A stretch of 64,000 nucleotides of DNA from Scyliorhinus canicula (Eukaryota). Shown in pieces: positions 1-64,000 of this stretch. Each line of letters begins with the position of its first letter. The stretch's first letter is position 1. The stretch is taken from assembly GCF_902713615.1 (NCBI RefSeq), contig NC_052158.1, positions 45,719,159 through 45,783,158 of the forward strand, read 5' to 3'. The notes beneath the pieces are model-generated. The model worked only from the letters and a program-made list of their open reading frames with translations. It made no database searches and was not told the DNA's origin. The translations under genes were made by a program, and so were the position numbers.

Positions 1-55
1 TTATTGTCACGAGTAGGCTTCAATGAAGTTACTGTGAAAAGCCCCTAGTCGCACT
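1..55 (-). mobile_element. 3' end of tRNA-derived SINE (same family as 18812-18990)
   Basis: Reverse complement of the 3' part of the 18812-18990 copy (ttattgtcacgagtaggcttcaatgaagttactgtgaaaagcccctagtcgc). Confidence 0.75.
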
Positions 56-129
56 AGGGGACAATCAATGTCCACAGGCTGTACTCCAGGTCAGTACCTG
101 GAGGATTGGAGGGAATGAGCAGAAAACAG

Positions 130-830
130 CTTGTATTTATAGAGCACTTTAATATAGTCAAACAACCCAAAGTGTTTCATAGAGACGTAATCAGAGCAAA
201 ATTAACACAGAGAAAAAGGAGATATTAGGAGGGTATGATCAAAAAATATGGTCAAAGAGGGATTTAAGGAGGATGCTTTATTAGGGAAAGAGATAAAGAT
301 TCAGAGGTTTAAAGAGGGAATTCATGAGCATGGAGCCTGGATGGCTGAAGACACAGCCGGCAATGGTGAAGTGAAGGAAGTGGGGAATGTACAAAAGGCC
401 AGAACTGGAGGAGCACAGAGATCTTGAAGGGAGATGGTGCTGGTTGTGACAGAGGTAGGAGGAGGGTGAGGACGTTGAGCAATTTGTACATGAGCAGAAA
501 ATTTTAAGTTTGGGGGACTGGTAACTAGTGTAGATCAGTGAGCACAGGGGTGATGGGTATGAGTTAGGATAGAGACCGCAGAGTTTTAGCTGACCTGAAG
601 TTTCTGGAGGGTGGAAAGCTGGACAGGAGAGCATTGGAATGGTCTAGCCTAGTCGAGTAGCAACAACAGTATACGAGGATTTCAACAGCAGATGGACTAG
701 TGCAGGTGGGGGTGTTGGAAATGGGTGCTGTTACAGAGGGGGAAATAGGAGAACTTTGTGATGGAGAGGGTATGAGGTTGGAAACTCAGCTGGAGGTTGA
801 AGAGGATGATGCTGACAATTGTTCGAAATG
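130..830 (-). mobile_element. Old L2-type LINE 3' fragment
   Basis: Purine-rich + strand resembling recalled vertebrate L2 3' region (gtcaaagagg..tttaaggagg..agggaattc..gcctggatggctgaag); no intact ORF. Confidence 0.55.
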
Positions 831-859
831 AGAGTGGAGAGGGAAATTGAGAGGAATTT

Positions 860-960
860 TAAAAAATTTTTTTACAGTACCCAATAATTTTTTTCCAATT
901 AAGGGGCAATTTCTCATGGCCACTTCACCTACCCTGCACATCATTGGGTTGTGGGGGTGA
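860..960 (-). mobile_element. HE1-like SINE fragment
   Basis: aaggggcaattt..catggcca.ttcacctaccctgcacatc core shared with many copies in the window. Confidence 0.7.
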
Positions 961-1132
961 AAAGATTGAGAGGAATTTAATGAAAGCAGAAACTGGAGTC
1001 ACTCCTTGATCTATCAATCAGTTTTGAAATTTTCAGTTGAACCCCAACATCAGCAGATTTTTGTGGGGACAGAGTTCCAGATTTCCAGTCCCCTTTTTGT
1101 GAAGTGTTTGCCGACATCACCCCTGAATAGCC

Positions 1133-1533
1133 TGTCATAATATCCACTCATGTATATCATGAGATGCAGACAGGCAGTGATTGACACACAGGATAACCAA
1201 TGAACACACACGACACAGAATAACTAATCACCAGACAGGACACCACAACTATAAAGCCCACAGGGCATTAAGGCTCTCCCTCTCTCACAGGACATGGCTA
1301 GGGAGATAATCGCAGTTCACAGGCCAATGAACATCATCACCATGTGATAGAGAGCTAGTCTGGTCAAGCCAGTAGGAGGTTATCAGTTAAGTTAATAGAG
1401 TGTCAACCCACAGATTATGTACAGAAATCAACAGGTAAAAAAAGTGTTGGACCATCTCCTGTGTCGGAAGCCTGTTTCTCCTTTTACTGCATCCAATTGC
1501 AGTCGATGTTAGACCAACACAGATAACACATCA
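1133..1533 (+). mobile_element. Solo LTR (~400 bp) inserted in an old CR1 3' fragment
   Basis: TG...CA termini, 5-bp TSD TAGCC at 1128-1132 and 1534-1538, TATA-like ctataaa inside. Confidence 0.8.
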
Positions 1534-1790
1534 TAGCCGAGCTCTAATTTTGATGCTCCATCCCCTTGTTGTGGACACTCTCACCAGAGAATTTGTTTCT
1601 CTCCACCTACACATTTTATCATCATAAATTACCCATTGATTTTCCATGTGACATGGATCTCTGTAACCATTGGTGGGTTTGTGTGATGGCAACAAGGGTT
1701 GTGTCAATAAATTTCTGTGTCATTTCTCACCATGGGAACTGGGAGGCAGACTAAATCACTGGGATTTTAAAGAAACTTCTGTCTGTAGTA

Positions 1791-2099
1791 TTAATAATAA
1801 TAATAATCTTTATTATCACAAGTCGGCTTACATTAACACTGCAAAGTTACTATGAAAAGCCCCGAGTCGCCATATTTCAGCGCCTGTTCGGGTACACGGA
1901 GGGAGAATTCAGAATGCCCAATTCACCTAACAGCACGTCTTTTGGGACTCGTAGGAGGAAACTGGAGCACCCGGAGGAAACCCACGTAGACACAGGGAGA
2001 ACGTGCAGCCTCCGGGCAGACGCTGATCCAAGCCGGGAATCGAACCTGGGACCCTGGCACTGTGAAGCAATAGTGCTATCCACTGTGCTACACTGCCGC
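1791..2099 (-). mobile_element. tRNA-derived SINE
   Basis: B-box-like head (ccaggttcgattcccggc on - strand), HE1-like core, (TTA)n tail. Confidence 0.85.
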
Positions 2100-2189
2100 T
2101 ATTTAGAGAGAGTTTCCCCTGACGAGGGTGTGTGCGAGTGGGTATAGAGTAGAATCGGACCCTGCTTTAGACGGTATGTGAATTATATT

Positions 2190-4060
2190 CAGATGCTCTT
2201 CAGGTGACGGGTATTTGACTAATACCATGGGTAATATTTGTACTCTCCTGTCTGGGAGGACAACTACCGTGACTATGGTGAGGGAGTGGGGTGAGTCTCT
2301 GCAGACCTACATTCCCACAGCCCAGCACACCTCGATGCAATAACAGTCGGATATCATAGAATCCCTACAGTGCAGAAGGAGGCCATTCGGTCCATCTAGT
2401 CTGCACTGACCCTCTGACTAAGGGGCGTTATAGCTAGGCCAATCCACCGAACCTGCACATCTTTGGACTGTGGGAGGAAACCTATGCAGACGCAGGGAGA
2501 GTGTGCAAACTCCCATGGTCGGAATTGAACCCAGGTCTCTGGCACTGAGGCAGCAGTACTAACCATTGTGCCACCATGCCGCCCTTGCTTACCTTACACT
2601 CTTCCAAATGCATTTCATGTCCTGGGAAAGGTCTTGAATTATTTTCAAATGCTTTTGTTATTTTGGTTAATTCAAAGTTTGGTGTAAGTTGACTATTGTG
2701 TTGTTGTTTGTCTGCTGTTTTATCAATCTTCTGTATCGATTTATAACACAATAAATTCATGTTTTTAACTACCTGTGTTTTCAGCATGATGTGTTCCTAT
2801 TCACTGAAACATGCAGGAGCCTATAGTCAGACTCCTGTACACAATATATTGGCCAATGTCACTGTGGCTGGTATACTTTCTCCATCAATGGGTTTATCAT
2901 TTCCAATTCACAGGAAGAACATTTCCCGATGAAAGAAAGACTTTCATTTTTACATCAAGTTTAAGAAACTCTCTGCATCTAAATCACTTTACAGCTGATG
3001 AGGAAATTTTTGAAGCATAGAATATGTGACTTGAATCCAGAACCATAGACTCCGAGACAAAAGTACTAACTGAGCCAAGGCTGACAATAACTTTGAATAC
3101 TTCTGTTGTATCAGATTTAGCTTCAAAGGGGTTAAGTCCCAAGGCTGTGTACAGAATGTTTTCCCCTCTGTCAAGTGGCAGCCTGAAAGTTGGATTTGAT
3201 TTAAAGTGGCAACTAATTTGAGCTTTGTTGTCTTTGTGTTGTCTTTGTGCCTGGGTTGCTGAGGAGGTGTTGTTTATTGATGTCCATGTTTCTCTGAGGC
3301 AGCTCACACAGAGAAGCTAGAGGTATGTTGAAGAACTGTTTCGGGAACTGGCTACACCTGGAAGTGGATCACATTATTCCCCAGAGAGAGAATGGTGACA
3401 ATCATCCTCGAGTACTGTACATCGAACAATATCTCTTAAACAAGGCTTAGGTTGAGACAGTGCAGGAGAGGAACTGAGAGGAGATGAATGGAGCGGGACA
3501 TCCCAGGAGAGGATGAACAGGCCAGACCAGGTCACCCTGGGAGAGGTGAATGGAGCGGGACATCTCAGGACACAAACCGGACAAGATGAATTTTAAGCCT
3601 CGAAAATTGAAGCTAAGGGGTGCTGAATTTCTTCAGGAGATGACCCGAGGATGGGGCAGGGCTATCATATTCTTGTATTCTCCCAGTCATTGGTGATCCC
3701 TTCTGTCTTCCTTTCATTATATGCCCCTCTCCTGTGCATGAACTGATCCCACCACTGCACATCATTGCTGACCTTATCATCCCACACTGATGTTGTCAGT
3801 TTGAAAGCCTCTGAGGATGAAGAATGTGATTCTCACCCAAGATGTCTCTGTCAAACATTTGTCAGGGAAGTAGCAGTTTTCTTTTTAAAAAGATGGCTGA
3901 AGATTCCCATGAATTTCAACCCATAATATCCACACTAATGTTCAGGCAGTCTAACTATCCTGTGGGCAATCAGGTGTGGAAATGCCCCTTATGCTGTGTG
4001 AGAAGATCCAGCTCAGAGACCTGTTTACTCGGTGCTTTGTGCTGAGCTGTTTGATTGGAG
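2190..4060 (+). repeat. Inverted paralog of the ZNF-A upstream region (14310-19450)
   Basis: Collinear blocks: 2215-2345~rc19262-19432; 2590-2945~rc18705-19250; 3260-3297~rc15744-15781; 3725-3870~rc14740-14825/15600-15625; 3924-4058~rc14300-14434. Confidence 0.8.
2356..2584 (-). mobile_element. HE1-like SINE (internally deleted)
   Basis: Tail atagaatccctacagtgcagaaggaggccattcgg plus tRNA-like head. Confidence 0.85.
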
Positions 4061-5378
4061 CAAACCCAACCCGGGAAAAAGGGCCTGAAAGTTGGGATTT
4101 CCGTTCCAGGTCAGTGGAATAACTTGGAAGTCTGGCTATGTGACCCTGGAATGAATGAGGAGGATAGTTGGTGGAAGGTCTGTCTCAAAGTTTTAAAAAC
4201 TAAGAAGCATAAAACAGCGGTCATTCCTCATACACTCCCCATAACTCATCCAAACCAACCAATGTCCCAGCCTCCCCCCATAGCCTGTGCCCTCGACTCA
4301 TGGCTCCTCATACCCTCTATTCCAACCTCTGCCCCCACCTCCTCCACATGCCGCTTTATAGCCTCTATGCCAACTGAACGTCAACTAAAACCACCTCATG
4401 TCCACCACCCATTGCCCTTAAACCACCCATACTAACTCACCCACTATGCACAATGGCAGACATCAGGACCCATATTGCCATTAAATTAAATAAAAGTTCC
4501 AAATGTAAAACTTTTTATATTAACAAAAAAATTACTACATTTAAATTGATCAATTGCATTCTAACCACAAGCATTTATTTCAATTACATCCCCCATAAAA
4601 GCAATTTACAGTCTTAACTTCAAAGTGTCCACAACCATTTGGAGCTGACAATGAAGGTGTGAAATAGCAGGCACTCTACTGTGGTAACAGATGGTTGTGA
4701 AACCTGCCATGGAACACAAATCCAGTCAAGGCTTCTATCAACAGAGTGAAAGGCTCCAAACAGTTTTGTTGAAGGCAAGAGTTTTACATTTCTTTTGAGT
4801 TTGTCAGCTCCCTTTAACACTTCACCTTAACATTTTTGGCAATTGTTCTTGAAAGTTCCAATGAGCTCTCAGTTATGTGGATCTATGCAATTTAAACACA
4901 CATTCATGCCTAATTTTAGTGTTCTCAAAAGACGTCTTACTTTTCCCAAACTGCAGCTTACCTCCCCCAAAGCTGTCAATGTCCAAAAGGATACCATTCC
5001 ACACCGCAAGGGTACCCAATCTATCCAAATTAATCCAGAAATTTTTGTCCAGCTCCTAGCAGGTCAAATATGCACACATTAGGTTTCAATCACCTCTCAC
5101 CAGTAGATTCAGCTGCTGATTTCTCAGGACAACTGCCGAATGGATCATGCAAATCTTGATCCTAGCAATTCCTGGCCCCATGAAAATAGGAGGTGCTGTG
5201 ATCAGGTGGCATATGTGTAAGGGAGGGGGAAGAGAGAGAGACACTTCTAGATTCAGGCCTCTTCCGTCATTGTCCTTACTTCGTTGCAAAAACCCAGTCC
5301 AAAAAGAGAAAGATATTTCTCATGATGAAGAAGGAGGCAGGAAAATGAGGTTGAGGTGACAGTGTTGCAGGAGGAACC

Positions 5379-6199
5379 CTAATTCCTTCTGTGTCTCCCC
5401 AGTCCCCATGGCGTGACCTCTCCTGTACCAGAGGGATGTCCAGTAGCAGATGTCTCTGCACTGGTCTGCGGCTGACCAGAAGGTGCAGGCGCTACAGTCC
5501 GAGACAGAATCTTACTCATTTCATTCAGAGTTTCATTACTTCTTTGCAGGAGCTGACAAAGAACCTCATTCTGCTGTCTCAAAACCTCATTCTGCTGCTG
5601 AAGAATCTCATTGTTTCTTTGTAGATACTGGTTTTGAATCTCACTCTGCTGTCTCAACACCTCATTCTGCTGCTGAAGAATCTCATTGTTTCTTTCCAGG
5701 CTCTGGCTAACATCTGTCTTAAATTCAGTCAAAGTTTGCTGAAGCAAGTTAGAAGTGACCTGATAACTTTCTGTACTTTGAACCTGTTCCTGATGTAAGC
5801 GCTCAAAAGGTTTCAAATAATCTTCATTTTCTTCACCAGCAACATGGGCCTGGTGTTGTCCGTGTGCTGGTGGAGACGGTGGAGATTCTGCTCCCAAAGC
5901 CAGAGGTTCCTCACCACCAGAAGGTTCTGATCGCTCTCCCTCCACCACAGCAGCCAGAGCATCACAGGCCTCCTTCTTCACACAAACCACAATATTTAAC
6001 TTTAACTCATCAACACTACCCTCCAAATCAGACATCTTATCCTCCTGACACTCCTCTCCCTCCTCCACTGCAGCTGCCATGCCACATTGCTGTGAGGTAT
6101 TCACCTCCGTCCCTTCCTCATCAGCCCTTTCAGGAATCTCGGACGCTGCTGCCAACTCTCCTCCATCACCATCTGATGTGTCCATGAACACCCGTGTAT
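5379..6199 (-). CDS. Terminal coding exon of an acidic / coiled-coil protein (putative Harbinger Myb-like-protein C-terminal region)
   Basis: 270-codon ORF, acceptor ttttcttcctctgacAG at 6201-6200, heptad repeats NEILQQQ/NEVLRQQ, phase matches the upstream exon. Confidence 0.65.
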
Positions 6200-6287
6200 C
6201 TGTCAGAGGAAGAAAATCAGAATGTTATCTTTGTCACATAAATTAACTCTCCTCTTGATGATTTGAACATTGAGCTGCTGACATCAC

Positions 6288-6441
6288 CTTCGCTCATCCC
6301 CATATCTGATCCACCATTGGTTATCGTGGGGTTGGAGAGGCCAAACAGCTTCCTTGTGAACACCTGTTCAGTCGGCTCCTTGATGTACGGAACCCGCCCT
6401 CCAGTCAACGAGAGCTCCTGGGTGTTATGGACCAGATTTAC
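6288..6441 (-). CDS. Internal coding exon VNLVHNTQELSLTGGRVPYIKEPTEQVFTRKLFG...MSE
   Basis: Acceptor ttttattttatacctttAG (6443-6442), donor AAG|GTGATG (6287), 154 nt open frame; resembles the 'KxAHNxxExxxTGGGxPxIxxLT' segment after Myb/SANT domains in Harbinger-type proteins (recalled motif). Confidence 0.6.
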
Positions 6442-7077
6442 CTAAAGGTATAAAATAAAAATGAATCATGGCCAAGGCTTTGCTGTGCTGTCTTGTGACA
6501 CATTTTCCAAGTGTGGGAGACAGTTTTCAGCCTGCACCCAGGGGGACTTCTGATTGGAAATCAATCTTATGACAAAGTCAGAGCCATCTCCAAGGCAACT
6601 GCATTTTAGAACACCTCAGAAAATAATCTTTTAAAAAATCTTGTGATCTTTCTGTATTTTCAATGAGGATTAAAATTTCAAAAATTAACATATGTATTTA
6701 ATATTCAGATATTGCCCTCTTGTCCAACACAGGGAAACCTGTGCATAAACAGGAGCTTCTATGCATATTATGACTTCTTTTGATGATATTTGGCGATCTG
6801 GTCAAAGATTACATTAACCTTGAAATGCCTGGATTGACGGTGGGAGAGGTTGGAGACAGACACTGCTGAGACAGACAGTGCTTTGGAAGGACAGCTCCCC
6901 TGTGTGAGCACTGGAGGGTAAACAACACTGACAACTCTCCGTGTAAGGGAAACAGGTGAGCCTCAGTATGAATGCGCTGGTGTCTGTAGAGGTCTGATGA
7001 CCGTGAGAATGATTTGTCGCATACCTCTCACGTGACTGGTTCCTCACTGGTGTGAATGTGCTGGTGTGTGCAGAGGG

Positions 7078-7956
7078 TCAATGATTCAGGGAATGATTTG
7101 TTACATACTGTGCAAACACATCGGTGTACACGGAAGCCAATGAGTCTGAAAATAATTGGTCACGTACCTTGAATGGTAAGGGTTTCTCCCCTGTATGAAC
7201 ACGTTGGTGTGATAGAAGATGAGAGGATCGGTTGAAAGCTTTTCTACAATAGTCACACTTGAACGGTTTCTTTCTCTCCACTGTGTGAATGTGTCGGTGT
7301 TTACGAAGGGTCGATAAATCCACAAATGATTTGTCACACACCTCACACGCGAGCGGTTTCTCCCCTGTGTGAACACATTGGTGTGACAGAAGATGGGAGA
7401 ATTGGTTGAAAGTGTTCCTACAAAAATCACACCTGAACGGTTTCTCCCCTGTGTGAACGCGTTGGTGTTTCGAGAGGGTCGTTGAATCCACAAATGATTT
7501 GTTACACAACTGGCACTTGAATGGCTTCAACCCTGTGTGCATGGCATTGTGTCGATGGAGTGTCGATGGCATTGAGAATGATTTGTCACACACCTCGCAC
7601 TTGAATGGTTTCTCCCTTGTGTGAGTGCCTTTGTGTTGACGGAGGGTCGATGAATCCGAGAATGATTTGTCACACACCTCGCATGTAAATGGTTTCTCCC
7701 CTGTGTGAATGCGTTGGTGTCTACGGAGGGTCGATGACACCGAGAAAGATTTGTAACACAAGAAGCACGTGAACGGTTTCTCTCCTGTGTGAACACGTTG
7801 GTGTACACGGAGGGTCGATAAATTTGAGAATGACTTGTTACACACCTCGCACCTGAAGGGCTTCTCCTGTGTGTGAACCTTCTGGTGCCTGAGGAGGCTC
7901 ATGGATGTCACAAAACCTTCATCACAGACCTCACACTTGAATCGTTTCCACTCCAT
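7078..7956 (-). CDS. C2H2 zinc finger protein ZNF-A (9 intact fingers)
   Basis: CxxC-x12-HxxxH repeats with TGEKP-type linkers; in-frame donor AAG|GTACGT at 7168/7167 after finger 9. Confidence 0.92.
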   Translation of the reverse strand: MEWKRFKCEVCDEGFVTSMSLLRHQKVHTQEKPFRCEVCNKSFSNLSTLRVHQRVHTGEKPFTCFLCYKSFSVSSTLRRHQRIHTGEKPFTCEVCDKSFSDSSTLRQHKGTHTREKPFKCEVCDKSFSMPSTLHRHNAMHTGLKPFKCQLCNKSFVDSTTLSKHQRVHTGEKPFRCDFCRNTFNQFSHLLSHQCVHTGEKPLACEVCDKSFVDLSTLRKHRHIHTVERKKPFKCDYCRKAFNRSSHLLSHQRVHTGEKPLPFKVRDQLFSDSLASVYTDVFAQYVTNHSLNH

Positions 7957-8427
7957 GTGGCTGCCCTTGTGCTAATGGTGGTTCTTGCAGATGCACCTTG
8001 TGTGTTAGAAGATCTTATTGGCTTGTGGAGCCTCTCAAACAAAAAACTGATAGTTCAACAGCTCACCATAGAAATGAGTCATGAGGCTTGATGAATGATT
8101 GAAGCTCTCACCTCATTTGGAGTCCACTCACACTTCTTCCCAGCATCACCCTTACCAAACACCCACAGCAGAACCTTCAGAAAGATTGGTTCTGATGGAA
8201 GGCTCCACACCACTGACCAGTTTCTGATCTGATGATATGTCAAAGCTCCCCTGCCCTGACCAATTTCCAGATGATGGTTTTGCTGCCCAACCTTCTCTGT
8301 ATTGAGCAATGCTGTGAAGGGACTGGATGTCTTCCCACAGATGTGCAGTTGTTCCTTGGGTGATGATCAGGATGTATCTGTGGTGTGTATCCTCTCTGTA
8401 TTCTCTGGTGATGTACGATGCAGTCTA
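7957..8427 (-). other. Non-coding leader of the ZNF-A exon with relic fingers; splice acceptor at ~8428
   Basis: ttttcctgttttacAG acceptor, homologous to 23610-23935 and 59435-59900. Confidence 0.7.
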
Positions 8428-10420
8428 CTGTAAAACAGGAAAAGAAAACATGATTTCCTCCACCTCTCCTCATGTGCTGCTGAAGGGGATGACTGCTCAG
8501 TTTTTTTATTTACAGGATGTGCATTTTGCTAAGGAGGGCAGCATTTATTGACCAACTCCTGCCCTTGAAAAGGGGGTGGTGAACTGCTTTCTTTAACTGC
8601 TGCAGTTCATGTGGGATAGGTACACCCACAGTGCTCTTATCAAGGAAATTATCATTCTTATCATTCTGGGAGGTACTGAAGTGATGATGAGGCGGGGCGG
8701 GGGGGGGGGGGGGGGGGGGGGGGGATTATTGTGTCCAGGGCGCTCAAAGATAGGAAGGAGAGGGTGGCTAGGTAACAGCTGTTCAACTTCATACTGGAAG
8801 TGGACCGGCGGTACTCCACGGACCCAACTAGCGGGGAGGAAAAAGCTACAAATAGAGTTTGACCTGTTTTCCACTGGGAAAGTAGGGCGCTAGCTCTGCC
8901 AGACATGGGGGACCTTGTATGAACATGGAGGCAAGACCAATTGCCTGCTGGCTCACCAGCCAAAAAAGCAGGCAGCAATAAGGAAAATTGCTCAAGTAAA
9001 GATAGGAGCGGCAGATTAGTCGCAGCGCCAGAGCAGTTTAGCAAGATCTTGGCAACCTTCTGCCGAGAGCTGTACACCTCCAATCCCCCAGAGGGGGACT
9101 CAAAGATAATAACAATATTCTTCACTAGATTCACAAGTAGGCTTACATTAACATTGCAATTAAATTACTGTGAAAATCCCCTGTTGCCACACTCCATCAC
9201 CTATTCGGGTATACTGAGGGACAATTCACAACGTCCAATTCACCTTACAGCACATTGTTTGGGACTTGTGGGAGGAAACCGGAGCACTGGAAGAAATGCA
9301 TGCTGCCCAAAGATGAAGCAGTTCTCCGATGGACTGGGCATGCCGGTCATGGGGAAAGATAGGAGACGGGGCCTGGAACCACCATTAGAGCTGGGGGAAG
9401 TTGTAGAGAGCATGAACTCCATACAGTCAGGGAAGGCACCGGGGGCAGATGGGATCCTGGCAGATTTCTATTATAAACTTGCACCAGCACTGGCCCCGCA
9501 TTTGCGGAAGATGTTCGCTGACTCACTCCGCCACCAACGCTGGCTCAGGCCTCAATATCACTGATCCCCAAAAAAAACAAAGACCCGACAAGACTGCGAG
9601 TCCTTCAGGCACATCTCACTCTTTAATACTGACACCAAGATCCTATTTTTTGGAACAATAATAAACTTTACAAGGTCAGAAAGATAAAATAATTTACAAA
9701 ACATTCAATAAGTACAAAGTGCATGTGAATTAACAAGCCAACTTGGTCAAACACACAATACAAAATAAATTGCAGTGTCTAGACTTCTCAACAACCCACC
9801 CAGGTGTCAGCGGCACCGAGTCAACCAAACTCTTAGTCTCTCACATAAAGGATTCCAAATTTCCCCGTCAAAAGATTTTGTCTGGGAATTCTCGCCAAAT
9901 GCCACTCTATTAGTCTCCCGTTCCCTGGATTTGAATGTACATTCAATCACCAGATACAGGCACAACTTCAGTCACGCCGAGCAGAACTCTACTGATCCAA
10001 AAGGGTACCATTGCCCCCAGGGCTTGTAGTTGAGGTCACCAATCTTCAGCTGCCTTCTTGGATCTTCAAGGTTTCTCCGGAGCACTCTTCGAGTACCAGC
10101 GTCTCTCCCAAGCCCAGTGCACTTAAAGTCTACCACCCTCAGCCCTTTCTCTATTTGGAGCCTCTTACTCTCCTCATCTTTTTCCTCAACTTAACTGGGA
10201 CCTGCTTCAGTCCAATCTCCATCCCTTTCACAGGACTTCCTTTGGGGATCTCTCCCTGGTCCCCAGCCAGGGGCAATTCTAGTACTGGCATATTTCACCT
10301 GGTCACCTGACCCACATTCTCATGTCACTTTCCTTTTTCTTAATGCACATGCACACTAGGCCTGTCCTGGGCCCAGAGAATTAAAAGATGCAGAACTGCA
10401 CATATGCCACCTGCATACAC

Positions 10421-10748
10421 ACGGCACGGTAGCACAAATGATTAGCACTGTGGCTTCACAGCGCCAGGGTCCCAGGTTCGATTCCCTGCTGGGTCACTGT
10501 CTGTGCGGAGTCTGCACATTCTCCCCGTGTCTGCGTGGGTTTCCTCCGGGTGCTCCGGTTTCCTCCCACAGTCCAAAGACGTGCAGGTTAGGTGGATTGG
10601 CCATGCTAAATTGCCCTCAGTGACCAAAAAAGGTTAGATGGGGTTATTGGGTTACGGGGATAGGGTGGAAGTGAGGGCTTAAGTGGGTCGGTGCAGACTC
10701 GATGGGCTGAATGGCCTCCTTCTGCACTGCATGTTCTATGATCTATGA
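10421..10748 (+). mobile_element. HE1-like SINE, full length
   Basis: tRNA-like head, core, gttctatg tail. Confidence 0.9.
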
Positions 10749-11299
10749 AGATCATGGTGAAGGCCCTGATGAGGCAGCTGGAGAGCTGCTTGCCAGAGGT
10801 ACAGAGCAGAGCATCAGACAGGCTTTGTCAGGGGCAGACCGCTAAAGGCGAACCTCAGGCGCCTACTGAATGTGATCATGACCCCATCCAAGGAGAGAAC
10901 ATCAGAGGTGATCATCTCCCTGGAAGCAGAGAAAGCCTTTGACTGGGTCGAATGGAAGCGCCTCACTGGTACTGGACCGATTAAAGTTTGGGCCAACGTT
11001 CACAGCTTGGGTGAAACTACTGTACAGCGCTGCCAGGGCAAGCGTACAGACAAACTCCACCAGCTCTGGATACTTCCGACTGCACAGAGGCAGGAGGTAG
11101 AGGTGCCCATTGCTCCAGCTGCTGTTCGCTCTGGCAATTGGGCCACTGGCGATCGCCCTCAGAGCGGCGAAGGGGTGGAGAGGTATCAAAAGGGGAGACA
11201 GAGAGCATAGAGTCTCATGCCATGCAGATGACCTTTTCCTCTGCATCTCGAACCCCCCTGGCCAGCATGAAAGGGATAATGAAACTCCTAAAGAAGTTC

Positions 11300-12132
11300 A
11301 GAGCAACAAGCTTTTTCCAAGAGTGGGGGTGTCAATTACAAGGGGTCCCGATTCGGCACTGGAGGAGTTCTGGAAGGGGGTGGCGAGGACGGTGTCAAGG
11401 GTGGTGGGATCCAGGGTCAAGCCAGGATGGGGACTCGCGATCTTTGGGGTTGGGGTAGAGCCGGGAGTGCAGGAGGCGAAAGAGGCCGGTGTGCTGGCCT
11501 TTGCGTCCCTAGTAGCCCGGCGAAGGATTTTGATACAATGGAAGGACGCGAGGCCCCCAAGCGTGGAGACCTGAATCAATGACATGGCGGGTTTCATTAA
11601 GCTAGAGAAGGTCAAATTCGCCCTGAGAGGATCGGTGCAAGGGTTCTTTAAGCGGTGGCAACCGTTCCTCGACTTTCTGGCTCAACGATAGGGTACTGGG
11701 ACAGTAGCAGCAGCAACCGGGGGGGTGGGGGGGGGGGAAACGATGACTATGTTTGTTTATTTTATTTAAATTTGATTTATTTAATTTTAATTTATGGTTA
11801 AGTTTTCTTGTTGGGGGGGTAGGGGGAGTGTGATACATGTGATGTTACGGTTTGGGGGGATTTGTGGGTGTTATGGGGCAGTTAGTTGCATATTATTATT
11901 TGTTGTTATATTTTTATATTTTCTGTAAAAAATTCCAATAAAAATTATTTTTAAAAAAAACAAGGAGTCACGATTTCAAGGTGAGAGGGGGAAAGTTTAA
12001 GGGAGATGTGCGTGAAAAGTTTTTTACGCAGTGGGTGGTAGGTGCCTGGAACGCTTTGCCAGCGGAGGATCTGGATCCGCATGGCTGGGAGGACCGAAGG
12101 GCCTGTTCCTGTGCTGTAATTTTCTTTGTTCT
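11300..12132 (+). mobile_element. CR1/HER1 3' fragment split by an L1 3' fragment (11350-11958)
   Basis: CR1 end matches rc of 61790-62110; L1 piece has an A-tail and near-TSD acaaggggtc / acaaggagtc. Confidence 0.8.
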
Positions 12133-14206
12133 CAGGTTACAAAAATAACCTGGGGAAGGAGCAGAGCTGAAGAGGCTTCCATTCAAACTGGCCCTGACCA
12201 AATTCCGATACCTGGGGTTCCAAATAGCCCACGGCTGGACACGGATCCACAAACCAAACATGATGAGTCTGGTGGAGGAATTTAAAAAGGATCTGCAGAG
12301 GTGGGGCTCACTCCCACTCTCCCTGGCAAGTAGAGTGCAGAAGATCAAGATGAACGTACTGCCCAGTTTCCTCTTCCTGTTCAGGTCTACATCCCCAACG
12401 CCTTTTTCACCACAGTGGACAAAATAATCATGGCGTTTGTTTGGGGAGGGAAGATCCCGAAGATTAGAAAGCAGGTCCTACAAAAGGAGAAGAAATGCGA
12501 GAGTCCTGGCCCTCCCTGACCCCCAGTTTTACCACTGGGCGACCACCGCAGAAAAGGTACGGGGGTGGGTCCAAGAACCAAGAGCGGAGTGGGTCAGGAT
12601 TGAGGAGAGCTCCTGTACTGGGACATCCCTCCGAGCACTGGCCACAATCCCACTCCCATCATCCCACCCAAGTACTCTCAAAGCCCAGTGGTTATGGCCA
12701 CACTCCGGTCGTGGAACCAAATGAGACAGCACTTTGGATTAACCGAGATGTTCACTATGGCCCGCACCTGCAAAAATCACAGGTTCCCACCGCAACAATG
12801 GATGCCTCCTTCAAAAGGTGGAGACAGGATGTGGGGAACACTGACTGGGGACACGTACAGGGACGGTAGAGTAGTCACCCTAGGGTACTCACGGACAAGT
12901 TCCAACTCCCAAGAGGAAAGGACCGGAGGTATGTACAGATCAAAAACATCCTCCAAAACGAAACGATGATGTATCCCCAGACACCAGGATACTCATTACT
13001 AGAACTATTGAATGCGGGTCAACTAGGAGAGGGGAACTATGCAGACATCTTTGGATGACTATGAGGAGGTACGCTCCCCACTGGATGAGACAAGAACACA
13101 ATGGGAGGTAGAGCTAGGCAAGGAAACAGGAGGACGACTCTGGATCGAAGCACTGCGTAGGGAAAACCTCACCTCCACATGAGCAGGGCTGAACCTAATG
13201 AAGCTAAAGATGTGCATGAATGAATGGGTTCTTCCTGCAGGTGGAGGACAGGTGTGAATGGTGCCAGGGAGGCCCAACCAATCACACCATATCTGGTCCT
13301 GCCCCAGATTTGCCGGGTACTAGATGTCCTTCTTTGAGCCCATGTCCATGATTGTGAGGGTGAAGCCGTGCCAACTAGTGGTGATCTTCGGGGTATCAGA
13401 GCAGCCAGAGCTCTTCACGGGGGGGGGGCAACACTTGGCCTTTGCCTCCCTGATCACACGCCAGAGGCTCCCGCTCGGCTGGCGTTTAACAGCACCACTC
13501 AAGGCTGCAAACTGGCTGTCTGACCTGGAAAGATTTCTCAGGCTGGAGAAAATAAAGTACGCTATCAGAGGATAGCTTCTGCAAGATGTGGAAGTTGTTC
13601 ACCAACTTGGTCAAAGAACTGTTTGTAGGCAGTAACCAATAAAGGGGGGGGGGGGGGGGGGGGGATCCAGAACATCACAAAATGAGGAATAGAAAGGAAG
13701 GGGAGAAGAACACGGAGGGGGGATACACCTGAAAAAAACACAGGACAGGTGGAGAAGAGGAAAATTGCAAGAAACAACGTGCTGGTAAATTACTGCTTGA
13801 ACAAGAGTGGCTGTGAATTTTTATAAATACGTGTTTTGGTCTTGTCATGGAAAGTTTGCAACGAAATGTTGAAAATCGTAATTAAAATATTTCAAAAATA
13901 TATCAGGGCAATTGTTAATTCAATGGAAATTTTGAACAATTATTTGAAGAAAAAACTCTTGCTGGACGCAAAGGAAAATATTGCTTCAGGGTAGGTGATT
14001 GAAGAGTTCTAGTTTATCCTAGGAAATTAGATACACTGCACTCACTCAGACTGCACATCCCAAATTCAGCTCTCACACACAGCACTGGGCAAAACTATCA
14101 AATCCAAGCTCAGGCTTCACAGAGGCCTTCAGGTAAACCCTTTAAAGACATTTTTAAGACATTTGAATAAATGTGTCTCTGCACCTCCCAGATAATTACA
14201 CCTCAC

Positions 14207-14245
14207 CTTCTCATATTCAACACTGACCCATCAACAAAACTCAGC
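14207..14245 (-). other. Putative 39-nt 5' UTR exon of ZNF-A
   Basis: cccttctgatttacAG|GCTGAG...GAGAAG|GTGAGG; same length and sites in paralog 24946-24984. Confidence 0.55.
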
Positions 14246-14467
14246 CTGTAAATCAGAAGGGAAATGCTTCCAATAAACACCCTCACCATCCAACACACAG
14301 CCAATCAAACAGCTCAGCACAAAGCACCGAGTAAACAGGTCTGTGAGCTGGATCTTGTCACACAGCATAAGGGGCATTTCCACAGCTGATTGCCCACAGG
14401 ATAGTCAGACTGCCTGAACATTAGTGTGGATATTGTGCAATGTAATGATTGTAAATTGTGCTCCTTC

Positions 14468-14600
14468 ACTCACCATCTCCTGACTTGGTTTTGAGTCCCT
14501 ACAGGAAGTGAAGCAGCTGTGGTAGAGGAAGAGGAGAGAATGGGCAGAGTGGGTGGGCTCTCTGATTGACGTCTCTCACAGACAATCCAAATATTTCTGC
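14468..14600 (-). promoter_or_regulatory. Putative promoter / short upstream exon of ZNF-A
   Basis: On - strand gacgtcaatcag (CRE/CCAAT-like), cccaccc, cacttcctgt (ETS), then ATG|GTGAGT donor at 14474/14473; near-identical to 54280-54398. Confidence 0.45.
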
Positions 14601-14917
14601 AGTAACAGGAGTTTCCTGAAGTTTGGGAAACTGACCGGGGAAAGGGAGGCGACTTTGAGCAGCAGCTCAGGTGGGGATTTAAACTTGTCATTGTCCCATC
14701 TGAATAAAACCTCACATATTGCAGCTGCTGTCTCAGTTCCCCTGGTAAACGTTGACAGAGATTTCTAGTGTGGGAATTGCGTTCTTCATCCTCGGAGGCT
14801 TCCAAACTGACAGCATCAGTGAGGGATGTGTAGTCTTGGATGTGTTTGACAGCAGATCAGAGGAGGAAGACCCACAGCATCGAAGGCAGCGATGACGTGT
14901 TGTGGGACCAGCACATG

Positions 14918-15599
14918 GCGCGGGATTTTTCGACCCCATGCTGGGTCAGAGAATCGCCGGGGGGCAGCGTGAATCCCGCCCCCGCCAGCTGCCGAATTCT
15001 CCGGCGCCAGAGATTTGGCGGGGGCGGGAATCGCTCGCAGCGCCCTCCCCCGGCGATTCTCCGACCCGCGATGGGCCAAAGTCCCGCTCTTTCTATGCAG
15101 GTTCCACCGGCGTAAATTGGACTAGGTCCCTTACCGGCAGGACCTGGCGGCGTGAGCGGGCTCCGGGGTCCTGGGAAGGGGGGGGGGGCGATCTGGCCCC
15201 TGGGGGTGCCCCCATGGTGGCCTGGCCCGTGATTGGGGCTCATCGATACGCGGGCGGGCCTGTACCGTGGGGGTACTCTATTCCTACGCGCCGGCCGTGT
15301 AAGTCTCTGCAATGGCCGGCGCAAAGGTGAACCCCCCCCCCCCTGTGCATGTGCGAGGATGACGTCAGCAGCCACTGACACTCCTGTACATGTGCGGACC
15401 CGCACCAGCCGGCAGAGTCCCTTCGGACCCAGCTGACACGGCTCCCAAAGCCTTCCACGCTGACCGGCGGGGCGCAAACCACTCTGGCGCCGGCCTAGCT
15501 CCTGAAGGTGCGGAGAATTGGCGGCCCGATGCCAGAGTTGTTCACTCCACACCGTCCCGCCGGGCCTCCCACCCCGCCGGGTACGGGAGAATCCCGCCC
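14918..15599. mobile_element. GC-rich MITE (PIF/Harbinger-like non-autonomous element)
   Basis: TIRs GCGCGGGATT...AATCCCGCCC, 3-bp TSD ATG; empty site seen in the paralog near 3735. Confidence 0.75.
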
Positions 15600-15995
15600 A
15601 TGCACAGGAGAGAGGGACATAGAAGAAAAGAGGCTAGTGGAGGCTGGGACCCAGGAGTGACAGGGACAAAGGAGAGATGGGGACACGAGAAAGTGAACTT
15701 GGAGAGAGAAACAGCAGACTGTCCGAGTGTTTGGAGAGTGTCTCTCAGAGAGACATGGGTGTCAATAAACAACACCTCCTCCTTGCTGCGTGAAATGGTG
15801 ACATCAGCCAAGAAGGATCTTCTTTACTTATGAAAATATTGAAATAACAGGTCAGCATGGATTGAGAAACTGGCAGCAGCTATACACAGATGCCTTGTTG
15901 CTGATAAAACAGGTGCAAGCCAATGCCACCAATGATGTCACTCACGCATGCTCACAATTGCTAAAGACATCTATATATATATTGATGGAGAAAGT

Positions 15996-16155
15996 GGGCG
16001 GGTTTCTCCATCGGCCGTCGCTGAAATCGGGAAAAGCGATTGGGCGGAGAATCAGTTTTGACACAAAAATTGTGACCGACACCGAGTTCACACCAAATGG
16101 CAATTCTCCAGTGCCTCAACAGCGGTGTCAATGCTTTCCACTCCGCACATACGTT
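15996..16155. mobile_element. Truncated MITE of related type
   Basis: Begins gggcgggtttctcc, subterminal ggagaatc motifs. Confidence 0.5.
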
Positions 16156-16159
16156 GGTA

Positions 16160-17430
16160 TACTATTGGGAGTGGCGATTGTTGCTGACCGCCACTCCAAC
16201 AGAATTCTTCGCTGGGTAATTAGAGAGGTGAAGGCCACAACGTCCGCCTTTCTCCCCTCCAGCAGCTCCGATACCTCAAAAATCGCCACTGGCTCAATCT
16301 CCTCCCCCAATAATCCTTTTTTTTTAAATGTTTTTTAAATATAAAGTGCCGAATTCTTTTTTTTCCAACTAAGGGGCAATTCAGCGTGGCCAATCCACTT
16401 ACCTAGTACATCGTTTAGGTTGTGGGAGTTAGACCCACGCAGACACGTGACCGAGATTCTTCGACCCCACGCTGGGTCAGAGAATCCCGGGGGTGGTAGG
16501 GCGCGAGAATTATGCTACGCCTCCCCGACGATTCTCCACCGCCAATTTTCGGGCGTCCGCGGGATTGCCGCCGCGCGGTCGGGGGCCGTTGAAAGCAGCC
16601 CTTCCGGCGATTCTCCGGGCCTCGACGGGCTGAGCGCCCGCTGGCGTGGGTTACGTGTGGTCCCACACGGCGGGACGTCTGAGTTCTGTCTGCGGGGGTC
16701 GTCCTGGTGGGGGGCTGCTGGGCCTCCACGGTGGCCTGGTCTATGATCGGGGCCTACCGATCGGCGGGTGGGCTATTTCCGTGGGGGCGTATGTTCCTCC
16801 GCGCCGGCCCCTGTAGAGCGCTGCCTTATTGCCCGGGGGCCAGCACGGAGACAGGAACCCACGTGCATGCACGAACTCGCACCGGCCACAGCACACATGC
16901 GCGGACTCACGCAGGCCACGCCGCGCCGGCTGGAGCAGCGGAGGCCACTCCGGTGCCGATCTAGCCCCCTAGGAAGGGGTGAATGCCTGACAATCGAGGA
17001 CCGTTGACGCCGGAGTGGTTTGCGCCGCTTTGCACACTGGCGTCAGAACGTAGCCACAGGTTGGAGAATCCTGGCCAGGGAGAATGTGCAAACACCACAC
17101 GAACACGGAGCCGGGGCAGGGATCGAACCCGGGTCCTCGGCGCCGTGAGGCAGCAGTGCTAACCTTTACGCCGCAATGCCGCCCTCTCCCCCACTATCCT
17201 TGTTAGCGCCGGGGACACTCCCGCCCAAAATCTTCCCAACTTTTTGCAGCCCAGAACATTCGAGTGTGATTCGCTGGTCTGCGTCCACACTTCTCACATT
17301 CATCTGCCACCCCCTGGAAGAACCCACTCATTCTTGCCCACATCATATGTACCCTGTGCAGCATCTTGAACTTATCAGGCTCATCCTTGCCTATCCATCC
17401 CCACTTGACCTGGAGTCGCAACGTGATTGA
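16160..17430 (-). mobile_element. L1 3' ORF2 fragment interrupted by a SINE (16320-16447, 17077-17183), itself interrupted by a MITE
   Basis: ADVVAFTSLITQRRILLEWRS and CEKCGRRPANHTRMFW peptides either side of the SINE halves. Confidence 0.75.
16448..17076. mobile_element. GC-rich MITE related to 14918-15599
   Basis: Same left end (ttcgacccca.gctgggtcagagaatc), right end ggagaatcctggcc; splits the SINE at agacacg|gggagaatgtgc. Confidence 0.75.
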
Positions 17431-17697
17431 AATTAACAAATTAATTCTTGGAAAATACACAAAGTCTTTTGGTCTCTGGCTACCCAATAACTACAGTCAC
17501 TAGGTTTGTAAATTTAAATAATTAATTTTTATGAATAACAATAACTATAATTAAATATGGAGAAAATACAGCTGGTTTAACTATTATCTAATTCCAACCC
17601 CCCCCCACTTTAACTTGCCCCGCCTTCTACACACACACACAAGACGAACACAGAGGGGTGCAAAATAATGATGGAAGTAAAAGGATAACAGTCATTG

Positions 17698-18056
17698 TTT
17701 CAGATGGGCATAAACGATTTGGAGGAAAATGTAGCCGGTCTGATTTGCAAGTTTGCGGATGACACCAAAGTTGATGGAGTGGCAGATAGTGTTGAGGATT
17801 GTCAGAAGATACAGCAGGACATAGATAGTTTGGAGACTTGGACAGAGAAATGGCAAATGGAGTTTAATCCGGACAAATGTGAGATAATGCATTTTGATCG
17901 GTCTAACATGGAGGGGAAATATACCGTAAATGGCAAAACTCATCGGAATATAGAAAGTCAGAGAGATCTGGGCGTGCATGTTCACAGACCTTTGAAGGTG
18001 GCAACACAAGTGGAGAAGGTAGTCAAGAAAGCACACGGAATGCTTGCCTTCATTGG
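17698..18056 (+). mobile_element. CR1 RT fragment inside an LTR-like AT-rich repeat (~17430-18320)
   Basis: INDLEE...KFADDTK...WQMEFNPDKCE; flanking LTR call is tentative. Confidence 0.8.
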
Positions 18057-18344
18057 ACCCAATCACCACCTGTCGCTGGGCAGAATACAGCCTTTTGCCA
18101 ATTCATTGGCCACCAGCCAACCAATCAAACTGGATCCCTCTGAACCCCCGGGTGCCAGTCTGTGTTCTTCTGTTCAACAGTGTACTATTTTGCATCTTTT
18201 GAGTTCCTCACTTTCTCTGCTCGACTCAAAAGGTATATGCCTATTAAATATCCATGGACCAAAAACACCGATGACAAAGTAAAAGAAATTGGAATTAAGG
18301 GAATCAACAGGAAGGGCCCTTACTGCACTGAAATATTTTAAGTT

Positions 18345-18480
18345 GTCAGCTGTAGCTTAGTTAGCACTCTCTTCTCTGAGTCAGGAGGTTGTGCATTCAA
18401 GTCTCCTTCCAGATACTTACGTACTGAAGCTGACACATTGCTGTTTGTGGGAGCAGATGATATATGAATGCAAGTCTTTC
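18345..18480 (+). mobile_element. Ancient Deu-type SINE remnant
   Basis: tagcactctc..ctctgagtcag..ggttgtg..ttcaagtc head and cacattgctgtttgtgggagc motif (recalled). Confidence 0.45.
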
Positions 18481-18481
18481 T

Positions 18482-18702
18482 TTTTTTAAATAAATTTGAA
18501 TACCAAATTATTTTATTTTACAATTAAGGGCAATTTAGCCTGGCCAATTCACCTACCCTACAAATCTTTTTCGATTGTGGGGGTGAGACCCACGCAGACA
18601 TGGAGAGAATGTGCAAACTCCACATGGACAGTGACCCTGGACTGGGATCAAACCTGGGTCCTTGGCGACGCGAGGCAGCAGTGCTAACCACTATTCTGCC
18701 CT
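18482..18702 (-). mobile_element. SINE (short HE1-related)
   Basis: tRNA-like head, core, A/T tail. Confidence 0.85.
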
Positions 18703-18811
18703 TCAAGTCTTTCTCTCTTCAGGAAATGTTTTGCTTCCTGTGAACTAGAAATTCTAAACCTACTGATGGAGAAAGTATACCAGCCCAGTGAAATTGACCA
18801 ATATATTGAAC

Positions 18812-18990
18812 CGGGCTGGTTTAGCTCACTGGGCTAAATCACTGGTTTTTAAAGCAGACCAAGCAGGCCAGCAGCACGGTTCGATTCCCGTACCAGCCTC
18901 CCCGGACAGGCGCCGGAATGTGGCGACTAGGGGCTTTTCACAGTAACTTCATTGAAGCCTACTCGTGACAATAAGCGATTTTCATTTCAT
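18812..18990 (+). mobile_element. Short tRNA-derived SINE
   Basis: A/B-box head (tagctcactgg...ggttcgattcc), (TTTCA)n tail, flanking atattg repeat; absent from paralog at ~2845. Confidence 0.85.
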
Positions 18991-19454
18991 ATATTGTGTA
19001 CAGGACTCTTACTGTAAGCTCCTGAGTGTTTAGTGAACAAGAGCACACCATGCTGACAAATCAGGTAGCCACGTCAAACAGGGGAATTTACTGAGAGTTA
19101 TAAATCTGTACAGAAGACTGATAAAGCAGCAGACAAACAAGAAGACAATATTCAGCTCACACCAAACATTGAACCAACAAAACTAGCAAAATATTTGGAA
19201 ATCACTCAAGATCTTTCCCAGAACATGAAATGAATCTTGGAAGCGTGCAAGTGAACATAATGCACCGTTATTTCATTGAGGTACGATGAGCAGAGGGAAC
19301 TGAGGTCTGTGGAGACATAACCTCCACTCCCTCACCATACTCAGGACATTAGTCGTCCCACTGCTCTGCCCTGCAAGTCTTTCTTCCCAGACAGGGGAGG
19401 ACAAACATTACCCATGGTATTAGTCAAACACGCAATACCTGAAGAGAATAAGTA

Positions 19455-20285
19455 TAAAGCAGCAGTCCCCGAGTGTATCTCCCTCTCCAACCAGTATTCA
19501 GTTCTGAACACTGATGAAAGTGATTGTTGATTTGGGGAGTGCAGCCAGAGCAAAGTCCATGGCCCCACAGCTGGTTCAGCTGTACAGAGGACACAAAGAA
19601 GACTGGAAGAGTAATAGTGATTGGAGGAGATTCAATAGCTTGGGGAACAGACAAGCGTTGCTGGGGCTGCAGATGTGAATCCAGGATTCTTTGTTGCCTC
19701 CCTGATGCCAGGGTCAAGGATGTTGTTAAATGGCTGCAGAGCACCCTGAAGGTGTGCAGGGGTACTGCAGGGGTGTGCATCGGGGAAGGGGGGTTTTGTT
19801 AAATCACCAGGCATCATCATGCTTCATTTCTGTACAAATGACAGTGGAAAAATGTAGGATATAGGTCTGCAGTTAGGATTTACAGAGCTAGGTGGGAAAT
19901 CAACAAGCGGGACTTCAGATTTTCACACATAAAAATAGTAAAGGGGTGATAAAAAGAGGAGCAGAATGGATTAGAGACCAAAAGGGTAATCTGCCTGGAG
20001 ACAAGTGACATAGCTGAGATATTAAATCAATACTTTGTATTTGTCTTCACCCAGGAAGATGACGCAGTTTAGGTCATGGAGAAAGTGGAGTTTGTTCTGA
20101 CACTTGAAACACTGGTTTACAGTTTATAGATGATAAGGCACTGGAGCCGGATGAGATACATCCACGAATACTCGGAAGCTAGAGTGTAAATTGCAGAGAC
20201 GCGATCATAGTTTTTCAGTCTTCCTTAGACTCAGGGCGCTGTCAGAGGATTCGAGAATCGACAGTGTCATATCCTTGTCCAAGGA
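19455..20285 (+). mobile_element. Old CR1 fragments (ORF1 esterase and ORF2)
   Basis: RVIVIGGDSIAWGTDKRCWG..ESRILCCLPDARVKDV; decayed ORF2 downstream. Confidence 0.75.
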
Positions 20286-20664
20286 GCTTTCCTTGTTTCG
20301 TAGAACCTTACAACACAGGAGACCATTCAGCCCACCACATCCCCACTGCCTCGAGTTATTGAATTAGTCCTTGCTCTTTCCCCATAGCTCTGCAAATATT
20401 TGCCTTTTTGTGTAAGTATCCAGTTCCATTTTGAGAGTTCCTATTAAGTCATATTCCATAACACTTTCAGGCACTTAATTCCAGGTGAGAAGAAATTCCT
20501 GCATAGAAACAAAAATCAAAATTTCTCGGAGTATTTTGTCAATTAGTTTAGACCCGTAATCTCTGGTTACAGACCCTCTTGACAAGGGAAACAGTTCCTC
20601 CCTGTCTACTGTGCCAAATTTTAAAATAATCTGTTGAATTTCCCTTTAAACTATTTTCACAGAT

Positions 20665-20984
20665 ACATATATCATACAGTGCAGAAGGAGGCCATTCGGC
20701 CCATCGAGTCTGCACTGACCCACTTAAGCCCTCATTTCCACCCTATCCCCGTAACCCAATAACCCCTCCTACCCTTTTTGGACACTAAAGGCAATTTATC
20801 ATGGCCGATCCACCTAACCTGCACGTCTTTGGACTGTGGGAGGAAACCGGAGCACCCGGAGTAAACCCATGCACACACGGGGGGAACGTTCAGACTCCAC
20901 ACAGAGTGACCCAGTGGGGAATCGAACCTGGGATCCTAGCGCTGTGAAGTCACAGTGCTAGATACTTGTGCTACCGCACTGCCC
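20665..20984 (-). mobile_element. HE1-like SINE within an old CR1 3' region (~20300-21410, -)
   Basis: Full head, core and tail. Confidence 0.85.
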
Positions 20985-22077
20985 TTCTCTCAGGAGAACA
21001 ATCGGAGTTTCTCTAATCTCACCAGTTAATTGGAGCCGTGAAATCTCTGATAACATTGTAACTCTCCTTTGCACCCTCTCCAAACCTTGATGTCTTTTTG
21101 AAAGTGTGTTGCCCAGAATAAACAAACTGAGTGATTTCTAAAGGTTTAGCATGGTGTCCTTGCTCCTGTACTTTGGACCTCCATATATAAAGCCAATAAT
21201 GTTTTTAACAGCCTTTTCAGCTTGTCCCACAAACTTAAAGTAATTCGCCAGTGGCCTCCTTGGTCTCTCTGTTCCTTTAAATTTAATTTGTACTGTCTCT
21301 ATTCATTCCTCCTTCCAAAAAGCATCACTTCACTTTTCCCACATTGCATTTCACCTGCCGTGTATCTGTCCACTTCACCAGTCTGTCTGACTGAAGTCTT
21401 GTTCCATGTATTGCAAGCTCGGGTGGGAAAATTAGCCAGGATTCCCATCCCACCCAGATTCTTCTGTTAAAAAGTGCGCTGTCAGATGAGGGCGAGATTG
21501 AGTTTGGCTCTGACTCAACTGGCAGGTAATCCGGTGACACTCATTGTCTGAGTCTTCATATCAGCAATGTCCATTTGGTGAGGCAAAGAGTCTTGGGAGA
21601 TATTGGAATTTCACCCCTGCAAGTGCCTGTGCCTTCAAGACAGATTACTGAAGAGGAGGAAACATATTTTTAAACAATGATTGTGTTATTAATTCACGTT
21701 TTGTGATGTGATATCAGCCTTTAAAGATATCTCAAACCAAGCCACACTTTACAGAAGAGGCCAATTCATCACAAGAAATAGTGACAGGAATATGTGTCCA
21801 TCACCACATTCCCAACAGGTTCCTCAATTTACAAACAGAAAGTATTACAGTAAGCTGTAAATGGAAATGCCTCCTTCCCACAAAGCACCTCCCAGGCCAA
21901 CAATAATAGTAAGACATGGTGATACCTGCATGCCTCAAGTGCCACACAACACGTCAGGAAGATAAATCTTAGATCACACTTGAAGAATCACTCCCGTTTG
22001 GATCCTCTGATGGATTAAGAGATCCAATGAGTTTGACAAAGCTTTGTCACGTATTGAACACCTAAATGGGTCCCAAA

Positions 22078-22372
22078 GAATCCCTACAGTGCAGAAGGAG
22101 ACCATTCAGCCCTTTGAGTCTCCACTGACCCTCTGAAAGACCCCACTATCCCCGTAATCCCACACATGAATCATGGATAATCCACCTAACTGCACATCTT
22201 TGGACGGTAAGGGGCAATTTAGCATGGCCAATCCACCTCACCTGAGCACCTTTGGACTTTGGGAGGAAATCGGAGCACCCGGAGGAAACCCACGCAACCA
22301 CAGGGAGAAAGTGCAACCTCCAAACAGGCAGTCACCCGAGGTCAGAATTGAACGCGGATCCCTGGTACTGCC
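22078..22372 (-). mobile_element. HE1-like SINE in the relic-finger 3' tail of ZNF-B
   Basis: gaatccctacagtgcagaagg tail and core. Confidence 0.8.
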
Positions 22373-22628
22373 AATGCACTGGTGATACATCAGGCTCTAT
22401 GATTGTGCAAAGTCCTTGTTAAACGCCTGACACTTGTATAGCTGCTGTCTATTGTGAATGTGTCGGTGTTTCACAAATGTCATTCACAGTGTGAAAGCTC
22501 AGTCACGTTGCTCATAGTTCACACCTGTGTAAATTGTCAGGTGTATCGTGAAGCACATTGATCTTGTGAAGCATTTGTCACACTCCTCACACTTTGACAT
22601 GGTTTCCTCAGTGTGGATGTGACAGTGT

Positions 22629-23609
22629 TTAATTAGTATTTTTTACTGTGTCACACACGTCATGTTTGAATTGCTGCTTGTGTGTGTGAATGCGACGGTG
22701 ATTTAACAGGCCCGATAATTGTGTATACCCCTCGGTACACACCTCACACTTGAAAGGTTTCTCCCCAGTGTGGATTCGTTGGTGGACACGGAGGTTCGAT
22801 GAGTCCGAGAATGATTTGTCGCACACCTTGCACTTGAATGGTTTCTCCCCAGTGTGGATACGTTGATGTACACGGAGGTTTGATGAGTCGGAGAATGATT
22901 TGTTACATGCCTCACACTTGAACGGCTTCTCTCCAGTGTGAATACGCTGGTGTTGCAAAAGCATCGATGACCGTGTGAAGGCTCGGTCACACATCTCACA
23001 TTTGAATGGTTTCTCCCCTGTGTGAATCCACTGGTGTGTCAGCAGGTCGGAGGATTGGGTGAAAGCCTTCCCACAAACCTCACATCTGAAGGGTTTTTCC
23101 CCAGTGTGAAACCTCTGATGTATCAAGAGATTCGTAGATGTTGCAAACACTTTATCACAAATCTCACAGTTGAAGGGTTTTTCCCCTGTGTGGATTCTCT
23201 GATGGACCTGGAGACTCGATAATAGTCTGAATGATTTGTCACATACCGCACACCGGAAAGGTTTCTCCCCTGTGTGAATGCGTTGGTGTCCACGGAGATT
23301 TGTTAAATGTGAAAATGATTTATCACACACCTCGCAGGTAAATGGTTTCTCCCCAGTGTGGATGCGTTGGTGCGCACGAAGGTTCGATGACTGCGAGAAT
23401 GATTTCTCGCACACATCACACACAAATGGTTTCTCCCCTGTATGAATGCGTCGATGTGCATGGAGATTTGTTAAATGCGAGAATGATTTGTTACACACCT
23501 CGCACGTGAATGGTTTCTCTCCCGTGTGAATGCGATGGTGTTGCAAAAGTGTTGATGACTGTGTGAAGGCTAGATCACACACTTTACATTTAAATGGTTT
23601 GGTTGCCAT
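22629..23609 (-). CDS. C2H2 zinc finger protein ZNF-B (11 intact fingers)
   Basis: 326-aa ORF of tandem fingers with TGEKP linkers; acceptor ttttcctgttttccAG at 23936; decayed fingers continue to ~21980. Confidence 0.93.
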   Translation of the reverse strand: MATKPFKCKVCDLAFTQSSTLLQHHRIHTGEKPFTCEVCNKSFSHLTNLHAHRRIHTGEKPFVCDVCEKSFSQSSNLRAHQRIHTGEKPFTCEVCDKSFSHLTNLRGHQRIHTGEKPFRCAVCDKSFRLLSSLQVHQRIHTGEKPFNCEICDKVFATSTNLLIHQRFHTGEKPFRCEVCGKAFTQSSDLLTHQWIHTGEKPFKCEMCDRAFTRSSMLLQHQRIHTGEKPFKCEACNKSFSDSSNLRVHQRIHTGEKPFKCKVCDKSFSDSSNLRVHQRIHTGEKPFKCEVCTEGYTQLSGLLNHRRIHTHKQQFKHDVCDTVKNTN

Positions 23610-24069
23610 GTGGTAGTGTTTTGTGAGATCTTATAAGCCTGTGGAACCTACTCACACTTCTTCCCAGCCTCACTGTGACTGATCACCAACAGCCAAATCT
23701 TCAGAAAGGTTGGTTCTGATGGAAGGTTCCACACCACTGACCAGTTTCAGATCTGATGATATGACCCAACTGATTACCAGATGATGGTTTCACTGCCCAA
23801 CCTTCTCTGTGTTGAGCGATGTTGCAATGGGACTGGATGCCTTCCCACAGTTGTGCAGTTGTTCCTCGGGTGATAGTCAGGATCTATCTGTGGTGTCCAT
23901 CCTCTCTGTATTCTCTGGTGTAGTAAGGCGCAATCCTGGAAAACAGGAAAAGGAAACATGATTTCACATACTTTCTCTCCTTCTCCCTCAGTTGGAGACT
24001 GTTCCACAGTGAGTATCCACTGTGTGTATGGGGATCAGAAACAAGTCCTCCTTTCTTTTTCCACATTTC

Positions 24070-24384
24070 TTAGATCCTAGAATTTACAGAGCAGAAGGAG
24101 GCCATTTGACCCGAGTCTGTACTGGCCACTGGAAAGTACACCCTACTTAAATCCACTCTGTCCCCATAACCCAACCTAATCTTTTGAACGCTAAAGGGCA
24201 ATTTAGCACACCCAATCTTCTTAACCTGCACAACTTTGGACTGTGGGAGGAAACTGAAGTACCCAGAAGAAACCCGCACAGACACAGTGAGAAAGTGCAA
24301 ACTCCACAGAGACAACCACCCGAGGCTGGAATTGAACCCGGGACCCTGGAGCTGTGGGGCAGCAGTGTCAACCACTGTGCCACC
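24070..24384 (-). mobile_element. HE1-like SINE
   Basis: Full structure; absent at the paralogous site ~59283. Confidence 0.85.
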
Positions 24385-24945
24385 TTGACTGTCACACATC
24401 CTCTGTTTACAGGAGGGACACTGGATGGTGACCAGGAACAGACAACGTGGCTACTTTCTTTCTTCCGACCTGATCCCCATCTTCTCAGGTACCTTGAAGC
24501 CGATGGAAAAGACCGTGTAGTAAGTGTAAAATGGGCTACTGATTCTATGTGAGCTCGGATCGTCCTGTTAAAGACCAATTTTATCCTTAGTCTGCGTTTA
24601 ATATAAAAACACTCAGGAGAAATATTAATTCAATGGAGATTTGAAATGTATCCCCTTGTTTTCCCAAATTATTTGAAGAAAACACACTGGGCAGGAAGCT
24701 AAGGAAAATATTGCTTCAGCGTAGCTGATTGAAGGGTTCTGGTTTATCCTGGGAAATTAGATACACTGCACTCACTCAGACTGCACATCCCAAATTCAGC
24801 TCTCAGACACAGCACTGGGCAAAACTATCAAATCCAAGCCCAGGCTTCTGTTAAACACCGAGGCCTTCAGGTAAAATCTTTAAAAACATTAAAAGACATT
24901 TTACTAAATGTGTGTCACTGCCCCTCCCAGATAATTACACCTCAC

Positions 24946-24984
24946 CTTCTCATATTCAGCAATGATCCATCACCAAAACTCAGC
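24946..24984 (-). other. Putative 39-nt 5' UTR exon of ZNF-B
   Basis: AG|GCTGAG...GAGAAG|GTGAGG conserved with 14207-14245. Confidence 0.55.
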
Positions 24985-25034
24985 CTGTAAATCAGAAGGG
25001 AAACGCTTCCAATAAACACCCTCAATATCCAACA

Positions 25035-25640
25035 CACAGCCAATCATACAGCTCGGCTGCCTGATTGACGGCTCCCATAGCCAATCGGCTCCAGGGTTAC
25101 TTTGGCATCCCGCCCATAACCACAATGTCCAATCCCTGTCCCTGACCGGAATGGAGGGCGGGACTTCAATGGTTCTGCGCAGGTGCACTGCAGAGCCTCT
25201 CAGAAACTGGGAACGACATCACCCATGATGCCTGTGGGTCCAGGCGCAGTGAGGTGGCCAGTATCGAATAGGGAGCACGTCCACCCTTTCTCACGTTCCG
25301 ATTCCCATCACAATCCAGGCTCCTTTGGAAAGGCAGAGGCCACTTTCTGACACTGAATGTTCTCCGCAGGCACGGCGAGACTGCCTGAAAACCGGTCCGA
25401 ACAACATTACCCACATGGCATGTGGCCCCGAAGCCGCGCAGTGAGGATGGGCGGTGCGATGGGAGTTGTAGTTTGGCCGCCTGCCTGACGGGAGATGCAG
25501 TTCTGCCGCCTGCCTGATGGGAGTTGTAGTTCTGCCGCCTGCCTGATAGCAGTTGTAGTTCTGTCGCGCGCAGCGGCGGTCGGCGCCCAGTGTTCGGGAA
25601 TTGGAATGTGAGGAAGCGCGAGCCCGAGCGGCTGAATCGA
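25035..25640. promoter_or_regulatory. CpG-rich, probably bidirectional promoter between ZNF-B (-) and ZNF-C (+)
   Basis: Several CCAAT boxes, GGGCGG boxes, four tandem ZNF143/Staf-type ACTACAnnTCCCA units at 25458-25565. Confidence 0.7.
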
Positions 25641-25963
25641 ATTGAAAAGCAGAGATTGACCCTTGGGAGGAACCAGAGCGATGGCGGTGGGAAGATTCAC
25701 CATTGCAGCAGATTCTCTGCGTACAGCTGAAGAGGAAAAACTGCCACAGTTCAGAGCAGCCCTACTGACTGGACAACACAGGAGGACAGTGTGGTCGGGA
25801 ATGTCAAAGGCAGCAGAGAAGTTGCTTCTCTCTCCACAGATGTTTTCTGACCTGAGCATTTCCAACATTTTCTGAATCTCTATCATATTTCCAACATTCA
25901 CAATATTTTGCCCAACTGGCTGTGTGCACTTTAGGGAAGTGGAGACTATGGGCTGATTTTTTT

Positions 25964-26311
25964 CATAGATTTTACAGTGCAGAAGGAGGCCATTCGGCCC
26001 ATCGAGTCTGCACCGGCTCTTGGAAAGAGCACCCTACCCAAGGTCAACACCTCCACCCTATCCCCATAACCCAGTAACCCCACCCAACATGAAGGGCAAT
26101 TTTGGACACTTAAGGGCAATTTATCATGGCCAATCCACCTAACCTGCACATCTTTGGACTGTGGGAGGAAACCGGAGCACCCGGAGGAAACCCACGCAGA
26201 CACTGGGAGGATGTGCAGACTCCGCACAGACAGTGACCCAAGCCGGAATCGAACCTGGGACCCTGGAGCTGTGAAGCCATTGTACTGTCCACAATGCTAC
26301 CGTGCTGCCCC
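25964..26311 (-). mobile_element. HE1-like SINE, full length
   Basis: Head, core, tail; absent in the paralog at ~48770. Confidence 0.9.
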
Positions 26312-26497
26312 CTAATGGAGGCCCCCTAATTTGATGGAGCTGTGGAAATAACACCAGTTTGTCTTCATGGGGACAAATTATTTCAATTGGAGAGGTTAGG
26401 GAGAATCGACGGTCATATTTACAAGTTGTTCAAGGACAGAACTCCAGATCCATCAATCATTAGAAGTAACAAGAACATTTGATAAAAACCATCAAAC

Positions 26498-26822
26498 TGG
26501 GGCAGCAGGGTAGCATGGTGGTTAGCATAAATGCTTCACAGCTCCAGGGTCCCAGGTTCGATTCCCAGGTCACTGTCTGTGTGGAGTCTGCACGTCCTCC
26601 CCCTGTGTGCTCCGGTTTCCTCCCACAGTCCAAAGATGTGCGGGTTAGGTGGATTGGCCATGCTAAATTGCCCGTAGTGTCCTAATAAATGTAAGGTTAA
26701 GGGGGGGGTTGTTGGGTTACGGGTATCGGGTGGATATGTGGGTTTGAGTAGGGTGATCATGGCTCGGCACAACATTGAGGGCCGAAGGGCCTGTTCTGTG
26801 CTGTACTGTTCTATGTTCTATG
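26498..26822 (+). mobile_element. HE1-like SINE, near full length
   Basis: Head, core, gttctatgttctatg tail; absent in the paralog at ~45385. Confidence 0.9.
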
Positions 26823-27544
26823 ATGTCTATTTGGTCCATTTTTGGAGGAATTGAATTGAAAAGCAGAGAAGTGATACTGAACCTTGTTTGGATCACACTT
26901 GGACAGCTGTGCACAGTTCAGATCAACATATTGTAAAAGGACAAAGGAACTGGAGAAGATGCAAAAAACATTCATAAGGATTATATTGAGAATTGGGAGA
27001 TTGCAACTATCAGGAAAGACAACAGGTTAGCACTCTTTTCCCTAGAAGAGAGAAGATTGATTGGGGGCAGGGGGCAGCATAGAAATCTTTGAAATATGGA
27101 TTATAATATAAAGAATTTGGGGGCAAATGGAGAGATGATGTTCCCAATTGTGTGGGTGAGCCCAAAACTATGGTCCATAATAAATCCAATGAGTAATTCA
27201 GGAAAAACCTCTTCCCCAACAGAATGATTAGAATCTGTATAGGTCCCAGTTTGTCTATCACTTTCTGGGGTGTATAGGTCCCAGTTTGTCTATCACTTTC
27301 TGGGGTATGTGGAATGTTAGTTCTGTTCTCTCTTCACAAATTCTGTCAGACTGCTGATTGCGCAAGATTTTCTGTTTTTGTTTCAGATTCCAGCATCCAC
27401 AGTAATTTGCTTTTAGATTAGAATCTGGAACTTATTCCCACATGGAATAGCTGAGGCAAATAGCTTTGATGTATCTGATGGGAAGCCACGTAAGTAAATG
27501 AGGGAGAAAGGAATAGAAGGATCTGATCATGTGGTGAGATAAAA

Positions 27545-29040
27545 TAAGTGTGGTGAAAGCTTTCGTCATTCATCAAACCTCATGAACCACTGACTCATTC
27601 TTGCAGTTAAGAGTTTGAGGAGTGTGAGGAGGACCCCCCAGGCTCATAGGATCTCTTACTACAGATGCACCTTGTGTAATATCACACAAGGACTGATACA
27701 TGGATGAGAAGCTATTCAAGTGTGAGGAGTGTGATCGCGCCTTTGCACAGTTATCGGCACTCGTGAATCACTGGCACATTCACACTGGGCCGATACCTAC
27801 ACGTGTGCTGTGTGTGACAGATACTTCTCGTAGTCAAATAATCTTCGCAATCACCGACAAATTCACACTGGGGAGAAACCATTCATGTATGATGTGTGTG
27901 AAACACAATTTTCATGATCATCGCATCTCCATGTACACCAGTGCAGTCACATGGGAGAAACCATTTCCATGTGAGATGTGTGACAAATCATTCTCACTGT
28001 TATCAATCCTCCACATACAGCAATGCATTCACACAGGGAGAAACCATTCACGTTGAGTGACAATTATTTGTCACATTTATTGATCCTCCACATAGGGGAA
28101 GAACCATTAAAAGGTGAGGTGCGTGACAAAGCATTTGCACATTTATTAACATTCGTGAATCATCATAGCATTCACATGGGACAAACCATTCACATGCAAT
28201 GTCTGTGACTGAAATGTCTGACATAATTATCACAGTCATTGCATCTCCACGTACGCCAGTGCAATCATACAGGGGAAAAACCAGTCACAAGTGAGGTGTG
28301 TGAGACATCATTCTCCCAGTTCATGAAGTCCGTAAACACTAATGCATTCACACGGGAGAAACCATTCAGATGTGAGGTCTGTGATAAATTATTCACACTG
28401 TTATCAAGCCTCTATGTATCAGACAATCCACACAAGGGAGAAACCGTTCAGAGGTTTGCAATAAAGCAATATCTACAAAACTTCTAAAACTCCAAATGAT
28501 TCACAAGGGAGAGACCCTTCAGGTCTGATACATGACCAAACCTTCACATGGTGATCACTGGTGAATGACTGATGTATTCACATAGAGGAGGGACTATTCA
28601 GATGTGAGGTGTATGACAAGTCTTTCTCAAAGTGATTGTTCCTCCGTGCCCACCAATGCATTCACACAGGTTAGACACTGTTCAATTGTGAGTTCTATGA
28701 TGTTGGTTTTGTGATGTCTTCAATCCTCCTGATGGAGCAGATAATTCACAAGTGGGCGAAACCCTCAGGAGTGAAGTTTGTAAGGTGGCTTTCCATTTCA
28801 CCTCCTGATTCACCAGAGCACAATCAGAGGGGAGGAACCACTCACATGTGAAATGAGCAGCAATTCTCACAAATAATACAGAGAGGATAGATGCTGCAGA
28901 CAGATCCTGGCCATCACCCAAGGGACACATGCACAACTGTGGGAAAATATCCGGTCCCTTTACAGCATCGCTCAACAAAGAGAAGGTTGGAAAGTGAAAC
29001 CATCTACTGGAAATCGATCGGGTCAGGGGAACTTTGAAGA
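27545..29040 (+). pseudogene. Decayed C2H2 zinc finger array ZNF-C
   Basis: MDEKLFKCEECDRAF...HWHIH followed by many frameshifted and stop-containing fingers; upstream linker homologous to 59740-59900. Confidence 0.85.
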
Positions 29041-29088
29041 TTGCGCTCCATGGTGCCTAGAAATTCCTTATCCATTAAAAGGAAATGG

Positions 29089-32000
29089 GGGAAACTTCCG
29101 GTGGTGACATGAAGGTGGAGGTTGCACGTTGGGTGCCCCCTGCTAGAGTTTCTGGTTTTTAGCCCATTATGCTGGAAGGTCTGAGGAGTTTGTGGAATGT
29201 CAAAGTTCCAGAAGAAGAATCGGGAGGAAGGGGCGAGCGAACGTCTGTTGATGAGTGTGGCTGTGAGTTTAACGGAAAGGTGGCGGGTGCTAGTTCGTCA
29301 GAAGGGGCCACTCCCATTAAGGTGGAAAAACTGACTGAAGTGGTGTCGGGGGAGTTTGAGCGGCAGTTCTTCAAGCACGTCAAAGGGCATCAGAAAGAGA
29401 AGATGACCTTGCTCAAGGAGTGGGTAGATGAGACTCTTGCCCTGATAAAGGTGGCTTTGACAAAGACATTGACAGAAGTGCAGGAGCAAGGAGAGGTGTT
29501 GAAGGGGTAGAGCATGGCGACCAGTTCACCTCGATGGGTGAGGAGCTGCAGAGTGTGGTGGAGAGCAATAAAGGGCTGAGAGCTAAAGTGGAGGACCTGG
29601 AGAACAGGTCGCAAAGGCAAAATTTGATGGTCGCCAGACTGCCTGAGGGGGTGCAGGGCCGGAGGTCGACGGACTACTTTGCGGAGATGTTTGTTAAATT
29701 GATGGGGGAGGAGGAGGAGGACCCCTCACTTTATGGACAGGGCCCATCTGTCACTCCGGCCGAAGCCAGAGATGAATGAACCACCGAGGGCTGTGATAGG
29801 TTACTTACACAGCTACCAGGTGAAGGTGAAAATATTGAAATGGGCGAAACCGAATTGTGAGGTGAAGTGGGATGGCTTTGGTATTCAAATATACCAAGAT
29901 CTTACAGCAGAGCTGGCGAGAAGGCAGGCAGCCTTTGGTCGGATGAACGCAGCATTGGGTAGCAACATGTGGTTTCAAGTGGTCGAGCTGGTGAAGCTGA
30001 GGGTGGTTCACAACTCAAAGGACTGGGACAGAGATGAGTTTGGACTTGGATGATGTTGACCATGATCCTTTTTCTTTTATTTTGATGTATACTAATTTAT
30101 TTTTGGTGTGGTAATGGGAAAGGGAGGGTTTGGGGTTGGTAGGGTTTGGCTGGGATTTTGTGTGTTTTTTCATGTTGGATTTGTGGGATTATGGGGTGGC
30201 GAGTTTGGAAGGTTTGGGCATAGGGACTGGGTGTTGGTTTTGTTTCCATGTGGGGGGATAGGGCTCCGGCAGGGGTCACCTTGCTAACAAACTCAGGTTG
30301 GCGAGTGAACGGGAGCAAGGTGGAGGAGGGTCTGAGGTCGTTGGATCCTGTATGGACATGTTTCGATGAGCTTGAGAGCTGTGAATGGTGGGGGGGGGGG
30401 GGGGGGGGGGGGGATGGGGATGATACTAGGTGAGATGTTTTCAAGAGAAAGTGGTTGGGGGATTCTGAGAAGGGGAAGGGTAGGGGGCTGACAGTAATAG
30501 ACCTGGGTTCCGCCTGATGGGCCTCGAGTAGTGGGTATGGCGGAGAGAAGGGGTGGGGGTGAGAGATCCCCAGTCAAAGTGGTGATGTGGACCATGCCAG
30601 GGCTGGGGGGACCGGTGAAGTGATTAGGAGTGTTCTCACACTTGAAGAGTTTGAAAGCCGATCGGGTGCTATTGCAGGAGACACATCTGAGGGTGAAGGA
30701 CCAGATGAGGCTGAGGAAGGGCTGGGCGAGCCAGGTGTTTCACTCAAGCTTTGACAGCAGGACGCGGGGAGGATGGTGATTCTAGTGGGCAAGAGGGTGA
30801 GGTTCCAGACGGGGAAGGTGGTTGCAGAGGCAAGGGAGGAATGCCAATGGCTGATAGAGGACATTTTGGAAGTATATAAGGTATGTGGAGAACTTCCGGT
30901 CTTCTGGTGAGAATGGAGTCCAGGTGGTTTGATCTTCTGTCTACAGGGAAGGTGGTTCGGCAGCTGAGAAAGGCCAGGGGGTCGTTTATGAGTATGGGGA
31001 GAAGGCCAGCCACATGTTTCCGCAGGCAAACAGTGGCGAGGGAGATAGTTCGGGTCAGAGATGAGACCAATGAGCTGGTGGTGGCGCCAGAGCAGGTGAA
31101 CAAGTTATTGAAGAGTTTTATGGGGACCTGTAGAAGTCAGAGCCACCAGAGGCTGCGTCGGATATGAGTGAGGTTTAGGGGCTGTTGAAGTGGAGAGGAG
31201 AGGGCGGGATTGGAGGAGCCAGTGGGGGTGGAAGAAATGCAAGTAGCAAAGATGCAGATGGGTAAGGCATCCTGACTAGATGATTTTTCCATGAAATTTC
31301 CTGAAAAGCTTAGGATAAGTTGCTGCCGCTGTTGGGAGAAGTATTTGAGGATGCGATTAAGGGGTAGGGACTCAGCAGAAATGATGGGTCAGGCATCCAT
31401 TTTGTTGTTGTCTATAAAGGAGAAGGATCCGGTCGATTGTGGGTCATATAGGCCCATATTATAGATAGAACAGTACAGCACAGAACAGGCCCTTCGGCCC
31501 TCGATGTTGTGCCGAGCCATGATCACCCCTACTCAAACCCACGTATCCACCCTATACCCGTAACCCAACAACCCCCCCCCCCTAACCTTACTTTTTAGGA
31601 CACTACGGGCAATTTAGCATGGCCAATCCACCTAACCCGCACATCTTTGGACTGTGGGAGGAAACCGGAGCACCCGGAGGAAACCCACGCACACACGGGG
31701 AGGACGTGCAGACTCCGCACAGACAGTGACCCAGCCGGGAATCGAACCTGGGACCCTGGAGCTGTGAAGCATTTATGCTAACCACCATGCTACCGTGCTG
31801 CCCCACAAGTGTTGGCGTTGAGGTTCGAGCAGTGCCTTCCGAAACTGATTGGGGAGAATCAGATAGGGTTCATTAAGGGTAGGCAGTTGTCGTTGAATGT
31901 GTGGTGACTGCTGAATGTGTTGCTTTCTCCATCAGAAGGGAGTTGGAGGTGGTGTTGGCGTTGTATGCAGACAAGGCATTTGATCGGGTGGAGTGGAACT

Positions 32001-34115
32001 ATCAGTTTGCAGTATTGGAGAAGTTTGGCATTTGGCCGAAGATTGTGGCATGGGTGAAATTGTTGTATGAGGAGCTGATAGCGTGTGTGCGAACAAATAA
32101 CATTAATTCAGGGTACTTTCCACTGCATCGGGAATGACAAAACCAACTCCACCCCCTTAAAAATGACTTTGCCAAAAGGACTGGCAGGCACTGAAATAAG
32201 AATTAAATCCGCAGTAGAATGTTCATCTTAACTGCCTGCACAAGACCTACCGCCGACTGTCCCACCTCAATAAATCCGCCTTCTGTTTGCGCTGGTGATA
32301 GAGCCCTTAGCCATTACCCTGAGGTGTTTGGATTTTTGGAAGTGGATAGTGAAGGGGGGATGTGAAGCACCTCTGTAAGAAGATGACCTCCTGTTATATA
32401 TTTCAGACGTGAGCTCCTCTTCAGTGGAGGACATAATGGGTCTGCTGAAGAAATTTGGGGCTTTTTTGGGATATAAGTTGAATTTAGGGAAAAGCGGGTA
32501 TTTTGTGGTGTCTTCCCCAGGGGTGGTGGTTGCCGTTTTGGGTGACAACAAGCTACGACAAGTATTTGGGGGTGTAGGTAGCCTGAAATTGGGCACGGCT
32601 CTGTAAGCTGAACTTTACGACTCTGGTTGGCGGGTGAAAGCAGATTTATTGAGGATTGACAGTTGGGCGCAGGCAGTTAAAATGAACATTCTACTGCAGC
32701 TTTTATTCTTCTTTCGGTGCCTGCCAGCCCTGTGGACGAAGTCATTTTTTAAGGGGGTGGACAGGTTGGTTTTGTCATTTGTTTGGGCAGAGAAGGTGGC
32801 CAGGATAAGGTAGGGAACACTTTCAAGAGGCTGGCTGTTGGGAAGGGTTGGGCCTTCCGAACTAGTATTACTGGGCGGCGAACGCGGAGATGTGGGGCTG
32901 GAGTAGGGAGGCGGAGGCTTTACAGGTGATGATGGAGGTGGGTTCCTGTTGGGGTTGCGGGTTGACAATGGAACCACTTCCATTTGCCCCAGGGAAGTAT
33001 TTGGGAAGTTCTGTGGTGGTTGCCACGTTAAAGATTTGGAGACAATTTCGGCAGCATTTTAGGTTGGGAGCGTGGTCGAGGATAATGCCGATCCAGGGGA
33101 ACCTTGGATTTGAGTCGGAGAGGATGGATGCGAGGTTTCGGGAATGGGAAAAGAGGGAGTGAAGGAGATGAAGGATTTGTTTTTGGAGGGGCGGTTCGCA
33201 AGCTTGTTGGAGTTGAGGGGGATGTTTGGTTTTCTGTAGGAGGAGGGTTTTCGGTACATGCAGGTGCGGGACTTTGCGAATCAGGTCTTTCTGATAGTGC
33301 CTGCCTTCTCATTGATGGAGGAGATGCTGTCGGTAATGGGGTTGGAGAGTGGGATCATCTTGGCGATTTATGGAAGGATTTTGGAGGATAAGGTGTCTAT
33401 GGAGTGGGTTAAGGCCAAGTGGGAGGAGGAGTTGGGGATGGTGCTGGAGGAGGGATTGTGGAGTGGAGCACTGTGGAGGGTGAATGCCTCAACCTCGTGC
33501 ACAGGGCTGGGGTTGATACAGTTGAAGGCATTTGACAAAGTCAAGGATGAGCCGGCTGAGGGGGGGTAGAGGATACTTGCGAATGGTGTGGGAGGGACCC
33601 GGCTAATCACGTGCATATGTTCTGGGGATGCCTGAAGTTGGAGAAATTTTGGGGATCGTTTTTCAGCACCATGTCGACGATCCTGCATGTGGTTTTTGAG
33701 CCGAGTCGCCTGAGGGCCATATTCGCGGTGTTGGACCTGCCAGAGTTGCAGATGGGAGCGGGGGCAGATATTTTAGACTTCGCCTCATTGATCACTTACA
33801 GGCTGGTTCTGTTGGGGTCGAGGTCAGCTTTTTGACCCTGTACCACAGCGTGGCTGGGGGATCTAATGGAGTTCTTACATCTTGAGACGGTAAAATTTAC
33901 CCCAAGGGGGGCAAACGAGACGTTCCATTAGAGATGGGGTTTGTTTATATTGCATTTCGGAGAGGTAGTCACCATCAACTGTTTGGAGGTGTTGGGGAGG
34001 GGGGGGGGGGGGGGGACGGTTGGTGCAGGGCTTATTGTATTTGGGGTGCAATGTTTGTGCTTTTGTAAAATGTTAAAATGCTAAAAGTTTGAATGAAAAT
34101 ACTTTTAAAAATAAA
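29089..34115 (+). mobile_element. L1-clade LINE with both ends, inactivated, internally deleted
   Basis: 13-bp TSD TAAAAGGAAATGG (29076-29088, 34116-34128); ORF1 KVEDLENRSQRQNL; EN LLQETHL; RT DKAFDRVEW; A-tail. Confidence 0.9.
31460..31803 (-). mobile_element. HE1-like SINE inserted in L1
   Basis: Full-length, nearly identical to 26498 and 35669 copies. Confidence 0.9.
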
Positions 34116-34954
34116 TAAAAGGAAATGGAAGGTTGAACTGCAATAGGAGTTATTTATGGAAGACTGAATGAAATTTGATTGGTGGCCCATCTTTTTACCT
34201 GCTCAAATACCTGGAGAGAATATAATTGGCAGCTCATTACTCGGTACCTCAGGCACAACATATCACTGTCAAATTTGGTTCCTCCTCCGCAAGTAGATGT
34301 AGGTCATTACTTATCACATTCTGGTCATACCCAAATTTTAAGGAGCATTGGGATAGGATTCAAAAAATTGGTCAAGGTATTCCACATGGACATCCCACAG
34401 ACCCCTTCCCCCAGCTGCTCTATTAGGTACAATTCCAGAAGGGATGGAAGGAAGAAAACATTTACAAATTTTGCTTGGAGTTCCCATGAAGGGTATCACC
34501 CTCAATTGGCAGAAACCCATATGCCCAACCTATGAAACTTGCTTATCCAAAGTAAAATAACTATTTGAGATGGAAAGAATCACACTTGCATTAAACTTAA
34601 GAGCAAAGAATTATTTCAAAGATGGATGTCAGTAATGGGAATATTGTTCACATGAACTAAATCACAGAGAACACTCCCCACCACAACCCAACTCACATAT
34701 TTTATTTGCCGCCCCCCATCTTTTCTTTACCAGGCTTTCCCATATTTTTCTATAGTCATTTTTCACTGGTACTCTATGTAAGGAAGCAACTTTTATACTA
34801 TTACGACACCCTGGGTGAGTGCGCCATTGACTCCAGACCCCAGAGTCCCAACACAAGTGAATGAACCAATAATTTGTATAAAATTTGGAGAATGTTTAGC
34901 CCCTTGACTGTTCAATAAGTTATAGCCACCAGGTTTGTAAGTTGAATTCCAGGC

Positions 34955-36578
34955 TTGGAAGCAAATAGACGTATTAGCGAGAGGCAGCACGTTTTTGTGA
35001 AAGGGAGGTCGCGTCTCACTAACTTGATAGAGTTTTTTGAAGAGGTCACAAAGATGATTGATGCAGGTAGGGCAGTGGATGTTGTCCATATGGACTTCAG
35101 TAAGGCCTTTGACAAGGTCCCTCATAGCAGACTGGTACAAAAGGTCACACGGGATCAGGGGTGAGCTGGCAAGATGGATACAGAACTGGCTAGGTCATAG
35201 AAGGCAGAGAGTAGCAATGGAAGGGTGCTTTTCTGATTGGAGGGCTATGACTAGTGGTGTTCTGCAGAGATCAGTGCTGGGACCTTTGCTGTTTGTAGTA
35301 TATATAAAATGTAACTGGTCTGATTAGTAAGCTTGCAGACGACACAAAGGTTGGTGGAATTGCGGATAGCGATGAGGACTGTCAGAGGATACAATAGGAT
35401 TTAGATCGTTTGGAGACTTGGGCGGAGAGATGGCAGATGGAGTTTAATCCGGACAAAATGAGGTAATGCATTTTGGAAGGTCTAATGCAGGTAGGGAATA
35501 TACAGTGAATGGTAGAACCCTCAAGAATATTGACAGTCAGAGAGATGTAGGTGTACAGGTCCACAGGTCACTGAAAGGGGCAACACAGGTGGAGAAGGTA
35601 GTCAAGAAGGCATATGGCATGCTTGCCTTCATTGGCCGGGGCATTGTATAAGAATTGGCAAGTCATGTTAGCATGGTAGCATGGTGGTTAGCATCAATGC
35701 TTCACAGCTCCAGGGTCCCAGGTTCGATTCCCGGCTGGGTCACTGTCTGTGTGGAGTCTGCACGTCCTCCCCGTGTGTGCGTGGGTTTCCTCCGGGTGCT
35801 CCGGTTTCCTCCCACAGTCCAAAGATGTGCGGGTTAGGTGGATTGGCCATGCTAAATTGCCCGTAGTGTAAGGTTAACGGGGGGATTGTTGGGTTACGGG
35901 TATATGGGTTACGTGGGTTTAAGTAGGGTGATCATTGCTCGGCACAACATCGAGGGCCGAAGGGCCTGTTCTGTGCTGTACTGTTCTATGTTCTATGTTG
36001 CAACTGTACAGAACCTCAGTTAGGCCATACTTGGAGTATCGTGTTCAATTCTGGTCGCCACACTACCAGAAGGATGTTGAGGCTTTAGAGAGGGTGCAGA
36101 AGAGATTTGCCAGGATGTTGCCTGGTATTGAGGGCATTAGCCATGAGGAGAGGTTGAATAAACTTGGTTTGTTCTCACTGGAACAACGGAGGTTGAGGGA
36201 TGACCTGATAGAGGTTTACAAAATTATGAGGGGCTTAAAGAGTGGATAGTCAGAGGCTTTTTTCCAGGGTAGAGGGGTCAATTACTTGGGGGCATAGGTT
36301 TAAGGTGCGAGGGACAAGGTTTAGAGGAGATGTACAAGGCAAGTTTTTTTACACAGAGAGTAGTGGGTGCCTGGAACTCGCTGCTGGAGGAGGTGGTGGA
36401 AGCAGGGACGATAGTGACATTTAAGGGGCACCTTGACAAATACATGAATAGGATGGGAATAGAGGGATACGGAGCCAGGAAGTGTAGAGGATTTTAGTTT
36501 AGATGGGCAACATGGTCGGCACAGGGCTTGGAGGGCCGAAGGGACTGTTCTTGTGCTGTACTTTCCTGTGTTCTTTTT
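34955..36578 (+). mobile_element. 5'-truncated CR1/HER1 LINE with SINE insert (35669-35997)
   Basis: LTNLIEFFEEVTK, DFSKAFDKVPH, VQFWSPHYQKD, 3' tail gtgttcttt. Confidence 0.9.
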
Positions 36579-36951
36579 GAACACAATAACAGTTTATAAA
36601 GAAACAAAGCTGAAATATGCATTCAGCCAGTACTCCCAGACAATAGGTTTTACTCATTTATCAACCTGGGCCTTCACAAACAGAACAGCTTCAGGCCTGT
36701 TCAATTCTTACTTGTTTCCAACTCCACCAGAATGACCAACTGTCTTACTGAGATGAGAACAGAGTTCCCCACATGAGATTTTCAAAAGGATTTTAAACAA
36801 CTGATCCTGTCTTAAGCTGGTGACTGGATTTCCCCGCAGTTCAGCTGAGCTGTGGAGAGAGAATAATCTTTCCTTGGATCTTCAGAAAGAATCCATTAGA
36901 TGAAAGAGAGATCAGTCATGACCCTCCAGCTTCTGACATCAAAACACAATC

Positions 36952-38100
36952 ACAGAGACCATAAGATATAGGAGCAGAATTAGGCCCATCGGGTCTGCTT
37001 CGCCATTCAATCATGGTTGATATTTTTCTCATCCCTATTCTCCTGCCTTATCCCCATAACCCCTGATCCTCTTATTAATCAAGAACCTATCTATCTCTGT
37101 CTTAAAGACACTCAGTGATTTGGCCTCCACAGCCTTCTGCGGCAAAGAGTTCCACAGATTCACCACCTTCTGGCTAAAATTTCTCCTCATCTCAGTTTTA
37201 AAAGATTGTCCGTTTAGTCTGAGATTGTGCCCTCTAGTTCTAGTTTTTCCTACTAGGGGAAACATCCTCTCCACGTCCACTCTATCCAGGCCTCGCAGTA
37301 TCCTGTAAGTTTCAATAAGATTCCCTCTCACCCTTCTAAACTCCAACGAGTACAGACCCAGAATTCTCAACCGTTCCTCATACAAGAAGCTCTTCATTCC
37401 AGGGATCATTCTTGTGAACTTCCTCTGGACTCTTTCCAAGGCTAGCACATCCTTCCTTAAATATGGGGCCCAAACCTGCTCACAATACTCCAAATGGAGT
37501 CTGACCAGAGCCCTAAACAGCCTCAGAAGTACATCCCTACTTTTGTACTCTAGCCTTCTCGACATGAATGCGAACAATCATGTCAACTTCATAACTGCCG
37601 ACTGATCCTTCATGTTAACCTTGAGAGAATCTTGAAAAAGGACTCCCAAGTCCCCTTGTGCTTCTGATTTCCAGAGCATTTCCCCATTTATAAAATAGTC
37701 TATGCCTCCAATATTCCTTCCAGAGTTCATAACCTCACACTTTTCCACATTGTAATCTATCTGCCACTTTTTTGCCCACTCTCCCAGCCTGCCCAAGTCC
37801 TTCTGCAGCTCCCCTGCTTCCTCAATACTATCTGTCCCTCTACAGATTTTTGTATCATCTGCAAACCTAGCAACCATGCCTTCAGTTCCTTCTTCCAAAT
37901 CATTAATGTATATTGTGAACAGTTGTGGTCCCAACACAGACCCCCTGAGGCACACTAGTTACCTGCCATTCTGAAAAAGACACCTTTATTCCCACCTTCT
38001 GCCAGTCAACCAATCCTCTATCCATGCCAGGATCTTACCCTTAACACCATGGGCTCATCTTATTCAACAATCTCCTATGTGGCAGTTTGTCAGGCCTTCT
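36952..38100 (-). mobile_element. 5'-truncated CR1 LINE
   Basis: GSVLGPQLFTIYINDL, FADDTK, LEYCEQVWAPYLRKD. Confidence 0.9.
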
Positions 38101-38269
38101 GGAGGAAGAAACATTCCAGAGAAATCCTGACCAATCGGAAAGGGCCACTAATAAGGCCTTGCAATTCAAAACAGTCCATTGGCCGACAGCCAAGTCCATC
38201 ACGATGTATCAGCACTGATCTCCCTTGAATCTGCTGATCCGAATTCTGAATAGCTGTTGCAACTTGCCT

Positions 38270-41220
38270 TTGTTATAGGGCTTAGAAACTCCAAAGTGTG
38301 TTATGAAGTTCACCTGACCTATAACATTTATGTTGAATTTGGCTAGGATGAATACAAAAGCCTTCGCTTCAGATGTGATTCACCATATTTCCTAGACGAA
38401 AACAAGGTTTATTCTAAAAATGTAGTTAACATATATATATATATATAAACACAGCAACAATTTCTTATCAATTACAAACATAAAGACAACACACCAGCTG
38501 CAGTAATCTATGTTTATAACACTGAATGAATTCCCCCTGGGCAACACGGTGGCACAGTGCTTAACATTGCTGCCTCATGGCACCAAGGTCCCAGGTTCAA
38601 TCCCATCTCTGGCTCACTGTCTATGTCTTTCATTCCATTCTCCCAGTGTTTGCATGGGTTTCACCCGCACAACCCAAAGATGTGCAGCGTAGGTAAATGA
38701 GCCATGCTAAATTGCCCCTTAATTGGAAAAAATGAATTGGGTACGCAAAATTTATTTTTAAAAAATGGATTCCCCTTCAGCTGTTCCAATTCAGTAACAA
38801 AATACAATAAGCCAAAACCTGTTTCAAAGAAGTGGCCCAGCACACTGTATTCTCACTTGACTGGGACTGCTCCTTTCCCTGAGTTTCTGATCCAGTTTCA
38901 ACCAGCAATTTCAACCGGAAAGCAACTCTATCTTTAAAGTTGCCACGGCAGTTTGCCACCCCAATGTGCTTTTCACTGGAACAACTTGGAAAAATGAAAA
39001 CAGACAATAAACATACATACATTTTAAAACATCAAAACAGGCAAATATTTACAATAATACAGTCCATTTTAGTTCTTTGTCTTCCACCATTGAACCTGCT
39101 TCTCTTCATCACATTCGTGACAAAGCCTCGGCTATCATGTTTTCACATCCTCCCACATGTGTAAGTTTTAAATTATTTATTTTTTAAAAATATTTTTATT
39201 CTCCATTTTCACATTTCCTCCCGAATTTACACCCAACAATAAACAATAATCAGTAACGAATGCAATGTCAATCCCCATATCAATAACAACAATCCCATCC
39301 TCCCACCAAAACTTCCAAACATTAGCCCACATGTTAACATAAACAAATAACAAAAAGGAATCAAGAATCACCATAGTCATCATTAACACATAAAGTCCCA
39401 CCCCAACTCTCCCAACTGCCCCCCTAATGGTCGATGTAATCCAATTCTCAAAAGTGGATAACCCCATGAATTGTAGAACCCCTCCATCCTTCCCCTCAGT
39501 TCAAATTTGACCTTCTCAAGAGTCAAGAATTCCAGCAGCCCCCCCCCCCCCCCCCCCCCCCAGGACACAGGGTGGAGACGTTGATCTCCACCCTAACAGG
39601 ATCCGCCTTCGGGCGATCAACGAGGCGAAGGCTACAACATCTGCCTCCCCACCCGTTTCCAACCCCGGCTGGTCCGACACCCCAAATATGGCCACCCGAG
39701 CGCCCGGGGCCAGTTTCATGTGCACCACTTTAGAGATTACTCGAAAAACCTCCTTCCAGTAATTCTCCAGCTTTGGACAGGACCAAAACATATGAACGTG
39801 GTTTGCGGGGTCCTCCCCCAACAATGTTCACACACATCTTCTACCCCCTCAAAGAGCCGGCTCAACCTCGCCCTTGTGACGTGTGCTCCATATACCACCT
39901 TCAGCTTTATCAGCCCAACCTCGCGCACGAGGTGGAGGTGTTCACCCTCCGGAGCACCTCACACCAGAACCCCTCCTCCATACCCTCTCCCAACTCTTCC
40001 ACTTTGTCTTGATCCCTTCCAGCGGTGCCTTTTCTTCCAAAAAAGCCCGTAAACCGCCGACGCTACCCACTTCTCCAGTCCCGGTCGTCAGCATCTCCAG
40101 CAATGCAATGTGGAAGCCGGATCTACTGAGAAGCTCTGTATCTCCTTTCTGGCAAAGTCACAAACCTGCATGTATCTAAATATTTCCTCCTGCTTCAGTC
40201 CTTCTTTGCTCCCAGTTCCTTCAATCCTGCAAACCGACCCCGAAGAAACAAATCTTTTAGTGTCCTAATTCCTTTCTCCTCCCATCTCCGAAAACTTCCC
40301 TGGCTCAAATCTATGGTTCCCCTGAATTGGTATATGTTTTAAAATAAATGGCTGTAATAATAGACTCCATTGAAACAGTCTGCCATTTTTATTCTTGAAT
40401 TCCTCCAAAAACGTCAAAAGGGTTCTGATCAGTATATACAATTGTTTCAGAAGAATTGCTGGTAATATAAATGTTAAAATGTTGCAAAGCCAGCACCAAG
40501 CTCAAAGTCTCCTTTTCAATTGTTGAATACTTCCTCTGGTGGTCATTTAATTTTTTGGAAAAATATCCAATACCCAAATACTCCATTCCTTTGTTGTCTT
40601 CTTGCAAGAGCACGGCACTTACACCCACATCACTCGCCACCTTGTTTTGTGTAATTTAGGGTGGCCAACACAGGAGCAGTGGTTAACACAGCCTTTAGGC
40701 CTTCAAATGCCTGTTGACACTCCGCCGTCGACTGAAATTTGTTACGTTTCTTCAGTACGTCCATCAGTGGAGCAACCACGCTGCATAAAACAACTCAGGC
40801 CAAGAAATCTCATTATTTCCCTTTGTGTCAAAGGTATTGAGAACTCCCTAATAACTTTTATTTTCACATACCGTGGGACCATTTGTTCATTTCCAATTGT
40901 ATGGAAAAGGAACGTGACTTGGGCTTTTCCAAACTCACTTTTGGCTCGGTTTACCACCAAACCCGCCTCCTGAAGTAGATTGAATAACTCCATCAGATGC
41001 TTCAAATGGTCTTTCCATGCCTGACTAAAAATCACTAGATCGTCTATGTACACTGCACAATTGGGTATTCCTGAAATCACTTTGTTGAACTGTGGCTGGG
41101 GCATTTTTCATGCCAAATGCCATAACTTTGAATTGGTATATACATTATCATTTAGAGTCACAAAAGCTGAAATCTCCTTCACCCTTTCGGATAAAAGTAC
41201 TTTGAGTAAATCCAGTTTAG
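38270..41220 (-). mobile_element. Decayed Gypsy element (pol fragments 40330-41220, LTR-like part ~38270-39000) interrupted by SINE 38538-38765 and L1
   Basis: YIDDLVIFS (RT), ASDVGVSAVLLQ...YSTIEKETLSLVLAL (RNase H); LTR extent uncertain. Confidence 0.7.
39175..40330 (-). mobile_element. L1 3' fragment
   Basis: ANHVHMFWSCPKL, LEFLTLEKVKFELRG, A-rich tail at 39175-39200. Confidence 0.85.
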
Positions 41221-41259
41221 GTTCTTGTGACCTGAATGTGGTGGTGAAAAACAGTTTAT

Positions 41260-44200
41260 TCCGTCCCATTCTGCATTGTTTCCAAGGGCTTGAATTGATT
41301 ATTAGGTGATCAGTCCTGTGAAGGATTAGGTGTACAGCATCCACACAGTATTGGAACAGCACTCCAACGATTTTGAGCAAATTGACTACAATTTCAGTGA
41401 TGTGTTCACAGGTTTTGGTGCAGTACCATTCACCTTCAAGATACAACTTAAAGAGGATGCAAAACCTGTGATATATGCACCAAGAAGAGTACCTGCATCC
41501 CTTTGCGATCACCTCAAAAAGGAGCTAGACAGAATGACAAAACATTTTTAAAAATATATATATTGTATTGAGGCATTTACATTATAAATTTTAACATAAT
41601 GAACAACCATACATCAAGAAAAACAAACACCCAGCCAACATGGCTTATACAACCAACACCCCAACAATAATTCCCCACCAACCTACCCCTACCGTACCCA
41701 ATTCCCCCTGCCTCCCCTTTATAACCCCACCCCCACCCCTGCTGACAGCTTAGTCCATTCCAAAGAAGTCGATAAATAGCTGCCACCTCCGGGCAAACCC
41801 TAGCATCAAGCCCTTTAGGGCGAACTTAATTTTTTCAAGCCTGAGAAACCCAGCCATGTCACAACAGAATTACAAAATTAAAAGCAATCAGAAAGATAGA
41901 AGAACCTACCGATTGTGTATATTCCACGGTATGTGTAAAGAAAATGAATGGCGATATTTACATATGTATGGATCCCTAAGATCTTAATAATATCAAATGA
42001 GAATACTGCCAAATACCAAAGCATGAGGAAATCACATCTGAGATGGCTGGTGCTCAATTTTTTACGAAACTTGGCGCATTTCAAGAGGTTTCTGGCAGCT
42101 AAAGCTAGAGGAACAAAGTATAAAGTACTGCACTTTTAATACGCCATTTGGATGGTATTGCTTTCTGAGAATGCGGTCTGGCATGATTTTTGCATCAGAA
42201 ATTTTTTACCGTGCCATGGAGCACATTATCGAAGGCATCGAAGTGTACGTGGCTTACATCATAATTTGGGGCTCAACCATAGAAGAGCACAATACGAGGT
42301 TGCTTAAAGTTCAAATGAGCGTCAGGAGAAATGTGCTGGGGGAGGCGATGGCACAGTGGTATTGTCACTGGACTAGTAATCCAGAGAGAATAATAATTAT
42401 TATTATAAGGTCATATTCCTAGGTGACAAGCTCTCATCACCTGGCATTGATCCTGACAAGGACAAAATCCAAGCAATTCTCAACATGCCAAAACCACACA
42501 ACAAGAAAGCCATCTTAAGAGTAATGGGTATGATCAATTTTATAGGGAAATTCATTCCAACCCAGTCAGCAGAAACACATCTACGTGATCTGGACAAGAC
42601 AATGGATTTCACATGGACTGAGCAACATGAACAAGAGTGGAAGCTCAAGACTTCACTAACCACCGCACCAGTTCTCACATATTTTTGACCCATCTAAGCA
42701 GATTAAAGTGCCAACAGACATGTCCAAAGATGGTCCAGGAGCAGTTCCTCTGAAACTCGAGTATGACAATTGGAAACCCAGTTGCATATGCATCATGCTC
42801 CATGTTGACAACTGAACAGAGGTATCCTCAAATCTAAAAAGAATGCCGAGGTTTAGTTGTAGGCTTGGAGAAATTCCAAGGCTACGTGTATGTCTTCCAA
42901 CTTTCACAGTTGAGACAGATCATCGTCCCTTGGTTAACATCACCAAGAGGAATCTCAACCAAATGTCTCTGTAATTCAGAGGTTGATGATGAAGTTACAA
43001 TGCTATAACTTCAATGTCATCAACATTCCAGCAAATATTTGCTTTTAGCAGATGCATTATCGAGAGCGCCGATACATAATATTAGTAGAGAAATTGCTGA
43101 AGATGTAGATCTGCATGTCAATCTTATTTCCACACTACCACCAGTATCAGATACGAAACTATGTGAGATCCAAGATGAGACCAGGAAGGATCAAACTCTT
43201 CAAGAGGTGATGAGGAACTTCAACACACACTGGCCCAGAGGTCAATGAATGGAGTTCTACAATATAAGATCTGAACTCAGTATCATAAATGGAGTGGTAC
43301 TTCGTTTGAACATTATAGTTATACCTCAATCTCTTTGCAAGGATGAACTGAAGAGGACATGAAAGACATCTGGGGATTGAGAAGTATAAACGGAGAGCTT
43401 GTGACTCTGTTTACTAGCCAGGTATAAACCAGGATATTGACAGGATGGTCAGTTGTTGTGACACATGCCAGATGCATCATTGCAAGAGAACCTATTCAAA
43501 TGTCTAATTTACCCACGGCACCATGGCAGAAAGTAGCTATGGATCTCTTTCACCTACGAGGGAAAGATTATATAATGATCATAGACTATTTTTCAAACTA
43601 TCTCGAAATGGCTCTACTGTCAAGCATAACGTCAAGCAGTGTAATACTGCATACCAAATCAATTTTTGCTTGACATGGAATTCCGGCATGAGTGACAACG
43701 GTCCTTGTTTTAGTTGTAAAGTGTTGCAACACTTAGCAGTCATATATGATTTCAATCATGTAACGTCAAGTCCATTGTACCCACAAGCCAATGGAAAAGC
43801 CAAAAAAGGTGTATATTGTCAAGCAATTGTTGAAGAAGACAATGGACAGCCAATCTGATCCATATCTTGCACTATTGTATTACAGAGCATCACCATTGCC
43901 ACATGGGAGATTGCGAGCAGAGTTACTTTTTTTTTTCAACTTAGGGAGTACCCAATTCATTTTTTCCAATTAAGGGGCAATTTAGCATTGCCAATCCACC
44001 TACCCTGCACATCTTTGTGTTGTGGGTATGAAACCCACTCAAACTTGGGGAGAATGTGCAAAAATGGGGACAGTGACCCAGGACCGGATCGAACCTGGGA
44101 CCTTAGCGCCGCGAGGCAGCAGTACTAACCACTGTGCCACCATGCTGCAAGAGCAGAGTTACTCATGAATAGAAGGTTGCATGCTACACTTCCATATTTG

Positions 44201-44990
44201 GCAAAGCAACATTAAAGCAAAACAAAAGGAATTCTATGATAGAGTATCTAGAACTTTACCACCTCTAAATAGTGATGACATTGTGAGAATAGAAGATTCA
44301 GGCAATTGGTCGAGAAAAGCCATTGGACTTGAAGAAGTAGCACCTCGTTCCTACAATGTACAGACAGAGGAAGGGTTGGTTTTAAGAAGAAATTGTCGCG
44401 CGCCATTGAAAACCAGAGAAGACTTTCACAACGTGATAGATGATGAATCTACATCAGAATCAACGTCAGCTGCAGTGTGAGATAGTTCAGCAGTTCCTTA
44501 GCAGGAGTGTCATGGAGAACATTGAATCTACAAGTTCTGAGCTGCAAGGTCAAACTTTGAGAAGATCATCCAGAGTAGGAAGAAAACCTGATCGACCCAA
44601 TTTGTGGATTTTAACTATTTGCACATACTATGCATGCTGTTCTTGTATATATATATATTTGTTAAACCAGTTTTAAAAATTTTAAAGAAAAATAATACTG
44701 TTTGACTCACAGGCTAATGATATACATGCAAATATACTGCTGATAATATACTAATGTATTCCTTCAAAGGGATGTAGTGATATCATGGTTGAGTTATGCT
44801 TCACCGACTGACCATTAGGAGTCTCATTAGTATATGTGACTGTTAGAGTCAGCTGACCTCAGACTTACTAGTGAGCTGGGAGAGAGGTTGCTTGTGCATG
44901 TTCATACTATTATTCATCTGTTTGTATATATTTGACCCACAGTTAATGTTCATAAATTATTTATAGCTTCAGCTACAACTGTTCTTGTAA
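41260..44990 (+). mobile_element. Decayed Gypsy (Mag/K02A2.6-like) LTR retrotransposon: RT, RNase H, integrase, PPT, partial 3' LTR from 44773
   Basis: PVIYAPRRVP, ADALSRAP, PWQKVAMDLF, SDNGPCF, SSPLYPQANG, VAPRSYNVQT; aaaggga|TG; nested L1 fragment 41543-41865 (near-TSD cagaatgacaaaa / cagaattacaaaa) and SINE 43930-44148. Confidence 0.88.
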
Positions 44991-47900
44991 TAGGTTTCTC
45001 CTGAATTTCTAATTGGACTTATTACTGATTGTATTTCTGGACCTAGTTTCAGACTCCCCACACATGTGGGAACACCTTCTCTCCATTTACCCCCAAATCC
45101 TTAATTTTATAATTCATAATTATGTCCTCTCTCAGTCTTTTGTATGGAAAAGAGTGCCAGTCTGTTCAATCTTTCCTGATAGTTACAATCTCTCAAGTTA
45201 CAATCTCTCAATTTCATCCTTATCTATGTTTTTTGCACCATCACCAATTCCTTTCTGTCCTTTTTCAATATGTTGATCTGAACTGTGCACAGTCCCCCAA
45301 GTAGTCTAAACAAGGTTCCAGACAAGTTCAATATCACTTCTCTGCTTTTCAATTCAATTCCTCCAAATATTGGACCAAATAGACCCCATTTTGATATTTT
45401 ATGTTCTTGTTACTTCTAATGATTGATGAATCTGTAGCTCTGTCCTTGCTCAACTTGTAAATATGACCGTTGGTCCTCCCTAATCTCTCCAATTGAAATA
45501 ATTTGTCCCCAAGAAGACAAACTGTTGTTATTTCATCCTGTGGGAACGAAAGAGACTCACGGTTGGTGTGTTGCCTCCCAGGTGCCAGGGTTCGTGATGT
45601 CTCTGATCGTGTTTTTGGGATCCTTAAGGGGGAGGGGGAGCAGCCCCAAGTCGTGGTCCACATAGGCACCAATGACATAGGTAGGAAAAGAGATGGGGAT
45701 TTGAGACAGAAATTCAGGGAGCTAGGTTGGAAGCTGAGAGCTAGAACAAACAGAGTTGTTATCTCTGGGTTGTTACCCGTGCCACGTGCTAGCGAAGTGG
45801 CAATAAGGAGAGAGAGGAGTTGAACACGTGTCTACAGGGATGGTGCAGGAGGGTGGGTTTTGGTTTCCTGGATAATTGGGGCTCATTCTGGGGTAGGTGG
45901 GACCTCTACAAACAGGATGGTCTTCACCTGAACCAGAGGGGTACCAATATCCTGGGGGGGAGATTTGCTAGTGCTCTTCGGGGGGGTTTAAACTAATTCA
46001 GCAGGGAGATGGGAACCTAAATTGTACTCCCAGTGTACAGGATGTTGAGAGTAGTGAGGTCAGGGATAGGGTTAAAAGTTCGAAAGAGGGCACCGGCAAG
46101 CAAGATGCTGGTTTGAAGTGTGTCTACTTCAACGCCAGGAGCATCCGGAATAAGGTGGGTGAGCTTGCAGCATGGGTTGGTACCTGGGATCTCGATGTTG
46201 TGGCGTTTTCGGAGACATGGGTAGAGCAGGGACAGGATGGTTGTTGCAGGTTCCAGGATTTAGATGTTTCTGTAAGAACAGAGAAGATGGTAAAAGAGGG
46301 GTGGGGTGTGGCATTGTTAATCAAGGAAAGTATTACGGTGGCAGAAAGGACGTTTGAGGACTCGTCTACTGAGGTAGTATGGGCCGAGGTTAGGAACAGG
46401 AGAGGAGAGGTCACCCTGTTGGGCGTTGTCCATAGACCAAATAGTTCTAGAGATGTAGAGGAAAGGATAGCAAAGATGATTCTCGACAGGAGCGAGAGTA
46501 ACAGGGTAGTTGTTATAGGGGACTTTAACTTTCCAAATATTGACTGGAAATACTATAGTTCGAGTACTATAGATGGGTCAGTTTTTGTGCAGTGTGTGCA
46601 GGAGGGTTTTCTGACACAGTATGTAGATAGGCCAACAAGGGGCGATGCCACATTGGATTTGGTACTGGGTAATGAACCCGGCCAGGTGTTAGATTTAGAT
46701 GTAGGTGAGCACTTTGGTGATACTGATCACAATTCGGTTATGTTTACTTTAGCGATGGGCAGGGATAGGTATATACCGCAAGGCAAGAATTATAGCTGGG
46801 GGAAAGGCAATTATGATGCTATTCGGCAAGATTTAGGATGTATAGGATGAGGAAGGAAACTGCAGGGAATGGGTACAATCGAAATGTGGAGCTTTTTCAA
46901 GGAACAGCTACTGCGTGTCCTTGATAAGTATGTACCTGTCAGGCAGGGAGGAAGTTGTCGAGCAAGGGAACCGTGGTTTACTAAGGAAGTTGAAGCACTT
47001 GTCAAGAGGAAGAAGAAGGCTTATGTTAGGATGAGACATGAAGGCTCAGTTAGGGCACTTGAGAGTTACAAGTTAGCCAGGAAGGACCTAAAGGGAGAGT
47101 TAAGAAGAGCGAGGAGAGGACACGAAAAGTCATTGGCAGATAGGATCAAGGAAAACCCTAAGGCTTTCTATAGGTATATCAGGAACAAAAGAATGACTAG
47201 AGTAAGATTAGGGCCAATCAAGGATAGTAGTGGAAAGTTGTGTGTGGAATCAGAGGAGATAGGGGAAGCGTTAAATGGATATTTTTCGTCAGTGTTTACA
47301 CTGGAGAAAGATAATGTTGTCGAGTAGAATACTCAGGTACAGTCAACCAGGCTAGATGGGATTGAGGTTCACAAGGAGGAGGTGTTAGCAATTTTGGAAA
47401 GTGTAAAAATAGATAAGTCCCCTGGGCCAGATGGGATTTATCCTAGGATTCTCTGGGAAGCCAGGGAGGAGATTGCAGAGCCTTTGTCCTTGATTTTTAT
47501 GTCGTCTTTGTCGACAGGAATAGTGCCGGAAGACTGGAGGATAGCAAATGTTGTCCCCTTGTTCAAGAAGGGGAGTAGAGACAACCCTGGTAATTATAGA
47601 CCTGTGAGCCTTACTTCGGTTGTGGGTAAAATGTTGGAAAAGGTTATAAGAGATAGGGTTTATAATCATCTTGAAAAGGACAAGTTGATTAGCGATACTC
47701 AACACGGTTTTGTGAAGGGTTAGGTCATGCCTCACAAACCTTATTGAGTTTTTTGAGAAGGTGACCAAACAGGTGGATGAGGGTAAAGCGGTTAATGTGG
47801 TGTATATGGATTTCAGTAAGGCGTTTGATAATGTTCCCCACGGTAGGCTATTGCAGAAAATACGGAAGTATGGGATTGAAGGTGATTTAGCGGTTTGGAT

Positions 47901-49205
47901 CAGTAATTGGCTAGCTGAAAGAAGACAGAGGATGGTGGTTGATGGCAAATGTTCATCCTGGAGTTCAGTTACTAGTGGTGTACCGCAAGGGTCTGTTTTG
48001 GGGCCACTGCTGTTTGTCATTTTTATAAATGACCTGGAAGAGGGTGTGGAAGGATGGGTTAGTAAATTTGCAGATGACACGAAGGTCGGTGGAGTTGTGG
48101 ATAGTGCTGAAGGATGTTATAGGTTACAGAGGGACATAGATAAGCTGCAGAGCTGGGCTGAGAGGTGGCAGATGGAGTTTAATGCGGAAAAGTGTGAGGT
48201 GGTTCACTTTGGAAGGAGTAACAGGAATGCAGAGTACTGGGCTAATGGCAAGATTCTTGGTAGTGTAGATGAACAGAGAGATCTCGGCATCCAGGTACAT
48301 AAATCCCTGAAAGTGGCACCCAGGTTATTAGGGCTGTTAAGAAGGCATATGGTGTGCTCAGGGACTTGAAGTTGTTTTCGTTAGAGAGGTGAAGGCTGAG
48401 AGGTGACTTAATAGAGACATATAAGATAGTCAGAGGGTTAGATAGGGTGGACAGTGAGAGTCTTTTTCCTTGGATGGTGATGACCAACACGAGGGGACAT
48501 AGCTTTAAATTGAGGGGTGGTAGATATAGGACAGATGTCAGAGGCAATTTCTTTACTCAGAGAGTAGTAGGGGTGTGGAACGCCCTGCCTGCAACAATAG
48601 TAGACTCGCCAAATTTAAGGGCATTTAAGTGGTCACTGGATAGACAAATGGATGAAAATGGAATAGTGTTGGTCAGATAGGCTTCAGATGGTTTCACGGG
48701 TTGGCGCAACATCGAGGGCCGAAGGGCCCGTACTGCGCTGTAATGTTCTATGTTCTAAGCTCCATCAAATCAGCCCAGTTTCCACTTCCCTAAAGTGCAC
48801 ACAGCCAGCTCTTGGAATCCGATGCGGCAAAATACTGTGAATGCTGGAAATGTGATAGAGGTTCAGAAAATGCTGGAAATGCTCAGGTCAGGCAATGTCT
48901 GTGGAGAAAGAAGCAACCTCTTTGCAGCCTTTGACATGTCCGACCACACTATCCTCCTCCTGCAACTCTATGTTGTCCAGTCAGTGGGACTGCTATGACT
49001 TGTGGCACTTTTTCCTCTTCAGTTCTACGCAGAGAATCTGCTGCAATGGTGAATCTTCCCACCGCCATCGCTCTGGTTCCTCCCAAGGGTCAAACTCTGC
49101 TTTTCAATTCGATTCAGCCGCTCGGGCTCGCGCTTCCTCACATTCCAACTCTAGAACGCTGGGCGCCAAAGCCGCTGCGCGCGGCAGAACTACAATTCCC
49201 ATCAG
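44991..49205 (+). repeat. Inverted duplicate of 25545-27210, interrupted by a CR1
   Basis: 44991-45534~rc26345-27210; 48758-49205~rc25545-25955/26330-26342. Confidence 0.85.
45535..48757 (+). mobile_element. CR1/HER1 LINE (ORF1 esterase C-term, ORF2 EN+RT), inactivated
   Basis: VVVHIGTNDIG, YFNARSIRNK, GDFNFPNIDW, SPGPDGIYPR, KFADDTK; gttctatgttcta tail; empty site in paralog near 26340. Confidence 0.93.
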
Positions 49206-49400
49206 GCACCGCGGGCCGCCCCCCGATTTGGTCGTGCTTTCGCAGGCGCGGGCTCTCGCGCAGTCAGGGTAATGGGTGGGTTTGAGCCTGTCTCCACCGC
49301 GCCTGCGCACTACCCGGAAGGCGGCTTGAGGAACCCCCAGCAGCAGCCGCTGGCTTTCCAGAGGAGACTGGATGGTGATGGAAAATGTGAACAAATGGGA
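49100..49400 (+). promoter_or_regulatory. CpG-rich promoter upstream of ZNF-D
   Basis: ACTACAATTCCCATCAGGCACCGCG (ZNF143-type) at 49189-49213, GCGCCTGCGCA (NRF1-like), CCGGAAG (ETS). Confidence 0.7.
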
Positions 49401-49752
49401 AAGGAAACACTGGAAAAGGCAGAACTCCCTGGATGGTGAAACAGGTGGAATATAGGATGTGGCAGGGTGTCAGTTTAATAATTCAAATGATAATCAGGAT
49501 GTAAAGTGAGAGGATGAGTAGAGACTTGATCTAAACAATGAGAACATTTGATAGGCAAATAAATACTTCAAATTTAGTAAGGTTATTGATGGGTGAATTA
49601 GGGACCAGAAAGGAGATGAAGTTTTGGAGACATAGAGTGTGATGGAGATACTAAAAGATAATCTTGTCCTTGCCAAAGGTGAAGATGCTGCTGAAACCAT
49701 AGCGACAGAGGAGATAATTGAAACACTGGGGGTGTTAAAATTAATAAAGAGA

Positions 49753-49976
49753 GGGCAGCACGGTGGTGCGATGGTTAGCATTGCTGCCTCACGGCGCCGA
49801 GGTCCCAGGTTCGATCCCGGCTCTGGCTCACTGTCCGTGTGGAGTTTGTACATTCTCCCCGTGTTTGAGTGGGTTTCGCCTCCACAACCGAAAGATGTGC
49901 AGGCTGGGTGGATTGACCACACTAAATTGCCCCTTAATTGGAAAAAATGAATTGGGTACACAAAATTTTTTTTTTA
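49753..49976 (+). mobile_element. SINE (short HE1-related) within an old CR1 fragment
   Basis: tRNA-like head and core. Confidence 0.85.
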
Positions 49977-50631
49977 ATTAATGAAGAGTATGTATCAGAA
50001 AGGTTGGTGTATTTAAAGTTGCTGTCCCCAAGACCAAATTACATGTCCAACTGGGAAGTATGGAGTGAAAATCCTATAGAGATTAGGGAGGCCATAACTT
50101 TCAATCTTTCTGAGACTCGGGGTGCCAAAGGGCTAGAGAATTTCAAAGTTTAGAGCCTTGTTGGCAAAATCATGGAAGGATGACTTTAACCTCGGTGGTG
50201 GGAAAGCTTTTAGACCCAATAATCCAGCACAAAATTAAGAATCTGGTAAAAATGGATTAAATTAAGACAGCATTTAATTTTTCAGGGCAAAAAAAATCAA
50301 GGTAATATGTGCCTGAGTGTGATATCAAGGCTGGAATTGTGTGTGGGGGGGTGGGGTGGGGTGGGGGGGGGGGGGAGGGTGGGGGGGGGGGAGACTCTCC
50401 GCTGGTTAGTCATACCTAGCACAAAAGAAGACTTGGGTGCCAAAGGTGTGCATGTTAGCTGGATTGACCATTCTAAATTGCTCCTTAGTGCTCAGAGGTT
50501 AGGTGAGGTTACAGGGCTTGGGCAGAAGAGAGGGCATGGGTGGGGTTCACCTTGAGGGAGTCGGTGAAGACTCGATGGGCTGAATGGCCCCCTTCTGCAC
50601 TGTCACGATTCTATGAAGATAGTTAATTAAA

Positions 50632-50858
50632 ACATTTTTTTAAAGTAGTCAATTCATTTTTTACCAATTAAGGGGCAGTTTAGCGTGGCCAATCCACCTA
50701 CCCTGCACATTTTTGGGTTTGGGTTGTAGGGGTGAGACTCACGCAGACACAGGGAGAATGTGCAAACTCCACATGGACAGTGACCTAGGGCCGGGATCGA
50801 ACCCAGGTCCTAGGCCCTGTGGGGCAGCAGTGCTAACCACTGCACCGTCATGCCGCCC
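50632..50858 (-). mobile_element. SINE, next to a partial + strand SINE (50440-50595)
   Basis: Core and head; flanking tatgaagatagtt repeat. Confidence 0.8.
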
Positions 50859-51065
50859 TTTATGAAGATAGTTGTGACGGTTGAAGGTCAGTCATCTCAG
50901 TTCCAGCACATCACTGCAGAAATTCCTGAGTATAGTGTCCGAGGCTGAACCATTGTTTCATCAATGACCGTCTTGTCATCTTAAGGTCAGAAATGGGGAT
51001 GTTCATTTGTTCACTATCCTTTGCAACTGCTCATTATTGACACAGTCTGTCTCCATATGCAGCAA

Positions 51066-51238
51066 TGATGTGGAGATGCCGGCGTTGGACTGGAGTGAGC
51101 ACAGTAAGAAGTCTTACAACACCAGGTTAAAGTCCAACAGGTTTTTTTCAAATCACTAGCTTTCAGAGCACTGCTCTGAAAGCTAATGATTTGAAACAAA
51201 CCTGTTGGACTTTAACCTGGTGTTGTAAGACTTCTTAC
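51066..51238. mobile_element. Penelope-like terminal fragment forming a 67-bp-arm palindrome
   Basis: Arms 51104-51170 / 51172-51238 (2 mismatches), near-TSD atatgcagcaa / atgtgcagcaa; family call from recalled sequence. Confidence 0.7.
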
Positions 51239-51495
51239 ATGTGCAGCAAGACCTAGAAAACATTCAGGCTTGGGTTGATAAATGGCATGTAGCATTTGCG
51301 CCCAACAAGTGACAGGCAACGACCACCTCCAATGTGCGAGAATCCAACTAAATCCTCTTGACATTTAATGGCATTATGATTGCTGACCTGGAGGCTACCA
51401 TTGACCAGAATCTGAATTGGAGCAACCATATAAATACTGCGAACAGATCAGAAGCTGGGAATTCTGTAGTGAGTAATTGAATCCTGACTCCCCAA

Positions 51496-52445
51496 TGTAG
51501 CCATGCTGGCCACGCAAAATGGACACTGAGCCAAACTAAAATGGAAGACAGAAGGAAAAGCCTGTTTAGTGAGAACAGACAGTCTGCTCTCAACTAATTA
51601 GCATTTTGCAAGCAGCAAACCAGTTTTCTGGCCAGGTGCAAGATCTCCAAGCCAAAGGTGTTAATGGCAAAGCGCTTAGCATTCTGATGAGGCAGCCCAG
51701 ATCCAGGCACAAACAATGGCAACATTTCCATCTCAATATAACACTTAATTGGTTGTGCAAACAGGATGGCACCAGAGTAACGAATATCGAAACCACCCCC
51801 CAACATCGAGGAAAGCCCCCGCATTGGAGGATTTCGAAGGTAACCGTTTGGAAACGCTCCAATCGGTACCGAAAGGTAGAGCCCACCTAGAAGGGGGCAA
51901 GGACATTAGAGAGGGGTATAAGGGCAAATTCCCCACAGAGCCCGGTCTGTTAAACCTGTGCTCCGGCCCTGATAGACATCTTGCATCCTGACTCCAGCCG
52001 TTGAGCACCAGCCGCCGAAACCGTAAGTTCAACGCTCGCTACGCGATCCAAGCCCACTAGACTCCCAAGTACCAGAACGCTTGCTGAAGGCTGCAGTACA
52101 AGACCAGGACGAAGGCCTCGTTCTCTGACCTTGCCTGTTCCTGTTAGATAAGTATTCTGTTCACTTAAGTTTAGTTATAGCTTAGTCTCTTAGTGTGTGC
52201 ATGAGTATTTATTATAACTGTATAATAAATATTGATCGTTTGAACCTTACTAATCGGTGTATCGTCTTTATTACTTTGAACTTGACCTTGGAATACTTGT
52301 GACGTTGTCTATACGGCAACTGGCGACTCCAGAGCTAAATAATTACATACAACAGAGCCTAGTAGTGTTAAGCACACGTCGAACTCGGAGGCGTGTTAAT
52401 ACACTCCAATAAACGCGTTTTACGCCCACAGTAAAACGTGCAACA
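51496..52445 (+). mobile_element. Solo LTR (950 bp)
   Basis: TGT...ACA termini, 4-bp TSD CCAA, TATA-like gtataa and AATAAA inside. Confidence 0.8.
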
Positions 52446-53029
52446 CCAAAACCAGTACATTTCAGTGTGACTTAGAATAAAGTGTTGGGAGTTAGGTGAT
52501 TAATGAGTTTGGGGAAGAGGGGACAGAGGTCCTCCTTGCTTTTCCTTTTGTCATCTGATAGCACGAGAGGAGTGGTGGTCTTAAAGAGTGAGATGAATCA
52601 GGCCCAAGACCAGAGCTGGATAGCAGGTAATTGTGAGAAGAGCAGTCTTAAACAGTGCGGTAAATCAATCCACTCAAGAGTGGGACAGCAGGCGGTTGAG
52701 ATACGAGCAATGGCCTTAAGAACATAAGAACTAGAAGCAGGAGTAGGCCATCTGGCCTCTTGAGCCTGATCCGCCATTCAATAAGATCATGGCTGATCTT
52801 TTTATGGATTCAGCGCCACTTAAAGAGTGAGGGGAACCAGGCCCTAGACTAGAGCAGTGCTGGGAACCAACACAAGAGGAGCAGCAGCTTTGGTCAGTAG
52901 GGCCTGGTGAGTATTTCTACTGCCCAGTCTTTGAAGTAAAAAGTGGTCTTGAAGCCAGATTAAGTAGTGTTTAAAGTAAATGAAATAAGATCCCAAGTAT
53001 ATATTTAATATTCATAAAACTACAGGGAG

Positions 53030-53330
53030 TATAAGTCATGGTAGGGCAGCTTGTCCATATGTAATGCTCCTCCTGTGCAGTGTGGGAACTCAGGGACACT
53101 TTTAGTGTCCAGGATGACCACATGTGTAGGGAGTGTCTCCAGATGCTAAAACTTTTAAAATATTGAATAGGCGGCTGGATATAGCACTTGGGGAGAATAG
53201 GATCAAAGGGTATGGGGAGAAAGCAGGATTAGGCTATTGAGTTGAATGATCAACCATGATCGTGATGAATGGCAGAGCAGGCTCAAAGGGCCAAATGGCC
53301 TCCTCCTGCTCCTATCTTCTTTGTATCTAT
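53030..53330 (+). mobile_element. CR1 remnants (ORF1 N-terminal Cys motif joined to a 3' end)
   Basis: CSSCAVWELRD..DDHMCRECLQ; gggccaaatggcctcctcctgctcctat tail. Confidence 0.65.
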
Positions 53331-53339
53331 CTATCACCA

Positions 53340-53705
53340 CTTGGATTGGATTGAATTTGTTTATTGTCACGTGTACCGAGGTACAGTGAAAAGTATTTTT
53401 CTGCAAGCAGCTCAACAGATCATTCAGTACATGGGAAGAAAGGGGAATTAAACAAAAGTCAAGAAAATACATAATAAGGCAACACAAGATATACAATATA
53501 ACTACATAAGCAATGGCATCGGATGAAGCATACAGGGTGTAGTGTTAATGAGGTCAGTCAATAAGAGGGTCATTTAGGAGTCTGGTGACAGTGGGGAAGA
53601 AGCTGTTTTTGAGTCTGTTCGTGCGTGTTCACAGACTTCTGTATGTCCTGCCCGATGGAAGAAGTCGGAAAAGTGAGTAAGCCGGGTGGGAGGGATCCTT
53701 GATTA
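53340..53705 (-). mobile_element. LINE 3' end (Rex/Babar-like)
   Basis: (TTGGA)n tail, ggggaagaagctgttttt..cctgcccgatggaaga motif (recalled). Confidence 0.55.
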
Positions 53706-54067
53706 AAACAGAAAACAGAAACCCTTCAAGAGGGTGAGAAATGATTTGAGGACGGTGCCATGGAGCAGCGTACCTTAGATCAACAATCTTAACTGGGGCA
53801 GGGGAGGAATGAAGGTCAGGTCCTTCAGCAGCAGTAAGGGAGGTGTATTTAACACTGGGAGAGTCAAACTATTATTCTTTTACTCCGTTGTCTGGAGAAA
53901 ACAGTCTCTCACCAGTCACAGAAAACAGAACCTATGTAAATAAGTTTTGCACGCCACTGCTGGCCGTAGACCTTGCTGTAACTAATTAGTTGATATATTC
54001 TTATTGCTGAATACATTGAAATATAATAGTCAATTCATTATATGAAACATATAATGATATCGACATG

Positions 54068-54604
54068 CCTCTGAGGATGAATAATGCTATTCCCACACTA
54101 GAAATCTCTGTCAAACATTTACCAGGGGAACTGAGACAGCAGCTGCAATAAGTGAGGTTTTATTCAGATGGGACAATGACAAGTTTAAATCTCCACCTGA
54201 TCTGCTGCTCAAAGTCGCCTCCGTTTCCCCGTCAGTTTCCCAAACTTCAGGAAACTCCTGTTACTGCAGAAATATTTGGATTGTCTGTGAGAGACGTCAA
54301 TCAGAGAGCCCACCCACTCTGCCCATTCTCTCCTCTTCCTCTACCACAGCTGCTTCACTTCCTGTAGGGACTCAAAACCAAGTCAGGAGATGGTGAGTGA
54401 AGGAGCAGAATTTACAATCATTACATTGCTCAATATCCACACTAATGTTCAGGCAGTCTGACTATCCTGTGGGCAATCAGGTGTGGAAATGTCCCTTATG
54501 CTGTGTGAGAAGATCCAGCTCAGAGATCTGTTTACTCGGTGCTTTGTGCTGAGCTGTTTGATTGGCTGTGTGTTGGATATTGAGTGTGTTTATTGAAAGC
54601 ATTG
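54068..54604 (+). repeat. Inverted paralog of 14265-14800 incl. putative promoter/exon ending ATG|GTGAGT (54392/54393)
   Basis: Visibly high identity over ~530 bp. Confidence 0.85.
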
Positions 54605-57600
54605 TTGCGAGTGGATGTCCCATTGTCATCATGCGTGCCCCTTTGTTGGCGTGACTGCGTGTTCCATGGTCCTCGCAGGTATGCGTTCCATGTTCGTCGC
54701 GAATGCGTGCCCTGTTGTCGTCGCGAGTGTGTCTCATTGTCATTGTGAGTGCGTGTCCCATTGTCATCGTGAGTGCGTGTTCCATTGTCGCCGGGTGCGT
54801 GACCCATTATTATCATGAGTGAGTGTTCCATTATTGTCGCGAGTGCGTGTTACATTGTTGTCGCTGTGTTGTTCCTTGTGTATTAATAAAGCTCGTAGTC
54901 TTAAAGTTGAAGTAGATGCTTTATTGTAAATTTGTTCTTTCTTCAGTGCTTAACTTAAAGTTACATTGATGCTGCTTGTCTATGTCTTGCTACCAGTTCC
55001 CGTTCTGTTAAGTGTCTCCTGACTTCCTGTTCGTCTGTATTTATATCTCTCCCGTGCTCCCTCTCGTGCTTGCTCAGTTGTATTGCATCTACACAGATCA
55101 CCACATCCCCCCTTTTTTCTTTACATATTTTCTGTACATTGTTAAAGAAAACTGTACAAAACAGTTAGATTACTTATGATATGTGTATCTATACAAGTGA
55201 TGATGATATTGGATGTTTTACAAAGCCAGTTAATATTTATGAGTCCAATCTTAGTAAAAACATTTATGAGTCCAAACTTTATGAATTTGTTCATTGAGTT
55301 TTTTCTTTTTCGTTCTTGACGTGGTGATATTGATATTGCAACTCCGTTGTGAATGTTGTCAGTGTTCTTGTTTTTTTAAGTAACCAATACGTCATCCCGA
55401 GGTGTTTGAATGGTCGAACCATTGATGTTGACTGACATGGAATTTTTTCTGTGCTTGTGGTATCGATTTAGTGTGTCATCTGCCTTGAAAGCTGGTGTGC
55501 TTGCTTGTTCTGGAGCAGATGTGAGTTTGTGAGATTCGTTGTCATCCCATGGCATGTTTGTAGTCTTGTCATTGTTTTGCAGTGTGCTGTGGCATTGTCT
55601 TTCATGTGCAGAGTTCTACCATTTTGTACAAGTCGTAGTTTCATTGTTGTTGTTTCTGTCTTTGTTGTTTTCGTTGTCGTTCTTGTTGCTGTTTTTGTCA
55701 TTTCTGTCTTTGTTGTTTTCATTGTCGTTCTTGTTGTTGTTTTTGTCGTTTCTGTCTTGGTTCTTGTCGTGCTTGTTGTCTTTGTTATGCTTTTGTCGTT
55801 TTTGTTCTTCTTGTAGTTTTTGTTGTTGTGCTTGTAGTTTTTGTTGTTGTTGTTCTTGTTTCTGCAGTGCTTCTTGCGATTTTTGTTGTTCTTATTGCGC
55901 TTCATGTTGCTTTTGTTCTTGCTGTTGTTCTTGTTTCTGCTCTGCTTCTTGTGGTTTTTGTTTTTCTTGTTGTGCTCAATGAGTGTCCCGTGTGGATAAT
56001 TTGAGTCATTGTCACAGTTATTGGTGCGAGTATCCTTTGTGGTATCTGTTACATTGAATGTTTCGTCTAGAGAATGGTGAGAATGATCTGATGTTGCATT
56101 GATGCTGGTGACATCAGTCATTTGTGGTGGATTTGATTCCTCTTCTTTGCTTCCTTTGTACTCCTCTTCTGGAGTCATTTGTTGTGGATTTAATTCCTCT
56201 TCTTTGCTTTCTTGGTGCTCCTCTTCTGGAGTCAAGTTCTTTACGATTTCATTTTCTTGTTGGTCTTGGTGCTCCTCTTCTGGAGTCAAAATCTTCACGA
56301 TTTCTATTGACGTGGTCTCTCTGGACTCTTGGTGCTCCTCTTCTGGAGTCAAAATCTTCATGATTTCTATTGACGTGGTCTCTCTGGACTCTTGATGCTC
56401 CTCTTCTGGAGTCAAAATCTTCACGATTTCTATTGACGTGGCCTCTCTGGACTCTTGGTGCTCCTCTTCTGGAGTCAAAATCTTCAAGATTTTAATTGAC
56501 GTGGTCTCTCTGGACCCATGAGTGGCCCTACTCTGTGCTTCTGTACAGACGAGCTGAGATCTGTCAGTCTCGCTGTGATCCTGCACCCCCTGTATGTCGA
56601 GTGTGATCACATTGTCACTGTTTTCGCATGCAGTGGGTAGATTTACATTGTCTTCTTCTTGATTATGTGAGCTTGGTAGACTTTCATAGTCTGCTTGCGG
56701 TTGCTCAGATACGGTGGGTTGACCTTCATGGTCTTGTTCATGCATGGTGTTCGCTAGGGAGTGTTTGCTTGCTTCCATTTTGGAGTCTTTCAACGAGCTG
56801 TCTGTGGAGGCTCGCGTCACTCTCTTTGTGGAGTCTTTCATCGCTCTCTCTGTGGAGCTGTCATCGCTCTCTTTGTGGAGTTTTTCTGTGCTCTCTGTGT
56901 GGGGTCGTCTTCGTCTTGGGTATTGCTGTCATCCAATGTATCGACGATCTGCCATGGCACCATGGTGTTGGATTCAGCAACCATGAGTAGAGTCGTGTTG
57001 AGTTTTGCGACCGTGTTGCTGATGCTGTGATCAGCATATCCGAATAACTCAGCCATGCCTGAGTAGTATTGTTCGAAAAACAAATTATCTTTTTTTGTTT
57101 CGGATTTGGTATCGTTTTCTTCATCTTTTTTTGTTTTGGAATTGGTTTTGTTCTCTTCACTTTGGGTTGTGCAGACTGCTTGTTCCAGGGTGTTGTGAGA
57201 GTTATTGTCAACTGCTGGTGTAAGTTCAGGCGTTTTTCTGTCTTTTGAGGTAAGAAAATTGGATTTTACGGCTTTTAGTTTCTTGTTTTTAATTTTCAGG
57301 CATTTCCCTTTTAAGTGGGCGTGGTCCGTGTCCTCAGACGTCATGACGCTCGTGATGTCATGCGTAGGAATCGACTGCGCATGCACAAATCGGTCTTCCT
57401 TTACTGTGAGGTTTTATGCCCGCGCATGCGCAGAACCATCTTCAAATGGTGCACTCGTTCCTTTCAACTCGGCATGCGCGGCTTGCGCATGCGCATAACG
57501 ATCCGCGAGCAAAACCTTTTTTAACTGCGCATGCGTAGAACGCAAAATGGCTGGTTTTAACTGCACATGCGCGGCTTCTGTTTCCTGCGCATGCGGAGAC

Positions 57601-58942
57601 GCAGATTTTCGTCCTTTGTTCCCCAGAGACTGTGAAATGTGCTCAGACGCCATTTTACAGTGGATTTCAGCGTTTTTTCTTTCTAAAAAGTTCAAGTTAC
57701 TTTTTCCTTTCGATCTGGACTTTTCACTCGCGATTTCTAGACTGAACCCTTTCTGTTCTGATAGTGATTGTTTGAGTTTTGCATCACTCAGTCCCTGTGC
57801 AGTTTGGTCTTTGAGCATACAGTACTGTTCAAATTTCATACAATGCTCTTCAAATTTTTTTAGTATTATTTGTAATTTGGTGCTGTCTTCATCTTTCAAG
57901 TATTTAGAGCAATTATATGTTTCTCTAGCTTCATGTCCTGCGATGAACAGTGCTATTTTCATTTCGTCTGAGGCTGCTTCTAAATCATTAGCTATGATAT
58001 ATAAATCGAACATTTATTTAAATCTTTTCCAGGCATTACTTAAATTACCGATTATGTTCAGCTGAGGTGGGGTTCCAACCAATATCATCGAATTAGTGAA
58101 GTCTTCCAAAGCTGAATGTCCGGTAGGAGTTTTCCTTGCCATTTTGGTCTTTCTGTGTCTGCAGCTTGTGTAATCTTGTAGTAAGCGTCTGAAGCCACTC
58201 TTGGTACCATGTGTTGTTCCTTGTGTCTTAATAAAGCTTGTAGTCTTAAAGTTGAAGTAGATGCTTTATTGTAAGTTTGTTCTTTCTTCAGTGCTTAACT
58301 TAAAGTTACATCGATGCTGCTTGTCTATGTCTTGCTACCAGTTCCCGTTCTGTGAAGTGTCTCCTGACTTCCTGTTCATCTGTATTTATATCTCTCCCGT
58401 GCTCAGGTGCTTGCTCAGTTGTATTGCATCTACACAGATATACAATCACCACAGTCGCGAGTGCCTGTTCCATTGTCGTTGGGTGCATGACCCATTGTCG
58501 CGAGTGCGTGTTCTATTGTCATCGGGTGCGTGTCCTGTTGTTGTCGCGAGTGCCTGTTCCATTGTTGTCGAAAGTGCGTGTCCCATTGTTGTTGTGAGTG
58601 CATGTTACATTGTTGTCAGGTGCGTGACCCATTGATGTCACGAGTGCGTGTCCCATTGTTGTTGCGAGTGCGTGTTCCATTGTCGCTGGGTGCATGACCC
58701 ATTGTCACGAGTGCGTGTCCCATTGTTTTCGTGAGTGTGTGTTCCATTGTTGTTGTGAGTTCGTGTTCCATTGTCATTGGATGCATGACCCATTGTCATG
58801 AGTGCGTGTTCCATTGTTTTTGTGAATGCGTGTTCCATTGTTGTCGCAACTGCATGTCCCATTGTTGTTGCGAGTGTGTGTTCTATTGTCATCGGGTGCG
58901 TGACCCATTGTTGTTGCGAGTGTGTGTCCCATTGTCGTTGTG
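54601..58942. repeat. Minisatellite (~19-24 bp unit GAGTGCGTGTTCCATTGTTGTCGC) at 54601-54864 and 58454-58942, split by an LTR element
   Basis: Degenerate tandem units on both sides of the insertion. Confidence 0.85.
54865..58453 (-). mobile_element. Non-autonomous Gypsy-type LTR element with Gag N-terminus and low-complexity ORF, no pol
   Basis: LTRs 54865-55105 and 58210-58453, TSD GTCGC, PBS TGGTACCAAGAGTGG (tRNA-Leu-like), PPT AAAAAAGGGGGGA, Gag motif GNLSNAWKRFK*MFDLYIIANDL from ATG 58142. Confidence 0.9.
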
Positions 58943-59900
58943 TGCTAAATTGCCCCTTAATTGGAAAAAAAATTGGCTACTCAAAATTTATTTTTAAAAA
59001 TTTCTAGCACTTCCTGTCCAGTGTTTTCTTCAAATAATTTTGCAAAATATGGGGAGAAATTTCAAAATCTTCATTGAATTAACATTTCTCCTGAATGTTT
59101 TTTTCTTAAACCTAATCAAAGGATAAAGCTTGCATTTTCAGCACAGCGTGAGCTTATAACAAATTAATAGCCTGACTGTCTTTTCCGTTGCCGGGTCTGG
59201 GTGGAGTAAAAAAATAGTCACGTTGCCTGCTGCTGGTCACTATCCAGTGTCCCTGCTGGAAACAGAGGATGTGTGACAGTCAATGAAGAAAAAGAAAGGA
59301 CTAGTATCTGATCTCCCACATAGGAGAATAGCAGACTGACACTCACTGTGGAACAGTCTCTAACTGAGGAGTTAGCCCCTTCAGCAGAGGAGAGGGAGTT
59401 AGAGGAAATTATGTTTCCTTTTCCTGTTTTACAGAAGGATTGCATCGTACTACACCAGAGAGTACATAGAGGATAGACACTGCAGATTGATCCTGACCAC
59501 CACCCAAGGAACAGTTGCACAACTGTGGAAAGACATCCAGTCCCTTCACAGCATTGGTCAACACAGAGAAGTTTGGACAGTGAAACCATCATCTGGAAAT
59601 TGGTCAGTACAGGGGAGCTTTGACATATCATCAGTTATTATCAATGGTGTGGAATCTTCCATCAGAACCAACCTTTCCGAAGTTTCGGCTGTGGACGATC
59701 GGTCAGGGTGAGGCTGGGAAGAAGTGTGAGTGGGCTCCAAGTGTGGTGAGAGCTTCAATCATTCATCGAGACTCATGAACCACTGACTCATTCCTGCAGG
59801 TGAGGGGCTGTTCAAATGTGAGGAGGGTTCCAGAGGCTTATATGATCTGCTGACATGCAAGGTACATGTGCTGTACAACTGTTAATACAAGGACAGCCAC

Positions 59901-61100
59901 ATGGAAGAGAAACCATCCAAGTATGTGATTTGTGACCGTGCTTTCATACAGTCATCAATGGTCTTAAATCACCTCCATATTCACACTGCGGAGAAACTGT
60001 TTAAATGTGAGGTGTGTTCTCAGGGTTTTTCACAGTCTTTGGGTCTAATATATCACCAGTGCATTCACACAGAAGAGAAAGCATTCACATGCAAGATTTG
60101 TGATAAAGATTTTGTGAAGTCTTCGAATCTGCGGATGCACCAGAAGATTCACGCGGGAGAGAAACCATTCATATGCGAAGTATGTGACAAATCATTCTCA
60201 CGGTCATCGACCCTCCGCGTGCATCAACGCATTCATACTGGGGAGAAACCATTCACATGTGAGGTGTGTGACAAATCATTCTCACAGTCATCGTGCCTTC
60301 GCACCCACCAACGTTTTCACACAGGGGAGAGACCATTCATGTGTGAAGTGTGCAACAAGTCATTCTCAGATTCATCGACACTCCGTGCACACCGACGTGT
60401 TCACACAGGAGAGAAACCGTTCACATGCAAGGTGTGCAACAAATCATTCTCATGGTCATCTGCCCTGCGCGAACACCAACGCATTCACACAGGGGAGAAA
60501 GCATTCACTTGCAAGGTTTGTGAGAAAGCTTTTGTGAAATCTTCGACCCTTCTGAGACACAAGAGGATTCACACGGGAGAGAAACCATTTAGATGCGTGG
60601 AGTGTGAGAAGGCATTCACCAACTCCTCAGATCTCCTGACGCACCAGAGAATCCACGCAGGGGAGAAACCCTTCAAGTGTGAAGTTTGTGATAAAGCTTT
60701 TGTGACATCTTCGACACTGCTGATACATCAGAGGATTCACACAGGCGAGAAACCCTTCAAGTGTGAAGTTTGCGATAAAGCTTTTGTGACATCTGCTGCC
60801 CTCCAGAGGCACCAGATGATGCACACTGGGGAGAAACCCTTCAGCTGTGAGGTTTGTGATAAAGATTTTGTGACATCCTGGACCCTACTAAGACACCAGA
60901 GGATTCACACAGGGGAGAAACCATTCACGTGCGAGGTGTGTTACAAATCATTCGCAATCTCATCGAATCTCCATGTACATCAACGTATTCACACAGGGCA
61001 GAAACCATTCACGTGTGAGATATGTGATAAATCATTCTTGCAGTCATCAACCCTACACAAACACCAAAGCATTCACATCGGAGAAACCCTTAAAGTGTGA
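59901..61100 (+). CDS. C2H2 zinc finger protein ZNF-D (13 intact plus 1 degenerate finger)
   Basis: 399-aa ORF of tandem fingers; acceptor ttttcctgttttacAG at 59434; relic fingers continue to ~61420. Confidence 0.93.
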   Translation: MEEKPSKYVICDRAFIQSSMVLNHLHIHTAEKLFKCEVCSQGFSQSLGLIYHQCIHTEEKAFTCKICDKDFVKSSNLRMHQKIHAGEKPFICEVCDKSFSRSSTLRVHQRIHTGEKPFTCEVCDKSFSQSSCLRTHQRFHTGERPFMCEVCNKSFSDSSTLRAHRRVHTGEKPFTCKVCNKSFSWSSALREHQRIHTGEKAFTCKVCEKAFVKSSTLLRHKRIHTGEKPFRCVECEKAFTNSSDLLTHQRIHAGEKPFKCEVCDKAFVTSSTLLIHQRIHTGEKPFKCEVCDKAFVTSAALQRHQMMHTGEKPFSCEVCDKDFVTSWTLLRHQRIHTGEKPFTCEVCYKSFAISSNLHVHQRIHTGQKPFTCEICDKSFLQSSTLHKHQSIHIGETLKV

Positions 61101-61494
61101 CATGTGTGATAAAGTTTTCCTGATGTCTTTGAAACTCCTGGGACCAGAGGATTTACAGAGGGAGAAACCCATCAGATCCCATGTTTGTGGCAAGGCTTTC
61201 ACCCACTCCTCCAATCTCCTGAAGCATCAGCAGATCGATGAGAAACCAGTCAGGTGTGAGGCATGTGGACAAGGTTCTCCCACAGTCAGTCTATCTCCTG
61301 GTTCATCTACACACTCCTGGGGGAGAATTCTGCAATAATTCACACAGTTATCGGATTTTCTGGAACATCAGTGAACCCACACAAGAGACAAACCCTTCCA
61401 GTGTGACGTGTGACCTACCCCTCCTGTCGATTAGGATAGTATCACCTACTCCTCCTCTCTCTTCAAACACTGATATCTCCACATGGACTTGGAG

Positions 61495-61710
61495 CCGGCT
61501 CACCTGCTTCCCTTACACTGACAGTTGTCTGTGTGGTTTACCCTCCAGTGCTCACACAGGGGAGCTGTCCTTCCCAAGCACTGTGTCTCCAACCTCTCCC
61601 ACCATCAGTCCAATCGTTTCAAGAAGGTTAATTTAACCTTTGACCAGATGGCCAAACATCACCAAAAGAAGACATCAATCTGTATAGAAGCTGCTGTATA
61701 AACTCAGCAT
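61495..61710 (+). repeat. 3' block shared with ZNF-A (rc of ~6745-6962)
   Basis: ctcacctg.ttcccttacac.ga.agttgtc...ccctccagtgctcacacaggggagctgtccttcc. Confidence 0.8.
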
Positions 61711-61788
61711 CCTTTCAGTGCAGCGTCAGGTACAAGTCACTCACTGACTCGCTCTGACCAAGAAGACAATCAGATACTCAGTGGTTGG

Positions 61789-64000
61789 AAAGAATAAAGA
61801 AAATTACAGCACAGGAACAGGCCCTTCGGCCCTCCCAGCCTGCGCCGATCCAGATCCTTTATCTAAACATGTCTCCTATTTTCCAAGGTCTACTTCCCTC
61901 TGTTGCCACCCGTTCATATACCTGTCTAGATGCCTCTTAAATGATGCTATCGTGCCCGCCTCTACCACCTCCGCTGGTAAAGCGTTCCAGGCACTCACCA
62001 CCCTCTGCGTAAAAAACTTTCCACGCACATCTCCCTTAAACTTCCCCCCTCTCACCTTGAAATCGTGACCCCCTGTAACTGACACCCCCACTCTTGGAAA
62101 AAGCTTGTTGCTATCCACCCTGTCCATACCTCTCATAATTTTGTATACCTCAATCAGGTTCCCCCCTCAACCTCCGTCTTTCCAATGAAAACAATCCTAA
62201 TCTACTCAACCTTTCTTCATAGCTAGCACCCTCCATACCAGGCAACATCCTGGTGAACCTCCTCTGCACCCTCTCCAAAGCATCCACATCCTTCTGGTAA
62301 TGTGGCGGCCAGAACTGTACACAGTATTCCAAATGTGGCCGAACCAAAGTCCTATACAACTGTAACATGACCTGCCAACTCTTGTACTCAATACCCCGGC
62401 CGATGAAGGCAAGCATGCTGTATGCCTTCTTGACCACTCTATCAACCTGCGTTGCCACCTTCAGGGTACAATGGACCTGAACTCCCAGATCTCTCTGTAC
62501 ATCAATTTTCCCCAGGACCCTTCCATTGACCATATAGTCCGCTCTTGAATTTGATCTTCCAAAATGCATCACCTCGCATTTGCCTGGATTGAACTCCATC
62601 TGCCATTTCTCTGCCCAACTCTCCAATCTATCTATATTTTGTTGTATTCTCTGACAGTCCTCCTCGCTATCTGCAACTCCACCAATCTTAGTATCATCTG
62701 CAAACTTGTTAATCAGACCACCTATACCTTCCTCCAGGTCATTTATGTAGATCACAAACAACAGTGGTCTGAGCACGGATCCCTGTGGAACACCACTAGT
62801 CACCCGTCTCCATTTTGAGACACTCCCTTCCACCACTACTCTCTGTCTCCTGTTGCCCAGCCAGTTCTTTATCCATCTAGCTAGTACACCCTGAACCACA
62901 TACGACTTCACTTTTGCCATCAACCTGCCATGGGAAACCTTATCAAACGCCTTACTAAAGTCCATGTATATGACATCTACAGCCCTTCCCTCATCAATTA
63001 ACTTTGTCACTTCCTCAAAGAATTCTATTAGGTTTGTAAGACATGACCTTCCCTGCACAAAACCATGCTGCCTATCACTGATAAGTCTATTTTCTTCCAG
63101 ATGTGAATAGATCCTATCCCTCAGTATCTTCTCCAACAGTTTGCCTACCACTGACGTCAAGCTCACAGGTCTGTAATTCCCTGGATTATCCCTGCTACCC
63201 TTTTTAAACAAAGGGACAACATTAGCAATTCTCCAGTCCTCCGGGACCTCACCCGTGCTCAAGGATGCTGCAAAGATATCTGTTAAGGCCCCAGCTATTT
63301 CGTCCTTCGCTTCCCTCAGTAACCTGGGATAGATCCCATCCGGTCCTGGGGATTTGTCCACCTTAATGTCTTTTAGAATACCCAAAACTTCCCCCTTCCG
63401 TATGACAACTTGACCTAGAGTATTTAAACATCCATCCCTAGCCTTAACATCCATCTTGTCCCTCTCCTTTGTGAATACCAATGCAAAGTACTCATTAAGA
63501 ATCTCACCCATTTCCTCTGAGTCCACGCATAAATTCCCTCTCTTGTCTTTGAGTGGGCCAATCCTTTCCCTAGTTACCCTCTTGCTCCTTACATAACGAA
63601 TAAAAGGCTTTGGGATTTTCCTTAACCCGGTTAGCCAAAGATATTTCATGACCCCTTTTAGCCCTTTTTATCGCGCGTTTGAGATTCGTCCTACTTTCCC
63701 GATATTCCTCCAAAATTTCATCAGTTTTGAGTCGCCTCGATCTTACATATGCTTCCTTTTTCCTCTTAGCTAGTCTCACAATTTCACCCATCATCCATGG
63801 TTCCCTAATCTAGCCATTTCTATCTCTCATTTTCACAGGAACATGTCTGTCCTGCACTCTAATCAACCTTTCCTTAAAAGACTCCCACATTTCAAATGTG
63901 GATTTACCCTTAAACAGCTGCCCCCAATCCACATTCCCTAGCTCCTGCCGAATTTTGCTATACTCTGCCTTTCCCCAATTTAGCACTCTTCCTTTCGGAC
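61789..64000 (-). mobile_element. Young CR1/HER1 LINE ORF2 (RT), runs off the window
   Basis: 499-aa ORF 62150-63649 with SPGPDGIYPR, DFSKAFDKV, KFADDTK; frameshifts at both ends; 3' tail at ~61790. Confidence 0.95.

Follow-up and report, generated by a model that had tools for sequence, protein, structure and literature searches.

An exon for nine C2H2 zinc fingers, a 51-codon exon, designated 'post-Myb', and a 273-codon tail exon probably form a true protein-coding gene of the catshark Scyliorhinus canicula. The gene is located on the minus strand of a window of 64,000 nucleotides, the window being the whole stretch of DNA that was analysed. Scripted joining of exons 7956-7168, 6441-6288, and 6199-5379 generated one frame of 1764 nt (789 + 154 + 821), and scripted translation of this frame gave 587 codons followed by a single terminal stop. 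The peptide spanning the junction of exons 1 and 2 is ...KPLPFK^VNLVHNTQE..., in which the caret marks the exon boundary, as it does throughout. This three-exon model, with its splice sites and its 587-aa product, had been proposed in a sequence-only reading of the DNA and was borne out by the scripted frame, by its conservation in an orthologue, and by the junctions of paralogues. We infer from sequence that the fused gene is transcribed and spliced in vivo. The features of the locus are as follows.

8243-8407, minus strand: conserved upstream block, a candidate 5' leader or promoter-proximal exon, with further copies upstream of three other finger-gene units of the window
7168-7956, minus strand: coding exon 1, starting with the ATG at 7956, encoding nine intact C2H2 fingers with TGEKP-type linkers and ending with ...HTGEKPLPFK at the donor
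7160-7170, minus strand: 5' splice site region, AAG^GTACGTGA, provided by the V-C codons of finger 10, which is degenerate
7168/7167, minus strand: donor 1, TTC AAG^GTACGT
7167-6442, minus strand: intron 1, 726 nt
6814-7167, minus strand: start of intron 1, decayed fingers 10 to 12 (cysteines lost, frameshift, TGA replacing a first cysteine)
6442-6813, minus strand: rest of intron 1, in which two blocks meet at ~6702-6707 that in Cetorhinus are separated by 4.1 kb of DNA carrying the Myb exon
6442/6441, minus strand: acceptor 1, ...tttataccttTAG^G
6288-6441, minus strand: coding exon 2, 154 nt, stop-free, phase 0 to phase 1, encoding the post-Myb segment VNLVHNTQELSLTGGRVPYIKEPTEQVFTRKLFGLSNPTITNGGSDMGMSE
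6288/6287, minus strand: donor 2, GAAG^GTGATG
6200-6287, minus strand: intron 2, 88 nt, phase 1
6200/6199, minus strand: acceptor 2, ...ctctgaCAG^A
6199-5379, minus strand: coding exon 3, with the TAG stop at 5381-5379
5814-6199, minus strand: first part of exon 3, acidic region with predicted disorder (33 D/E versus 7 K/R in 129 residues)
5493-5813, minus strand: middle of exon 3, Q/N-rich helix of ~105 residues, a coiled-coil candidate with heptad NE(I/V)L(Q/R)QQ units
5379-5492, minus strand: end of exon 3, disordered Ser/Pro/Gly-rich stretch and basic motif GLGRHRRN, then TAG

The finger exon matched the Pfam families zf-C2H2 (E 5e-49, nine stretches) and zf-H2C2_2 (E 6e-67). By pattern count, the array is of the Krueppel type, with nine tandem C-X2-C-X12-H-X3-H fingers connected by TGEKP-like linkers. 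The orthologous locus of Scyliorhinus torazame (L001:35468-40101, 92% identity over 4697 nt) has the same three-exon frame, which comprises 588 codons and differs in exon 2 by an in-frame indel of one codon. The two species are identical at both donors and at acceptor 1, and acceptor 2 retains CAG. Since S. torazame keeps both the frame and the splice sites, the S. canicula gene model is more than a product of chance. Identity between the two species was 94-97% for the exons versus 91-94% for the introns and flanks. The finger exons aligned without gaps (96.7% identity), and only 1 of the 36 base-contact residues differs between the orthologues. Fingers 10 to 12 carry identical defects in S. 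torazame. Thus, coding constraint stops at the donor, as the defects of the decayed fingers are common to both species. An older S. torazame model, P0001, has the donor and tail described here and different upstream exons. The N-terminus of P0001 matched the window by tblastn at 8407-8243 (minus), 23917-23765 (minus), 59456-59638 (plus), and 28876-29040 (plus). LINE fragments are plentiful in the window.

The dN/dS ratio, to which the sequence-only reading had pointed as a check, differed between the parts of the gene. Between the orthologues, it was 0.30-0.43 for the finger exon, indicating purifying selection. No purifying selection was detected on the tail between these two orthologues, the ratio being about 1.2-1.6 (30 amino-acid versus 7 synonymous changes), a value as compatible with relaxed constraint or a recent functional loss as with diversifying selection. 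Against Cetorhinus, dN/dS was 0.54-0.8, indicating longer-range constraint.

The locus had initially been put forward as a candidate chimeric gene. It is no singular case, since at least 60 proteins annotated in Scyliorhinus, Mustelus, Cetorhinus, and Carcharodon combine fingers and tail. Searches with the tail matched 54 and 58 shark proteins at an E of 1e-10 or below, many of which contain C2H2 Pfam domains N-terminal to the tail, and more than 50 members of the family have tails 64-89% identical to that of S. canicula. Annotated paralogues from the four shark genera share the splice junctions of the locus. Fingers and tail of the family meet at ...HTGEKPFxC(E/K)^VKLAHN..., and a pattern scan recovered the junction ...KPFxC(E/K)^VKLAHN... 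in ~25 of the 28 Myb-less proteins that it caught. The locus has the arrangement that defines the family, namely a finger exon of the type ...KPFxC(E/K)^ joined to ^V(K/N)L(A/V)HN..., followed by an acidic and Q/N-helix tail. The donor occupies equivalent finger codons in L002, a Cetorhinus locus, and in L006, a paralogous S. canicula locus, and the exon boundaries are alike in Cetorhinus P0005 and S. canicula P0024. In the 64-kb window, the tail is present as a single copy and is attached to only one of the finger genes. Given at least 60 such genes, sharks seem to possess a zinc-finger family of their own, built around an effector tail that probably derives from a transposon. This family has probably expanded in galeomorph sharks, where RefSeq names its members 'zinc finger protein NN-like' or 'uncharacterized'. 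Full-text literature searches, limited in reach, retrieved no description of a shark family of this kind.

The tail dN/dS between the orthologues would also be in keeping with two separate units, i.e. a fingers-only protein ending at 7078 and tail exons left over from a duplicated Myb gene, either decaying or transcribed separately, which gene predictors join to the fingers through homology. The unspliced finger ORF does read through the donor to its own stop at 7078, certain annotated members of the family are tail-only models, and the 587-aa fused product was absent among the annotated proteins matched in the tail searches. This organisation is unlikely, however, since one and the same junction is present in independent annotations of four genera, the four splice sites are conserved in S. 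torazame, and dozens of paralogues with 20-40% divergence preserve an intact 273-codon ORF. In addition, the intact fingers end exactly at the donor, the following fingers being dead in both S. canicula and S. torazame, and exon 2 is devoid of an upstream Met. The tail therefore needs an upstream coding exon, as exon 2 contains late internal Met codons only. We retain the fused three-exon gene as the preferred model.

The parent type of the tail is a three-exon Myb_DNA-bind_5 (PF13873) gene of sharks and rays (P0071, P0207, P0067, P0066, and P0073). BLASTP aligned the tail to P0067, P0071, and P0207 over about 270-310 residues, with 34-38% identity and E values of 7e-30 to 6e-22. The parent gene of S. 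torazame (P0071) consists of three exons with intron positions and phases that match those of the tail, and the introns homologous to intron 2 measure 87 nt (Cetorhinus) and 84 nt (parent Myb gene). Parent-type homologues include P0071 / S. canicula LOC119952172, Mustelus LOC144505582, and genes of Heterodontus, Pristiophorus, and Pristis, which were automatically named 'uncharacterized' or 'Myb/SANT-like DNA-binding domain-containing protein'. They are homologous to the tail throughout, from the post-Myb segment through the acidic region and the Q/N-rich helix to the basic C-terminus. In contrast, they contain an N-terminal Myb exon and no fingers, whereas the gene in the window contains nine fingers and no Myb exon. 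On sequence comparison, the immediate donor of the tail is an elasmobranch Myb_DNA-bind_5 gene rather than a transposon copy.

Homology to a shark and ray host gene, with its three exons at matching positions in S. torazame, also bears on the possibility that the tail is a high-copy, neutrally evolving TE fragment located by chance downstream of a finger gene. Numerous copies in shark genomes, a LINE-rich window, and a dN/dS near or above 1 in one orthologue pair could be accounted for in this manner. The possibility is nonetheless extremely improbable, as only one tail is present in the 64-kb window, the ORFs of the paralogues are intact, and, at all four loci that were read (the window, L001, L002, and L006), the tail follows a finger exon of like orientation and has the same introns. 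No transposase was seen, nor, on incidental inspection, were terminal repeats.

An intermediate that combines fingers, Myb domain, and tail exists in Cetorhinus maximus (LOC144695212, P0005) and in Carcharodon ('zinc finger protein 99-like', P0054), with the donor in the C-E^V codons of a finger. The post-Myb and tail exons of this fusion are arranged as in the window gene (75% identity). It differs in having only two fingers and in keeping a 252-nt Myb exon, whereas the window locus lacks the ~4.1 kb that bear this exon. In P0005, PF13873 spans residues 77-154 and the homologue of exon 2 begins at residue 150. Exon 2 is 69% identical to the Cetorhinus exon located just after the Myb exon. The identification of the middle exon as the segment that follows a Myb/SANT domain was therefore correct, PF13873 of P0005 being followed by the homologous exon. 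Alignment to L002, in which the Myb exon is at 11745-11996, placed window positions 6958-6702 at 7684-7933 and window positions 6707-5008 at 12043-13735. As had been noted for the region upstream of the tail exons, a tblastn search with a very permissive threshold found no Myb exon in the window, nor was any found in L001 or L006. Loss of the DNA-binding Myb exon from a gene that kept its finger array, also part of the sequence-only reading, is thus documented by the intermediate and by the absence of the ~4.1 kb from the window locus. The Myb-less tails form one clade (support 96/95), and the Myb exon was probably lost once.

In the tail, a short conserved helix precedes an acidic disordered stretch, which is followed by a Q/N-rich helix of ~105 residues and, finally, by a basic end. 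The short helix was predicted over the ...FTRKLFG... stretch of exon 2. The acidic region of exon 3 is homologous to that of the parent Myb proteins. In an AlphaFold2 monomer model of the tail of the S. torazame orthologue, the long helix spans residues 182-287 with a pLDDT above 90, and the DNA encoding the helix is composed of 21-nt tandem repeats (TRF period 21). Basic C-termini (...RGRGRRRKN, ...RGRRARN) are also present in Cetorhinus and in the parent Myb proteins. Pfam revealed no domain match in exon 2 or exon 3, including Myb_DNA-bind_5. A CCDC84 identity for the tail was rejected, the Pfam score being below threshold (24.9 versus a cut-off of 25.3) and read as coiled-coil noise.

Vertebrate genes with Harbinger-type Myb-like domains are NAIF1, MYPOP, MSANTD3/4, and TSNARE1; NAIF1 and MSANTD3/4 are treated as Harbinger-derived, and MYPOP merely as 'putative' (PMC9392472). 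NAIF1 shares the Pfam domain PF13873 with the parent gene, although the window gene itself has no Myb domain. The closest non-elasmobranch relatives of the parent gene are automatically named MYPOP-like, and one more distant shark match is named NAIF1-like. The tail profile, built from 32 sequences, was compared by hhalign with the shark NAIF1-like protein P0152 and the paddlefish MYPOP-like protein P0098. A short motif after the Myb domain resembled its NAIF1-like counterpart (22 columns, E 0.043), and beyond this post-Myb motif no significant similarity to either protein was detected. Similarity to NAIF1 and MYPOP is confined to the Myb domain and the post-Myb motif, in relatives whose names are automatic, and the C-termini of NAIF1-like and MYPOP-like proteins have no detectable similarity to the acidic and helical parts of the tail. 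The expected resemblance of the tail to known families extends over its whole length for elasmobranch Myb_DNA-bind_5 genes, but none was detected to the shark NAIF1-like C-terminus. The only indications of a Harbinger origin of the tail are the PF13873 membership and the literature.

The tail may have retained the transposase binding of a Harbinger Myb-like protein, in which case the fingers would bring a HARBI1-like nuclease, or the partner of the parent Myb protein, to particular sites, or would titrate it. The parent gene has the domain of NAIF1, HARBI1 and NAIF1 are present in cartilaginous fishes (PMC9392472), and ALP2, HDP2, NAIF1, and the Ping Myb protein bind the nuclease via C-terminal regions located outside the Myb domain (PMC7282668). 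A language-model feature search with the Myb-less tail led to Myb_DNA-bind_5 clusters that include NAIF1 (score 0.81), which we take as a lead only. We nevertheless consider this function very unlikely, as the similarity of the tail profile to NAIF1-like and MYPOP-like proteins is significant nowhere beyond the 22-column motif. No transposase gene was called near the parent gene P0071, a three-exon gene nested in an intron of another gene. For the teleost relative P0087, called genes and ORFs of 110 codons or more were covered, and neither a transposase nor a large ORF was found within 8 kb. The locus itself is in a finger-gene cluster, whereas Harbinger accessory proteins are encoded in TIR-flanked elements, with a DDE (DDE_Tnp_4) transposase gene alongside.

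The fused gene probably originated when a Myb_DNA-bind_5 (PF13873; NAIF1/MYPOP-type) gene was duplicated and a finger-array exon came to be spliced to its downstream exons, one finger of the array supplying the splice donor through its C-E/K^V-C codons. The ancestral fusion probably retained the Myb exon, as in Cetorhinus and Carcharodon today. In the lineage to Scyliorhinus and Mustelus, a deletion probably removed this symmetric (phase 0/0) exon, and the fingers located past the donor afterwards decayed inside the intron. In the product, the nine fingers would mediate sequence-specific DNA binding. From composition and the monomer model, the Q/N-rich helix would most likely oligomerise, either with itself or with paralogues and perhaps the parent Myb protein. 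The acidic disordered region would most likely serve as an effector or cofactor-binding surface, and the basic C-terminus as a nuclear-localisation signal. The tail would then play a part similar to that of KRAB, SCAN, or FiNZ, yet at the C-terminus.

Lineage-specific zinc-finger families defined by a common effector domain, KRAB in tetrapods and FiNZ in cyprinid fish, are central to the control of transposons by genomes. Galeomorph sharks are not known to possess KRAB zinc-finger proteins. The KRAB-ZNF, SCAN-ZNF (e.g. ZSCAN20), and FiNZ-ZNF families, the latter from cyprinid fish (PMC10547256), are likewise clustered, duplicate rapidly, and have one common effector module, and the partner of ZSCAN20 is a putatively Harbinger-derived Myb sequence (PMC9392472). 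In contrast to these families, the shark family has its module at the C-terminus, and a donor located within the finger array gives access to it. No known Pfam domain is present in the module, and of the Myb gene only the part that does not bind DNA has been kept.

In plants, ALP2 links ALP1 to PRC2. It is conceivable, if quite unlikely, that galeomorph sharks have evolved a large 'programmable' finger family whose common C-terminal module is the half of a Harbinger-type Myb protein that binds partners rather than DNA, the fingers delivering a HARBI1-like domesticated nuclease or its chromatin partners to sequence-specified targets, such as transposons, and the in-array donors generating isoforms with varied numbers of fingers. 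Candidate in-frame donors in the array of the window gene follow positions 7846, 7678, 7594, and 7342. The steps of assembly are all visible in living species, as a free Myb gene, as fingers with Myb and tail, and, once the Myb exon had been deleted, as fingers with tail. Ready-made splice donors are contained in the recurrent C-E-V-C codons (GAG^GTGTGT), which would offer finger arrays a simple route to a new C-terminal domain. In this shark family, the effector would be the tail of a Myb gene that probably derives from a transposon, and identification of the partners of the tail would provide a test of convergent effector capture by finger arrays in cartilaginous fishes.

Direct reading of the minus strand confirmed every feature listed in the sequence-only reading, including the claimed in-frame joining of three exons, which computation resolved into 1764 nt, that is 587 codons and a single terminal stop. 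The elements of the gene model are as follows, the caret marking exon boundaries.

7956, minus strand: ATG start codon of the finger open reading frame, encoding nine C2H2 fingers
7168/7167, minus strand: donor 1, AAG^GTACGT, directly after ...HTGEKPLPFK
ending at 6442, minus strand: acceptor 1, pyrimidine-rich, ...tttataccttTAG^G, opening exon 2
6441-6288, minus strand: exon 2, 154 nt, free of stop codons
6288/6287, minus strand: donor 2, AAG^GTGATG, 5' bound of an 88-nt intron
6200/6199, minus strand: acceptor 2, ...ctctgaCAG^A, 3' bound of the 88-nt intron
5381-5379, minus strand: TAG, end of the tail exon

Nine fingers were found in the finger open reading frame both by Pfam (nine zf-C2H2 stretches, E = 5e-49) and by counting the pattern C-X2-C-X12-H-X3-H. 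The predicted protein reads ...HTGEKPLPFK^VNLVHNTQE across the first junction. About 800 nt separate the stop codon from the first AATAAA 3' of it (4574-4579, minus strand), a candidate polyadenylation signal, which would imply a long 3' untranslated region.

A protein search with the tail open reading frame matched S. torazame P0001 (89% identity), the locus of which is orthologous and colinear with window positions 8659-4000 (92% identity over 4.7 kb). The three exons form one open frame of 588 codons in this species, the single in-frame codon difference being located in exon 2. Both donors and acceptor 1 are identical to those of the window, and acceptor 2 retains CAG. Identity was 96.7% for the finger exon, 94.2% for exon 2, and 95.5% for the tail exon, versus 91.3-93.6% for introns and flanks (93.6% for the 3' flank). 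In this species pair, dN/dS was 0.30-0.43 for the finger exon, with only one of 36 base-contact residues differing, 0.6-0.8 for exon 2, and 1.2-1.6 for the tail exon (30 amino-acid versus 7 synonymous differences). Thus, no purifying selection is visible on the tail in this pair. Comparison of the tail with the copy of Cetorhinus maximus gave dN of 0.116, dS of 0.215, and omega of 0.54-0.8.

Directly 3' of donor 1 lie three further finger remnants, with lost cysteines, a frameshift, and a TGA replacing a first cysteine, and these lesions are common to the window and S. torazame. Coding constraint on the array therefore ends at the donor in both species. Splicing at donor 1 would predict this pattern, and so would a fingers-only protein ending at 7078.

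Exon 2 had been assigned to the segment following a Myb domain. In the Cetorhinus protein P0005, two fingers are followed by Myb_DNA-bind_5 (PF13873, residues 77-154, E = 4e-13) and then by the tail, and the exon homologous to exon 2 begins at residue 150; the assignment thus holds. When the Cetorhinus Myb and post-Myb segment was used in an exhaustive search, finger-less genes emerged across sharks and rays, namely in S. torazame (P0071, 385 aa), S. canicula (LOC119952172, 389 aa), Mustelus (P0067), Heterodontus (P0066), Pristiophorus (P0070), Pristis (P0073), and Narcine (P0076). Except for the more divergent Narcine protein, they share one layout: Myb, post-Myb, an acidic region, a Gln/Asn-rich helical region, and a basic C-terminus. 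Almost the entire window tail could be aligned with P0067, P0071, and a further homologue, P0207 (34-38% identity, E = 7e-30 to 6e-22). Exon mapping showed that gene structure after the Myb part is identical in P0071, P0005, and the window gene.

P0071, the finger-less parent gene: Myb exon (ending in phase 0), post-Myb exon (ending in phase 1), tail exon; second intron of 84 nt
P0005, Cetorhinus: finger exon, 252-nt Myb exon (phase 0/0), post-Myb exon, tail exon; last intron of 87 nt
Window gene: finger exon, post-Myb exon, tail exon; last intron of 88 nt

The tail came from a host gene. With three exons in 1.6 kb, P0071 is compact (S. torazame CM105026.1, locus L003, 3001-4646); it lies antisense within the span of a 1148-residue gene.

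Two blocks of DNA identify the loss of the Myb exon. Window positions 6958-6702 and 6707-5008 match positions 7684-7933 and 12043-13735, respectively, of the Cetorhinus locus (L002), in which the Myb exon occupies 11745-11996. Since the two blocks are contiguous in the window, the latter lacks the approximately 4.1 kb holding this exon. Both flanking blocks are present as in the window at L006, the locus of the S. canicula paralogue P0024, and no Myb exon was found either there or at the S. torazame locus L001. At L006 (LR744042.1), 4056-12483, the P0024 intron between fingers and tail, 9.2 kb in length, includes about 8.4 kb that the window gene's intron lacks, and some of this extra DNA resembles interspersed sequences in other parts of the window. 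A maximum-likelihood tree of the tails placed the Myb-less carcharhiniform copies in one clade (support 96/95) and grouped the window tail with P0001 (100/99), at a distance resembling that of an S. torazame/S. canicula pair. In the simplest history, the Myb gene would have been duplicated downstream of a finger exon, codons of a finger itself taken as splice donor, the Myb exon removed by one deletion, and the resulting gene, fingers plus tail, amplified.

Rather than a single chimera, the window gene is one member of a family. Two protein searches retrieved 54 and 58 tail matches, all from sharks (S. torazame, S. canicula, Mustelus asterias, C. maximus, and Carcharodon carcharias); the window gene's own 587-aa product was absent from the annotated proteins matched in both. 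In many of these proteins the tail is preceded by C2H2 Pfam domains, and RefSeq labels them, for instance, 'zinc finger protein 98-like'. Of the 33 proteins caught by a pattern scan, 28 are devoid of a Myb domain; about 25 of the 28 show the junction ...HTGEKPFxC(E/K)^V(K/N)L(A/V)HN.QE..., the remainder being tail-only or odd models. By exon mapping, the donor coincides with a finger's C-E/K^V-C codons, as TGTGAG^gt in P0005 and AAG^GTATGT in P0024. The window array contains four in-frame donor-like sites of this kind.

Last exon base 7846, 7678, 7594, and 7342, minus strand: GAG^GTGTGT, on the C-E-V-C codons of fingers 2, 4, 5, and 8, respectively

Since the annotated models of paralogues place splicing at sites of this kind, isoforms combining fewer fingers with the tail could conceivably be produced. 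RefSeq already contains paralogues of the window gene as unnamed models, and fusion of finger arrays to transposon-derived domains is not a new kind of event. A family of shark finger proteins set apart by a Myb-less NAIF1/MYPOP-type tail was not described in any paper brought up by limited full-text searches.

The 64-kb window contains one copy of the tail, together with the following features.

22629-23609, minus strand: intact finger open reading frame, 326 aa, about 10 fingers
59901-61100, plus strand: intact finger open reading frame, 399 aa, about 13 fingers
8243-8407 (minus), 23765-23917 (minus), 59456-59638 (plus), and 28876-29040 (plus): copies of a conserved block, about 165 nt long, 5' of four finger-gene units
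62150-63649, minus strand: LINE fragment, reverse-transcriptase open reading frame (RVT_1, E = 1e-34)
46113-46850, plus strand: LINE fragment, apurinic-type endonuclease open reading frame (Exo_endo_phos, E = 1e-15)
55468-56841, minus strand: open reading frame of 457 codons, no Pfam match
57414-58013, minus strand: open reading frame of 199 codons, no Pfam match
15001-17000: G+C up to 0.59 versus about 0.45 elsewhere, which may be a CpG island

No tail exon for either of the other two finger arrays was found anywhere in the window, indicating that the cluster mixes tail-bearing and tail-less genes. The recurrent 165-nt block may be a shared 5' leader. It is translated as an N-terminal exon in the deposited P0001 model, which matches the copy at 23917-23765 (86%) more closely than the copy adjoining the window gene (67%). 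In this model (L001, BFAA01003921.1, 10001-38758), the tail is joined to small exons and to the 5' exon of a finger unit some 25 kb upstream, and the nine-finger coding sequence is omitted; a prediction artefact could explain this, or else it hints at cross-unit splicing.

The parent gene carries PF13873, the domain of NAIF1; NAIF1 and MSANTD1-4 are treated as domesticated Harbinger Myb-like genes, MYPOP, ZSCAN20, PRDM11, and TSNARE1 being named as putative further cases (PMC9392472). Outside the elasmobranchs, the parent gene's nearest relatives bear the automatic name 'MYPOP-like', and one more distant shark match is called 'NAIF1-like'; feature searches gave leads in the same direction. No transposon context was found at the parent gene, nested in another gene's intron, nor a transposase near a teleost relative among called genes and open reading frames of at least 110 codons. 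Apart from a 22-column post-Myb motif (E = 0.043), the tail profile did not match the C-termini of NAIF1-like and MYPOP-like proteins. A Harbinger origin is thus inferred at the level of the family. The tail could possibly bind a HARBI1-like protein, as the sequence-only reading suggested; ALP2, HDP2, NAIF1, and Ping Myb are stated to bind their nucleases through C-terminal regions (PMC7282668), but the sequence comparisons made here gave no support for such binding by the tail. Protein P0115 combines KRAB with two Myb_DNA-bind_5 domains, and in P0077, a protein of the newt Pleurodeles waltl, Myb_DNA-bind_5 accompanies C2H2 fingers. Outside the shark family, too, this domain has therefore been fused to zinc-finger-family modules.

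An AlphaFold2 model of the S. torazame tail, based on a 32-sequence alignment, predicted a short helix covering ...FTRKLFG..., a disordered stretch of about 140 residues, the window counterpart of which is acidic (33 D/E versus 7 K/R), a single helix of about 105 residues (pLDDT above 90), and a disordered C-terminal end, the last residues being GLGRHRRN. The long helix has a Gln/Asn content of 31%, is built of NE(I/V)L(Q/R)QQ heptads encoded by 21-nt tandem repeats, and differs in length among paralogues. From this architecture we infer that the fusion protein would bind DNA sequence-specifically, oligomerize through the long helix (its partners may include paralogues and the parent Myb protein), present the acidic stretch as an effector surface, and enter the nucleus by way of its basic end.
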